Source: Stylophora pistillata (Eukaryota). From it: a DNA stretch of 64,000 nucleotides. The translations under genes were made by a program, and so were the position numbers. Below, in pieces: positions 1 through 64,000 of the stretch. Numbering within the stretch: the first letter of the stretch is position 1; every line of letters begins with the position of its first letter. The notes beneath the pieces were generated by a model, which was not told where the DNA came from, did no database searches, and was given only the letters and a program-made list of their open reading frames with translations. The stretch covers positions 197,995 to 261,994 of the forward strand of contig NW_019218169.1 in NCBI RefSeq assembly GCF_002571385.2. Direction: 5' to 3'.

Positions 1-640
1 GGGGGGGGGGGGTAGTGTTCTCAGGCAAGACACCTTACAGTAGCTCACAGTGGCTCTTGCCAACCAGGAAAAGAAATTCATACTGTACAAGTATCAACGA
101 CACCTGGCAAAATGCCAGGGGGAAGGGGAGCATGCACTTCACCAACATTCCACCAGCAACCTTCCCTTCTCACTTCAAACAAAATGAATGGAGAAAATTT
201 TTGGCGGCTTCATCCTCCAATATCATTAAATGATATGAAAATATCAGAAACAGAAAATATGTTAACTGAAAATATGTTAACATCAGAAAATATGTTAACT
301 GTTACACACAGTGGGGTACATGTTGAATGCAAGCCGAAATTCTATTGGCTAACTTTGCATGCTCAGTGATTGGTCGACAAACCTCTCCCCACCCTTACAA
401 ACAATCAGATCATTGAAATTACAAAAGTCTAAAATTGAGGCAGCTAATGCTTGATTTTAGCTTGGGTTCTCATTGGCTTAATTATGGACATTTCCCTTGC
501 TTGATTGGCTGATGTGATTCCTTTGGTTTTGATTTAAAGAAACTCAAAAGAAATTAATCCTGAACAAAAAAAAAAGAAAGTTTGCAACTACTGATTAAGG
601 AACCACACTGTGATCAAAATTCCACAAAACAGCTTGTTAC

Positions 641-3600
641 CAATCAACATGAACAATGTTGGTCCTTTGAGCCCTAAAGATGCCACAAATGCGACATTAA
701 GTACTGTAAAGAGCTTCCTTGTTGCCACAGGATGTTGCCAAGTCAATAAGCTGAAACAAAACATATATGCAGCACATATGTTACTGCTGATTCACTCACC
801 ATTTTTACCTGTTTTGAAAATGAGGCTTGTATTGATCAGACCAGTTTTGATGAATCCTACACATTTGGGTAACTAAGGTCAATTTGCAGCTAAGCTTGAA
901 TGCTGGTCACTGAGGGTGTTACTAACAAAATTAAGTTATGTATGACATAGAATCATGAATCACTTTATGTACCAACACCAATTTACTCACTTCTTCACTT
1001 TTTCCAGGGAGTTTGCCATTTTTCCAAGTGTGTTCTAAGAGAGAAATAAACTTATCTGCGATCTTGAAACTTCAAATAATGTTCAAAGCTGACAGGAAAA
1101 GATAGGAGACCGGCCAAGGTGATTGGATGGAATCATCCAATAAAACAGTTTTGGAGATACATCTAACATGTAAATTGAAGGACTGTTATAGTGCAACCAT
1201 AGTGAAACTCACTTGTACTTTCCTTGCCACTTGCAAAACCAGTTGAAATTTATCTGACCAACTGTGATCTTCTGGTTGGCTTGTCTGACAAGTGTGTTGA
1301 AAAATATATGTAACTGTGATTTAGCCCACAATAGATTTACTTCACCTCTAAACCACTCCTCTTCCCCCAATAGAATATTTTTTTTTGCTAATAAAAACTA
1401 AAATTTAAGGTAGTTGTCACCTGCTAAAATTGAATAACAATTAGGCAAATGTTAAGCCCCTAACTCTAAATTTAGAGACACTCACCAGCTATTCATAATA
1501 TTTTGCAATTAACCTCAGTCATGCTTCAAAAAAATCAACTAAAACTCTTTTGCATTCCACAGTGAAAAACTGAGTTACTGTCAGCTACTGTACATCACAA
1601 TCCCATTGCAAACATACTTCTTCTTTTGATTTGTCCATGAATCCCAGAAATCTGGCAATGCCTCTGAAAATATAACCAATGGTCAATACAATAAATTGGT
1701 GGAAAGACAGCAAAGATTGCAAAACATACACAATTTTTTTTGGCAAGCTGGTATGAGAAAAAACAAACTTTGTCACATGTACATGTAATACTCTTATTAT
1801 TACTAAATAGAGAATGATAGATAAATTATAAGTGAAACTTACTTGGCATGGAGATAATTCATAAAGAGCTTCCAGATCATAGTAAAAAGGATCAAGGAAA
1901 GAAGATATCCATACCAAACAGAATACATGTACACCTATAACATGAAAAAAAAACAACATTTCATAATCATACACAATTTCATGGTTGAATAGCTTGCTTG
2001 ATCAAGACAAGGTGGAATTAGAACTTTACCACTAACCACAAATATCAAAAAAGATGCTGTTGGATTTGACCATGTTAACACCTTTCCAACAGACTTGATA
2101 AAACCTGTTATTGGTTTAATTCCAGCACCTGTGCAGAAATAAACAATATTTCAATTCATTTTCTTACCTTTGTGTGTAACTTACAAGGGAATAGAGATAA
2201 TTAGTCATTCCAGGAGAGAATTACTTAATAGTAAATATAAAATGAGTTCTTTAAAGGGTTAAATCATATTAAACACAATACAAAGCAGAACTAAAGTAAG
2301 GCAAATAAAAAATACTCATATTATTATTATTCATAATATTATTATATTAGAAATTCAAAATTGTTGAATCTTTTTAAAAAATATTTAAAGACGTATTTAT
2401 TTAAAGAAGCTTTCAGTTGTTAAATATAGAATTACATTAGATCAAATTATATATATTTTTGTACTTAAACTACACTATTATACATTTTTAGATATTTTAT
2501 TGACATATGTTTAGCATATCTATATTATTAGATTTTTTTCTTTTTCTATTTGTTGTTTTTTTTTTCAGATAGATTTCTGTAACATTTTAGTTTCTGTGCT
2601 GATGAAAATGTATATTGATATTATCGCAATATAAGTTAATATTCTTAATTGTTATTCTTTTAATACTGGTTACTTACTGAATCTGTTGATGTTTTCCCTG
2701 AGCCTAAAGAAAAATTGGAGAGTTAGGGACGCTACTGGTCACACAAAAAATGTTCCATTCATCAGATGATTCTGCAACAGCAAGTCTGAAGAAGATTAAC
2801 TTATTTAACCCTAACAGCAGTATACAAGTTCTCTGTACTGTTATACATTTCCTATCAAAATAGTTATCTACTCAGAGAAAGCTTCTTGAGTTTGCAATCA
2901 TTTCCTTTAATCTTATGACCTAAATATTTGATTCAAGTTGAAGTTGAAGTTGAAGTTCATTTATTTNTTTTAAGCAGGTTGATTAATTGGCAGCTGTAAT
3001 AGCTGATGTGGACCTGCTGTCGTAACCCACCCATCCCACCCCAGGGGAGGACATCCATCACACAGTAATCTCGTGTGTGGGAAATTAACGTCTCCTGCCC
3101 CAACCCTGCAGGAGACGGAACCTCCATTTATTCGTCCCTATCCAAGAAGACTAGAATATCTAACCACTTCTTGATGTTATAGAAAGGTAGCAAATTCTTC
3201 TCAATTATTTTAAGACCTTTGAGTGTTGGTCCGGCCGGGGCTCGAACCCTCGACCTCCCGCACTACAGTCCAGCGCTCTATCCATTGAGCTAACCGGGAG
3301 GCGGTGATACCATTGGAAGAAATTAGATGCTGGTCACTCTTATGGGTTATGAGATTAATAAACATTGGACAACCTCATATCTAAGGGTAACTTACGTCTT
3401 GATGGCCAAGGGGTCACCCTCCCCATCCTCCTCCTCAGTGTCTTCAGGTTCATCATTAACGAAATCCCACAGTCTGTCCGCCAACTAATGACCATAAAGA
3501 ATACTGAGTGTAAATTAAATGTTTAGGGGTTTGCAACTCAATCCCCTCTGGAAGTGGACAGGATGCCAATCCATCACAGGGTGTGCCTGAATAATGTTTG

Positions 3601-6600
3601 TTTTAGATTACCTCCCTGGATGGAGAGAGGCAGTCTCTAAGGGAAAATGTCTTGTCCAGAACAACATAGTGAATCTGCCAGGGCTTGAAGCTGGTCACCA
3701 TAATTATAACCAACCACAGCTTCCACTAACTGTACATACAATTGAAGGTACAGTCAAACCTTGATTATCTGGACCTCCATTATCCAGATTTTGCAATTAT
3801 CCAGATTTTTTCCTCTGGTCCGAATTTTTCATGAATATTTATTAGTCATGATCAAGATCCGTAGCCACATTCTTTTTAAAAGTACAGCATTGAAAAATGA
3901 AGTAAAGGTGATGCTCTTTTTAAAGACAAATTACTGCAGACTTACTTCAACATTTTGGGCTGATATAAAAACATTTTTCATTAATTTTGATTGTTAATAC
4001 ACACGTGTACATGTAGAGGTATTCATGTAGGACAGTGAAGATGTAGACCATATCTTTTTCATTTAACGATTTGTAAATGTTCTGTTTCAGGATTAAATGT
4101 CGCTTTCTTGATTTAATCAGTTTTTGTTCCTCATTAATATTCATATTCTCGATTATTTGGACCCTTGATTATCTGGATTATTTCGTCTAGTCCCAATGAG
4201 TCCCGAAAATTGATGTTCAACTGTAGCAAGAAAGACTAAAGGAAATAGCAAAGTAGTAAAAGAACACAAACAGTAGGTCATCAGTTGAGAGAAGGAAGTT
4301 TATTTATTTACTTTATTTACAAGCTAACTGCTGATAGGCAGGGACACTGCAACAGCTTTTCTGCCAATCACTGCAGGCCCAGTAACCCACTCGTCCCACC
4401 CCAGATCCATCACACAGTAATCTCGTGCATGGGAAATTAACATCTCCTACCCCTAACCCTGCAGGAGACGGGACCTCCATTTATTCGTCCCTATCCGAGA
4501 AGACTAGAATATCTAACCGTTTCTTGATATTATAGAAAGGTAGCATATTCTTCTCAATTATTTAAGACCTTAGCTTGAGTGTTGGTCCAGCCGGGGCTTG
4601 AACCCTCGACCTCCCGCACAATAGCTAGTCCAGCGCTCTATCCATTGGGCTAACCGGGAGGCGGTCAGTTAGAAGGGAAAGTTAGAAAGTTAGAAAGTTA
4701 GAAAGGAAGGTAATGATATTATGTGCAGCCTCTCCTACTATCAAAGCTGCTATAGAAATAACGGACAGAATTGTGATAATCATCTCACCATGTCAACTGC
4801 TTTTGCTTTCCAGATTTCCAGTTTTGAGAAGGGAAGGTAATGATATTATGTGCAGCCTCTCCTACTATCAAAGCTGCTATAGAAATAACGGACAGAATTG
4901 TGATAATCATCTCACCATGTCAACTGCTTTTGCTTTCCAGATTTCCAGTTTTGTTTTGACATGCTGCACTCTGTGGCTTTCTCTGTCAACTTTTAAAAAG
5001 GGAAAAAATGATTCATACATGTACATGAATATGTCACTTGAAATCTAGGACTTTATTAAAAAAAAAAAACAAGACTGAATGTTTGGCACAAACACACACA
5101 CACACATACACACACACACACACCAAAAACTTCAAAATATTGATGGGTGAGTTCTTATGACATAAAAATGGTCTCCTTACCAGATTCAAGAGCTGCCTGT
5201 TCCTCTAACTGATCTCTTGTTTGACTACCACCAAGCATTTCATATGTTTCCTGATTTTCTTCTGGTTGAGTTCCATGTCTGCCATTTGTGACATGCAATG
5301 AGGAATGTGGCTCATCCTCTCTTCCAAGATGCACCCAGTCATCACCACGGTCTCCTTCTGAGTCGACAGTTCCCTGATAACCACTCCTTGATCTTGGATC
5401 GATTCTACTTGCATTTTTCCTTTCAATTGAAATTTTGGTGTTACAATTAAAATAATAATAGGATACCAGGAACTAATATTATTCCAGACTACTGCGTAAG
5501 TTTCATATGCATGAAACGAACTTCTCAATCTCTTACCTATGTAGTTTTGAACTGGATGATTTCTGTTTTTGTTTAAGCTTCTCTCTTAGTTCATTATTTT
5601 TTGCTCTTTCTTCTTGGATTTCCTTTTGAAGTTTGTGAATATCCACGGCCTTCAGCTTTTCCACTTGTGCACCTGAAGTGATACAAAGACCAAAATTACT
5701 TGTTTCATTGACAATATTTATTTGGGGTGTAATTATTTATGACAATTAAGCTTCAAAAAGATGTTACATAGTTAATGCCCTATAATGAAACCATTTGAAT
5801 TTCATGAGAGGCTGGAGGATATATTTTACAGCAAAATGCTGACCAAAAATGAAAAGACTAAAAAAATATAATTTTGCGATCTGTGGTTCTAACAATTGCT
5901 CCAATTTAAGAAAGAAATCTCTTTTCCTCTTGAATTCTTTGCACAATGGAAAAGTTAATAGATGCATAGAAAGGAGTCATTCATCCACTGAAGATAATTA
6001 TATTTTCCCATTGTTTTAGATAAAATAAATCTATTTTTCTAAATGAGAAGTGGAAAGGGGTGTGAAAAAATCAAGGAGCTTCAGCTGCTGTTTTTTTTTA
6101 AATCAGAGCTATCAGTTAGCTCAATGGATAAAGTGCTGGACTGTTGTGTGGGAGGTTGAGTGTTCGAGCCCCAGCCGGACCAACACTCAAGGCCTAAATC
6201 GAGAAGAATATGCTACCTTAATTGAGAAGAATATGCTATCTTTCTATAACATCAAGAAATGGTTAGATATTCTTCTCGGATTGGGATGAATAAATGGAGG
6301 TCCTGTCTCCTGCAGGGTTAGGGGTAGGAGACGTTAATTTCCCACACGCGAGATTACTGTGTGATGGATGTCCTCCCCTGGGTGGGATGGGTTGGTTTCC
6401 ACATTTGCATTCAAACAAGCTCATGTGCGATATGTGGTTAAATAACATTACTTACTTATGAAAGAGTGAAAAATTGAGTCTAGCATCCTGACCTCAGTCA
6501 AAGCTCAAAGGATAGATGACCTTATCCATCAAATAAATATCTGTCTGCTTGATAGCAAGGTATCTTCAACACTTACCTATTTATCTGTTAGATAGCTGGC

Positions 6601-7285
6601 GTTATCTGCTATTTGAACAACTGGGCCCAGCTCTTTGTACACCAGCCTCCGTGTCTACAAACCCCCTTGTTAGCAGTCTCTCCCCCCCCAGGTAGTGGCT
6701 TCCCCCTCCCTCTCCTTCCCCCGTTCTTATTCCCACCTTTTGCACAGGCAGGCCTTTCTCTCTGAGATTTAATTCTAACATTTAACTGAACTATCATCCT
6801 TTATCTGTAATCTTTTACTTACTCATGTCCTGATAATCGATCATGGTGTTAAGAAGCTGTTCTTGCAGTTGAGCAAGCTGGGTTTCATATATCTCTCTTT
6901 CTGAGCTTGAAAATTCCCCCCCTCTATTGTGAGTAACCCTTTGATCACAGTCCACCTTGCCAACATGAAGCTCGTGTGACGTACAAGGTTTCGTAGAGCC
7001 ATCTTCTTCATTCAAGCTTTCCTTATCGGAGCTGCTACTGTGGGTGGATTCGTGAAAATCGTGGTTGAAATCTGTGGTTAGAACCTCGTCATTTGTATTG
7101 TAATCAACTGCCTCCGCGACAAGTGCGTTTAAATTTTCACGATGATCACCATTCGAATTTTTAGCATCTTCGTGACCTACATCGCGGTGAAAGAAGAAGT
7201 GCGGTCTTCCATGAGAACTCTTTCCTTGATTCTCATCTTTAGTCGAATCAGCTGCTTGCTTTCCACGAAAAGCAGATCGAAGCAT
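641..7285 (-). CDS. GRAMD4: GRAM domain-containing protein 4, 5' part (12 exons seen; 3' end incl. GRAM domain lies beyond the window start)
   Basis: Phase-consistent GT-AG exons 7285-6823, 5672-5537, 5404-5181, 4989-4916, 3484-3396, 2703-2678, 2128-2037, 1934-1843, 1663-1618, 1284-1213, 1034-991, 750-641. Translation ...DPLAIKTLRENINRFSAGIKPITGF...VYMYSVWYG...SDKFQLVLQVARKVQNTLGKMANSLEKVKNLLTWQHP matches recalled human GRAMD4 (SEKFQLVLDVAQKAQNLFGKMADILEKIKNLFMW). The start ATG abuts an N gap, so it is uncertain. Confidence 0.9.
2935..3305 (-). mobile_element. tRNA-derived SINE (Deu/Nin-like core)
   Basis: Reverse strand has A-box GGTTAGCTCAATGG, B-box GGTTCGAGCCC, core TCTTCTTGGATAGGGACGAATAAA and a (AACTTC)n tail; four more copies in the window. 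Confidence 0.85.
3751..4223. mobile_element. Non-autonomous Tc1/mariner(pogo)-like MITE
   Basis: TA|CAGTCAAACC ... GTTCAACTG|TA termini; internal GATTATCTGGA repeats near both ends. Confidence 0.6.
4296..4665 (-). mobile_element. tRNA-derived SINE, same family
   Basis: Close similarity to 2935-3305. Confidence 0.85.
4703..4952. repeat. ~125-bp perfect tandem duplication overlapping a GRAMD4 exon/donor
   Basis: GGAAGGTAATGATATTATG...CCAGTTTTG occurs twice back to back. Confidence 0.9.
6109..6395 (+). mobile_element. tRNA-derived SINE, same family
   Basis: AGTTAGCTCAATGG...GTTCGAGCCC...TTCTCGGATTGGGATGAATAAA. Confidence 0.8.
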
Positions 7286-7726
7286 ACTNNNNNNNNNNNN
7301 NNNNNNNNNGGGGGGGGGTGTATGATAAAGAGGTAAAGCCTCATCAATTCTATCTTCCTGACTTAAAATGAGTTCACCTGTATGGTCTAACAAGCTTCAA
7401 TTTAAGTTTTTTCAAGTTTATTTGCTTAGGGTTGCGTGTGTGTGTTCTTTCGGGAAAAATAAAAATAATAATAATAAAAATAAAACAAAAAATAATAATA
7501 ATAATAAAATAATAATTAACATCACCCTCCTCACCCTCTTAGAAAAGTAGTCCCATAATGCAGCGAGATCGTTTTTGAAGGCCATGTTCGTAATTCACGA
7601 GCCTAAGTCCAAGCAGTGTAAACACCTGGCAGGGCCGCGGGCTTTCCGAACAGTTTCCAAACAGAAAAGGAGTTTCGATTCTTGAGTTATTTAATTAGAA
7701 ATGCTTCATGTTCTCCCAGCGATGAA
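7286..7726. promoter_or_regulatory. Putative GRAMD4/CERK bidirectional promoter with Staf/ZNF143-like site
   Basis: Divergent ATGs ~440 bp apart (includes an N gap); GTAGTCCCATAATGCA at ~7547-7562 resembles the SBS consensus; locally CpG-richer. Confidence 0.5.
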
Positions 7727-8828
7727 ATGAACGAAGCAAGCGTGTCTGAACGCGGTTTGAAGGGTGTTTTTAAGTTAAAAGGGAAGCTGTATGATGTTTA
7801 TCTTGACGAAAATGAAATCGTCTGGACACTACAAGGCGAGTTGAGTTCAGGTATTTTAGTAAGCATTCTAAAATCAGTGGCTTATCTCGAAAGCGTCGCT
7901 CGTCTGTTTGTGATGCTTGTTTCGTAAGTAATATTGTTCTCCGATTAAACTAAAAGCTTTGTTTTACAAGTTATCGTGAACCGTTTGACATCATGTCAAT
8001 TATTGACATCAATTATTGACTTGTACGTGTAAACTTTCGAGCTAAGTTTTAACTTGACTCAGTTGCATAAATTAAATGTGTTCATAATTTTCCTCTTATG
8101 GCTATATACTTCCTCATAACTGTTAGGCTGATCTACAGTGTAGTTATCCAGATCAATTATACTCTTTAAGCTAACTATGAAGTATAATGCGACTGAGTGA
8201 AGCGTAACAAACTATAGGAAACTGAAACAACTGTTTCACGCAGAAAGTAAATGTTTTGAAAGAATACGTGTCCTGATAGAAAAAAACTTTCTAACCTTAT
8301 GCAAATGAAATATATCAATTATAAGATATGTAAAAAGTTGAGAAGACGTTTCAAATGTACAGTCAGTTTGTAGCCAGAAGTTCGTGTCACGAGTGCTTGT
8401 AGCATTTCTCCTTTACTTAAGTGTGATCATTTCAAGTATTGAGGTCATTCAAGCCTTTTCATGATTTTGATCAACTGAAACACCTGAAAGGTGTTTCAAT
8501 ATATTTTTCAGGTATGAGTGGGTGGCTTTCTATGGCATGTTGCCTTTATACATCCAAGAAAGTAGATTTTCTCCTCATTTATTTAACACCCAAGACAGTT
8601 AATAATTAACAATTATTTGCCGAAGGCAAGGTGAATATCGTCGAATAATCCCCGAGACGAATTCGAGGGGATTATTCAACAATATTTACCAAACCTGAGG
8701 CGAATAATTGTTTTAGTATAATTTAAGAGCTGAACAACAGAGAAATTTCTAAAATCATTACATTTTAGTAACATTTATTAACATTTTATTTTAACATTTT
8801 ATATAAACTGCGTGGAGCGGTTTATATA

Positions 8829-8867
<39 letters not shown>

Positions 8868-11524
8868 AAACTCTTTGCTCAGCTCTGAAATTATACTAAA
8901 ACAATTATTCGCCTCAGGTTCGGTGAATATTGTAGAATAATCCCCTTGACTTCGTCTCGGGGATTATTCGACGACATTCACCTCGCCTTCAGCAAATAAT
9001 TGTTAATTGTCAACTTTGCATAAGAAATTGCAGTATTTTATGAATTGACTAAGCTCTTGTTGATGTAAACAGCCTCTAGCACACGCAATTACAAGCTTTG
9101 CACAAGATCTGTGAAACTGTCAGATATCATTGGTGCATGGATAGCAAAACGACGCAAACCTAAAAATGAAAGGAAGGATGGTGAACTTGTTGGATTTACT
9201 ATTTTTACCTTCAATAAAGCTCACAACAGGAAGCTGTGTGAAGCAAGGATAACATTTGAGAGTGATGATCAAAATGTCTGTGACATGTGGATTGTTAAGA
9301 TCAATGACACTTTACAGAGTAAGTTTTAGCCTAATCAACTATGCAGGATTTCTTTTGGTTCAACTCTGTATGGGCTACACTAACAAAAGTTAATGTAGCC
9401 TGTAATGCAGGTAGTTTTGTACACTCTTTCAGGCAGTTAAAGCCAGAGCTGAGAAAAGAGCAAATAAATAAGAAAACTGAATACCCATCACCAGTTAATG
9501 GTATGATATTTGTAAAAGGTGGTATTATAAAGGAGTCCCAAGGATAATTTTTTTAGATGCTGCATCTAATTCTCAGAATTAGTCAACAATGAATTGATAA
9601 ATCTCTGACCTAGCATAGTCTGTGGCAAAAATAATTTATTTCTAGTCTGTTACTTACTTGTGAATCACAATTTGCCAAGGGCTTATATCACACAATTCCT
9701 TTTAGCACTTGTACATTTAGGCTATAATTATCTTAGATTTTTATTTGTGCACTGTCACAAATTTATAGTGCAAATTTATAGAATTCTTATCATTCTGCGG
9801 TCTCGCATGCACAATTTCTGACAACATTTAAACTCTTTTTTATTGTTTATTTTTAGGTATTCCTAGTAGACCTCATAAGTTGAAAGTAGTAATAAATCCC
9901 AGAAGTAAAAAAGGCCAAGCGAGGCTTGTGTATCTGAAACAAGTTGCGCCATTATTTGAGAAAGCTGGCATCACGGCAGATCTTTTGAGTAAGTTATTTG
10001 TAGTACTTGCTGTTACTCATATGCAGTTATAGTGGTATATTTTTGTGGGAAGTTGTGAGATCATACAAGCTCAAAAACATGTGTTGTTAGCTGCATCTGT
10101 GTATATCAACTTGTATTGTATATGGCAGTCATAGTATACCCTCCCAAAATTTTGTGTAAATTGATAAACACATTAATTTTATTAGTCACATGTAACAAAG
10201 TGCAGATTACTAGCATTTAACAATTTGCTTTCCAAAAATATATCATTTATCATGTATTTATGTAACAATTTGCCAAAGGTAGGTAAATTTATAATAGGAC
10301 AAGGTTGTCCCCTATACTAGGTAAATAACCTTACTCTTACAATTACTCAATATTTGTGGAATGTAAAGACTTTGGGGTCTAAATTTGGCAAAGTCACTGA
10401 TTCCATTCTGACTTACATAGTTTTTTAACTCAGACTGGCAACAATTTTATTAATTTTTTGGCTATTAATTGCAACCCTCTTTAAATAAAGAGTTAACTTA
10501 CTTACTCACTCACTGGCATGCAAAATAGAATCTGTAATTGTATGTCTGCTGTGGGATAAGCAAATAGATTCAAATGCATATATGCATTTTCCTGAAATTT
10601 TTCTGCAAAGCTTGAAGTATAATTTGTTCATGTGCAAACATTAAAAAGGTTAATTTAAATTGTAATATTATGATAATTAAATTAATCATCGTGAAATTTT
10701 ATTGGCTGAGATAAAATTTGAATTATATATAAACAACTTTAAAATCTCTAATAAGTTGGATATAAAACCTATTTAGTGACACAGTGGGCAGGGCATGCTT
10801 GGGAGTTCTTCCGAACTGCAGAGCTTTCCACATATGATGGGTAAGGAAATATCTTTCTCTTTGGCTAAATATTGGTTAAATATTGCATAAATAGCACTAT
10901 CTACTGCGAAGGATCGTGCATCATACGTATCTTTCTCTTTGTTAGTGATAATTTGCTGAGCCCAAAAGTAATAACTTTATACTGTAAAGTAAATAATTAT
11001 GCAATAAAGCAAAATCCTAGAATTTTAAAGTAAATAATAAGATATTTCCTGCATAGATTTTAACCATTGCAGTTAAATTAGAGAATTCTCCCCCCAAAAA
11101 AATAATTAGTTAAGTGCTTGGTTAAGATTGAAGCAAAATCATAGCAATGATAAATAACTGTAAACACCACTTAAGTGTAATGTTTCAAAATGATATAAAC
11201 TAATTCTAATGCTAATGAAAGTATTTCCTTAGAAACTTACAGGTGAATTTTAGATTAAAAGCAGGCTCATAATGAATTTTTATCAAATTGCTATGGTTAG
11301 AAAATAGTTAAGCTGTTTTCAGTTAACAGCTATCACTGCAAGATGTATTTTGAAAATGTTGCCTGGATAGACAAATGAACCATTTTTGGTGTCATTTAAT
11401 ACTCCCAGTGATACAACATTGACTTTATCTTTTTTTAAATAAAGAAATAAAGGCCTTTGTAGCCTGCAGTTAGCAAAGCTATTCTAGGCGGGCTACCTAA
11501 ACAGACACTGTATAGGCGGATTCA

Positions 11525-11556
<32 letters not shown>

Positions 11557-14500
11557 TGCATACGGCTTTGCGTAAAGAAGGAAGCATGTTAGATACAAAT
11601 TGACTTCAGGCAGCCAAAGAGCTAGAAAACCTTAGTACATGGTGAAATTTTTAGCTCTTTGGGTGTAATATTCAAGGAGAAATAGTCCATCAAAAACTGC
11701 AAAATTTCTGGGTGGCAAAAGTGCTAATGAGCTCATACATTCCATGTAAAATTTTGAGTTTTTAAACCGGTGTTGCACAAAAAGTATTCAATGCATCAGG
11801 CTCGTATTCATTGGCCGGGTTAGTCATACTTTGACCTTTTGATATTCAGAACTGATTTATTTTTAGCTCCATCAGAAACTGAATTGCTTATGCTAATGAG
11901 GCAAATATTGTAAACAAGGATTCCCAAGGCTCTCTCTCACACACACACGCATGCACACGCGCACGCGCAATGATTAAATAAATAAATAAATGAGCAAATA
12001 AAAATAAATAATAAATAATAGTAGTGATAATCATGTCAAAGGTTTTAACTGAGCCAGTCACACAAGGGATTTTTAACAGGTCAAAGAGAAAGCTAATCAG
12101 TTGAAATACAAATATAAGCTAGAAAGGTCAAGGTAGTGCAAGTCAACATTCATCTCCTCAATTTCAAGAATTTTCAAAAGCAGGCAAGTTAGCTTATTCT
12201 ATCATGTAAGAAATAATTTGTCCTGCAATTATTTCTTACATGATAAGAAATAATTGCAGGACTAATTTTTTGAATGTGAAAATTTTCAGGGTTGTTTGTG
12301 TTGGAGGAGATGGTACTGTACATGAAGTTGTTAATGGATTATTAGAGAAGTCTCATGGAAATATTGGAATTGATCTGGTAGATGGAACCCTACCAGAGAA
12401 GTTCAGTGCTCTGCCACTCAGAATGCCAATTGGAATCATTCCTGCAGGTACCACTGATTCAATGCAACATCTGTGATTAAAGGGGCTTCTATGCTTTGGA
12501 GATTGGTCACAGGAATTATTATTGTCACAGATTTGTTTGCAGTACACTGCAATTTAGATTCTAGTTTTTAGTGTCCTTATAGAGAAGAGAAGTATTTTTT
12601 CCTCAAATCTACACTTTAAGATCCAGAAAAAAAAATCTTTAAGGTTGTCTAGTATGTTAACTTGAAACTGGAGCCTCAAAACTTGATCCTCAATTCTTGG
12701 AAGTTTCAAGAAGCAAGAATCAAGCTTTAGGAAAAACTATCAACTTACTTTTGAGCTTTTGTTGTTCCTTCAACTGAAACTAAATTGATCAGATGATGAG
12801 GTTTCCATTCACAACACTCATTCCAAATAATAGTCATGATTTGAAACTTTCAAGTTTGCTTTTCTGCCTGTCGGAAGTTATGTAAAGTAAGGATATAAAA
12901 TGAACTTTATTCTAGGGAACACACTTTACATGTTCCCATTCTGTAATAATGATCTGAACAATCAAACAAGTTTAAATATTGATTGATTTCAAATATTGTC
13001 AAGGAATATATATTTATAAAGTATTACATTTAATTACTTTTTAGGTTCAACAGAGGTGGTGGTTTATTCAGCACAGGGATCTAATGATCCTGTTACATCT
13101 GCTATACATATAATTTTAGGTAATATCTCCACAAATAGCTTTTATTATGAGTTTTTCTCTTCTATACATAGTACAAAATTGAGGTTAAAACACTCCTGAA
13201 CTTGTTTTGAGCCCTTTTTTGCATTAAAAAAAATACCTCCTTTTCTTCTGAAAACTCTCCAGGAAAGTGGCAAAATTAATTGTGTGATTTTCTTGGATGA
13301 TGTCAACTGGTGTAACTCACATCAAAACATGGTGAAAAGCAACAGAAAGACAGAGAACAAAAAGGAGGCCAAAAAGTGTCACAAATAACTATGCACACAC
13401 TCCATACTATATAAATGTACACATACTGTATACTTAAAGTTGCAAACACACTGCTTGCTATATCGATGTGCACATACTGCATAATATACAGATGCCCACA
13501 GACTGCATACTATAGATGTAACCGCCTCCCCGTTAGCTCAATTGGTTAGAGCGCTGGATTGTGTTGTGTGGGAGGTTGAGGGTTTGAGTCCCGGCTGGAC
13601 CAATACTCATGGACTTAAAATAACTGAGGAGAATGTACTACCTTTCTTTAATATCAAGAAATGGATAGATATTCTAGTCTTCTCAGATAAGGACAAATAA
13701 ACCGTAGGCCCATCTCTAGCAGGGTTAGGGGTAGGAGACAATAATTTCCCACGCATGTGATTACTGTGTGGTGGATGTCCTTCCCTGGGGTGGGATGGGT
13801 GGGAAGGTGAGATTATTACATAGACTGAAGCGGCTGCCAGAGGCGCCTGTTAATGCTGACGTCTGATCTCAACCTTTAATCATTGTAACGAAACCCGTTT
13901 GTTGTTTAGAGTGCCTAAGACTTTCTCTCTTTCTTTCATGTACACACACTGCATACTATATAGATGCACACACTGCATACTATTATAATACATGCACACG
14001 CTGCATACTTTATAGATGCACACACACTGCATACTACAGACTGTATGTAGATGTAGGTGTTTCCCTAGAATCCTGTTTTAGAGCAAAATGTATCAAATTT
14101 GTGCACCTATGTATTTATAAACTTCTAAATGTTTATCACATTTTTGTCTTTTTTATACTTGTGAGAGAAGGATTGCTCCTGTGTATTACAGATCCCTTGG
14201 AAATTGGTTTTAATCAACACAATTGTACAGAGTTAAAAATAGTACTTATCTCTATCTTACATGTATTTGCTTTAGGTCACACAATATCATTGGATATATG
14301 TTCCCTGTGGAGTGACAACAAACACATCAGGTTCACATTTTCTCTGGCTTATGGCTTCCTTGGAGATGTGTTGAAAACTAGTGAGCAACATCGTTGGATG
14401 GGTCCAAAAAGATACAAATGGGGAGCTGCCAGGAGACTCTGGAAACTGAGGCAAACTAATTAAAAATTGATTCTAAAACAGTATTTCCTGATGCTGAATG

Positions 14501-16767
14501 CTTTTCCCATGTAAGAATGCATCAATTATCCTAACAAAGTGAAATTTTCAACAGTCAGCTACAATTTGTCTTGGATACATTTTTTATAGATCTTATGATG
14601 TGGAGGTGAAATATCTTCTAAGTCCTTTTCCTGAACACCATCCAAGAGATAACACTCGCTGTAGAATGGGGTAAGTATTTAATTAAGATGACCGACACTC
14701 ATACTGGTAAATCTCTTTCACAATGAGGTCACATTGGCCATACAGTATTTCCTCTTACTAATTGGAGCTCACTCTCTAATAAACACACCCGAGGCCATCA
14801 TTTTGAACAAGTGCCCCCCCTCCCCTTGAATAACTGCCCCTCTCATCTCTTACCTTCTCAAATAATAGGGATTTAGGGAACGGCTGTTCTATTACCTGTA
14901 AAATCAATCTTGAGTGTTGGTGATGAAATTATTTATCAAGGTGTTTTTACTTGTATACATGTAGTTGTGAGGTTTGTAGTAAGGAAGATGATCAAGATTA
15001 TGAAAGTGAGCAAAACAAAGGTACTTACTGAGATAAAGACATGATGAGATTTGTTGCTCTTGTTCTAGTTTATGTACATCACCAAAAGATCGTGCCATAT
15101 GTGGATCAAGTGCATAATTTTAGCTCACCTGATTGATAGGTTTTCTGGTTGTAATACTGGTTTACCATCTATTTTTCATCATTTCTCCCTGCAAATATAA
15201 TGTGGATAATGAAATAGAAAAATAGAGAAGGAAAGGTGTAATAAATGTAATACTTTATAGGATGAATTTAAAAGGATGAGGGAATGAATTTTATTGTAAT
15301 TATAGTAATTAATTTTAGCTAAAGTACAGACTAGTTTTGGCATTGATTTGTTTTTAAACACATTTAACATTTTGATCAATAATGAAACGACCGATTAGAA
15401 GCAGAGCTTCAGTGAACAATACTGTAACACTCTTAGTTTGCCAGGAGTTGAAAAGAAAGTTCCAATGGCTCTGTAGCAAATGATACCGGTAAAACCTGAC
15501 CACATCCAAGATAGGCTAACTGGTAGATTCCATTTTTAAGAGGAAAGTTGTATTTTTCTTGCTTATTTTCCCAATTTTATTTTATTTTATGAACAGAGTG
15601 GAAGTCGTTTCAATCTCGTGTAAATGGAGTGAATTTTTACACTCTTCCCAATCTGTGTGAGATATCCCCAGAGGGTCCATCACCATGCTGTCACCTGGGA
15701 GATGGTTTCACAGACCTTGTTATCATTAAAGACTGCTCAAGACTCCAAATGAAATCACATATTCAGCGAAACTTCAATTCCAAAGACCAGGTTTGTTTAT
15801 AATGATAATTATATCTAATAGGCTCAATAAATGAGCCAGCACTCCCTGAAGAGAACGAAGATTGGTGTAGGAAAAACGGCAGAAACGAAGGCTTTGAATG
15901 TGTATCATAAATCAGAGAAAGAGAGAAAAAAGGAGAGGAAAACAGGAACCCAAAAGGGGTTTTCCTTCAATCACGCTTCGATCACAGTAGTCCCTGCACT
16001 GCTTATATTTTCATTCCGTTGCTCTTGTTAAAACCACAACACAAATTCAAAATATGTATTTAAGTACACTCTGTTCACTAATTGATTATAATCGTCCTGA
16101 AATTAGTAAAGCAAACAAAAAAAAAATTGAATATAATTATCATCTCTTTTCGGCCAAGTTGAGATGATTACGTTTTTCCATCTTGGCTCGCGTTATTTAC
16201 ATTACAGTTTGCATTTGGCTTCATCGAAACACACCGTGTTAAAGAATGTCATATTCGTGCCTGTGACAAGAGTGGTGTCCCTGTGAGTGGTACGGATAGT
16301 CCATTACTTGGCGGTAGTTATAGAGCAAGGAGGAATCGTAAGGAGCGGCGACCAGTGGGTGTGTGGAATGTGGATGGTGAAGTGCTCAGGCAGGCATCTT
16401 TATCTCTCAGGTATCCAACAGTCTAACTTGTAACACGTAATTTATTTTGTTTTGCGTGCGTTGCATCACTTGAAGGTGAACTAGACAATCCAAAGCCACT
16501 CTGGAGTCCAGCCAAGGCACGCGTCGTTGTATTAAGATTGTAATGAATCTATGCCCCTTTTTGTTTTCATGTGAGGTGCTACGTTCCTACAAATTCAACC
16601 TTGTGGCTTTAAAAATGGTACACAAAAAATAGAGAGAAATATTTTAGTTTTTAAAATAAATTACCTTCCTATTTTTCTTGGTTTCCAGGGTTCACAGACA
16701 AATTGTAACTATATTTGGAAGTGGTATAGAGGATATCTCTCAGCAAAAGTGTTGCTTCCTGAAATAG
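7727..16767 (+). CDS. CERK: Ceramide kinase (PH-like + DAGK catalytic domain), 12 exons
   Basis: Exons 7727-7850, 9073-9318, 9857-9988, 10777-10840, 12290-12447, 13045-13119, 14276-14450 (GC donor), 14590-14670, 14965-15020, 15597-15790, 16208-16410, 16689-16767. Motifs VINP, VCVGGDGT, GIIPAGST, YGFLGDV...RWMGPKRY, CRMGCEVC (CerK CxxxCxxC), HLGDG, WNVDGE, RVHRQIVTIFGSGIE. Confidence 0.93.
8604..9008. mobile_element. MITE with ~120-bp terminal inverted repeats (CERK intron 1)
   Basis: AATTAACAATTATTTGCCGAAGGC... mirrored by ...GCCTTCAGCAAATAATTGTTAATT. Confidence 0.85.
11512..11917. mobile_element. MITE-like element, right end truncated
   Basis: TTGTTTACATTTTTGCTCATTTGCATA is inverted as TATGCTAATGAGGCAAATATTGTAAACAA. 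Confidence 0.55.
13391..14050. repeat. Degenerate ~26-bp minisatellite (CACACACTGCATACTATATAGATG) split by a SINE
   Basis: Units at ~13391-13520 and ~13940-14050 flank the SINE. Confidence 0.7.
13521..13810 (+). mobile_element. tRNA-derived SINE, same family
   Basis: ACCGCCTCCCCGTTAGCTCAATTGG...TTCTCAGATAAGGACAAATAAACCGTAGG. Confidence 0.85.
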
Positions 16768-19700
16768 CAAAGCGTTGAAACTTCATAACATTTAGAGGAG
16801 CTTATTTCTAGTATGTAATTCTTGTATCGTTCATAATGCATATACATGCGATGGAGGCAGGATGAACATTAAGTAGTCATGGCCCGCTGATATTAAGGAC
16901 AGGGAACAAAGTCCCTCTTAACAAATGGCTTTCCAGCGGACTTTTTAGTTTTTTTTTAATTCTCCTATACACCGTTTGTAAAGCTTATCCCAATAAGCTG
17001 AATGTTATGTAAGATTGCGGCATTTGCACCATCTACTGATTTGTTTTAAGATAATTGTTATCCAAAATTAACCAGAATTTAGATCAGAACACAAGAAAGT
17101 TTCTCGTACCTGCGCGAGGAACGTTTCTCGAAATGTTTCAGTCTGAATGTTTTTGAGTGAGCTGTCTTTCTCCAGCTTCTGTTGGAGTCTTAATTCGTTT
17201 TTAATATAAAGTATAACTTGAACTTCCTACCTAAATTTGTATTATTTATTTATATATGTATTTATTTGTCAAGCAATTTAGTTATGATTTTATTAAATTG
17301 CATTGGCCATATAGTAGTGAAAAGTTTAAAAAATACCACCATTTATTAAAATAATAATTTTCTGAAGGGAATCCACTGCATAATTCAATTAAATTTATTG
17401 AGTACCCGTAATATGACGGAAATATTATCCTAAGTAGATTTTGATGAATTTACTGCATATTGACAGAATGACCTCCAATGTACTGTATTACTGATCGGCA
17501 GTCAGCTGTAGTTGCTTAAATATTACCGCGTCCCTAAGGTGTCCCCTTTGTTAAGCTTCCACTGTATGAATTCAGCAATAATTGACAAATTGAAAGCCCT
17601 CTCTATGTTTCCTCGATTTGAGTAAAACAGTGAATGTTGTGTAGTCCATTAATTGTGTACCTACTTGTAACTAAATTCAATTAACTAGAAACAAATATAT
17701 TCGCTGGTAGAAGCCCTCGTGTTTGGTTTTGCTGGATTGCTCGTTGCGGAGAGATGTAGCATTACAAACGGTTTGTAAACGGCACATGGTGATTGGTGAA
17801 TTGATTGTGAAAAAAAACCCTACGTGTGATCCAGTTTGCGGGGACAAAAAATTAAATTTTCTGCCTGGTAAACATCCTTTCATTTGTTTTCTAACATTTT
17901 TTAAGAATATTGATTTCAATTATTCAGTATGGTTTGAAGGATTTCAAATATTTTTTTTTTCTCTCCGTGTTATCGTCATTTTATTTCAAACAGTTTTTAT
18001 CTCAAGGGAGCATCGATCCCAGGGACTGGATTAAGAATCGTTTCATTTTACACGTAAGAGAGTCTCGAATGCAGATAACTATTTGAAATGTTCAAGTGAG
18101 TCGCTGAGCTTGAACAATAATACAGTTATGTTGTTGAATTTCAGGCTTGCAAATTGCATTCTTAGTGTTCTGACTGATTCTCAGTTCGATTACCAGTTGA
18201 CCTTACATGGGAAATAATTGCGTCATGTCGCAAAGCTTTTTTGTTTTGTTTTTTTGGCTGGGGGCGAACGCTTGTGTTAAACAGTGGTAAAATAAAACGA
18301 TATTTTTGAGGGGGATATTTATCTCCATTTTTTTCTTTTGTTCTCCTTTCTACCTCTGTCAGGTTCTATTGTGACTAGTTAGTTGGGGATTGAATTTGAA
18401 TCGATTAAGAACTTGCAGACAAGTTGGTCCCGTACGCAAAAACGTTTATGACTCGCTCACAAGTGTAAAGAGAGTCGAGTCGTGAGCTAGGGAACTACAG
18501 GAAAGCAGTTGTCCCAGGACTGTGGGTGACTCGCCCTTTGGTAAACTTAGCTTGAAAGATACTTTTTCAGAGATCGTTTCTTTCATCTACCTTCTCTTAG
18601 GCTGACACGTCTTTAACCAGGGCATATCAGAGGACCTTGCATTTTGAGTAGAGAGCTTTTAAGTTGGAATTACTAATCAATTACCAAAAAAACATCTGCA
18701 GAAATCGATAGGCACTCGACTGATTTCCTAATTGTTGTTCATGGTGAGAATAACATGGTCCAAATGTCTAATCAGGACTGTTTCTGTGGAACATCGTAAT
18801 CTAGAGGCCGAGTGCAGTTCATTCTAATTTCATTACTTTGGTGGAAAATTAAAAAGACAACCGGTTGCCTGTTTTTCATGAGTTTCTGCGAGGACCAGTT
18901 TAGTATTGGGTAAAACTGTGTGTCACAATTGAAAGGGTTGATAATGTGCATGATACATTAACGAACACGGGTGCAATCAGTCCCATAAGTACACACACAG
19001 TCATGAAGTTATACCCAAAACTACTTGCATGAATGATTTGTTTCGGTGGAAAGAGATTCCACACAAGATGTCACTTCAGTGCATAAAGAGAAAACAAATT
19101 TTTAGTCATCAAGTCGAGACCAATTCTAGTAATTTGTTCAAGATCGTTCATTACGTTTTTGCATAGCTCATTTGAAATATATATGAAATATATATTTGAA
19201 ATATATCGAAAGTCGTTAGTGGAACTCTCAAGCCAACAAAGGTGCACCGCGCCAGGAGGATCAATACTTCGCAGTCCAAACCTCACAGCAAACACGAACG
19301 TAGAACGAAGTTTAAAAATTGCGAGGATGGACAACTTCTGACGTAAAAAAAATTAAAAATTTTAATAAAAAACGTTTCGGTCAGAGACCTTCAGCTATTT
19401 ACAACTTTTGAAATAAAAAAACAGAGCATTAAATAAGATCGAAGTGCTAATGATTACGTAATTACAGATAACGACTAATGAACTGGTGCTAATAAAAAGT
19501 ATTATACACATATATATACGTATATATATATATACATGCGGGACCTTCCTGAACTACTTTCCACAATTCCTCATCCTCTCGCTACACAGGGCACCTTTTA
19601 TTCTGTATTGTAGCGCATTCAGGACACGTGACCTATATTAAACAACTATTATATCCTTGGTTTCCGCATGAAGTTATAAAATAAAATTCCAAATTGTACT

Positions 19701-20009
19701 GACTACTGAGGTGTTACCCCCTGAAAGACAAGATCTTTTAAAAAGGAACCGTTTTACAAGGAACAGATCGATTTTTTTTTTCTTAGATTTGTAAATTGGA
19801 AAGCGATCTATTTCTCAATTTCCTTGAGAAGCCTGGTAAAACTTTTGGTAGCCACTTCAGCGAAAAGTTCGTGGGTCGAAAACCACAGCAGGGTCGAAGA
19901 CATCAATATTTGGCGCGCTTAGATACACACAGGTTTTCACTTTAGTTCTCGGTTGCACTACAGTAGTGAGTGAATATGTCAGATTAAATTAATTTCGTTC
20001 GGTCTTCAG

Positions 20010-20249
20010 GTCGTCACTACTGGTACAACATCTCACCGGATATGGACTGCAAAGATTTTTTCCCGATGTTTCTATTGTACAACAGGGATCGTCTGACCGG
20101 ATTTGGTTGGGTTGCCATTGGCAATGCTGACAGTCCACGATACGAACACCCTCCCCCTAAAAGACTCGGGGTAGGTTAAGTCACATTGACATAATATGCT
20201 TCTCTGTCTTTTGTACTTGAACATGTGCAAACAGGGTGCTTGTATGCAG
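20010..20249 (+). pseudogene. Orphan exon (20010-20170) plus possible 15-nt microexon (20235-20249) of an uncharacterised invertebrate protein family
   Basis: cttcag|G-RHYWYNISPDMDCKDFFPMFLLYNRDRLTGFGWVAIGNADSPRYEHPPPKRLG|gtagg, then acag|GACMQ|gt before an N gap. Resembles a recalled HYWY..C..FFP.FLLYN...L.GFGW...YEHP motif. No upstream exons found. Confidence 0.6.
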
Positions 20250-20319
20250 GTNNNNNNNNNNNGTTACTGGCAAGCCATATTTATGGTTCCAATTTTATTT
20301 GTCCGATCGCAAGCAGTAT

Positions 20320-20840
20320 TTTACCCCGTTTTTTGTCAAATTCACTGAAAAAAAAATTGGAAATTCGGGCATGTGGGAACCTCGGGTGTTATTCACTTGT
20401 AACATGAAGGCTCAGAATTTACCCCGTTTTTCTCGAATTCGCGGATCAAATGGGAAATCGGGGTAAAGATGGCAGATGGGAACTTAGCGTGTTAGCTACT
20501 TGTGAATGAATTCGTAAGTCATGATGTTAGCCACTCGAATTGTCAGGATTCCCGTTTTTCTACAGTTAATTGAACAAATCGGGGTAAAGATTGGATATGG
20601 AAAAGTTATGATATTACTTGTAGGATGAATTGTCATAATTAACCCCGTGTTCCTAGAGTTCATTGAGAGAGTGGAAAATTGGGGTGAAGATTGGATTTGG
20701 CATGTTAGGATATATTCTACTTCCTGGATAAATTGTCAGAATTTATTTCCTTTTTTCGAGAATTTCCACATTCGATGAAAAATGGAAAAAGGGGTTAATA
20801 ATGGGTATGTCAAGTTTGGAGGTATTGCACATGCAAGGTA
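20320..20840. repeat. Degenerate ~100-bp tandem array (5 units) with internal inverted TTACCCCG/CGGGGTAA
   Basis: Units start near 20320, 20418, 20549, 20639, 20742. Confidence 0.65.
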
Positions 20841-23800
20841 CGAGCTGTGAAATTGTTTTGATTTTCGAATGCACTCAAAACATAGAAATAGGGATAAACA
20901 GATATACTGCAGTTGTAAGTTAGATCGCTGGAAGCGCACCCTTAATTCGCGTAAGAAAATGTTGGGTCGGGGGTAGTTGTCGGAAGGCAATCCTCGGGTA
21001 TAGTCAATAATTTTAGCCGGTACTTTGTAGAACCCCCTGCACAAAGCCTTGGGATTATTCGACAAATATCACTTAGTTTAAGGAGATTATTTTGCTGGAA
21101 AAGATAATGTAGCCTTCCCCATAAAATATTTATCAGTCTGCAAGTTTTGGTGTTATGTTTCACCACTGTGATGTTCTGATTGTTGAAAAGGGTCTACATA
21201 TTATTCACACCCTTGGAATTTAAGTCAACTTACCGTTAAAAATGTTTTCAGGCAATGAGAAAATTTCTCAGAAGTCGCTGTATACAAAGACGTTCTCTTT
21301 GCTTGACATGCAAAGTGAACGTCTACGTAGAGGCCCACGGGTACTATTCACCGCCAGATAAAACATTGTAACAGAATAAATGAAGGGTTCATTGCAAAAG
21401 AAGCCCTTGGTGACTTAGGATAAACTACTGTCGTCTCATTCCAACGTGCTGCCTGTTTACTTGTGGGACCGAAGGAGAACTTAACATGACATCAAGAGTC
21501 ACTTAGTAGGGCTTCACAAAAGAAAAATCTATGTAAGCAAAGGACAAGTTTTAAGTTTCTCTTCCAAATATTTAATGTCTTCCGATCACATTGACTACTA
21601 ATATGGCTGTCCTAAACAAGATCATTGAGCTCAATTAAAAATAAAAAAAAGAAACAATATACATTAAATTTATATCCCTGATAGAGTAGTTTTCCAAGAG
21701 ATCATGATTTCACATATTTGGAAAAAACAGGAATTACTGACTAATATAGATATATAGGTTTAAAATTTTAAAAGGGATAACTTAAGTAGAGGTATGTGTC
21801 GGAAAAATATTCTTCTCCCCCTTCTTTGTTTCTCTCTTTTCGTTTGCTCCACCCTTTTTCTTTGTTCTTCTCTTCCTCTTTCCAGCTGTTCTTCCATAAC
21901 TATTTCTTGTTCCAGCCAGTCCATGTTAATCATATGCTCTTCAAAACGTAAGAAATGTATCACTTAGTAATATCAATATACGACATTTTACAAAGCTGTT
22001 TAGCCCTGAACCTCTGTGGTTTAATCCTTCCTTCAAAATCCGTAAACATGGCCGTCCAGTGATGGCCTTTGTCAAAAATATCACCACCAATGTTCATACT
22101 AGAGATGCAATAACGTTCACCCTAGAATGTGCACATGAACCATTGAAGTGTGCCAATATTCTTTGATATACCTGACATCTAAGTCACTGATTATTAATTT
22201 TTAAGTAATGTTATGAGTGAGAAAACAGTGGTTTGATTGCTTCTCAGAGATGAAATGCAACAGTACTTCACTATGCCACACCCTCATCTGAAGTTGTGTG
22301 TAATTCATAACTGCCTTGTTCACTGGTTTTATTTTTCACTTTTCTTTGCTTTTAATTTGTAAACACATATATTGCTTCTTCTCAATGGCAAGAGTTTCCA
22401 AGAAAACCCAAATAACCAGAAAGAGTATTGGCAAGAAAGATAACCAAATAAGCAGTGGTATCAAGTTAGAGCTTGGAGCAGTTAACCGACCTGAATGACT
22501 GCTACACCCCATTCTTTTTTCCCAGGTCTATGTGAACTATATTTTGAGCAAAGAATGCAATACCTCGCAAAACATCTGCTAGGATGACTCACTTAAAAGT
22601 GTGCATGATTATCATCTCTTGCTGAGATAGCACTCTTCAGTTAATAGTAGTGTATAACTTATGTTTTCTTCTATTTACTGTCATGTGTTTCTGTTTCTGC
22701 ATTTTTATCTTATACTGTCATTTCTGCTTTACTGATTTAATATTTAATTTCTGTTTCTTGTATATTTATTGAATCTTTTGTTGAGCCAAAATTTATTTAA
22801 GATGTTTTAGTGTCCACACACTGCCTGCCGAGACTAACTCTGGTATTTGTGGGTAGTGTGTCATTATGTTAAGTGTCATGTCATGTCTGATTACAATAAA
22901 GTTGAAAAATGTTGAAAGTTGAGGTTGAAGTTCATTTCAATGTTTTTATTACTACACGTATGGAGGCTTTGGTAAGATTGTGGAAAGGAGGGACAACATT
23001 TGAGCAGCTAGGAGGGACCAAAATGACAATGTGGCAGCCATTTATTCCCGCTTGGATGGCAAAGTCTGGGGAACCTTCCCCTTGAGACTTAAAAGTTTGG
23101 ATGTCCAAAAGGGTCCATTTTTGATCACTATTTCCCAAGTTGGCAAAAAATTATAGCAACTATGAGGGAGAGTATTGACATTGAATTAACGAATAGAGTA
23201 GCTTTTACATATTTGACTACATAACCATTATATACAGTGCAATGTTGTCTCTGTGATGATGTCTGTGTGGCCCTTGATTGATTTTTAGCTTTGCCTTGCT
23301 CAAAAATTGAAACTGTGCTGAAGACAACATTAGATTTTGGGGTATGGTGCTGTGATTTCTAACACAGAATCTTTAATGCAATAACTGATGGCCAAGGAGT
23401 TAATTACCGTATTTATCTGTGTAGAGATCGACCCCCATTTTCAAGGTTGAAAATCAGATTTTTCATAATTTCTAGTAAAGAAAAATTCAGACCGACAGAA
23501 ATTTCCCAAATGGCTGATCTCTTATTTCTGAGAATGTATTGAAATCATGGTGAATTAAAAAAAAAACTGTAGAGCAAAATGTAACCGTGTGCTGTGAAGT
23601 TAAGTAGCACTTGTTTACATCACCATGATTCATGATTTAAGCATAAACAAGCACTTCGATTTACTGGAGAAGTAATTTACCATCTTTTGTAAACACAACA
23701 TACTCCTTTTTATAACGCATAATTTGCCCAGGGGTTAATGTTTACAATGGAGCTTACCACCTCACTGGCACTTTTGTTTACTTTGCTTTGCTTTGCTGCT

Positions 23801-24244
23801 GGTTCTCATCCATGCCTGTATGAATGAAATTAAGTAAGGATGAAAAGATTAGCATTTTCTTTGCAAAGATAGTTGCAGAGAGTGTCTCCACTAATATATG
23901 GATCACCAAACGCTCACAATGAAAGCCAACAAGACCAAGTTTTTGCTAACACATGTAGGACCAATAACTGTTAATAATAGGCAATAGTTTGTACTGAATT
24001 AAGTCTTCATTTGTGCATGAATAAGTATTTATTTCATTTCAATATTTGAACTACACAGTTGAAAAAGCACGTAAAGTGTGGTAACATGTAACATACACAA
24101 TATTCCTTATGATTTAGTTCAAAGAGCTTTACTCTAAATAGATCAAAAGAAAAAAAGTGGCATATGTCAGCCACTCTGATTTACATGGAAAAGCAAATAT
24201 TATTAAGTGAAGAGTAATTTTGCTGCAAATCTGTCCCCTTCTGA

Positions 24245-25390
24245 GCAAGCAAAGAGAATGATTTAGTGCATTGTATTACCCAACTGTTTCTTGCTGGAGC
24301 GCAAGAGACCAGACCTTCATCATACGTGTTAGCGGTTTATGAGTCAACTTTCCAGGATATGTAATGTTTGACATCAACCCTACTAGAATATGAATTTTTG
24401 CGTAGTCCCATACAATTACAATTGTAACGTTTAATAAACCTCCTTTAATACAATTAGCGATGGCGACACTATATCAACACAACAAGATGGCCGACCCGAT
24501 TTTCCCGCTCCCCTCCTTTTGTCGTGGGACGAGACTAGCCTCGTTTCCCAGCAACGTTACACAATGAATACATGTCTTCAATTGTATCCATAATAACTAT
24601 CAATGTAGACACTGAGACTGCTACATGTAACATTGATGATAAATTATATTGAGGCTGAAAGAAAATCAGAAATTTTCGGTCATTGAAACACCGAGATCTG
24701 TCTCGTTTTTTAGTTATGTATCATCTAGTTTTGCATGTCCCAAGCAAAATAAAATAATAAAAAAAAAAAATCACCCCTCGACACAGAAGGATTCAATGAT
24801 TCCAGGTTAGTAGTTACTCGGACGCTTTATCATGCAGGCTCACGAAACCTACAGTATTTAGCCCGAAACTTGAACGCGATCTTTGAGGAATGGTTGTAAT
24901 ATTTTCTGCGTCGTTCTTCATAGCATGCCGACAAGGTGAATCCCATACCTTGTCGGCATGCTTTGAATAACGAGGCAGAAAACAAAAGGATGCATTGTGA
25001 TTCCATGAGATGTAAATAAGTGGCCCTGTATTCTGTAGTTTTACCTGAAATTCTTAACCTTCGAGCGCGGAAATCTTAACGATCTTCTTACAATTTTGCA
25101 TTGCATCCCTCCCCTAGTTGGGAAGTGACAGGCAGAAGACACGTTCACGACGCCTTTTGATTAGAAGAAATAAGTCCGCATCCTATTGGTTATTAGTTAT
25201 GCAGACATGACTGCAACGGAAGACACAACTGCAACGCTACATACAAACAAACAAACACACACAACCCAATATTTCTCCATTCGCTATGACGCATGAAACA
25301 TTGCCTTTGAAAACACCCCCTTTGACCCCTCCGCACCCCGTTTACCCCCTCTTGAAGAAATTACATCATAAGGCTCTCTGGGAAATTGTT
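24245..25390. repeat. Block X, copy 1 (upstream region of P450 #1)
   Basis: Repeated at 35982-37127; no differences seen over the first ~880 bp, ~12 substitutions in the last ~260 bp (counted by eye). Confidence 0.95.
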
Positions 25391-25415
25391 CACTGTTTAA
25401 TTACGACAGGCCGAG

Positions 25416-28400
25416 ATGATCACTACAGCATCTTTTTTCGGACGAGTACCTTGTTCTCATTTGCGCAACTTTTCTCCTATTTCATCTTTGGCGAAAGTTC
25501 ACTTTCAGAGAGCTGAAGCAGCAAACAAGATCACTCCTTCTGAAACCGACATAGAATCGCTGCCGTTTGATGATATCCCAGGACCTCAAGGGAAATATAC
25601 ACCAGCGTTAGGGTTTTATCGCGTTTCTGAAGGATTCACCAAAATTTATAAATTAACAGACAAGCTATTCAAGCAGTATGGCCCAATATTTAAACAGCAT
25701 GTCACCGACAGGAGCCCTGTTGTTCATGTTATGGATCCAGTCGACTTCCAAACCGTGTATCGTGCGGAGGGAAAATATCCATACAGGCCACCGATTGATG
25801 CTATTATGGAAATTCGGAGAAGAAAGGGAATGTTTCTCGGGCTGGAAAATCTGTGAGTACCTTAAATAGTATTCGTTATGTTTTCTCGATCTTCAAATTA
25901 AAAGGTCAGACACCAGACTACTTTGAGGTCGATTGACTTGATATAGTGTGTGCTTTTAAGGTTAAATTTGTTGTCACCCCACTCAGGTACATTACTGACT
26001 GTTGCTTGCGAGTCGGTGTGATATTTAACTGTTTGAATGATGCTATGCGTCAACCTTCACAAATTACACTTCTGCTCGTCACTTTAGTTCGTGGTTACTC
26101 CTTGCAAGTGTTACTAAAATTAGCAAATCGTTTGGGGATTTAATTGAATTCTTTTGAAATTGATTTGTCAAAACAAATTCTTATAACATTCTTTGTTATA
26201 AAAATGTGTCTAATAAGTAATAAGTATACATAAAATGTCATCAAAAATATGATTGATGTAATAAATATATTAATATAAATATAAATATTTCAAATATAAA
26301 TCAATCTTCTCTGAAGAAGGAGCTCAATTTGGTTTTGAATTATATCCATACTTATCTAGTGGATGAAACTGTGGTGGGCTAGCTATTCTACTCTCCAATG
26401 ACCCAAGGAACATAAGAAAATTTGAATACTTCATTGTTTGTCTGTTCGAGATAATAGTTAAAATTATGAGATCTGCAGGTGCGGGTTTCTGATGGTGGTA
26501 TCAAATATTTTGGTTTATCTATATAAATAATGTCATTGGTAAATTTGTACATTGTCATTAAATGGGCTTGGTTTTCAGCAAAGAGCAAGGGATTCCCATT
26601 CCAGGTCTTTCAACATAGTAGTAACACTGTTTAAGCAATAGTGAAATGAAGACCTGAAAAAAAATTCAGGCATGTACAGTCTTAATTTCACTATAATTGC
26701 TTAAATAATGTTCCTCACTGCGAAGATCGTTCTCATAACCGTTTCTTTAACCGCAGTTCAAATATATGATTTTCATATATTCTGAGCAATTATAGTCCCA
26801 TTTATAGAAATGTGCTACTGCTCTCTGTACATTTTCCAATTTCTTTGTATCATATTGGGAGTGTGGCAGTTGGTGGAGGCGAGCTTGCAAAGAGCTTTAA
26901 ACAATCACAGAACATATTTCTCCATCTAGCTACAGGTTGCCTAGCTGCCAGAACATTTCAGGATGTTTCACGTTGTCACAGTGATAAGTATTTTCCCCAG
27001 CACCTATCCTAGTGCTATGTTTCTCTGGTGGGGAGGACAGAAAACATGAAACACTGAGGCTCCAAATGTCAACAGACAAACCTGCAGGAAATGGCAGGTG
27101 ATTGGGATTGGGTGAAGAGGTAGTGTGAGGGCCCTTCTTATAGATTTTTGCCACACCCAGAGTGCACTGAATGTGGGAAGTGAAAGGCAGCACCAGTGTT
27201 ACGAATGATAAGGAAATGGACTATTATTTTCTTTCAGAAAGTATATTTCACCTAGAAACTCTCTTTTGGCAAGAACCTTGAGCTTGCTACCTAATCCTTT
27301 CTCATTCTGTCAGGTTGAAGGCTTTGTACTGAAACAAACTGAGCTTGCTCAAGTTTGTGTGAATTTAAGTAAGAAGCCTTTGCTGTCTGGCTTTTGCATA
27401 ACTTTTTATCAAACTTCTCATTATTATAATTCTAACTTGTTCAATGATAACACATGCAGTCTACAACTTGTCCTCACTTGCACAGCTGTGTAACTGAGAT
27501 TTGAGCAAGAAATATGATGAAACTTGATGTGCAATGGGTCACACACTTTACACACTCTGCTTGTCAAATATTGAGGAGATACGCATCACTCTGCATTATT
27601 AGCTGCAACAGGGACACCAGTGTTATTGATACAAGTTAATGGTTATGTCAAATCTAAACAGGATCAAGATACACCTTTTTTTTTTGGAGTTTGATATAAT
27701 ATATATGTGAGAATTTCAGGGGGTACACAAAGAAAGGTAATTATAACATAACCAAAGTAAAGCGCGCGCTCTGATTGGTCAATTTAGCATCCTCCATTTG
27801 CCCATGGGTGTACGCTGCTGACGTGAGCAAATGCAAAGACTATTTTTCCGCGCGCGCTTTTTTTTTTTCTGGACGCGTAAGATTTGTTAAATAAAAGGGA
27901 ACTCTTTAGCTACAATGTATCAATGTTATGTTATAAAACAAATGGTAAACACCACAGCGTACACTATTGAGTTATGGATGCACTTGGGAGGTTTGCTAAG
28001 CACTCAAGAAGCTACAGTCGCTCTTGGCTATCGCCTCGAGCGACTCTTGCACTTCTTTCATGCTTAGCAACCTCCCGTGTGCATCCATAACTCAATAGTG
28101 TACGCTGTGGTGTTTACCATTTGTTAACTGGTTTTGTGTGAAACAGCAGAAACATCAAACATTTTGATCATGCTCAGACTTGTTCCCTTTACCACTCATT
28201 TGATTTTTTATTTGTCAACTTTCCTGAGTTATCTGGGAGTCACCCAGATAAAGTTCCTTTAAGAGTTACTGCTCTAACTCTTTGATTTTCACCTCACAGA
28301 AACGGTAAAGAATGGCAAAGAATACGACAAGCAGTAGCCCCAAAACTGATGCGTCCAAAAGTGTTGGAGGAAAACATTGACAACTTCAACGCTGTTACAT

Positions 28401-31400
28401 ATGATACACTTAAACGACTTGCTAATCTAAAAGAGACCAGTGGATTGGGAGGAGAAATTCCTGATCTGGAGGGAGAACTGAGTAAATGGGCTACGGAGAG
28501 TAAGTTTGCATGTCTAAACTAAAGAAAGCATCAATTTTTAAAAGATTTCTTGCCCTTTTGGTAATTAAAGGTGGCTATGAATTGATATGTACAGATTTTT
28601 TTGAAAGCTTGGCAAAAACATGAATATTGACGTACTTAGTGAGATGCATTAATTGATAAAAAGTTGTGGTCACTCCCTGGTGTTTGAATAACAGACACGT
28701 TAAGCTAAAATTGAGTGTGTTTCAAAGAGTCTGTAGTATTGCTATCATTATGGTAACCTAATGAGACATAAAGATGATCAAACGTTATTAATAAAAAGTT
28801 AACCTTTCTTAAGACTCTTGGTTTTATTCAAGGGAATATGAAAAATTGAAGTGGTATTGATTAATTAGTTAAATATAAAGAACTGAAGTTTTGAGCCACC
28901 TCATGAAAGTTTTGGTTTTTCTCTTCAAGGATGGTTCTGTGTTTTGGACTTGGGTTTTCTTCAATGCTTTTAGATTGTTAAAAAATCAAGTGTATATTAT
29001 CTTTAGTCCATTATTAAGAGCGACTGACCGTAAATATTGCGAATCCGCCAACAGTTGCAAAATTTTGTAATTCATTTTATTTTTTCTAAACGACAAAATT
29101 AATGAACCTTTTTTGAAAATATATCAAAAAGTTCTATCGCGCTTTTTTTCTCCAAAAAATCGAAAACTTCAAAATACACCTAAATGGCCATTGTCCCCCC
29201 TGTAAAGCAATGAAAAATTAAGCAACTTTGGCAACTTCGTACGCTACACCGCGAAGTAATCCCGCTTTCAAATTTTGTGTGCTAGCAGATGGTTTTTTCA
29301 TCTCTCGGAAAATATTAATTTCTTGTTATGTTGATACATTTATAAGTCTGAACGATGACCAGTTAAAATAAAGTACTTCGAGTTTCTTTCGTGGAGGTAA
29401 AATAAAGGTCAACTTCAGTGGCTTGTGACCAGGTCTGCCATATATACCTAAAAATCATAATATGCATTATCTTTAAGCTTTATTCTTGTATTTTAATTCC
29501 TCCTATGCTCTTTCCAGACCTACCATAAGTGGTATGTCTAGGTGTAAAAGAGTTTGGGCTATTTTGTCAAAAATTCAATGCGAACCGTTGAACAGCTGTC
29601 ACAATTCAAAGGCCTTTAAAAAGGTCTTGTATGATATATTTACAAACCAAAATATATGTTATCTTATAGTTTTATCTTTGTAGTTTAATTCTTCAAAGTT
29701 TCTTTCTTAGCCCACCATAGGCGGTGCATCCAGCTTTTAAAGAGTTTGGGCTAAAAAATGTAATGCGATCCATAGAATGGCTATCACGCAAGAGGTCAAG
29801 GCTAATCTTTCAGCTTGGCAAGGAATGTACCTAATACTTGTGTGACAGCTGTTCAACAGATCGCATTACATTTTTTGTCTTTTTAGCCCAAACCCTTTGA
29901 AAGCTGGACACGCCGCCTATGGCAGGCCAAGAAAGAAACTTTGAAGAATTAAACTACAAAGATAAAACTTAATGAAGATATAATTATATATATTTTTTGA
30001 TTTGTAAATATATCATACAAGACCTTTTTAAAGGCCTTTAAATGGGTCATGACAGCTGTTCAGGGGTTCGTATTGCATTTTTAACAAAATAGCTCAAACT
30101 CTGTTAAACCTGGAAGTGCAGCTTATTGCAGGCTCGAACAGAAAATTGGTGGAATTGAAATACAAGGATAAAGCTTTACAATTATGTACATTAGGATTTG
30201 TAAGTATATATGGCAGACCTGTGTACAGGCCACTGAAGTTTACCTTTATTTTACCTATGTGAAAGAGGCGTGAAGTACTTTGTTTCAACGGGTCATCATT
30301 CAGACTTAAACATAACAACATAACAAGAAATTAATATTTTCCAAGAGACAAAAGGACCATCTGCTAGGACACACAATTTAAAAGTGTGATTACATTGCAT
30401 TGTAGCATACAAAATTGCCAAAGTTGCATAATTTTTCATTGCCTTACGGGGGAGACAACAGCCATTTAGGTGTATTTTGAACTTTTTGATTTTTTGGAGA
30501 AGAAAAAGTGCAATAGAACTTTTTGATATAATTTTTGAAAAAGGTTCATGAAAAGGGTCCTTTGGAAAAAATAAAACGAATTGCAAAATTTTGCAACTGT
30601 TGGCAGATTCTCAATATTTATGGTCAGAGGCACTTAATAAGTGTTTCCTGTTCAAGGATAGGTATATTTTTCTTGACCTCTGTTTTTTTATGTCTAATAT
30701 GTTTGTTTATTTTGTTTATATGTTTTAATTGAGGTGTGGGTACATTGGTATTTGATGTTAGAGTTGGGTTATACAATGATCCACCCAGTGAAGAAGCCAT
30801 GAGGTTCATTGGAGCGATTCATGATGTTTTTCAAAGTCTCCATGCTTTTGTTTTTGGAATTTTGGAGAAACATTTATATCATTACGTGAACACCCCAAAT
30901 TTTGTCAAGCTTGAGCGTGCAGTGGACACTTCATTTGAAATTGGACAAGGATATATTGATAAGAAAATGAAAGATCTTAAAGAAATGGCCCATAAAGGAT
31001 CAGATGATTCTGAAGAACTGAAAGGTAAAATCAGGATTGCAATGATGCCTTAGTCTTTGCTAAAGTGGCTGTGCAAAATTCTGTCCGAGGAGCATTACCT
31101 CTTTCATTCTATTTGCAATGAAATGAGAACCAAGAACAAATCAGGAGAACAAATCCAGTGAGCGGGGTGGAGTGGGTTGAACCAGGGACCACCATAGTTA
31201 AAAGCTTAGCACCCTAAACGCATGACCACTCTTACATATTAAACCATAAGATTCAGAAAAATTGTGTGGCATTTTGAAATGTTAACACACCACAATGAAT
31301 ATCGCCTCCCAACCCATTGCCACAAGTCATAATAGCAACACCACCTACATCTATGACAACTTAGAATTAAGAAGGGTGTTTCCAAGTATTCCCTACCTCA

Positions 31401-34400
31401 AAAAAATTACTACGACTCAAAAGTGCAAATTGTATTCAGTTAGGTCAACCTAGTTTATCAATTCTCTGGTTTTAGGATCAACAAATAAGATGTAAATGTA
31501 CAGATGAGTAATGAACTAACAACCATTTGTTATTTGTTTATTGATAGCTGTTTCGCTTTTAACCTACTTGCTGACACGTGAGGACTTGACCCTGGAAGAA
31601 ATTTATGCCAACGCTTTTACTATGTTTGCAGCAGGTGTTGACACAGTAAGTTGGTTTATTATTCTTTATGTTTTGACAAATTGGTGTCAACTGCTGTTAA
31701 TAGTTACATTATACCTAGTGACAAAACCCAAAGATGAACAAGGAAAAATATTTTTTTACTGGTGAGGAGACGGTATGATCTGTTGAGCTGTGCTAACGTG
31801 ATCATTTAACTTGACAGAAAATGATCTTCGCAACCTTACAAACAGAATCATAAACCCTACATGCTTCATTTAAAAACTGATTTATTAACTTTGACTAGAC
31901 TTGTTTTTTTACCTCTGTGAGTGTACATTTGGCTAATCGTTGCTGTTATCAATGGGCGTGAGCTGGAAATCAAGTGAACCATGCAAGAAATCTTCAACTC
32001 AACAAAAGAACTGCTTAAGTGTACTGCACACTCCCATGCGCATTGAGCCAGTGTCGTTCTCCTGAATTAACTTCTGGCAACATGCTCATCGTTCGTAATA
32101 ACATGTACATGAAAATGCGTGCACAAAAATAAATGAATTTCTAGAAAAGTGATTGCCATGTTCCGACGAGTTATCATTAAGGGCAAAGGGGTTTGGTGAT
32201 TATTTTGGGTAAAAGGATAAATGACAATTGAAGGGTACACTTCTAATCATAAGGGGAATGCAGCACCCAGGTCAAAATTTGGATACCTCTTTCGGGTTCT
32301 TTTGGCCTCTCTACCTCACGCAGGCTTATTTTTTCCTTTAAAGACAAGTTACACCACTCTGTGGACACTGTATCACCTGGCAAGAAATCCTGAAATTCAA
32401 GAAATCCTTTATCAGGAAATATCTAGTATTCTGGGTGAACATGGAGATGCTACGGCTGGAAGTCTTGCGAAATTGTCTTATCTCAAGGCTTGTGCCAAAG
32501 AATCTGCAAGGCAAGTTCATGTTTCAAAGTGGATTTTGCCAGAGAGTGCATTCAAACTTGAATGTACAATCCTGAAGTGATATCTTTTAAACTCTTCCAT
32601 TTCTTTCATAGATTGACACCAGTTTTCCCCTCTAATCGAAGAGTATTGGAGAAAGATGTGGTTTTGAGTGGATATTTGGTTCCTGCACAGGTTTGTACCT
32701 AAAATTAACTTCATACCATCTGCGTCCATTCTTGAACTGGGACGAATTTAGTGCTACTGATGTTTTTTTGTTTAAACAGTGCAGGTTTTGTCACTTTACG
32801 TCTATTTTGTTATCATCATTTTCTTGTCTTTCTTGTCTCCGTTACATGAATCCAAACCATACGGTTAAAGTGCGGTCAGTTCGTTCCAAGTCAGAGGGCC
32901 TGTAGGCAGGGACGACCACTCCACTGATCTTTGGACACGAGGAACCTGCCATAGACATCGTCTTTATTTTGAAGCTCGTTTAGAGCAGTTTTCAACTAAG
33001 TGTCTGAGAACTTAAACCAACTTTATCGCAATTGTTATCTTCTCCATCCTCAATCAGGTTTCCCTTTTGTGGTTTCATCTTACCTCTTTAATGCCGTCTA
33101 CTTCGGCGATAATTTTAATTAATACACGACTCGGGCAGTCAGAGGGCTAATAACTAAAATCAACCAATCAAAGTGCTCTATTGCCGGTCAATATTCTCTC
33201 AGTATTGGACCGGGCACTGTCCCGAATGGTCCCTCGGTCTTTATTGTACGGACCGAGCTGCGCTCGGTCCGTACTGTCAAGACCTCGGCCCGTTATTCTC
33301 CCAGTACGGCCCTCGCGTTTGGTTAATAAGATATATGGCATTCTCATTCTAAGGTTCTCAAAGAGTTTTCTTGGTCTCTGATAATGCTAGTTCTGTCTTG
33401 AAACCTGACTTAACGTGGGTCCAGCGGGGTTAGATATCTTCCAAAGACGTTCATGAGGCGTCGTTTCAGTACCTTAAAGAGGTATCTGCGATGCCTCATG
33501 CGAGGATCACTCATGCGAGGGGTCTTCCTTTCTCTTTGTGAAGTATTGACGGATGACGTCAAGAGAGACCAGTCTGTTTTTTAACTCTCTTGTTTACTTT
33601 TGTTCGTCATAATTTCACAGACCATTATTCAATTGGAATTCCTTGCCACAGCAGCCTCAGAAAAATACTTCAAGAATGCATCAGATTATAAACCTGAACG
33701 CTGGCTGAGAGAAAACAAGAAAGATATTGATTCGTTTGCATTCCTTCCGTTTGGCTTTGGTCCGCGCATGTGCATTGGTGAGTTGTTCTTACTGGCGTTT
33801 AGCGTAAACACGTTCCTTCTTCATAGTAAACTTTTGGTAACTAGAATTCTCCGAACATTAGTTTTTCCGAATCTGCCACGGTGGTCAAATGACTTTTTCA
33901 ATTCGAAAAGTATGTCATTTGGTTCCGATAAAAATTGCTTTTTGCCATCAATGAATTACGTTTACATCCGGGCAGTAACCAAGGGTGTGCACCAAAGAAG
34001 TTTCCAGGTGTCAATGATTTGATCTTCATTATGAAATTAAGTCAGGTCGCCATAGTCAAGAGGTTTACCAGAGAGGAATGGGTGGGGCGATTTTGGAAAC
34101 GTGCCATACTTACCTGTATATATTAACCGTCCCCCGGTTAGCTCAATTGGTTAGAGCGCCAGACTGTTGTGCGGGAGGTCGAGGATTCGAGCCCCGGCCG
34201 GACCAACACTCAACATTTAACCCTCTTAAACACACTTGAAATAACTGAGGAGAATGTGCTACCTTTCTATAATATCAAGAAATGGATAGACATTCTAGTC
34301 TTCTCGGATAAGGACGAATAAACCGTAGGTCCCGTCTCCTGCTTCCATTAATTAGTCAATTTGGTTAGGCCTTGTCATTGTTGACGCGGGATCTACTGTA

Positions 34401-35387
34401 ATTGGCTAAGACTGAAGTAAAATAATTTGAATATATCAACAAAGTTGAAATGGTAAATTGGCCACCGTTACGATTATAAAAGCTGACGTTTCGAGCGTTA
34501 GCCCTTCAGAGCGAAGGGCTTTCGCTCTGAAAACTAGAAACTAGCAGCCTTTAAGACTGTAGTGGTCTCCCTGGCTAAGATAATTAGGTGAAGCTAATAA
34601 AATAGAATAAAATAGTGAAAAAACATGATATAGGTAAACTGCTCAATTGGGAGAAGGACGTACCATGAAAATAAATGGACTCGAATAGATTGATCGGGTT
34701 AAAAAAATTCGTACATTCTCCATAATGTTTTTTTTTTTTTTTTCGGTTTCTGTTACAGGCAGTAGAGTAGCAGAGCTGGAAACATATCTTCTGGTTGCAA
34801 AGGTAGGCAAGTATTTGTTTGGCAACAATGTCCAAAGAAAAAAGATTAGATTAATTACTTTCCACGCTTGCGAACTTACCCCAGAAGTCTGTCATAACCC
34901 ACGCAGAAAGTGTACGGAATCCGTCATCCGGAATGAACCAAGAAGTCTGGCATGGTTTTAAAAAGTATTAGCATGATGTTGAACGCAAAAGCGCAAAAAG
35001 TCTTTTTTGTTTTCCTTTTGCGGTTAGTTATGACATCTCTTTTGAATGAACTTTTGTTGGAGTAGTCATTGAATTATGCAAAATAGAATCGATTTCTACT
35101 TCAGGTTGTGTGAGGGGGTGAGGGGCAACTTGTGTGCAATGTTTGGACTTGTAGCAAGATACTTAATGGGGTCCTATACAGGAAAAATAAAGTTGACAAT
35201 TGTAGAGGCAATAATCCTTTTCCATAGGCCTAGCCATGTTGAGTTCTGATAATAATCCTCGCCGTACACATTGTAGGTTATTCAACGTTTTCGTTTGGAG
35301 TATCACCACGAGCCACTGGAAATGTATCAGAAGCTATCAGCAGTTCCAGAGAAACCCGTCAGGATCAAGTTTGTAGATCGACATTAA
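25416..35387 (+). CDS. Cytochrome P450, mitochondrial clan, paralogue 1, 9 exons
   Basis: Exons 25416-25852, 28300-28499, 30734-31024, 31548-31645, 32344-32510 (GC donor), 32612-32690, 33621-33777, 34759-34802, 35277-35387. Arg/Ser-rich transit-like N-terminus, [28 protein letters not shown] (ExxR), PERW, heme motif [10 protein letters not shown]. Confidence 0.93.
26260..26640 (-). mobile_element. Degenerate LINE 3' fragment
   Basis: ...[11 protein letters not shown]...[12 protein letters not shown] resembles the C-terminal FKxSFFPRTIxEWN motif of non-LTR ORF2. Confidence 0.55.
27738..28127. mobile_element. Non-autonomous element ending in a ~190-bp palindrome
   Basis: AACAAATGGTAAAC...GAGTTATGGATGCAC / GTGCATCCATAACTC...GTTTACCATTTGTT; degenerate relative at ~60190-60400. 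Confidence 0.7.
29014..30637. mobile_element. 1.6-kb foldback element bounded by TTAA (Kolobok/piggyBac-type non-autonomous), P450 #1 intron 2
   Basis: TTAA at 29014-17 and 30634-37; ~780-bp imperfect inverted arms meeting at ~29792-29838; ~195-bp internal repeat in each arm. Confidence 0.85.
34126..34343 (+). mobile_element. tRNA-derived SINE, 3'-truncated
   Basis: Same head and core as the other copies. Confidence 0.8.
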
Positions 35388-35462
35388 AAGGATTATGATC
35401 TCGTTACTCTTGCTAAAACATGTCGGTCACTCTAGTTACACTAGAGTGGCCCTCTTTTTTAT

Positions 35463-35980
35463 ACGGTTGGCGCTGTCAGCTTACCTACTTCAGTTCAATT
35501 CGCTTAGTTTGGAGCACTGAAAAGCGTTGAGGGCCTTTTTCAACGAGAAGGAAAGTTCATCAAAAAACCCGACATTGTGATATTTGTTTTACTCACGACT
35601 GTGGTCAATTACCACAACGCCTACATTGTAAATTTTGCAGATTATTCACGCCTAACATCAATCAGTCGAAAATGCAGCAGACAGTTTTTGGAAATAAAAA
35701 CTCAGTAATTTTAGTCGTCTAGATTTTTTGATAATGTGCATGTGTTTACCTTTGTTGTAGCTTCGATCCATGCTTTCATAGCTTTCCATCTGTTGGGGCA
35801 AAACAACCTTGATGCCTCTTCATTATTACAGCGGAAAAATGCAACCTCGTCAGATTCATTGGCAGGAAAGGGATGAGGGTTAAAAAACATCGCCCGTGAT
35901 TCTAAGATTCGCCTAAATTCTTTAACAGCTTTCATGTTATCATACTGACGTGTGTACAACTTTGCAAGTGATATACCCTG
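35463..35980. repeat. Block Y, copy 1 (holds a duplicate exon of the unknown gene, 35977-35750, minus strand)
   Basis: Repeated at 37658-38175; ~18 substitutions in the first ~230 bp, identical after that up to the N at 35981. Confidence 0.95.
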
Positions 35981-35981
35981 N

Positions 35982-37127
35982 GCAAGCAAAGAGAATGATT
36001 TAGTGCATTGTATTACCCAACTGTTTCTTGCTGGAGCGCAAGAGACCAGACCTTCATCATACGTGTTAGCGGTTTATGAGTCAACTTTCCAGGATATGTA
36101 ATGTTTGACATCAACCCTACTAGAATATGAATTTTTGCGTAGTCCCATACAATTACAATTGTAACGTTTAATAAACCTCCTTTAATACAATTAGCGATGG
36201 CGACACTATATCAACACAACAAGATGGCCGACCCGATTTTCCCGCTCCCCTCCTTTTGTCGTGGGACGAGACTAGCCTCGTTTCCCAGCAACGTTACACA
36301 ATGAATACATGTCTTCAATTGTATCCATAATAACTATCAATGTAGACACTGAGACTGCTACATGTAACATTGATGATAAATTATATTGAGGCTGAAAGAA
36401 AATCAGAAATTTTCGGTCATTGAAACACCGAGATCTGTCTCGTTTTTTAGTTATGTATCATCTAGTTTTGCATGTCCCAAGCAAAATAAAATAATAAAAA
36501 AAAAAAATCACCCCTCGACACAGAAGGATTCAATGATTCCAGGTTAGTAGTTACTCGGACGCTTTATCATGCAGGCTCACGAAACCTACAGTATTTAGCC
36601 CGAAACTTGAACGCGATCTTTGAGGAATGGTTGTAATATTTTCTGCGTCGTTCTTCATAGCATGCCGACAAGGTGAATCCCATACCTTGTCGGCATGCTT
36701 TGAATAACGAGGCAGAAAACAAAAGGATGCATTGTGATTCCATGAGATGTAAATAAGTGGCCCTGTATTCTGTAGTTTTACCTGAAATTCTTAACCTTCG
36801 AGCGCGGAAATCTTAACGATCTTCTTACAATTTTGCATTGCATCCCTCCCCTAGTTGGGAAGTGACAAGCAGAAGACACGTTCACGACGCCTTTTGATTA
36901 GAAGAAATAAATCCGCATCCTATTGGTTATTAGTTGTGAAGACATGACTGCAACGGAAGACACAACTGCAACGCTACATACAAACACACAAACACACACA
37001 ACCCAATATTTCTTAATTCGCTATGACGCATGAAACATTGCCTTTGAAAACACCCCCTTTGACCTCTCCGCACCCCCTTTACCCCCTCTTGTAGAAATGA
37101 CATCATAAGGCTCTCTGCGAAATTGTT
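35982..37127. repeat. Block X, copy 2
   Basis: Starts immediately after the single N; offset 11737 from copy 1. Confidence 0.95.
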
Positions 37128-37332
37128 TGACCAAGCAATCACGTCTCCGCATTTGGCTCTGAAGTTTTCAAGAAAACCGCGTACCTATGTGATCATAACG
37201 TGAAATTAAATATTGTCCACAGAAAAAAACATGGTCCTGTAAATTTTAGTGAAAGCTCTAACACATCGGTTTTCTTTGCACATTTGCCAATGGCGAATTA
37301 TTTATAAGCTCACGACCTCTAAGCGCTCTTTC

Positions 37333-38696
37333 TCACCTCAAGGTGATACCCCGGTAGTTGTTCGTGAGCAGTTGTGGTCCACTCAGTGTACTTTGGTCCA
37401 AAGTTGTCCATAAAAAAAAAAGCAGCATTTGCAGAGAAGGAGTCTGGCTGCTAGCTCTCTTGGATTCAACATACTGGTGAAAAACTGCCCCTGAGTGGTA
37501 CCAGGGAACTACCTTAATTGTACAGTCCGGAATGGTTTTCATTGGTCCATTGCCATAAAATAGCGGAGACAGGTTAGGCCTGATGAATTTCATTGCCTGT
37601 GAATGAAAACCAAATCTGTTGATGTTGATGTTAATGTTGGTAATCGCATGCTTTTTCACGGTTGGCGCTGTCAACGTGTCTACTTCAGTTCAATTCGCTC
37701 AGTTTGGAGCACAGAAAAGCGTTCAGGGTCTTTTTCAACTAGAAGGAAAGTTCATCAAAAAACCCGACATTGTGATAGTTGTGTTACTCACGACTGTGGT
37801 CAATTATCACAACGCCTACGTTGTAAATTTCGCAGATGGTTCACGACTAACATCAATCAGTCGAAAATGCAGCAGACAGTTTTTTGAAATAAAAACTCAG
37901 TAATTTTAGTCGTCTAGATTTTTTGATAATGTGCATGTGTTTACCTTTGTTGTAGCTTCGATCCATGCTTTCATAGCTTTCCATCTGTTGGGGCAAAACA
38001 ACCTTGATGCCTCTTCATTATTACAGCGGAAAAATGCAACCTCGTCAGATTCATTGGCAGGAAAGGGATGAGGGTTAAAAAACATCGCCCGTGATTCTAA
38101 GATTCGCCTAAATTCTTTAACAGCTTTCATGTTATCATACTGACGTGTGTACAACTTTGCAAGTGATATACCCTGGAAGACAGATAAATTGACTACAAGA
38201 TCAAAGTTAGTCCTCAATTTTTCCAACCAGCTTGAAATGTCATAAACTTGCTAGTTACGTCTTTCAACTTCCATCTTGACAATCTCCTCCTCCTCAAAGT
38301 CACCACACGAAATGTATCATTGCATAGCCGTGCTGTAAAGCTCTAAAGAACTTGTGGTGTAAGAACCCATTACATTACAATATTAAGAACTTATGGTGTA
38401 ACAATATTAAAGAACTTATGGTGTAAGATTACATTACATTACCACGTATTTCCAATTCTGCCCGCCGTATGTCCGTCCCTGTTCAATTGTATTACGCACG
38501 GTCTTACGATGGTACACAGCTTGACCTTGCTTAATGTAACGCAACCGGGCTCAAATTGGTTACACATCCTCGGTGGTCCGTAAATATATCTAAAACTAAC
38601 GCTCTGTCGATCATTCCTGTACCCTCCNGGTATGGTTTCCGAACAACACGTGGCGATGAATCGTGTAGAACAGCTGAAGGGCGACTTCCTAGATGT
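37333..38696 (-). CDS. Uncharacterised Cys-containing protein, partial (5' end not located)
   Basis: Four consecutive stop-free phase-0 exons with AG/GT boundaries: 38696-38508, 38342-38259, 38172-37945, 37596-(37333). Translation ...YIYGPPRMCNQFEPGC...SFTARLCNDTF...GISLAKLYTRQY...WIEATTK AMKFIRPNLSPLFYGNGP. No family recognised. Confidence 0.5.
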
Positions 38697-40457
38697 CTGG
38701 AGTTACAACTGTAGAACATGCTTTTTCCTTGTTACAAGAAACTAAATGATCGCATTAAATTTTTTGCAGCCATGTAAACTGTGTTGTTCAACCATGTGGA
38801 TCAAAGATAAGACCCACAATCTACTCCTCAAAACGCAATTGTTAGTTGTTTTTTCGTTTTGAAATCAACTAAGGCCGTGATAGGCCCACACAATTTACTT
38901 AATCACTTAAACAGCTCAAGAGACCCCGTATCTCACTTTTTTCCACCTCTTAAATGAATATCAAAGCATCGTTCAGAATTGAATTACTTTTTTCAATAAA
39001 ACTTTGAGCACATAATTGGTATAACACCCAAACTGCAAAAGATAATATGAAAACTTATGTGCAAACTAGGAAGTCAAGTTTTTCTCTCCCACATCTGGTA
39101 AACGCAAGGACTTAAAAATTATTCCGTCCCGTCGGGAAATAAGCGGGCAGTGGAAAGAAGATTTGCGCCAAACCATGAACACGTTTAGGAAATATCCCAT
39201 TGTATCGCTCTTATTGTTGTTTTCTTCTAATAAATTGTTGAATTTCTGGGATATCACACACAGTCAGCACAGTTTCGTACAAAAAGTTTTAAAGTATATT
39301 TCAAGTCCATTTTATAATACCAAATATGTAGACTTGGCTGGGAATCGCAAAGTTCTCATCCTACTCTGTTTTCCACCTCGATGGGACACCCTCTCACCAA
39401 TAGTTAGATTGTATTCGTTGTTTAAGAATCAGGACCCCGCACACATAACCGGTTCGGCGGCTCAGAGTTGTTTAAGTCAGACAGAGAACACCTGAGTTCT
39501 CTAATGGCCATAGCAGAAAGGTGTAAGGTTTAGGGGTGGGGTGGCACAGCAGTTACTTGAGTTGGGTTTCTATGAAAACATGCCGAAAGAGGCAAGGCGT
39601 TTTTGGATGGTTTTCAAAATACTTTTAAATTTCATTACCACTACAATTACAGTAAATGTCTTGCACTTATGACTTTTTAATTTATGTTTTGGGCTACAAT
39701 CGAGAAGTTCTTTTACAATGTTTCAGTAAAGTAAAGCTAACAACAGCAGCTAAAGGTTTGTGGGTGACCTTGGTAATTAACCCCAGGGCAGAGATCACAA
39801 GGGAAATTGCATGTTGGGTCTATTTACATAAGCTTAGGTTGAATTTGTAGTGAAGAGAATGGTGAAATCTACCCTTTGTATTAACCATAGTTGCATTCAG
39901 AGGAAAAGACAGCCCTGTGTCTACAACTTATGATACCAATTTACCCATGTAAATTGCCCACTTTTCTTTCACAATCGTTTAGCTAGTTGGCAAACTAAAG
40001 CTTGTGGCATGGGAACATGCAAACATCTGTCATAAATTAAGGTGAAAGCAGACCATTCAACTTTTCAGCAGAAATTGTGTGATTTGGTTGCTCCGAAAGT
40101 TATTCTTAAAGTAAGTACCTGGTTATATCTATTTATTCCTGATACTTCCCTTCAGAATTCAAATAGTCTGCCTCTCAGAACTCTCTTGACGAGGTCCCCA
40201 GTATAAACAATAAAGATTGTTGCCAACACAACTTACAACTGTCATAAAATGGTTCACTATTCTACAAACTAAGCCATGATCATTTCTTCTCTCAAGAAAG
40301 GGGTTTTATGTGGCTCTCTTACACTCTCAACACAACATAACAGTTTGGTAAATTAATTTAGTTCACTGATGTGTTGAGTCCATGTTGATTCTTCTTCTTC
40401 ATCCCTCTGTGACCAGCACCTCAAGTTCATTGAAGAGCAAGCTCATCGGACAGGTTC

Positions 40458-42217
40458 TTAGTAAACTACAGCATTAAGTGGATCAGCACGAATACTACTC
40501 AAATCTAGGTTAGAATCTGCTTCCTCATCTATTTCTCCTATGACAGCACTGAAAACAAATAAATTTCAAGACAGGTTTGATAACTTCATCTGTGCATCAA
40601 TTGGCAGCTTGCACACAAATAAAGCATCAGGCAAAGGATTTTCATTGTGCAGGAGGTTGCACCCTTAATGTCACCACAAGGAACAAACAGTTTGAGGGGT
40701 GGAGGAACTTGTGAGGAGCTTGCAAACTTGTGGAAGGTGCCCAGATTAATAAAACTCTGATAATGACTTTGATCAGGTAATTCAAATTTTATAAAGGCTG
40801 ATAGTTTCTAAAGAAACTGTTTGGGGCTGCGTCAGTGGGGGTAACAAAATAATTTGGATATATCAACAAAGTTGAAATGGTAAATTGACCACTGCAATGA
40901 TTACAAAAGCTGACGTTTCGAGCATTAGCCCTTCGTCAGAGCAAAGGGCTAACGCTCCAAACGTCAGCTTTTGTAATCATTACGGTGGCCAATTTACCAT
41001 TTCAACTACGTTGATATATCCAAATTATTCAAATTTTAATTACTCTTTACAAGATCAGGCCTTTACAACATCAGGCCTTTCCACCTGGAAGATAACCCTA
41101 CAAGATAAAAACTTGAGCAGTAAAAATACTTGTATAGGTAAGCATGGGATAAAGTTTTGTGGAGCCTTGATACTAAAAGTATCAACCTTTAATATGATAA
41201 TTGGCTTACATATTGTCTCCTCTTATGATGTAAAGACCCAGCATTACTTGCTCCACTCCACTCCCTGATGAGAACACTCTCTCATGGCTCTCATCCAAAA
41301 TTAAATTCACTGTCTGATCAAACCCTTTGAGGGTTCCCTGAAACAAGTCAACAAATAATTTCTGTAAAGAATTTTACCTACTCTTGAAAAAAAAAAATTG
41401 CTTCTAGTATAAAAAAGAGATGGTAAGGGTATAATTCGCTCTGACGAAGGGTACAATTCGTTCTGACGAAGGGCTAACGCTCGAAATGTCAGCTTTGAAA
41501 CTCTTTAGGGTGGCCAATTTTCGCCATCAACTCAGTTGATAAAACCCAAATTACCTTGTTTCTCTCACCGGTGGGAGTGCAATAAAACCAAAGCTGAACT
41601 TAACAATGGCAACTGCGATCGAGGACAAAGATACATAGGAGAGAACAAATGAGAACTAAAAGAAAAACAAGAAATATCGGTAGAAGAAGCAGAGGAATCA
41701 ACATCTCAGAAGCCTCGCAGTTCGCCAGTCGCCACCACCTAATGGAGTTATTACTGAAGTTACGATTGGTTTTACACTTTCAAAATACATAAAGTAATTT
41801 ACTGCATAATAATTATATACAAAATCTTACCACAATCATTCTTCCATCTTGTGTAATAACTGCTACGGTATCTATATTCTTGTGTTAAGAATGTATACTT
41901 TAACCCAGATCCAGACTTGCGCGTAAGAATGTACAAAGTGCTTTTCTGCCGAAGATCATCCTGCAGATTTCTCAACGCTGCAAATATTCTGAAACATCCC
42001 GTGCGCACATTGGCTAGGGGAACACGCGCGCTGAACAGAATTCGATGGTAGACTGAAAGTATACCAGATCAATCTGATTCAAACATATGCTACCTGAAAA
42101 AGCTATGTGTATTTTCAACCAGTGCATGGGACTCAAAGTAGATAATTTCGATTCTTAATGGAAGCGATTCAGTTTTCAAAGGATACGATTTACATACGTC
42201 TCCAAAGTTGCCGCCAT
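40458..42217 (-). CDS. LSM8: U6 snRNA-associated Sm-like protein LSm8, 96 aa, 4 exons
   Basis: Exons 42217-42187, 41871-41831, 41337-41210, 40548-40458 give MAATLETYVNHTVAVITQDGRMIVGTLKGFDQTVNLILDESHERVFSSGSGVEQVMLGLYIIRGDNIAVIGEIDEEADSNLDLSSIRADPLNAVVY; absent from the ORF track. Confidence 0.97.
40848..41029. mobile_element. Head-to-head pair of Penelope-like fragments forming a 180-bp palindrome
   Basis: AATAATTTGGATATATCAAC... mirrored by ...GTTGATATATCCAAATTATT; same family at ~34420-34530 and ~41433-41535. Confidence 0.7.
40909..40942 (-). ncRNA. Minimal type I hammerhead ribozyme motif (Penelope-type)
   Basis: Minus strand reads GCU-CUGACGA-A-GGGC-UAAU-GCUC-GAAA-C-GUC-AGC: CUGANGA and GAAA cores, stem II, GUC site, GCU/AGC stem I. 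Confidence 0.6.
41460..41493 (+). ncRNA. Second minimal hammerhead-like motif (variant GAAAUGUC)
   Basis: GTTCTGACGAAGGGCTAACGCTCGAAATGTCAGC, preceded by a partial CTGACGAAGGG duplicate. Confidence 0.45.
41872..42186 (-). other. U12-type (minor spliceosome) GT-AG intron 1 of LSM8
   Basis: 5' site GTATCCTTT; branch point TTCTTAAC about 14 nt before the 3' AG. Confidence 0.9.
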
Positions 42218-42365
42218 GTTGGAATGAGAATAATAGCTTTGTAGCCACTCCGTTTATTCTGGAGTAAAGGAAAGCTGCTGAGCATCCGAGCCTTTCAGTC
42301 ATCCCAGAACGAAGGCATAAACGAGAAGGCGCGATTTGACTTCAAAATTTCCTCTTCAGTTGGCA

Positions 42366-43412
42366 ATGGATGGCAGAAAGTGCTTCAAGTGTGGTAAGAC
42401 GGGTCACTTAAAGAGAGATTGCCCCGAAAAGGCAAGCCATAATTTGCAAAATGTGAAATGTTTTGCTTGTGGAAGGCACGGTCATTTTCGGAAGGACTGT
42501 CCCAACATGCTCACTTCTGAGAATACAGCTGACACCGCATCTGCGAGGCACTCAAAAAACTCTGCAAGTAGCCGGCAAATGGAGTTGCAGTTTCCAGTCA
42601 GCAAATCAATGTTTATTGATACTCACTGTCATTTAGAGTATGTTTTCGAAAGACTTAGACACACAGGAAGTTTGAAAGAGTTCCAGACAAGGTATTCCTT
42701 CCCACCAAATTTTGAGGGTTGCATCACAACATTTTGTGATCCCGCAGCTTTTTCGTCCTTTGGCACTTGGTGTGATGTACTTTCGCAAGAGAATGTTTGG
42801 GGAACATTTGGCTGTCATCCTCATAGTGCCAAATATTACAACGATGACTTGGAAGCCAAAATAATTCAGTGTTTGGATCATCCCAAAGCCATTGCCTTAG
42901 GTGAGGTTGGGCTTGATTACTCTTCACATTGCACATCTCCTCCTGAAGTTCAAAAAGAAGTGTTTACTAGACAAGCCAACTGGGCTGTCACACTAGGAAA
43001 ACCTTTGGTTGTCCATTGTCGTGATGCCGAAGCAGACACACTGGAAATACTTAAATCCTGTCTACCACAAGACTGGAAAATCCATTTGCATTGTTACACT
43101 GGATCAAGTGCATTTGCAACGAAATTTTTCCAACAATTTCCAAACCTTTTCATAGGAATGACAGCAGTGGTTACTTTTGGTAAAGCTACAAATATTCATG
43201 AACTTGCATTTGATGTGCCATTAGAAAAGCTATTACTGGAAACTGATGCACCATATTTTGTTCCATCACAAGTGGCTGATAAGCATAACAAGTTCAGCAA
43301 CCCTGGAATGGCAATATTTACTGCTCAGAGAATTGCAGAAATAAGGGGTGTTGCTTTAGAAGAGGTCCTTGAAACAGTTAGAAAGAACACTGCATATGTT
43401 TATGGTATTTAA
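42366..43412 (+). CDS. TATDN2: TATDN2-like TatD nuclease with two N-terminal CCHC zinc knuckles; intronless CDS
   Basis: CFKCGKTGHLKRDC and CFACGRHGHFRKDC, then FIDTHCHL, WGTFGCHPH, GEVGLDY, VHCR, HCYTG, ETDAPY (all metal ligands intact); first in-frame ATG at 42366. Confidence 0.9.
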   Translation: MDGRKCFKCGKTGHLKRDCPEKASHNLQNVKCFACGRHGHFRKDCPNMLTSENTADTASARHSKNSASSRQMELQFPVSKSMFIDTHCHLEYVFERLRHTGSLKEFQTRYSFPPNFEGCITTFCDPAAFSSFGTWCDVLSQENVWGTFGCHPHSAKYYNDDLEAKIIQCLDHPKAIALGEVGLDYSSHCTSPPEVQKEVFTRQANWAVTLGKPLVVHCRDAEADTLEILKSCLPQDWKIHLHCYTGSSAFATKFFQQFPNLFIGMTAVVTFGKATNIHELAFDVPLEKLLLETDAPYFVPSQVADKHNKFSNPGMAIFTAQRIAEIRGVALEEVLETVRKNTAYVYGI

Positions 43413-43768
43413 TCTGAGAATAGAAATGGTGTGATGTTAATTTAATAGATAGTAATTAATTTAGGTTTTACCACAGCACTTGTGGGGTAAGAGGGATTGA
43501 TCATACACAGAGGAAATTATCTGTTCCTCAACTCAAACTCTTTAAATGTAGCATTCTTTAGCTCTTCTCTTTTAAAGATTGGTAAGAGAATGTGCATTGT
43601 AAAAAATCAAAATCAAACTCAAATATTTTTCCAGTGCATTTTATTGGATACATAACTGAGCTTACATATTTTTAAAATCTACATGTATGCTGTGAATTTT
43701 ATTTTGTATGAAATATTTGACTGTGATCTTTGAAGGTATAGATAAAAAATTTAGGATTTTGGTATTCT

Positions 43769-46602
43769 TTAGGAAGATTTTTTCCTTGCAAATGCCAGGC
43801 CATACTTTAAAACAGGAAGAAATGACAATGCCAATAAAAAACACAATCCAAAGAAATGCTGGTAACCAGTAATATCTACTAGTATCCCAGATAAGGAAAT
43901 CATCAACAATTTGCCCAGCACTTCTGATGTAGCAAGAACAGCACAGTGTGTTGCTTTAGTACCAGGTAAAGAATCTTGTGAACTTTGCATCATGAGTGTG
44001 AATGTTGCTGTTGTGATTATTCCACCACTTAGTTGAATGAAACATTCAATGATTGCAATTCCAGATTTAGTAAATTGTGTTAAGGACAACAACCAAAGTG
44101 AGAGAAGTGGTACGAGTCTTGCATATGAAGTCCATATGAGTACTTCAATCACCCATGACCTTAAATTCAAAATTAAAACAGAGCTTCTTCAATATTGAGT
44201 GCAGTTGATGCAGTGTCTAATACAAAATCAAGTAACTACTATTTATTAATTATTGACCACTTTCAAAAATGGCTGCCGGATTAATATTCTTTTGTTTAAA
44301 TTTAAATTAGCCTTTCTGGCCTTGCTTGAGATGATGTATTCTTTTGAATTTTGTACTGGAAAACGAGGCCAAAAAGGCTAATTCAAATGTAAACAAAAGA
44401 ACATTAATCCAGCAGCCATTTATGAAAGTGGTCAACTGTCTACTTGCAAACTGCAGTAAAAATATACAATTGTTGAAAGTGACTAAGGGCTTTTAACAGA
44501 TAAATGTCTTAAAAAGTTTCTGAAGTCTTGTAGTATGCCATAGTAGAATAATGAATGAAGATAAACACTTTCCTCAACTCTCAAGAATTCATTTCATTTC
44601 CATTCTAATTTTTACATATTACCATAATAGTTACTCTTTGTTTACTGTTGACATACCACTCAATTCCACACATCTGTTTTGATTAATATTTGTTATTTTG
44701 TGACCTTTCTGAGGAGAGTATGTTAGGCATTAATTTTAATGTCCTCTGTCCCCCATAGAGCGAGTCCGAAAAAGGGTGCTTAATATAATTTACCCTGAGG
44801 CTGAGTCATATTCATATGCCTTACAGCTAGGTAAATTAGATAGGCTAGATGACAGAAGAGTAGACCTGTGCTATAAATACGTGGCAAAAATGAAGTCCCC
44901 CAGGCACCCACTGCATCATCTGCTCCCCAGCTCACTCCTACACGCACCTAATTACGACTTACAACACAAAAGTACTATCTCTTCTGAAACATTCAGATAT
45001 GTAGGACAAAGAGAATGGAGGACTTCTTTACATTTAAATATTTTAAATGATTGAATTGTTATTATCATTGTTATAGTCATTACCTTTTAGTTTTTGGATA
45101 ATAGTTGCCTCAAGATTGTAAAATACACTCGATAATTCAGGTCTTTTACTGCCAGAGAGTTTAATAAACTAGTCATTCATTCATTCATTCATTCATTCTT
45201 TGTTGTTACTATAGAATGTCATTCAAATGAGACAGAACATTATACAGATGTTAGTTATAAGTTAAACATTCACAATATACCTGTTTGCATAATGCAGACT
45301 AACAATCCAGCCTCCTAAGGTTGAACCAGCTATTGAGAACAATTGACCAAATATTCCAACTATAACTCCTACTTGTTCTTGAGGGACTCTTTGATCAATC
45401 AGATACAAAGGCAGCATGCTAACAACACCTTGCTCGCCTAATTTGTATGTCATAACACAGAACATCAGCCATGAGAAGTCAACAGTTGTAATAGTAGTTC
45501 TGATATACTGTAGAGGACTAAGCTTGCCACTTGTATTATCATTTGTGACTGAAGTAGATGAACATAACTGATGTCCTTTAATTCCTTGATTCTCTAATGA
45601 AGTTGCTTTTGTTGCTTCATTTTGTAAACAGGTTCTATTGTTAATGTTGATTGATGAGATGATTAATATGACAGTGTAAAAAGAGCCCCAGAGAGTGAAC
45701 AGCCATTCCCAGCTGCAGTATGCACTGAGCCAAGAAAGAATACCTCCACCAAATAATGCACCCACCTTGTAACCAACCACTTGTAGTGTGCTTCCCTTTC
45801 CTGGAAATGGAACAAAATGTTACCCTTGTGACTAGCAGTATTACAACTGGTTGTAGGGGTCTTGTAAGGTCACAAACTGTTCTTGATGACTCAAACAACA
45901 TTTTAACAAATTCAGAAGGATTTTCCTCTAAGGTTACATCCCATATTTACCAAAGAGGGAGGGAGTTCTGTGAGTTACCTTGCATGCACAAATGGAACAA
46001 TACAGGTGACACTTTAACATGTACCACTCAATATGAAAATGTTGTCCTGAACAGTACTCAAAAATTCTTCAAGAAGGCAGTAGTTTAAAGCTAACATTTT
46101 GGAAAGAGACACCAACCTTCTTTCCTAGATCTTGTAAGTGAAAATTCAATTTTATTTCATACTTTTTCAGAATCATTTTGCATTAATTGAACTCTTTAAT
46201 TTAACTTGTCAATGTCTCCTCACCAAGATCTGCAGGTTTTAGCAGGCTAATTGCGTAGGCATCCACTGCAACATCCTGTACAGCAGATGTTACGTTCATC
46301 CATAACACGCAAAAGAGAATTAAATAAGTATTGTATTCTCCAACCCAGGCTGACGTAAAGCAAATCAGGGCCATGGCGAAAGAGCCCAAAGTAATCCAAG
46401 AGTTGAAAGACCATAAATTATCAATCAAAGGGGCTATCATGAATTTGAAGATCCATGGTACACTTAAGAGGCGGCTAAGGCCTACCTTTGACAATGAAAA
46501 GTTATGTTTCCTAAGAAGCAAAGGTAGAAGTTTTACTTGAAAGCCATAAGGCAATCCTTGTCCGAAATATAAAAGAAACAACAAACCATCAAGGTTCGCC
46601 AT
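43769..46602 (-). CDS. MFSD3: Major facilitator superfamily domain-containing protein 3 (AmpG/SLC33-like), 3 exons
   Basis: Exons 46602-46224, 45800-45281, 44159-43769; LYFGQGLPYGFQ, PWIFKFMIAPLID, SAVQDVAVDA, QVVGYKVG, TYKLGEQG, TTATFTLMM, LATSEVLGKL. Confidence 0.9.
44253..44435. mobile_element. Palindromic MITE
   Basis: TTGACCACTTTCAAAAATGGCTGC ... GCAGCCATTTATGAAAGTGGTCAA. Confidence 0.75.
44752..45198 (+). mobile_element. LINE (CR1/L2-like) 3' fragment with (CATT)n tail
   Basis: ERVRKRVLNIIYP...RRVDLC...HPLHHLLP, then AATAAA and (CATT)n. Confidence 0.75.
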
Positions 46603-46771
46603 TTTGAAAAGCGAAAAGGACTTTGTGGCCAGGCCATATGTACACGGAACGGCTCCACAGCCACCAGTTCGAATGTTTTCAACTTGCAAACTTATTTCGC
46701 AAGCTTAATTGTTTTCTTTTCTGCTCCTGGGAATGCGTTACGAACACTACTAGTAAAGACTGGGTTTCATT

Positions 46772-49700
46772 ATGTATTCTTTATCAAGAGTTGCTCTCCG
46801 CAGAAGTCTTCTCCCATGTTATGAAGTGTCAAAACCCTTGAATTCTCTTCTGAGATTTCAGAAAATCGAAGCAGTTTCTGACAGCAGCAGGGATCATGAA
46901 TCCGCAACTCCTGGAGCGAGACCCTTCGAAGACATCCCTGGACGCCCCAAAAACTTAAGATCGATCGCAGAGTCTTACTGGAAAACTAAAGGATTCACTA
47001 AAGGATACAAATTGTGGGATGAACTGTTTCAAAAATATGGCCCCATTTTCAAGGAGTTCGCTGTGATAGGTACACACTCTGTGCACCTTATTGATCCTGT
47101 TGATCAAGAAAAGGCTCTACGTGCTGAAGGAAAATATCCCTCCAGACTAATTGTTGATTTTTGGTTGGAACATCGACAACGAAGAAATTACTTCCCTGGC
47201 ATTGTGCTCTTGTAAGTCACGATTTTTTATGTGTCCAAAACCGTTTTACACTTTGCGTGACATGACGGCGGTATCACCATTTTTGCGTGGTGGAAGGGGG
47301 CCAAGACATGAAGTCTTACTACCAATTAAACAAAACCTAAACAAAGTTTGAGAAAAAATATAGGGTATCTGTCAGACGTTTTCTTAAATTTTGCTGTAGT
47401 TGTATTTATCAAATGCACAGCTGAGTCAGGAGGACAAACAAACACTGACAGAGAAATAGCTGGCGTGATTTAAGAATATTATCTCGCTCAATTAGTTTGC
47501 AACATTTTTTTGTGAATCTGATAGGGAAGGAGAGGAGTGGTACAGAGTGCGACACAGTGTGGCTCCAAAAATAATGCGTCCAAAGATTATGGAGGAGAAC
47601 ATTGATAACTTTACTGCTGTAACAAATGATGCTATTGCAAGGCTTGCCAAACTAAAGGAAGAATGTGGACCTGATGGATACATTCCAGACTTGGAGGAGG
47701 AACTTAGTAAATGGGCTACAGAGAGTAAGTCAATTTAAACTGATTATACTTGAAATAAATGTGAGTGATCTGTGACCTTAAATGTGGTTTAAGTGAAGTT
47801 TCATGGGAAGTAGGAGAGAGATGGTACAACCTCAGCAAAAGTGATCATGGAGCATTTCTTCTTTGCTGACCAGTCATTTTACTCATTACAAGGTTCAGAG
47901 CCATCTAGTAGAGGGCACTGAAATATATGCACAGAAAAGGTTGATCTTCATATGCTGATTACAGTTCAGTGATAAGGAATGTGGGTCACCAGATTTGATT
48001 TTGAGTTCAGGGTTGAGTTCAGAGCCACATAAAGGAAGAGTACAGAGTGTTTCTCAGGGGCTAGCTGTATTGTTGCAAAAACTGGTCACCTAATTTTTTT
48101 AAAAAGAATGCAGGAATATATAGAATTTTCTGATGAATCAAATGTGAATGTGTGGATCAGTTATGATAAAAAAATTGATATTGTACCCAAACATAGATAA
48201 ATGTTACACTTGACTGTCAAAGCTATCAATAAGATGATATCTGCCCCTCTCATCACCAAAGCAAACCTAAGAAAATTGCAAAAAGAGAAAGTCTGGGAAG
48301 GGTTATAAAGCCATCCTATTCCAAATGGGCTGTCACATTTGGCAAAAGCTGACCAGGACCTGGGAATGTGCTTAATATAATATGTGCCTAACAAAATGAG
48401 CTGTGCTCAGCTGCTAGAGGTTGTAAGGTGGATCTGCAAGGCAGAATGGGATCATAGGCTGACCAACTTCTGTAATATGCAGCTACTAGTGATAAAAGCC
48501 ATTTGTGGTAATGAAAAATGTGGCCTTTTTCTCTCATTAATGAGAACATGAAACAATGACAAAAATTGGGCCTTGGGTCATGAGATGGGAAGCGGGATAA
48601 GAGGTGGTGAGGTGGATGTTAGCTGATAGAATGAGACTTTCTCTCAGCAAGATTTTGACCAATGAGTGTTGTTTTTGCTCATGGATTTATTCATTTTAAA
48701 TTTATGTTTTGATTGAAATAGTAATTTAACATTCTCTATATAATTTTTCAAGGTGTGGGAACACTTGCATTTGATTCTCGCCTGGGGCTTTATGAAGACC
48801 CTCCCAAGGAAGAAGCCATGCGATTCATCACAGAGGTTCATAACTTCTTCTCAATCAGCCATAAGTTATTTTTTAGTGTATCAAGGAGAATTGCTAAGAA
48901 CTTCAACATTGATACACCATTACTGAAGAAATTCTTCAAAACTGCTGATGCCCTTATAGAAATTGGGGAAGGTTTTGTGGATAAGAAGATGAGAGAATTA
49001 AAAGAAATGTCAGATAAAGAAATTGACCCCTCTGGCAACACTCAAGGCAAGTATTCAGTTAGATATCTCTTTGAAACTGATTTATGAATGTATATGATTA
49101 TTACATAGTGTTGTATATAAGTCTATGAGTGTGTAATTGAAATAAATGACAACTGCAGCAGTTTGTGTACATTGAACATTATGATTATCTTTGAAATGAT
49201 TTAAAAGAATATAATCACTACTTAATTCCCAACTTTTCTTCAATCATTTTCATCTATCATTGTCTAACTGTCTTTTATTTTCTTGCAGTTGTTCCATTGT
49301 TGACCTACCTGCTCACAAAGAAGGAACTGACTCCTCAAGAGGTTGTGGGTGTTGTTCTTGATGTTGTGGGCGCAGGAGTTGATACAGTTAGTGACATCAT
49401 AATGTTTCTTTCAATTTAACAACATGAGTAGAAAAATGTGAAGTGTTTTCCTGTTGGTAGATATAGTGTTCCTAAGTACTGTTTCCAGGGTTGCTAATAA
49501 GCAACATTAACCCTTCAAATCAGAGGATACAGAATATGAGTACAACTTAATCCTTCAACCCCCAAATTTTATTAACTTGTGACTCATCCAAGCAATTCCT
49601 TCAAGTTGTCCAGAAAACAGGTTATATGCAAACAGACAAGCTCATTGGCTAGGGGTTGTTATCTTGAAATCTCCAATCTGATTAACAAGGAAGTGTGTAG

Positions 49701-52049
49701 CATTTAGTAGGAAGAAGTAGTACCATAAATCCTCTATTAAATCCCCCTCTCAAATAAGCCCCCCTCTCTAATAAGCCCCCCTTCTCAAATAAGCCCTGCC
49801 TCTCAAATGAGCCCCCCTCTCTAATAAGCCCCCCTTTCAAATAAGCCCCCTCTCTCAAATAAACCCCCTCTCTCAAATAAGTCCCCCCTCTCTAATAAGT
49901 CCCCCTCTCAAATAAGCCCCCTTTCTCAAATAAGCCCCCCTCTTAAATAAGCCCCCCCTCTCGAATAAGCCCCCCTCTCTAATAAGCCCCCTGATCACTG
50001 TCATGGTACACTTGAGCATGTACACTGTATCAGACCGCTATGGGTGATGTCACTGTCATTCATCACTGTCATGGTACACTTGAGCATGTACACTGTATCA
50101 GACCGCTATGGGTGATGTCACTGTCATTGATCACTGTCATGGTACACTTGAGCATGTACACTGTATCAGACCGCTATGGGTGATGTCACTGTCATTGATC
50201 ACTGTCATGGTACACTTGAGCATGTACACTGTATCAGACCGCTATGGGTGATGTCACTGTCATTGATCACTGTCATGGTACACTTGAGCATGTACACTGT
50301 ATCAGACCGCTATGGGTGATGTCACTGTCATTGATCACTGTCATGGTACACTTGAGCATGTACACTGTATCAGACCGCTATGGGTGATGTCACTGTCATT
50401 GATCACTGTCATGGTACACTTGAGCATGTACACTGTATCAGACCGCTATGGGTGATGTCACTGTCATTGATCACTGTCATGGTACACTTGAGCATGTACA
50501 CTGTATCAGACCGCTATGGGTGATGTCACTGTCATTGATCACTGTCATGGTACACTTGAGCATGTACACTGTATCAGACCGCTATGGGTGATGTCACTGT
50601 CATTGATCACTGTCATGGTACACTTGAGCATGTACACTGTATCAGACCGCTATGGGTGATGTCACTGTCATTGATCACTGTCATGGTACACTTGAGCATG
50701 TACACTGTATCAGACCGCTATGGGTGATGTCACTGTCATTGATCACTGTCATGGTACACTTGAGCATGTACACTGTATCAGACCGCTATGGGTGATGTCA
50801 CTGTCATTGATCACTGTCATGGTACACTTGAGCATGTACACTGTATCAGACCGCTATGGGTGATGTCACTGTCATTGATCACTGTCATGGTACACTTGAG
50901 CATGTACACTGTATCAGACCGCTATGGGTGATGTCACTGTCATTGATCACTGTCATGGTACACTTGAGCATGTACACTGTATCAGACCGCTATGGGTGAT
51001 ATCACTGTCATGGATCACTGTTGTGGTACACTTGAGCATGTGCACTGTATCAGACTGTTATCGGTGATATCACTGTCATGGATCACTGTCATGGTACACC
51101 TTTAGCATGTACACTGTATCAGACTGCTATGGGTGATATCACTGTCACTGAGCACTGTTGTGGTATACTTGAGCATGTACACTGTATCAGGCTGCTATGA
51201 GTGTTATCTCCAATCTAATGGCTGCCACAAGACTTAGTGTCACAGTCTTAAGAGAAATTTTTATGGTAGTCTGACACAACGTGTGCATTATTTTTAACAC
51301 CTAAGTGACATGACCTTCATCATGTTTAACAGGAATGAACCTGGTTCATTAAATGGGTATTAACAATCAACTGTTACTGTTGCTAAGTATTGAATTAAGG
51401 CTATGTATAATGCTTGTAGTGTAAATCTTTGGGAATAAGTGTATATAGTCAGTTAGAAGCTATTTAATGATCAAATGTTTCTCTTTTTCCTCTTTTTATA
51501 ACACAGACGGCAAATACTACTTTGTGGATGTTATATAATTTAGGAAGAAATCCACGCGTGCAAGACAAACTCTATCAGGAGGTGGATAGTGTTGTTGGAA
51601 AGGATGCAGATGTCACCTCTCAGAGTCTTGCAAAATTGTCATATCTGAAGGCTTGTCTAAAAGAAACAATGAGGTAAACTTACTACCCCTTAATGAGAAA
51701 CGATTGGGTAATTTTTTCAAATTGGAAGCATTGTAGGATGGAGTGGCACACCCATTTATTTACTTTACGACAAAACATGAACTGTGCCAGTTTTAATCTT
51801 CTCTGTTCTTACATTTTTGTGAAAAGATTACACCCAGTTGTTTCCGCCAACAGTCGAATATTGGATGAGGATATTGAGTTGCGTGGCTATCATGTGCCAG
51901 CAAGAGTGAGTCTTTGTTAGTTTTTTTACTACATATATCTTGTTGAGTGCGGTGTTGCCATTTGTAATTATCATGATAAATAATGACAAAGATAACAGTA
52001 ATAAGGATTATGATAAAGGTGATTGCCATCAACAAATACACTAATCCCT

Positions 52050-52093
<44 letters not shown>

Positions 52094-52167
52094 GATTGGC
52101 TCAGCCATTATGGTATATCAGCCAATATACCATAATCTAATTTCTGTACATTGTTAAATCCGGTTTC

Positions 52168-52200
<33 letters not shown>

Positions 52201-52285
52201 ATAGTTTGGGGGCGTTTTTTTTTTTAATAAAACAATTATTCCACTCGCATTTGTTGGATGAGATAACTATAGCCAACTCGGTGCT

Positions 52286-52326
<41 letters not shown>

Positions 52327-55300
52327 GCTCGTGGAATAATTGTTAATTATTTGATATAGATCCAGGACTGACGAAATTCCAAATTGCTCTTGCAGACTTT
52401 CATAGTTTTAGAAAATTACTGTACTGCTCGCTCTGAAAAGTACTTTGAGGATCCTTTAGAGTACAAACCAGAGCGCTGGCTGCGAGAAAACAGGGAAGAG
52501 GCTCACGCTTTTGCAAGTATACCATTTGGATTCGGACCTCGAATGTGCCTTGGTGAGTAAGGTTGTTGAAACAGACAGGGCATAATTAGGGTTTCAAGGG
52601 TTGCTGGGGGGGGGAAGGAAGGAGGAAACAGGGCGTAATGAGGATTTTTAAGGGTGGGTGAGGTGGGGAGGAAGGAGGGAGTTGGGTCAAGGTTATTAAT
52701 TTCCGCACGTCTTACGTGAATAGGTCATTTTACAGTTGTGTACTTAGTTGCCAAGCCTTTGATTTCGAGTGAGGCTTAAGGTGACCTTGTCATGATAGCG
52801 ACCTGTATCTAGTTAGCATGATAACAAAGTGATTTACATTTGAAAGGCAGCGAGGTTTGTATCATAACAAGGTCACCCCTTGCCCCACTCCCGTTCAAAG
52901 GCTTGGCAACCAAGCACACAACTGTAAAATGGACTATTGACTTATACCGCTCTATTACCTGGCCTATTAGCGAGCTCCTATTCACTCGGTGACAAGGACT
53001 CAAAGATTTAGTACTTAACGCTGGAAATGATTTATGCCTTGCATTCTTCTAGAATATCCTACTCTGACAAGCCCTTATGGTTTTTTTTCAGGATATCTTG
53101 CACTCTTCTTTATTTAATTCTCCTCTTCATTTAACTTTATAACGTTGTAAACAGTGGCTCAAATAAAGATTATCCTGTCATATCTCCGGATTTGAGCATC
53201 TTTCCACCTGGATTATAGCGGCATCCCCGGTCACCTGTCCCCCTCACCTCCTTCCTACCCCCCTCCCCCTTTCTCCTTCCACGTTACCGAATGAACCTCA
53301 GACATTCCTTGCAGGTACACGGGCAACTGACATCCTGTCTCAGATCTCTCCGCCCTTTTGTTACCCCGTACTGCTGTCCTCAAATATTGACGAACTTTAT
53401 TTCTTCTGACTTTCCTGTTGAATATTACTTTTTTTTTTGGTTAGGTCGTCGTTTGGCGGAATTGGAAATTTATCTGTTTATTTGCAAGGTGAGAATGTCA
53501 TGTTTACAACCATCCTCGGAGACCCGGGGGCTGCGAGTCGATTTCAAGTTAAAGGCAGAGGAGCCCCTGGGGACATTGTCTTACAAGACTGGTTCCAAAC
53601 GGTCGCAGTCGTTCTGGCATCTGATTGGTGTTTTTCTGCCCAATCAGAGAGAAAGTGTGCTTTGGAGTCCTTTCGTGTGTTTTAATACGGACATATAACA
53701 AGAAGCTCTGTTGCCCGCTATGTTTGTTTGGGCCGTGCGACGAAGCTTTGCCAGAGGTGAAAAGTTTCCGTCTTAGCACACAATGTAAGAGAAATCGATC
53801 AGTTTGTCCGCGAAAATCTTACCAGTAATTATACTGAATACTTCCGCAGGTATCATAAGAGAACGTGTTTAAAAGTTTGCGAGGTTCTTATGGAAGATAA
53901 TGGTTGCAGGCATTGATATGTCGCTTTAAACGTTAAATGAGATGTAAGCTTAAATCTCATTTTGTCTAATTTGCTGTAACTGAAACTTTTCCAATCCCGT
54001 GAAGCTATTTTTTCGCACGGGCCACGCAGGTATGTCGAGCAACTAGCGCTTATGCAGCTTTTTGTACGCGCCAAAACCAAATCTAATCTTCGCCTGAAAT
54101 AAAAAAAAAGCTAAGCGTGGAAACTTTTGTTTATTAGACGTCGGTAGATAACCCTATACTCAGGTGACATTTACAAGAAAGCAAACCCGCCCTTTCCATC
54201 CAGTATTTCTCTGTCTTTGGTTTTTGTTTTCCTCAATGAAAGCAGCATCAGATCGATTCCCAATGATCAAAGGTCTTTAACTTGGTCTTCAACAATCGAC
54301 AAGAGGTGAAATGACAATGACCAAAGGACTAGAAGAGAATCCGTGGCCTTTCGAGTTTAAGAATTTGAACACTCTAGGCAGCAGCTGAAAGATTAAACTC
54401 TTTCCAAACCCCTTCGGTAACTGTTCGAAAACATCTCTCCTTCCCACGATGTTCTCGATAATTATTTTTGTTCAGATTTTAATTAGCTAAGCGAAAACAC
54501 AGCTAAGCTTTCTCTAGGCGCTTGCTGGAAGTCGTCCACGAACTTAACGTTCTCTGCAACCTTGGCCAAATTGCGAAAGACTTTACAGCTGACAAAGCTA
54601 AGGTTAGATTTCGTCGCGCAAAGAAAGCTACGTAAGCATAAGCGCCAGTTGCTCGAGATACCTGCGTGGCCCGTGCGACGAAATAACTTCACGAGATTGG
54701 CAAAGTTTCAGTTACAGCAAATTGTACAAAAAATCTAGACAGATTTAAGCTTGCATTTCGTTTAACGTTAAAAGCGACATATTAACGCCTGCAATCATCG
54801 TGTTTTATACGAACCTCGCAAACTTTTAAACACGTTCTCTTGTGATACCTGCGAAACTATTCAGCATAATTTCCGGTGAGATTTTTGCGGACAATCTGAT
54901 CGATTTCTCTTACATTGTGTGCTGAGGCTGAACCTTTTCAACTAGGGCAAAGCTTCGTCGCACGGCCCAAACAAGCATAACGAGCAACAGAGCTTCTTGT
55001 TATATGTCCGTGTTAAACACACGAAAGGACTCCAAAGCACACTTTCACTCTGATTGGGCAGAAAAACACAAAGATTTTCTGGCACCAATCAGATGCCAGA
55101 ACGACTGCGACCGTTTGGAACTCGTCTTGCAAGACAATGTCCTCAGGGGCTCTTCTGCCCTTAACTTGAAATCGACTCACAGCCCCTGGGTCTCCGAGGA
55201 TGGTTTGCAACGAACTGTAGCCTAGAAAATCTTTCCTGAAGTTTTGATATATTTTTCTTATACTTTGTCTGGCAGCTACTGCAGCGGTTTCAAATTGAGT

Positions 55301-55386
55301 ACAATCAAGGTCCATTGGAAATGTACCAGAAGCTCATTATGGTTCCTGATAAACCGGTTAATATCAAACTTATCGACCGCCTTTGA
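46772..55386 (+). CDS. Cytochrome P450, mitochondrial clan, paralogue 2, 9 exons
   Basis: Exons 46772-47211, 47525-47724, 48753-49046 (GC donor), 49289-49386, 51507-51673, 51827-51905, 52396-52552, 53445-53488, 55276-55386; same intron positions as paralogue 1; [31 protein letters not shown]. Confidence 0.93.
49721..49992. repeat. ~20-bp tandem repeat (CTCTCAAATAAGCCCCC), probable end of a non-autonomous DNA transposon
   Basis: About 12 units after TACCATAAATCCTCTATTAA. Confidence 0.75.
49993..51205. repeat. 68-bp minisatellite, ~18 copies
   Basis: Unit GATCACTGTCATGGTACACTTGAGCATGTACACTGTATCAGACCGCTATGGGTGATGTCACTGTCATT; ~15 near-identical copies then ~3 diverged. Confidence 0.97.
52719..52938. 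mobile_element. MITE
   Basis: AATAGGTCATTTTACAGTTGTGTACTTAGTTGCCAAGCC ... GGCTTGGCAACCAAGCACACAACTGTAAAATGGACTATT. Confidence 0.8.
53508..55206. mobile_element. 1.7-kb foldback element with ~590-bp inverted arms filling the last intron of P450 #2
   Basis: AACCATCCTCGGAGACCC... (53508-~54090) mirrored by ~54600-55206 ending ...GGGTCTCCGAGGATGGTT. Confidence 0.88.
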
Positions 55387-56725
55387 GTCACTAAAATTTC
55401 TTATTACACAGTGGCACTCACTGACCCTCTCCTCCACCTTCATAACTCAGCGGGCTTACATTAAGTGACGTCATAAATGAAGGCCATATCACTATATTAC
55501 CCATAGTTAATACCTTTGAATTAGATGTAACAATATAAATGAAACGAAAAAGTAACTGAAAGCTTAACTTGTGAATTCACAGGCGGGACACGTGTACCAT
55601 GTGTGGGAATGAGTACAGTTTCCCGCTCTAAGCTTAATTCCGTAACAGAAGATATTATATCAACCGATTTTCTTAATTCAAAGTCCATTCTCCAACATCC
55701 GCACACATTCACTCTTAAGATCCAATTGTTATAGAAGAAGCGACAATTAAGTTAGACTGAACGGGAGTCATCCCTAATAACAACATGTATCCCTTGCACT
55801 CAGTTGCACCTAATGTCAACAACGCAATCGTGAGAAAATGAAAAAAGGCAAGTCGAAATTCAGTAGGAAGTAAATTATGTTCTTGTGATGTTGATAAATC
55901 CTAAACATAAGCCGGCCTTAAAGCACTTACTCAAGTTGATTTAAATTAATAAGCGAACTTCTTGTTTCCTAGTCGTTCTTTTCCCGTTTTTGCCTTAATC
56001 CGCTGTTCAATAAGCGCTGGGGTTTAATACTGTCCTTCAATGGGAAAATGCGCTTTGGTTCATTTGTCTTGTTTCACTTCTTACCTTTTTGGTTTTTTTT
56101 TCTGAGACAATGTTTTTGCAGTTATACATAAGCATCTGATTTGGAGTTTCTTATTTCACATCACACGTTTTCAGTTTTTTTTATTTTCATTCGATCATTT
56201 ATAATTACCAATACTATTAGATTAATTAGACTGTTCAGCGAGCAAGAGGCCTTCAATGTTCTATATAAATCATGGTATTTGACATCATTACTCAATATGT
56301 AGATAAATTTCAATACTTATAGTTAGTACTGAGGTGTATAATAGGTAAAAGTTTCATTCTTTCGCTTAGTTATAACCTTGTAATCTCTGGGCGTATTTGA
56401 TGTAATGGTTTCCAATGAGGCTATTGTATTAGCTACTGTAAAATTTATGTGACAGTAATTCAGTAATTTTAGGCCTCACTGAAGGACAACATGAAACGGT
56501 TACGCGCATATATACATGTGTCATTGGAATTGTAATACGCACATAGTTACATTTAGGATATTTTACCCCACCGTATGGCAACATTTATTACGAACACAAA
56601 GTACGAGTTAAAGGACTTTTCAGTCAAATTGCCTCCTTTTTACAAGCTATTGCCTAACATTTAAATTATTTTGTTATCCAATATCTACCAGCTTATCCAA
56701 TTTTCACAGCGCCTCTCAGCGACAT

Positions 56726-59700
56726 TCAATCATAGAATGAATATCGTCTAAGGAATGGATATTGTAATACTAATCTCCGAACTCGGTTTATTTGGTCTGA
56801 GTTCCATTCGACTCTTGTTCGCGTGGTGGAGGGGACTGGCTCGACAATAGCTGCGCAGTCTTGCAAGTACTTCTCTGTGCACGTGATTTCTAGGAAATTG
56901 CAAATTTTCTGCAAAGTTTCAATAGTGTTTGTCATCACATCCATGCTTGCCACGTCAAGTACACGGCCTGGAAAGTTTTTCTTGACTTCAAGACTACCCC
57001 GAGCGAGTTCACCGTAACTTTTTATACTTCCATCGAGTGTTTTTGAAAGGTTTACCTAAATGAAGATCATCATCAAGCGAAGGGCTAAGAATCTTTGGTG
57101 ATAAGGTATTCCTAAAATGTTTATGACGCCTTGGCTGCGTTAGTTGGATGAGTTAAACTTTTGCTTCAAAGTTTAAGGTAGGTCCGAAACCTAGCAGATC
57201 GGTAGTATGATTAATATGATTTATTATACATCAGACTGACGAGGAAAACGGGCTAGGACAAAACACTGACCCTGGGTCAACTGACCCCCTACTGCCCCCC
57301 CCCCCCTTACTGACCCCCTCTTAAATTCACTGGAAATGAATTTAAATGTATAACTACCATAAGAGCTTCTTCTCAACTAGGTCAGCCAAACCCCGTCGCT
57401 TGGGTATCGCGACTTATGCCTCGCGCTTCAGTAGTTGTTCACTCACCTGAAAAACGCGCACAAATGATGTCTGTTCTGCAGGCTCTAAAGACAGGGACTC
57501 ATCTGCGAGTAGAGCCTTCACCAATTCACGGCATACATGAAGAAAGTTACCTTGAAAGTCCATTAGTCACAACCATTTACCCAATTTTTAACAAACGAAG
57601 GAAAAGCCAGCGCCATATTGGAAAATGGCAATTAGAGCGTGACCTGGCACTACTAAAACACTTCAAACCTCCGGTTACCGACGCCTTGGTCGAAGAAAAA
57701 CAATTCTTTTCGGTGGAAACGTATACAACACAGTACACAATGTTTCGAAACATTTGCCACTAGTTTATGAGTGTAGGAGAACTAGCAATTGTAGTAAAAC
57801 GAGTTTGGACGATGGCAGACTATAGGCATTAAACATATCGACCATCTTCCGCCATTTTGGAAGTGAAGAGGTGAGTGTATTATTACATCGTAATTTTGTA
57901 TCGTTAGGTTGTTATCGTTAGCTTCAATTCATGATTTCTAGTGAATTTAAGAGGAGGTCAGTAAAGGGGTCAGTTTCCTAGCCCGAGAAAAACTAGGATC
58001 GGTTGAGAGCTTACAGTCCAAATAGAATAGCGTGTGAAGTTGAAATGATAACACAATATCTGCTGCAGATTTTGAGTTATCATATCGAGTTCAAAGTCTG
58101 CCTAGTTTCTAAGCCCCTCGAGCGTGTAGTGTTCTAAAACTTTTGCCAACCTGGAGAGAAAGTGTTTCTCTCGGTTTTTGCAAGATAGCATAAATTATCC
58201 AACCTCGCGTCTTTGTTATCTGCCTCGGCTTTTGGCTTCGGCAGAGAACTCAGACCTTGGCATTGATATCTTGTTTATCCTCGTTAATTAATGGCTTGTA
58301 TAAGTCAGGATGAGTCTTGTTACCATTATACTGTATGTGCTTACCTTGAGGTCTCTTTGTCCCCTTTTCCCCACATTTGCTCTTCGTAGGGTCATTGTTG
58401 CGATGTTATCAAATGGATTTCTCACAACGTGAATGAACTTTAGCTGTAAACCAAGTTTTTTTTCGAGGTCTTTCAATGCCTTTACTCCCTCCGCTTCACG
58501 CGCAATTTTGGATGCATGGGCAGCTTTCTTATCACCAATTACCTGCATGGAACGAAGAGGAAACTACGAGTCAGCATTCTGATTATATCCAGCAACATGT
58601 TTATAGATAAACCACATTTGTATTCACGTTATCGCACTTGTTTGTAAGTAAGTGGTTTCCATTTGGAAAGGAGAGAGGCTCATTTTCAAATTGTAAAGCG
58701 CGGTGTATAATCTGAAATCCAGCTAAATTTGCACCGACGAGTACAAGAACAGAAAACAAACCTTCAGACTATGACTGTAACTGCCTTGCCATTGGTCCTT
58801 GATGTTATAATGAAACCTCTTGGGTTTGTTACCCACCATTCGCGAGCGCACTCCAAACATGACGTCATAACGAGATTTTGCATAGAGCAGCTCGTAGATG
58901 TAATATTTTTCCCTCTGAGACAACAGAGGATTTTTGATCCATTCGCCTAAGATATCGTAGTCGTTGGCAACGATGGTGTGTGGATGAGCATCTAGCAGAG
59001 AAGCTAACAGGGTGTGTCTGCTTCTGTTGTAACCAATAAAGAGCAAGAAGATTTTGACATTGTCGTACTGTCTCGCATCTAGAGGATGAGTCAGCTGTGG
59101 AACTGAAATCAAATAATTTATGGGTGCAAAGTGCATAACAGCGGGGTATTCGAAAGGAAAAGTTAGGAGAGTTGAGGGAGAGGGAGAGTTGAGCGAGGAT
59201 CGAGGAAGAAAGGCAGAAAAGAGGTCTGGAAGAAAGAGAATAGAGGTTAGAGACTGCCCACTGAAAGCCCTTGAAAGGAAGGCCGGAAAAAACTTGTTTC
59301 GAAGTTTTTGATTATAGGATGTATAGTAAACTGTAATCAACCGCTTACCCGAACCAGACGTAAAACTGAACAAGAAAATTTGAGGCATTAAAATTTTTAT
59401 GACCTCTAATCAAGCTCAGGATCAGTTACATTTTCATCATCATCATCAGTAATCGGTTATCTTCGAATCGTTATCAAGAATGATGTTGTACAACGAGCCA
59501 AGAGGCTCATCCTGACGGGACGCATTCCTATCTATGGAGTAATAAGTAAATGGAAATATGTTCTCTTCTCCTCGATGAGAAGAGATACCTTGCTCAGAAT
59601 GGAATCGTTTCATCCTTACACTTAGCAAGTCTCACGGGGAAAACATTGAAATATAAGTGTCTTTCCTCAGGAAACCTCACAATAGGTGGTTTGCAACCAA

Positions 59701-60026
59701 TCTCTAGAGACACAGGTAACAATGGTGAAAGGAACAAATGCTGGTGGACGAACAAAGGGAGCCAATGAGATATCTATTGTTTACGTCCACCAACATGGCG
59801 GCAATGACGTAGCGTGCAAACCACCAATAACTTGCGGCCCGGGCTCTCCTGCATAAAGCTTGGAGGATATTGATATTGAAGAAATGAAATTTGAATTGTA
59901 GCTGTTGTAATGCTAATGATACACACCTCGAGAGAATTTACAATATTTTAGATTTGTCCAAAAGAGAGTGAATACTGCAAGACAAAACACCATTACTGCA
60001 GCAATTTTTAAGTCCACGAAAGCCAT
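56726..60026 (-). CDS. Type II membrane sulfotransferase-family protein (TPST/Sulfotransfer_3-like), 4 coding exons
   Basis: Exons 60026-59927 (MAFVDLKIAAVMVFCLAVFTLFW signal anchor), 59102-58762 (FIGYNRSRHTLLASLLDAHP, 5'-PSB-like), 58542-58345 (VIGDKK, FIHVVRNPFDNIAT, 3'-PB-like), 57055-56726. Confidence 0.8.
57247..57985. mobile_element. MITE-like element in a sulfotransferase intron
   Basis: CGGGCTAGGA...ACTGACCCC mirrored by GGGGTCAGT...TCCTAGCCCG. Confidence 0.55.
59680..59829. mobile_element. Short MITE
   Basis: AATAGGTGGTTTGCA ... TGCAAACCACCAATA. Confidence 0.6.
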
Positions 60027-63000
60027 TATCCTGTAGGGTGAAAATAGGAAAGAAATGCAATGAAACTTACAGTTTGGAGTGTTTTATCGTATTAGTAACG
60101 TGGACTTTCTTGGAGAAGGAAAACAATGTAGAATGGGCTATATTGAATCTTCAGCGTTATGCACCTTTAAAGGTACTGCTGATTGATAACGTTATAAATT
60201 AAACAAATTGGTTCATGTGTTAGCTGTTCGTTCATTAAGCTATGAAGCATTTGGGAGGTTAGGGGAACTTCAGGGAGCTAAATTTGTTCTCCGCTACTCC
60301 TCGAGAAACTCACGCACCTTTTGTGTTCTCCGGCAAACTTCCCCGCTGTGTGCTTCATATCTCGATGAACGCCGCACACTAGTGTTAGAGCCAGTTCTTT
60401 AACATTGCAAAAAAAAACCTTATCAAAGCTCCTTTCAAATCTGCTTCATTAGCAACTCTAACTCCTTTTGAGGACAGTAAAATGTTCAAGACAATTAACC
60501 TTCACTGAAATGTTCGTCGAGAAAAATTTACAGGCGACCTAACCGCGAGATAACCTTTGTTAAAGTGGCCGTCACTTTCTTTTCCCGGATATCTTGGGTA
60601 CCTCACTGTTCGATTACTGCTGTTACTACTCATGAATGTTAATCACATCCTTAAACTATGGCCTAAACTTGTAGATTTTCTGCACATTTCTCAAGATAAA
60701 ATGAGTTCAAAATCATAAGATCTCTGAATATTCCGGGTTGACTAAATGATTTTAGAAAAACAAAACATTCTCTGCCAGATGATACAGAAGGGAAATGTTT
60801 AAGGACAGAAATTATCTCCGCAGTCAATTAGGCGTATGTGAATTGCTCGAAAATCATTTACAGGTTCAAATCCTGGCGTTGAAGTCCCGAATTTTATCTC
60901 GTTTTTTGTTTCTGATTTCAAAAATGTTCACGTCAACCCAATTAACGAAGAATATTGACATATCATATAACTGAGTGCTCATAACAAATGTGCTCCATTT
61001 CATTGCATATTTACTTTCTGGAGATACAGGATAAAATAGGGAACATCACCTTTCGAAAATACCTAGAAACGAATCGAAGGAAAAAAATAAGCTCACCTCA
61101 GAAAATGTGTACAGGCTATTTCTCTTGAAATCTCCTTGCGCTTGTCGGCGTTACTCGCTCTCTTTTGCGAACCGGTCTCAAACGACTCGGTATACGGATA
61201 ATTCCGGATCCGTTGTTCCTCGGTCGTTCAGATATCCCAACTGTTCCATTTGTGTTTTTACAATGAGCAGCTTTCGATGCATTTTTTTCAGCATCCATCA
61301 AAACTGCATAGCAACTCAGTTGTCAGTTCTTATGAAACATTTGTTCGTATTGTGCTATTTCAATAAAAGAATGACTTGGGGTCTAACTAATAACAGACGA
61401 GCATCGTATTCAAGAAAAATTCAAAACTACACTGCCTATCAAAGTAATAGCTGAATAAGAAATATAACATTGAACATTGAAAGGTATTGAAAGATATATA
61501 ATTACGTAAAAAACAACAGTTGACTTTCACAGACTTTCACACTCGGAAGATATGCAGTCGCTCTTGTCCCAGCTGTAAAGAGCATTTGGTTAACTTGCAT
61601 GGTTTTTGTAGCTACTGCCTATCATAAGCCATTATTTTGTAAAGATGAATGAGTGAGGGAGTGAGTGTAACAATAGAATTCCATCTTGACCCAATTTTGA
61701 CCCGCTGTTACTTGGTGCTGCTTATTGTTTTTTTGCGGGGTATTTTTAGTAAGTAGTTCGCACTTGATACACAGTTGAGTTTTCTCCTTTTGTGATTTCT
61801 GGCTGATAGCCACTGGCACATTATGTTTTCAAGTTGTTGCCCTGACACTAAGGAAGACGGCAGAAGACAACAAGCATCTCACAATCATTTTAGGATTGCG
61901 CGCTATTTTAAAAACAAAATTTTTCCTTGCAGAAATATCGGTATCTTAATCGGTTTGATCGGCGCATCATGAAACTTCAAAGGAATATTTTTTTCTTAAA
62001 AGAGAGAGCATCTTACCGTTTGAATCAGTTAATTTATGAACATCCGATAGAATAATCTTTTCAGTTCTTGCCGTGACACTTCAGTGGACGATAAACATCT
62101 AAAAGTAGTTTCACAGTGGCGCCCATCGTCACCTGATTTAAATCAAAATTTTTCCTTGCAGAAATACTTTTTCTCAACGGATATGATCTGCACATCATGG
62201 AACCTCTGAGGAATTTATTTATTATTTGATGGAAGAGCATTTTACTGTTTCAGTCAGCAAGTTAGGCCGAAAAGAGCCGCTAAAATGCGGGGAAAGCAAG
62301 CTGAGAAACACGATATACTTTGATTTATTCAACTGAATGATGGGACGGAGGGATTGCGGAATATCTTAAGACGCGGAATGACGGAATATCCTAAAACGCA
62401 GAAAGCCTTTTTATATGTAACAAAAGTCTCAAAAAATGGAATTGCAATAAAATAAGAAAATTATTTATAATTAACAGGCGCAACATTGTTGGTACCAGAG
62501 GATTGAGGAACCACGAGGCTTCGAGCAAGCCCATTTAATTTATTATTATATTACTATTGTTATCATTATCATTATTGTTCTTTATACTATCATTTGTAAC
62601 CCCTATAGACACATGCAGTCTTTGACTCTCTTTTTTCCTATTGTTGACAAGTCAAATTATTTTTACTTAGGCAAGGTGGCCGTTTCAGCACCAGGCTGGT
62701 ATCAACACTGATCCTGTGTATTATTGAGTGCTACATAGCACGAAAACCTCAGCAGTTGGGCTGTTGGAGTCGCATCCTCGTTATCCAGCAGGAAGGTAAT
62801 ATTGCACAACGTATCTGTGGAACAGACCTGATGTTTCTTTTCTTTTTTGACAGTTAGCTGTTTGTGATAAAACGTTATAGGCTCTAGTCTATCGTGATCA
62901 TTAAATACTTTTATATTTTCAACTATCTGTTACTGATTTGTCACCTCCATTTTCCTGTCTTCAGGACGGAGGTCTGTTGTTATATCGATTGTTATATCGC

Positions 63001-63198
63001 CTCGCAATGAATTATTCTTAATTTTTTCTTTTAAGATAGCTTTACCGTGCTTGGTGAAATATTTGACCAAAAGATTATCAACTGAGGTAACGTTTACACG
63101 AGAATATTAATTTTTGCTCCCAAAGTTCATGTTGGTTTTTCCAAACTGATTTAACAGGCACTCAGTTATTCCACTTCAATTTCACAAAGAGTGGGATA

Positions 63199-64000
63199 AC
63201 AATCAATCAATCAATCCTTTATTTAAACACGTGACACCTAGGAGTACAGAAGTTCTCGTTAAAACGTGTACGTGTATGTACAATTAGAAATAAAACATAA
63301 TTTCTGTAAGAATACAAATAATAATTAGATCTATTAAATAACTAAAAACAGGATCGAAGATCGTAGACAAGAGCTATCAATAAAAAGTTACAATATTAGC
63401 AATAACGATATTTACAATCACTGCCACTAAGCCATGTGGGCTTTAAGAGAACGCTTGAATGAAACAATATCTTGAGATTCTCTGAGTCTAGGGGGTAGCG
63501 CATTCCAAAGTTTACTAGCTAAAAATGAAAAAGACCGATATAAAAACTCAAGATTAAAAGGAGGTAAATCTAGCCGTGTACTGAGCCCGCGCAAACTATA
63601 CGGTACATTTCTAAAATGAAAAAAATCACTTATATAAGGAGCCCCCTTATCATACAAGCACTTATATAACATAACTAACGATTGGAATTGCCTACGATTC
63701 TCCAAAGACTTAATGTCGGCCAACTTGAGGAGGAAGTCGTATGACACAGACTTCGAGAAGCCTAATATAGTTCTTAATATAAAGTAATTAGTTGTCTCTA
63801 TTTTAGTAGTCTCCGCGTTACCTACTCCCAGTAAAAGGGGACTGCAGTACTCGAGATGAGGGAGAACATAGGCCTTATATAAACGAACTAACACGTCCTT
63901 TGAAATAAACTTACGTATTCTCCGCAAAGCCGAAGCCTTTGCGCATCCCTTATTCAGCTGTTGCTTTATGTGCGCTTTAAATGTTAATTTGCTATCTAGG
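63199..64000 (-). mobile_element. LINE (CR1/L2 clade) ORF2 C-terminus, 3' UTR and (ATTG)n tail; continues off-window
   Basis: LYKAYVLPHLEYCSP...RSFSFLASKLWNALP...SFKRSLK; AATAAA then (ATTG)n; reading frame intact. Confidence 0.9.

Follow-up and report, generated by a model that had tools for sequence, protein, structure and literature searches.

Idiomorphs, of which fungal mating-type loci provide examples, are non-homologous alleles. The locus described here lies in a window of 64,000 nucleotides of the coral Stylophora pistillata (the whole stretch of DNA that was analysed; contig NW_019218169.1, positions 197,995 to 261,994) and, if its two versions are allelic, would resemble idiomorphs in having two unrelated sequences at one locus, with shared flanks and divergence that is raised beside the breakpoints. 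It departs from them in that only one version has a functional gene, the other holding a dead exon, and in having neither a link to mating or compatibility nor a sign of balancing selection; an idiomorph-like locus was rejected in spite of the non-homology of the two version-specific segments, since one of them is without a functional gene. A second comparison is with the false heterotype duplications of genome assemblies (Ko et al., 2022, PMC9516828; coral cases in PMC10236652), whose published hallmarks are an intervening gap and a halved depth (PMC9516828), and allelic duplications are a known problem of coral assemblies (PMC10236652). As in these, two versions stand side by side on one scaffold with a gap between them, the flanks show no differences wherever the haplotypes agree, and homozygous sequence gives way to divergent sequence at the break. 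The version-specific parts come to roughly half the depth in the contigs of two runs, with other ratios in a third. What sets the present versions apart is a non-homologous replacement (10 kb as against 0.5 kb) in place of SNP-level divergence. As in P450 gene presence/absence variation, a whole P450 gene is found in one version only, within a small tandem P450 cluster, but the variable segment here coincides almost exactly with the coding unit, starting 25 nt ahead of the ATG and ending 68 nt past the stop, and the gene-less version, its presumed allele, has unrelated old sequence in place of a plain deletion. Our favoured reading, which we hold to be reasonably likely, is that a replacement variant, heterozygous for the presence or absence of the P450 gene, has been turned into a false 'heterotype' duplication; the segment 35982–38175 is probably the second allele of 24245–35980 and not additional genome.

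Table 1. Features of the locus and its surroundings, numbered from the first nucleotide of the window
Feature	Positions	Strand	Remarks
Transposon-like repeat	23900–24422		Continues without a break over the X start (24245)
X, left flank of version 1	24245–25390		Mostly repeat mosaic; final ~148 bp unique
A, segment specific to version 1, contains P450 #1	25391–35455	+	10,065 bp
P450 #1 coding region, nine exons	25416–35387	+	Exon-wise Pfam PF00067, tblastn, frame check, haem motif and RNA; exons 25416–25852, 28300–28499, 30734–31024, 31548–31645, 32344–32528, 32612–32690, 33621–33777, 34759–34802, 35277–35387
Y, right flank of version 1	35456–35980		In the P450 3′ UTR transcript; a DUF885 relic exon copy lies inside
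Y copy of the DUF885 relic exon	about 35749–35977	−	Inside Y
Single N between Y and X′	35981		No listed contig across
X′, left flank of version 2	35982–37127		A Logan contig of run X3 starts exactly at 35982
B, segment specific to version 2	37128–37651		524 bp; covered by one X′-B-Y′ contig (X1, X3)
Internal DUF885-family exon relic in B	37325–37602	−	Two reading frames, 37602–37411 and 37417–37325
Y′, right flank of version 2	37652–38175		Self-comparison
DUF885-family exon relic in Y′	37944–38172	−	Acceptor ttccag|GG, donor AAAG|GTAAAC
Z, single-copy sequence after Y′	38176–38627	+	Continues Y in DNA contigs and the P450 transcript; unique in the assembly
Second single N	38628		True gap; contigs on each side extend past the reference match
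P450 #2, old tandem paralogue	46877–55380	+	Exon plan the same as that of P450 #1; haem exon 60 % identity

Self-BLAST and a base-by-base comparison of the window verified the order X-A-Y-N-X′-B-Y′ (Table 1), as it had been given in a sequence-only reading of the window, which placed the start of Y a few bases late (35463 for 35456). The left flanks (24241/24245–25390 and 35978/35982–37127) have no differences in their first 886 nt; 12 mismatches follow between 25131 and 25381, which is 4.6 % of the last 260 nt, and the homology then ends abruptly at 25391/37128. The right flanks differ by 19 mismatches and one indel, all within the first ~235 nt (about 8 %), and are identical over the 290 nt beyond. 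The divergence of 5–8 % near the breakpoints and the identity farther out that the earlier reading reported are thus both borne out, and the length and identity of these repeats are far beyond chance. Outer flanks that are identical to their ends (0/886 and 0/290), with divergence confined to the 235–260 nt beside A and B, fit alleles shuffled by recombination and would not be expected where a duplicated unit ends.

A and B show no homology to each other in a sensitive search (best E-value, 0.015), on which ground B was rejected as a diverged remnant of A. A was likewise rejected as a mobile element, because it lacks terminal repeats, inverted or direct, as well as a target duplication, and is not homologous to B. 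No further copies of Y, Z or B were found in the 398-Mb assembly. The transposon-like repeat at the start of X has full-length copies on five other scaffolds (78–83 % identity), and since this repeat family crosses the boundary between X and the sequence to its left (W), W-X is the natural continuity and X′ starts in the middle of an element, as a truncation. X is presumed to be the promoter region of P450 #1; sequence upstream of the exon 1 ORFs of related P450 genes has no homology to X and is uninformative on the X|A junction.

Junctions and depth were read from assembled Logan contigs of public runs, of DNA (X1, X3 and X8) and of RNA (X9); such contigs show the presence of a junction and cannot prove that one is absent. 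X1, with four runs that match the number of paired-end libraries in PMC5730576, was treated as the sample of the sequenced colony, and run X8 is an independent sample with SNP differences that reach 2.7 % in Z. The A and B versions are both present in the DNA runs of all three samples. In run X1 one contig (34728–35575) contains the A|Y junction and another (37035–37770) spans X′-B-Y′, and the latter is also found in run X3. Both versions are thus present in the sequenced individual, if X1 is its sample, and the copies are separated on the same scaffold by the single N at 35981, as in false heterotype duplications. None of the contigs listed for the four runs crosses Y-N-X′. The passage from Y/Y′ into Z, on the other hand, is unbroken past 38175/38176 in DNA contigs of X1 (37847–38625, with the version-1 allele at 37885), X3 (37967–38627) and X8 (38107–38444), and a spliced P450 RNA contig of run X9 follows the path 33616–33776, 35275–35690 and 37886–38549, that is A, Y and Z. 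The unforked contigs from Y/Y′ into Z argue against a real Y|X′ junction, which would create a fork there.

These contigs bear most directly on the possibility that the tandem duplication is real exactly as drawn, with Y followed directly by X′ and joined to it through a common CTG. The assembly layout itself, the 3-nt CTG microhomology at the join and the X3 contig end exactly at the start of X′ are in keeping with such a duplication, and one complex template-switching event on an ancestral X-A-B-Y would yield the observed order. It is nevertheless scarcely credible, since the Y-X′ join is in no listed contig, whereas three DNA runs and the P450 transcript go from Y to Z; furthermore, the copies diverge at their inner edges and not at their outer edges, and the depth of 151 in run X3 (record 15) is far over the 105 predicted. 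The true tandem duplication as drawn, which the sequence-only reading had offered as one of its options, is therefore disfavoured.

The published assembly pipeline (ALLPATHS-LG with HAPLOIDIFY, then L_RNA_Scaffolder, SSPACE and GapFiller; PMC5730576), which appears to be the pipeline of the present assembly, offers through its transcript-guided scaffolder and gap filling a concrete route by which two haplotigs could be brought into exactly the present order; the fragment ordering and gap sizing of the transcript scaffolder are described in PMC3846640. The sequenced colony would be heterozygous for the replacement variant at a single locus, haplotype 1 being W-X-A-Y-Z, with a complete, expressed P450 #1, and haplotype 2 W-X′-B-Y′-Z, without P450 #1 and retaining 524 bp with the dead exon of a DUF885 fragment. 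The assembler would have kept two separate contigs, one per version, each with homozygous outer flanks. Because the long 3′ UTR of the P450 mRNA passes through Y into Z, and only the haplotype-2 contig would contain Z, that contig is likely to have been placed behind the haplotype-1 contig by the transcript-guided scaffolder, which would have left a minimal gap, a single N, between them. B adjoining Y would be the ancestral state and the A|Y junction derived, and as P450 #1 seems to be an old gene, its absence from haplotype 2 would be a deletion. The locus suggests that transcript-guided scaffolding can stack haplotigs when a UTR extends beyond the end of one of them; a join made in this way, through a long 3′ UTR, may represent a route that differs from those in published accounts of false duplications.

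A transcript scaffolder is also capable of wrong relocations (PMC3846640), and with a join that lies at a gap, in an assembly whose pipeline used transcript-guided joins (PMC5730576), two unlinked paralogous loci might have been misjoined, so that the halves of the window would not be genomic neighbours. This is very improbable, however, as P450 #1 and P450 #2 are on the same strand, 11.5 kb apart and built on the same exon plan, which is typical of tandem paralogues; flank identity between the two versions extends over 886 and 740 nt, unlike that of dispersed old paralogues, and the assembly holds no other X..Y copy.

Several observations count against the reading of two stacked alleles. The Logan contig of run X3 that starts at the first base of X′ marks a fork in the read graph there, although high-copy repeat words at the start of X′ offer another cause, and the haplotype-1 contig would have to break off precisely where Y ends, 3 nt away from an old exon boundary. 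The independent sample X8, moreover, has both A and B, which is always predicted by a fixed duplication and by a polymorphism only in heterozygotes. A real duplication on one chromosome could have a unit larger than that assembled, comprising part of W, X, Y, Z and sequence inside the 38628 gap; copy 1 would have kept the P450 gene and lost B, copy 2 the reverse, and the N at 35981 would hide the missing copy of Z. Consistent with such a duplication are the forks that the read graph shows where X′ starts and near 38628, the presence of both versions in every DNA sample examined, the independent X8 included, and the pervasiveness of tandem duplication in coral genomes (PMC10236652). The gap at 38628 is bordered by contigs with 24 and 49 extra letters that have no reference match.

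Contig word depth, which is not recommended as a stand-in for read depth, is ambiguous and varies between runs, and it was not used to decide between the readings. The A- and B-specific contigs have depths of 15.7–18.3 in run X1, where the shared Y+Z contig has 28.5, and of 66–93 in run X3 (A 66–86, B 93), where it has 151; A and B thus have 0.43–0.64 of the depth of Y+Z in these two runs, by per-contig word depth only, and the ratios differ in X8. Beyond the 38628 gap, the contig on the right has 0.53 (X3), 0.74 (X1) and 1.0 (X8) of the depth of Y+Z, and the low values in X3 and X1 fit a duplication unit ending at this gap, whereas the X8 ratio differs. The larger unit is in good agreement with run X3, where the region right of the gap has a depth of 80, but not with X1 and X8: the ratio of shared to specific depth is 1.7 rather than 2, and in X8 Z is equal to the region right of the gap. 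The larger unit also needs a duplication, two deletions and a gene conversion that equalized the outer flanks and spared the 5–8 % divergence near the core. A hidden copy of at least 450 bp should not appear as one N, because gap sizes in this assembly are estimates (from 1 to 1898 N in length), and Z should have been entered behind Y during gap filling; searches of the assembly yielded no second copy of Z and none of the region right of the 38628 gap. We rate this duplication as unlikely, if not strikingly so. Between alleles placed in tandem by the scaffolder and a true duplication, the choice that the sequence-only reading had left, the former is better supported, by the gap, the lack of a crossing contig, the contigs from Y to Z, the identical outer flanks and the pipeline, though it is not proven.

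If the two versions are indeed stacked alleles, A and B could be old non-homologous alleles maintained across divergent Stylophora lineages, with the P450 presence/absence long-lived and possibly balanced, and the reference colony and X8 both heterozygotes; we consider this history improbable. We note that recombination would, under such a history, have eroded everything except the 250 bp adjoining the breakpoints. The divergence of 5–8 % beside the breakpoints also fits a long-lived polymorphism with suppressed recombination.

Stacked alleles would give the coral reference a false duplicate of the promoter-side flank and of the relic exon, would split the 3′ UTR of P450 #1 by a false 2.2-kb 'intron', and could inflate duplication counts. 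An artefact of this kind is ordinary rather than surprising and of moderate local interest, and it probably hides a real difference in gene presence/absence, such that a whole P450 gene would be missing from some chromosomes. Among five single-N gaps in 200 kb scanned, only that at 35981 has the signature of stacked copies, the sample being too small for a conclusion.

The sequence-only reading had seen in B the last, 3′ exon of an unknown gene, and had proposed a convergent pair of genes of which either haplotype retains only one. By comparison with its paralogue in L018, the exon is an internal one, followed by its own donor (GTGAGA), with a degenerate motif (HEQLPGYH) and a frame that is split at an A10 run, an apparent frameshift, and it belongs to a two-exon relic of the DUF885 (PF05960) family, which is multi-copy and expanded in S. 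pistillata. The relic exon of Y′ has 25 genomic paralogues (31–49 % identity), the open frames of which start at 38172–38178, and the relic exons of Y/Y′ and B match paralogue exons in order and spacing. The homology is detectable only via these paralogues: the two relic exons of the window gave no Pfam match, none of the 74 PF05960 hits in the genome is on the scaffold that holds the window, and the Y relic exon found only paralogues, at 36–43 %, in a JGI metagenome scan. The RY..PGQA exon of the family is absent in the window, and HExxPGHH is there only as a degenerate remnant. B and Y/Y′ thus hold a DUF885-family fragment and not a member gene, since they have no more than two of the family's exons, an apparently broken frame and no direct match in Pfam. 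A live gene was rejected on the same features, together with the lack of 5′ and 3′ exons and of run X9 RNA over B. The convergent pair is likewise unsupported, because the B exon belongs to a relic and P450 #1 is the sole gene.

P450 #1 is an intact, full-length PF00067 gene, the transcription and splicing of which are seen in an RNA run. Its 533 codons, from the ATG at 25416 to the stop at 35385–35387, form a frame that is open throughout (by a local frame check only for the joined model), and all its introns are GT-AG. Exon-wise matches to PF00067 reach an E-value of 2.4e-16, and exon 7 carries a 10-residue haem motif that fits the Cys-haem ligand pattern FxxGxRxCxG. In tblastn the gene covers residues 32–530 of a 531-aa relative, and its last three exons are spliced together in an RNA contig of run X9 (record 27). 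Its presence or absence may be relevant to differences in the metabolism of sterols or xenobiotics. In the structure database, exon 1 and the haem exon are matched best by CYP11A1, CYP11B1 and CYP24A1, and with these matches, the haem motif and a length of ~533 aa it resembles the mitochondrial-clan P450s (CYP24A1, CYP11A1, CYP11B); although its identity to them is low, it is a candidate mitochondrial-clan animal P450.

The two near-identical pairs of flanks, X/X' and Y/Y', enclose what is probably a heterozygous replacement variant, with P450 #1 present in one version and absent from the other, that was laid in tandem by the assembly. The order X-[P450]-Y-N-X'-[insert]-Y' proposed in the sequence-only reading is borne out by self-comparison and by base-by-base comparison (see table). 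The X/X' match extends back to 24241 through a shared CTG, has no differences in its first 886 nt and 12 mismatches within 25131-25381, and stops completely at 25391/37128. Y and Y' differ by 19 mismatches and one indel, all within the first ~235 nt, after which 290 nt are identical. The segments specific to the two versions, A (10,065 bp, carrying P450 #1) and B (524 bp), showed no similarity to each other in a sensitive search; no terminal repeats of A were found, nor any further copies of Y, Z, B or the region right of 38628 in the 397.6-Mb assembly.

Coordinates of the paired flanks, the intervening gap and the sequence that follows
Feature	Positions	Relationship
X	24245-25390	equals X'
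X'	35982-37127	equals X
Y	35456-35980	equals Y'
Y'	37652-38175	equals Y
Single N	35981	exactly between Y and X'
Z	38176-38627	follows Y'

The divergence between flanks is confined to their inner 235-260 nt (5-8 %), and the outer flanks are identical to their outer ends. This pattern favours alleles, since copies of a duplicated unit should escape gene conversion at both block edges, whereas allelic homology just continues outward; a divergence of 5-8 % beside the breakpoints hints that the variant is old. A repeat family spans the boundary between X and the sequence to its left (W), so the natural order is W-X, and X' is a truncated version. Together, W and most of X (23900-25242) make up a single repeated element at least 1.3 kb long; on many scaffolds its parts are found again in unchanged order, with 78-90 % identity. 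Within it lie a 140-bp insert (24423-24562), with copies at 96 %, and a 200-bp element present in high copy number (25046-25242). The P450 start is thus preceded mostly by transposon-derived sequence.

The DNA evidence consists of Logan contigs, from which depth and absence are read as weak evidence. Samples S1 and S3 both contain, identical to the reference, the contig across the A/Y junction (34728-35575) and the X'-B-Y' piece in full (37035-37770), and the independent sample S4 (run X8), distinguished by SNPs, also carries both A and B. None of the contigs listed crosses Y-N-X'. In three DNA runs (X1, X3 and X8) contigs continue unbroken from the end of Y/Y' into Z, where a real Y/X' junction would create a fork; the X1 contig passing into Z carries the version-1 allele at 37885, and a spliced P450 RNA contig runs on from A through Y into Z, to 38549. 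The sequence-only reading had offered either tandem alleles placed by the scaffolder or a true tandem duplication; the former is now the probable one, and a tandem arrangement exactly as drawn, lacking the fork, is the least credible of the readings considered. The wrongful joining of unlinked loci is also very improbable.

By word depth, A- and B-specific contigs stand at 0.43-0.64 of the shared Y+Z contig, and the contig right of the second single N, at 38628, stands at 0.53 (X3), 0.74 (X1) and 1.0 (X8). The first two of these values would fit a real duplication larger than the part assembled, its unit ending in that gap, and we count against the allelic reading both the presence of the two versions in S4 and an X3 contig that starts exactly at the first base of X'. 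However, the X8 ratio and the flank divergence argue against such a duplication, which we regard as unlikely, if a serious contender; high-copy repeat words at the start of X' (depth 461-1755) offer another reason for the X3 contig break. The N at 38628 is itself a true gap, as the Logan contigs flanking it carry 24 (X3) and 49 (X1) extra letters unmatched in the reference, and contig depth shifts across it in two of the three runs.

Genome-wide, the minus-strand open frame of Y/Y' gives 25 paralogous matches. That of B gives five, all of them on the same strand as a Y-like exon and 0.2-0.9 kb downstream of it. One paralogue, L018, carries the DUF885 profile together with HESRPGHHTQ and RY..PGQA motifs. 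This bacterial-type family (PF05960) is much expanded in the coral: tandem clusters contain at least 74 matches at exon level, several of them with stop codons (on scaffolds C31, at about 821-936 kb, C39, C22, C176, C570, C186, C414, C40, C59 and C94 of assembly G000); none of the profile matches lies on the present scaffold, and the window holds just two exons of the family, those of Y/Y' and B. At an A10 run the B exon passes from one reading frame to another; its motif is degenerate (HEQLPGYH) and it terminates in a GTGAGA donor. These features mark it as an internal exon belonging to a gene fragment, and not the last exon of an unknown gene as had been supposed. The second gene being a relic, the idea that each haplotype keeps one gene of a convergent pair fails. 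No RNA was seen over B in run X9. The A10 run (37413-37422) coincides with the frame change relative to the paralogues, and an A>C difference at 37417 occurs in run X8. The frameshift may be genuine or a homopolymer error. The end of Y/Y' (38172-38175) is 3 nt from a conserved DUF885-family exon boundary (ttccag/GG, minus strand), the start of X (24241-24244) is acceptor-like on the minus strand (tgctcag/AAGG), and the CTG common to both sides of the join is the complement of the two CAGs; we found nothing beyond coincidence to explain this.

Exon-sized open frames of A match the P450 profile, and residues 32-530 of a 531-aa relative found in a full-library search align to nine blocks in A and also to a second gene, P450 #2, at 46877-55380. 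A frame check of the joined model gives P450 #1 nine exons with GT-AG introns and an open frame of 533 codons that includes the haem motif; its ATG lies 25 nt inside A and its stop 68 nt before the end of A, much as the sequence-only reading described. In an RNA contig from run X9 (record 27), 33616-33776 is joined to 35275-35690, which shows splicing and expression of the last three exons; the eighth exon (34759-34802), at 44 nt, matches in length the 43 letters of this contig left unplaced by the aligner. Since CYP24A1, CYP11A1 and CYP11B are its closest counterparts among solved structures, P450 #1 appears to belong with the mitochondrial clan. P450 #2 lies 11.5 kb downstream on the same strand, with 60 % identity in the haem exon; the two are an old tandem duplicate pair, and no closer copy of P450 #1 was found in the genome. 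Intron 2 of P450 #1 contains a 1.6-kb stretch (29011-30640) that is 81.6 % self-complementary (two inverted repeat copies), and P450 #2 has a similar inverted pair (53508-54055 / 54636-55205; 87 %). A 68-bp tandem array (49992-51203; 17.8 copies, 97 % matches) adjoins an 18-bp array (49743-49991; 14 copies), both within the P450 #2 intron between exons at about 49410 and 51498.

Related-coral ORFs (the P0002 cluster and P0003) continue uninterrupted from the Y-like exon into B-like sequence, which suggests that the B-Y adjacency is the older state and the A/Y junction derived. Because both P450 #1 and the B-Y adjacency are old, one junction in each version is apparently derived, and two deletions from X-P450-...-B-Y provide the simplest account of the variant.

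What appears to be the published pipeline for this genome (PMC5730576) used ALLPATHS-LG with HAPLOIDIFY, followed by L_RNA_Scaffolder with Trinity transcripts and finally by three rounds of SSPACE and GapFiller. L_RNA_Scaffolder links fragments carrying successive parts of one transcript, with a gap size of the median intron length minus the inter-exon distance (PMC3846640). Suppose that Y was the end of the haplotype-1 contig and that Z was found in the haplotype-2 contig alone, 2.2 kb into that contig: a P450 #1 transcript passing from Y to Z would then lead the scaffolder to order the contigs exactly as observed, separated by a minimal gap. GapFiller lengthens the edges of a gap one base at a time, halts at allelic ambiguity and requires an overlap of at least 10 nt for closure (PMC3446322), behaviour consistent with flanks that are identical up to a single N; the step that made the Y-N-X' join is our inference. 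False heterotype duplications are described as showing a gap between the copies and half depth (PMC9516828), and coral assemblies are known to suffer from allelic duplications (PMC10236652). Two other gaps, of 1898 Ns (L044; G000:C1:1180001-1190000) and 49 Ns (L053; G000:C1:1360001-1370000), are one-sided versions of the signature at 35981: in each, one flank recurs 2-3 kb away, beyond the gap. Elsewhere in the window, an LSM8-like exon (41206-41346, minus strand) and an intronless zinc-knuckle/TatD-like ORF of 358 aa (42336-43412, plus strand) are arranged head to head.

What the first reader, a model, noticed from the sequence alone, without database searches (positions are those of the whole stretch)
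42366..43412. Zinc-knuckle-TatD fusion nuclease, intronless, head-to-head with LSM8
Two nucleocapsid/CNBP-type CX2CX4HX4C knuckles sit directly before an intact TATDN2-type domain, whereas human TATDN2 has, as I recall, a long low-complexity N-terminus and several exons. Knuckles bind single-stranded nucleic acid and TATDN2 is reported to degrade R-loop RNA, so this may be an RNA-targeted nuclease for surveillance or retroelement defence. No introns suggests retroposition or Gag-knuckle capture. An acceptor-like TTCCTCTTCAG just upstream allows for an extra 5' exon.
Basis: partly seen in the sequence, partly recalled or inferred. Interest (0 to 1): 0.7.

Follow-up and report, generated by a model that had tools for sequence, protein, structure and literature searches.

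The report
Ancient zinc-knuckle form of TATDN2 nuclease
This is a coral's single copy of TATDN2, a gene whose human version removes RNA from R-loops; it carries two zinc knuckles also found in sponge, cnidarian and some protist versions but not in the bilaterian ones examined, so it is likely the old form of the enzyme and not a recent fusion.

Summary
42366-43412 (+) is an intact 348-aa ORF: two CX2CX4HX4C knuckles, a variable linker and a TatD barrel with all TATDN2 metal ligands. Its ATG lies 148 bp from that of a four-exon LSM8 on the other strand. RNA contigs of 8 of 8 runs laid cover the ORF with no splice joint (unstranded), so the extra 5' exon is unsupported. It is the only TATDN2-type gene found in this coral genome, and its Pocillopora relative (91%) is already named TATDN2. 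The architecture is old: 112 of the 120 closest relatives carry knuckles (corals, octocorals, sponges). Knuckled forms also occur in a choanoflagellate record, two euglenozoans and Pelomyxa, often beside RGG boxes, while 0 of 134 named bilaterian relatives have one. A sponge-like genomic contig also has an intronless TatD domain, with LSM8 as its neighbour (tail to tail). Recent retroposition or Gag capture is therefore rejected. Best reading: the knuckles do the substrate-tethering job that the disordered N-terminus does in human TATDN2. No paper describing this architecture was found. It is a known family with an apparently undescribed ancestral variant, and a compact model for a protein with no solved structure.

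The parts
42366..43412 (+). TATDN2 orthologue, single-exon coding sequence, 348 aa
   Evidence: no splice joint in 8 of 8 runs laid
42381..42422 (+). Zinc knuckle 1 (residues 6-19, CX2CX4HX4C)
   Evidence: ligands kept in 31 of 33 aligned rows
42459..42500 (+). Zinc knuckle 2 (residues 32-45)
   Evidence: ligands kept in 33 of 33 rows
42504..42605 (+). Variable linker (residues 47-80), predicted disordered at 49-68
   Evidence: mean identity 0.16 against 0.62-0.69 for the knuckles and 0.59 for TatD; pLDDT under 50
42615..43403 (+). TatD TIM-barrel domain, class II (HxH): H87, H89, E180, H217, H242, E292, D294, plus TATDN2-type C124 and C243
   Evidence: Foldseek to S. aureus TatD 6l25, TM (target) 0.90
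42218..42365 (.). 148-bp stretch between the two start codons, holding both 5' UTRs and a likely shared promoter; TTCCTCTTCAG (42350-42360) lies inside unspliced RNA contigs
   Evidence: contigs of three studies begin at 42303, 42305 and 42315, those of others run on into LSM8 exon 1
40458..42217 (-). LSM8, four coding exons: 42217-42187, 41871-41830, 41336-41210, 40548-40458
43769..46704 (-). Downstream convergent MFS transporter gene (the label MFSD3-like is recalled); its 3' end runs towards the TATDN2 3' UTR
   Evidence: Pfam MFS_1 and Acatn; joints 44157>45279 and 45799>46223

Best explanation
This is the coral's single TATDN2 gene, an intact two-knuckle TatD protein in a form shared with sponges, other cnidarians and some protists, and it likely works as a metal-dependent 3'-to-5' RNA nuclease whose knuckles would hold single-stranded nucleic acid, such as the RNA or the displaced strand of an R-loop, while the barrel cuts. 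Shown: orthology to TATDN2, intact ligands, conservation of the knuckles, RNA coverage without splicing, single copy. Inferred: (1) the knuckles bind unpaired nucleic acid, as CCHC knuckles of Air2, TUT4/7 and nucleocapsids do (established knowledge); (2) a flexible linker of about 35 residues lets them tether the barrel to the substrate; (3) the two-metal site (H87, H89, E180, H217, H242, E292, D294) hydrolyses RNA as in human TATDN2; (4) the bilaterian stem lost the knuckles, and a long disordered N-terminus took over substrate binding.
For: The TatD domain is 45-53% identical to the long relatives (E down to 1e-93 leaving aside one two-domain protein), against E 2e-30 for YcfH and 4e-13 / 2.5e-12 for human TATDN3 / TATDN1. 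A fish TATDN2 finds this locus at E 8e-87 and nothing else under 0.005 in the genome. Human E593, E705, D707, C538 and C656 (PMC10711561) map through mouse to E180, E292, D294, C124 and C243, all present. In human TATDN2, removing the N-terminus abolished detectable R-loop binding and cut activity about 7-fold (PMC10711561, passages), so the bare barrel needs a binding arm. Knuckles are kept at 0.62-0.69 identity against 0.16 for the linker. Protist relatives put RGG-rich stretches next to the knuckle (P0364, P0434, P0436), and one has a CCCH finger instead (P0351). Bilaterian rows form one knuckle-free clade, 100/98.
Against: No assay exists for any knuckled TATDN2. The R-loop activity rests on one human biochemical study and one medaka knockout. 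TATDN1 and TATDN3 are DNA AP-endo/3'-exonucleases (PMC10085689), and knuckles can bind single-stranded DNA as well. Nuclear location was not tested. The base of the animal part of the tree is unresolved, so loss in Bilateria rests on distribution and single copy, not on a resolved nesting. Several protist and fungal TATDN2 rows have no knuckle (Cavenderia, Ambispora; only a remnant in Mastigamoeba), nor does Mnemiopsis, so independent gains are possible. The RNA contigs are unstranded.
Confidence: 0.6

Rival explanations
1. The same orthologue, but mainly a DNA-repair or DNA-clearing enzyme (AP endonuclease and ssDNA 3' exonuclease, like TATDN1/3); the knuckles would bind single-stranded DNA.
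For: These activities are general for TatD, including class II TATDN3 and E. coli YcfH/YjjV (PMC10085689, passages). The fold matches DNase-type TatD structures. Human TATDN2 lacking its N-terminus nicks catenated DNA better (PMC10711561).
Against: The orthologue that was tested prefers R-loop RNA. RGG boxes and a CCCH finger in relatives point to RNA.
Confidence: 0.2
2. An RNA-surveillance 3' exonuclease for free RNAs (oligo-U-tailed or U6-type ends, or retroelement RNA), functionally tied to its neighbour LSM8.
For: LSM8 is the direct neighbour both here and in a sponge-like contig, L020. The best solved-structure hits of the knuckle pair are TUT7, Air2 and TUT4, narrowly ahead of nucleocapsids.
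Against: The synteny rests on one contig, and the orientation differs (tail to tail), so a shared promoter is not conserved. No LSM8 hit was found in the short flanks of octocoral-like L019. The scores do not separate knuckle kinds. Nothing links the gene to retroelements.
Confidence: 0.15
3. A lineage-specific retrocopy of TATDN2 that captured knuckles from a Gag gene.
For: The gene has no introns, while two other TatD genes of this genome match in exon-sized pieces. The knuckles resemble nucleocapsid knuckles.
Against: No parent copy was found. There is no A-run of 8 or more in 42201-44000. The architecture occurs in sponges, octocorals and protists. The TatD domain is intronless in genomic L020. 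Only a very old event, before sponges and cnidarians split, remains possible.
Confidence: 0.03

Closest known systems
Human / vertebrate TATDN2 (3'-5' RNA nuclease, R-loop resolution)
   Same: Orthologous TatD domain; HxH motif, the three acidic ligands and both TATDN2-type cysteines are kept.
   Different: 348 aa against 761 aa (human); two CCHC knuckles instead of a long disordered N-terminus; one coding exon, where medaka tatdn2 has at least four (PMC12709183, passage).
Database 'putative deoxyribonuclease TATDN2' of Pocillopora verrucosa, Montipora foliosa, Dendronephthya gigantea, Oscarella lobularis, Halichondria panicea
   Same: Same two-knuckle + TatD layout, 41-91% identity.
   Different: Nothing of substance; these are automatic names, and I found no study of them.
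TATDN1, TATDN3, bacterial TatD / YcfH / YjjV
   Same: TIM-barrel fold and metal site.
   Different: Much more distant (E 1e-12 to 1e-30); the solved chains (246-401 aa) matched only the TatD part; tested mainly as DNases.
CCHC-knuckle RNA factors (Air2, TUT4/7, CNBP) and retroviral nucleocapsids
   Same: CX2CX4HX4C with an aromatic residue after the first Cys (F or Y in 240 knuckles of the near set; the other listed residues total 11).
   Different: Here they are joined to a TatD nuclease; sequence alone cannot tell a cellular from a Gag origin.

Membership tests
TatD family (PF01026) | Full TatD domain above the Pfam cut-off; TIM-barrel fold | tested here: met
   201.5 bits against a cut-off of 27; model pLDDT 89, Foldseek E 2.5e-21 to 6l25
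TatD class II (TATDN2/TATDN3) | N-terminal HxH motif | tested here: met
   D85-T-H87-C-H89, 33 of 33 rows; definition from PMC10085689
TATDN2 orthologue | Groups with vertebrate TATDN2; best match in the genome | tested here: met
   (the trees held no TATDN1/3 rows; those were separated by E-value only)
TATDN2 orthologue | Catalytic E593, E705, D707 and the cysteines C538, C656 | tested here: met
   E180, E292, D294, C124, C243, mapped through mouse with a 39-residue offset that fitted 5 of 5 positions
TATDN2 as described in the papers read | Long disordered N-terminal region | tested here: not met
   80-residue N-terminus with two knuckles; this marks a variant, not a different family
TATDN2 orthologue | Mg-dependent degradation of R-loop RNA; nuclear location | not testable with these tools
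   needs assay and imaging
Processed retrocopy | Intron-bearing parent in the genome, poly(A) remnant, restricted range | tested here: not met
   target-site duplications were not looked for
Domesticated Gag | Capsid or other Gag sequence beside the knuckles; knuckles closer to Gag than to cellular proteins | tested here: not met
   no capsid family in Pfam, Gag-type knuckle model only at E 0.86; cellular and viral knuckles score alike

The most novel reading that the evidence does not exclude
TATDN2 began early in eukaryotes as a knuckle- and RGG-guided RNA 3' exonuclease of RNA surveillance, kept beside LSM8 from sponges to corals because it acts on the same oligo-U or U6-type RNA ends; the R-loop enzyme of bilaterians is a derived form that swapped the knuckles for a disordered arm.
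Probability: 0.12. Interest if true: 0.7.

Novelty: new variant of a known kind. Interest (0 to 1): 0.38.

Why it matters
Human TATDN2 is a proposed drug target in BRCA1-deficient cancer and is needed by fish germ cells, yet no TATDN2 chain came up in the PDB searches and one group could not obtain it soluble (PMC10085689). Its substrate arm is a long disordered region. The 348-aa coral form puts two small folded modules in that place, which gives a compact model for structure and for asking how TATDN2 picks RNA. It also shifts the family's history: PMC10711561 ties the N-terminus to larger genomes, whereas a nucleic-acid-binding N-terminus seems to predate animals. As a locus, though, this is an ordinary conserved gene.

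Tried and rejected
Extra 5' exon: six GT dinucleotides lie between the LSM8 ATG and the AG, none is used in the 8 runs laid, and most coral relatives start at the same Met. Second TATDN2 paralogue: none in three genome searches; C404 and C79 are other, split TatD genes, C128 is a weak fragment that I did not identify, and C4186 is a 1.3-kb contig with a bacterial-looking TatD piece. Protein Atlas: first hit 0.87, below the useful level, and no usable hit for residues 1-130; not used. Metagenome scan: only 2 of 80 loci were eukaryotic TATDN2-like; a third at 39% (L021) is bacterial by its gene content. Expression level and strand cannot be read from contigs; no raw-read run was offered. Four listed runs held next to none of the words, which is no evidence of absence. 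Earlier findings of this scan: none. No complex fold with LSM8 was run, as binding is not claimed. The AU test was not run. Literature searches without a description of the architecture: TATDN2 + zinc knuckle, TatD + zinc knuckle, TatD + zf-CCHC (0 papers each); TatD + CCHC + nuclease (2 unrelated proteomes); LSM8 + microsynteny (17 listings, none on this pair by title or abstract start); (listed rows hold no TatD/TATDN2).

Full report
Observation. The ORF runs from ATG 42366 to TAA 43412, 348 aa. Pfam finds two zf-CCHC stretches and a full TatD_DNase domain. An AlphaFold model built on a 33-row alignment has mean pLDDT 89, a confident barrel, moderate knuckles and a disordered stretch at 49-68; Foldseek matches the barrel to bacterial and human TatD structures. 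On the minus strand a four-exon gene starts 148 bases away; its exons give a 96-aa protein, and exon 3 hits LSm8 best. The host is a stony coral: the closest named protein is Pocillopora verrucosa 'putative deoxyribonuclease TATDN2', 91% identical over the full length.

Expression and gene structure. Of 24 runs listed, 20 hold the stretch. I laid 8: four polyA RNA runs of two studies and four guessed-RNA runs of four studies. All are assembled contigs, so strand and level cannot be read. The three LSM8 introns are spliced out in 4 of 4 runs, and in X4 and X5 two intron bins have zero depth, so these are not DNA. All 8 runs cover the ORF and none has a joint between 42187 and 44000. Contigs of three studies begin at 42303-42315, some 50-60 bases before the ATG, a weak hint of the start site; four others run on into LSM8 exon 1. 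The TTCCTCTTCAG is therefore read as part of the 5' UTR. Caveat: contigs also run into the last exon of the convergent MFS gene, so some cover could be its 3' UTR; minus-strand polyA signals at 43640 and 43698 make read-through over the whole ORF less likely.

Identity. The TatD domain is 45-53% identical to the 120 best of 288 long relatives, whose named members are bilaterian TATDN2 or uncharacterised bilaterian proteins, far closer than to YcfH, TATDN1 or TATDN3. Three searches of the genome found one TATDN2-type locus; the assembly has 5513 contigs and may be incomplete. The residues named in PMC10711561 map to E180, E292, D294, C124 and C243. The histidines and acids are invariant in 33 rows, the cysteines kept in 31 and 32.

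Range of the architecture. Of the 120 best of 2329 near-length hits, 112 have at least one strict knuckle, most often two (84), up to eight. Of the 8 without, five begin with what looks like the tail of a knuckle and one is a partial record. The query itself holds knuckles, which favours knuckled hits. Named carriers: Pocillopora, Montipora, Dendronephthya, the Paramuricea cluster, Oscarella, Halichondria, and Hydra with one degenerate knuckle that Pfam misses. A profile search of 1.84 billion representatives (best 150 seen) and name look-ups for 20 of them added Salpingoeca urceolata (two knuckles), the euglenozoans Ploeotia and Flectonema (one each) and Mastigamoeba (a remnant); one search added Pelomyxa schiedti (one). 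Ploeotia, Pelomyxa and unnamed relatives carry RGG-rich stretches before the knuckle. Against a uniform picture: Mnemiopsis, Cavenderia, Ambispora and many unnamed protist-like rows have none; one row has a CCCH finger and one a UBA domain. Among named bilaterian rows, 0 of 109 (searched with the TatD part alone) and 0 of 25 more have a knuckle; most are vertebrates, so they are not independent.

Trees of the TatD domain only (knuckles left out): 107 rows, quick, and 56 of those, with bootstraps, rooted on bacterial rows. The 13 bilaterian-like rows (9 named, 4 assigned from the first tree) form one clade, 100/98. The query sits with Montipora and other hexacoral-like rows. Ploeotia, Flectonema and one unnamed row form a clade, 100/97, next to the animal group (94/87). 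The animal base is a polytomy. S. urceolata falls beside octocorals at 93/78, so misplacement or contamination of that transcriptome record is not excluded. Three N-truncated rows (P0037, L020, P0303) were labelled knuckled by assumption and left uncounted, where the label needs six changes on the larger tree. Simplest reading: knuckles were present before sponges and cnidarians split and were lost on the bilaterian stem; a much older origin is plausible but not shown.

Introns and neighbours. L020 is genomic, as it holds LSM8 with three introns at the positions seen in the coral (read from the sequence). It groups with Halichondria (99/98) and carries an uninterrupted 288-aa TatD frame, its 5' end cut off by the contig end. 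LSM8 ends 170 bases from its stop, tail to tail. LSM8 is thus the direct neighbour in both a coral and a sponge-like genome, in different orientation. Chance adjacency is unlikely (about 2 in 20,000, assuming that many genes), but this is one contig, and L019 (octocoral-like, complete single-frame gene, only about 200 and 340 bases of flank) gave no LSM8 hit. Lack of introns is old; it does not mark a recent retrocopy.

Mechanism. Human TATDN2 degrades the RNA of R-loops from the 3' end with Mg; E593A and E705A are dead; the 490-761 fragment shows no detectable binding and about 7-fold less activity. Medaka tatdn2 loss raises R-loops and kills germ cells. The coral protein keeps that active site and has, in place of the disordered arm, two conserved knuckles on a fast-changing linker (identity 0.69 / 0.62 against 0.16). 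That CCHC knuckles bind unpaired nucleic acid is established knowledge (recalled; the nearest solved knuckles are of TUT7, Air2, TUT4 and nucleocapsids). I infer a tethered RNA 3' nuclease, most likely on R-loops (0.6); a DNA-directed role (0.2) and free-RNA surveillance linked to LSM8 (0.15) stay open.

Literature. PMC10085689: passages and a term search of its one held supplement (no hits). PMC10711561: passages ('knuckle' and 'CCHC' 0 times); supplements not searched. PMC12709183: abstract, outline, passages and its one held supplement (no hits). These describe TATDN2 with an extended or disordered N-terminus. All other papers were seen as search listings only. The library lacks most subscription journals, figures in supplements cannot be read, and domain databases already show PF00098 + PF01026 for these proteins, so the architecture is on record even if undiscussed.

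Verdict. Real, intact and covered by RNA; a member of the TATDN2 family in its sponge-cnidarian form. Interest 0.38.

Noticed in passing
L020:27-2870: Sponge-like contig with intronless TATDN2 and LSM8 tail to tail, 170 bases apart: a possible ancient microsynteny with the coral pair.
   Followed up: partly
proteins P0351, P0407, P0437: Other TATDN2-like proteins carry a CCCH finger, a UBA-like domain or an RGG stretch alone at the N-terminus, suggesting repeated swapping of the targeting arm.
   Followed up: partly
proteins P0028, P0049, P0172, P0289: Sponge-like relatives have expanded the knuckles to 6-8 copies.
   Followed up: no
window 43400-46704: The convergent MFS gene shows two acceptor choices (45799>46223 and 45799>46485) and RNA cover across its last intron; 3' UTRs likely overlap with TATDN2.
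   Followed up: partly
window 40790-41010, 41440-41560 and 44250-44440: Short high-copy dispersed repeats inside LSM8 and MFS introns, with contig depth in the thousands to hundreds of thousands in the RNA runs.
   Followed up: no
window 46757-49419 (+): Cytochrome P450 gene, head to head with the MFS gene (weak Pfam p450 hit on the first ORF).
   Followed up: no
window 44740-45054 (-): Frame that looks like the C-terminal remnant of a non-LTR retroelement inside the MFS intron (recalled likeness, untested).
   Followed up: no
G000:C404:61315-63617 (L009-L011): A three-piece TatD gene with a TGN motif, distinct from the TATDN1-like gene on C79; possibly a fourth, bacterial-TatD-like paralogue in corals.
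   Followed up: no
G000:C4186 (L003): 1.3-kb contig with a bacterial-looking TatD piece; likely contamination of the assembly.
   Followed up: no
L021:4048-4839: A bacterial TatD that branches closer to eukaryotic TATDN2 than the other bacterial rows (100/100); a lead on the donor lineage.
   Followed up: no
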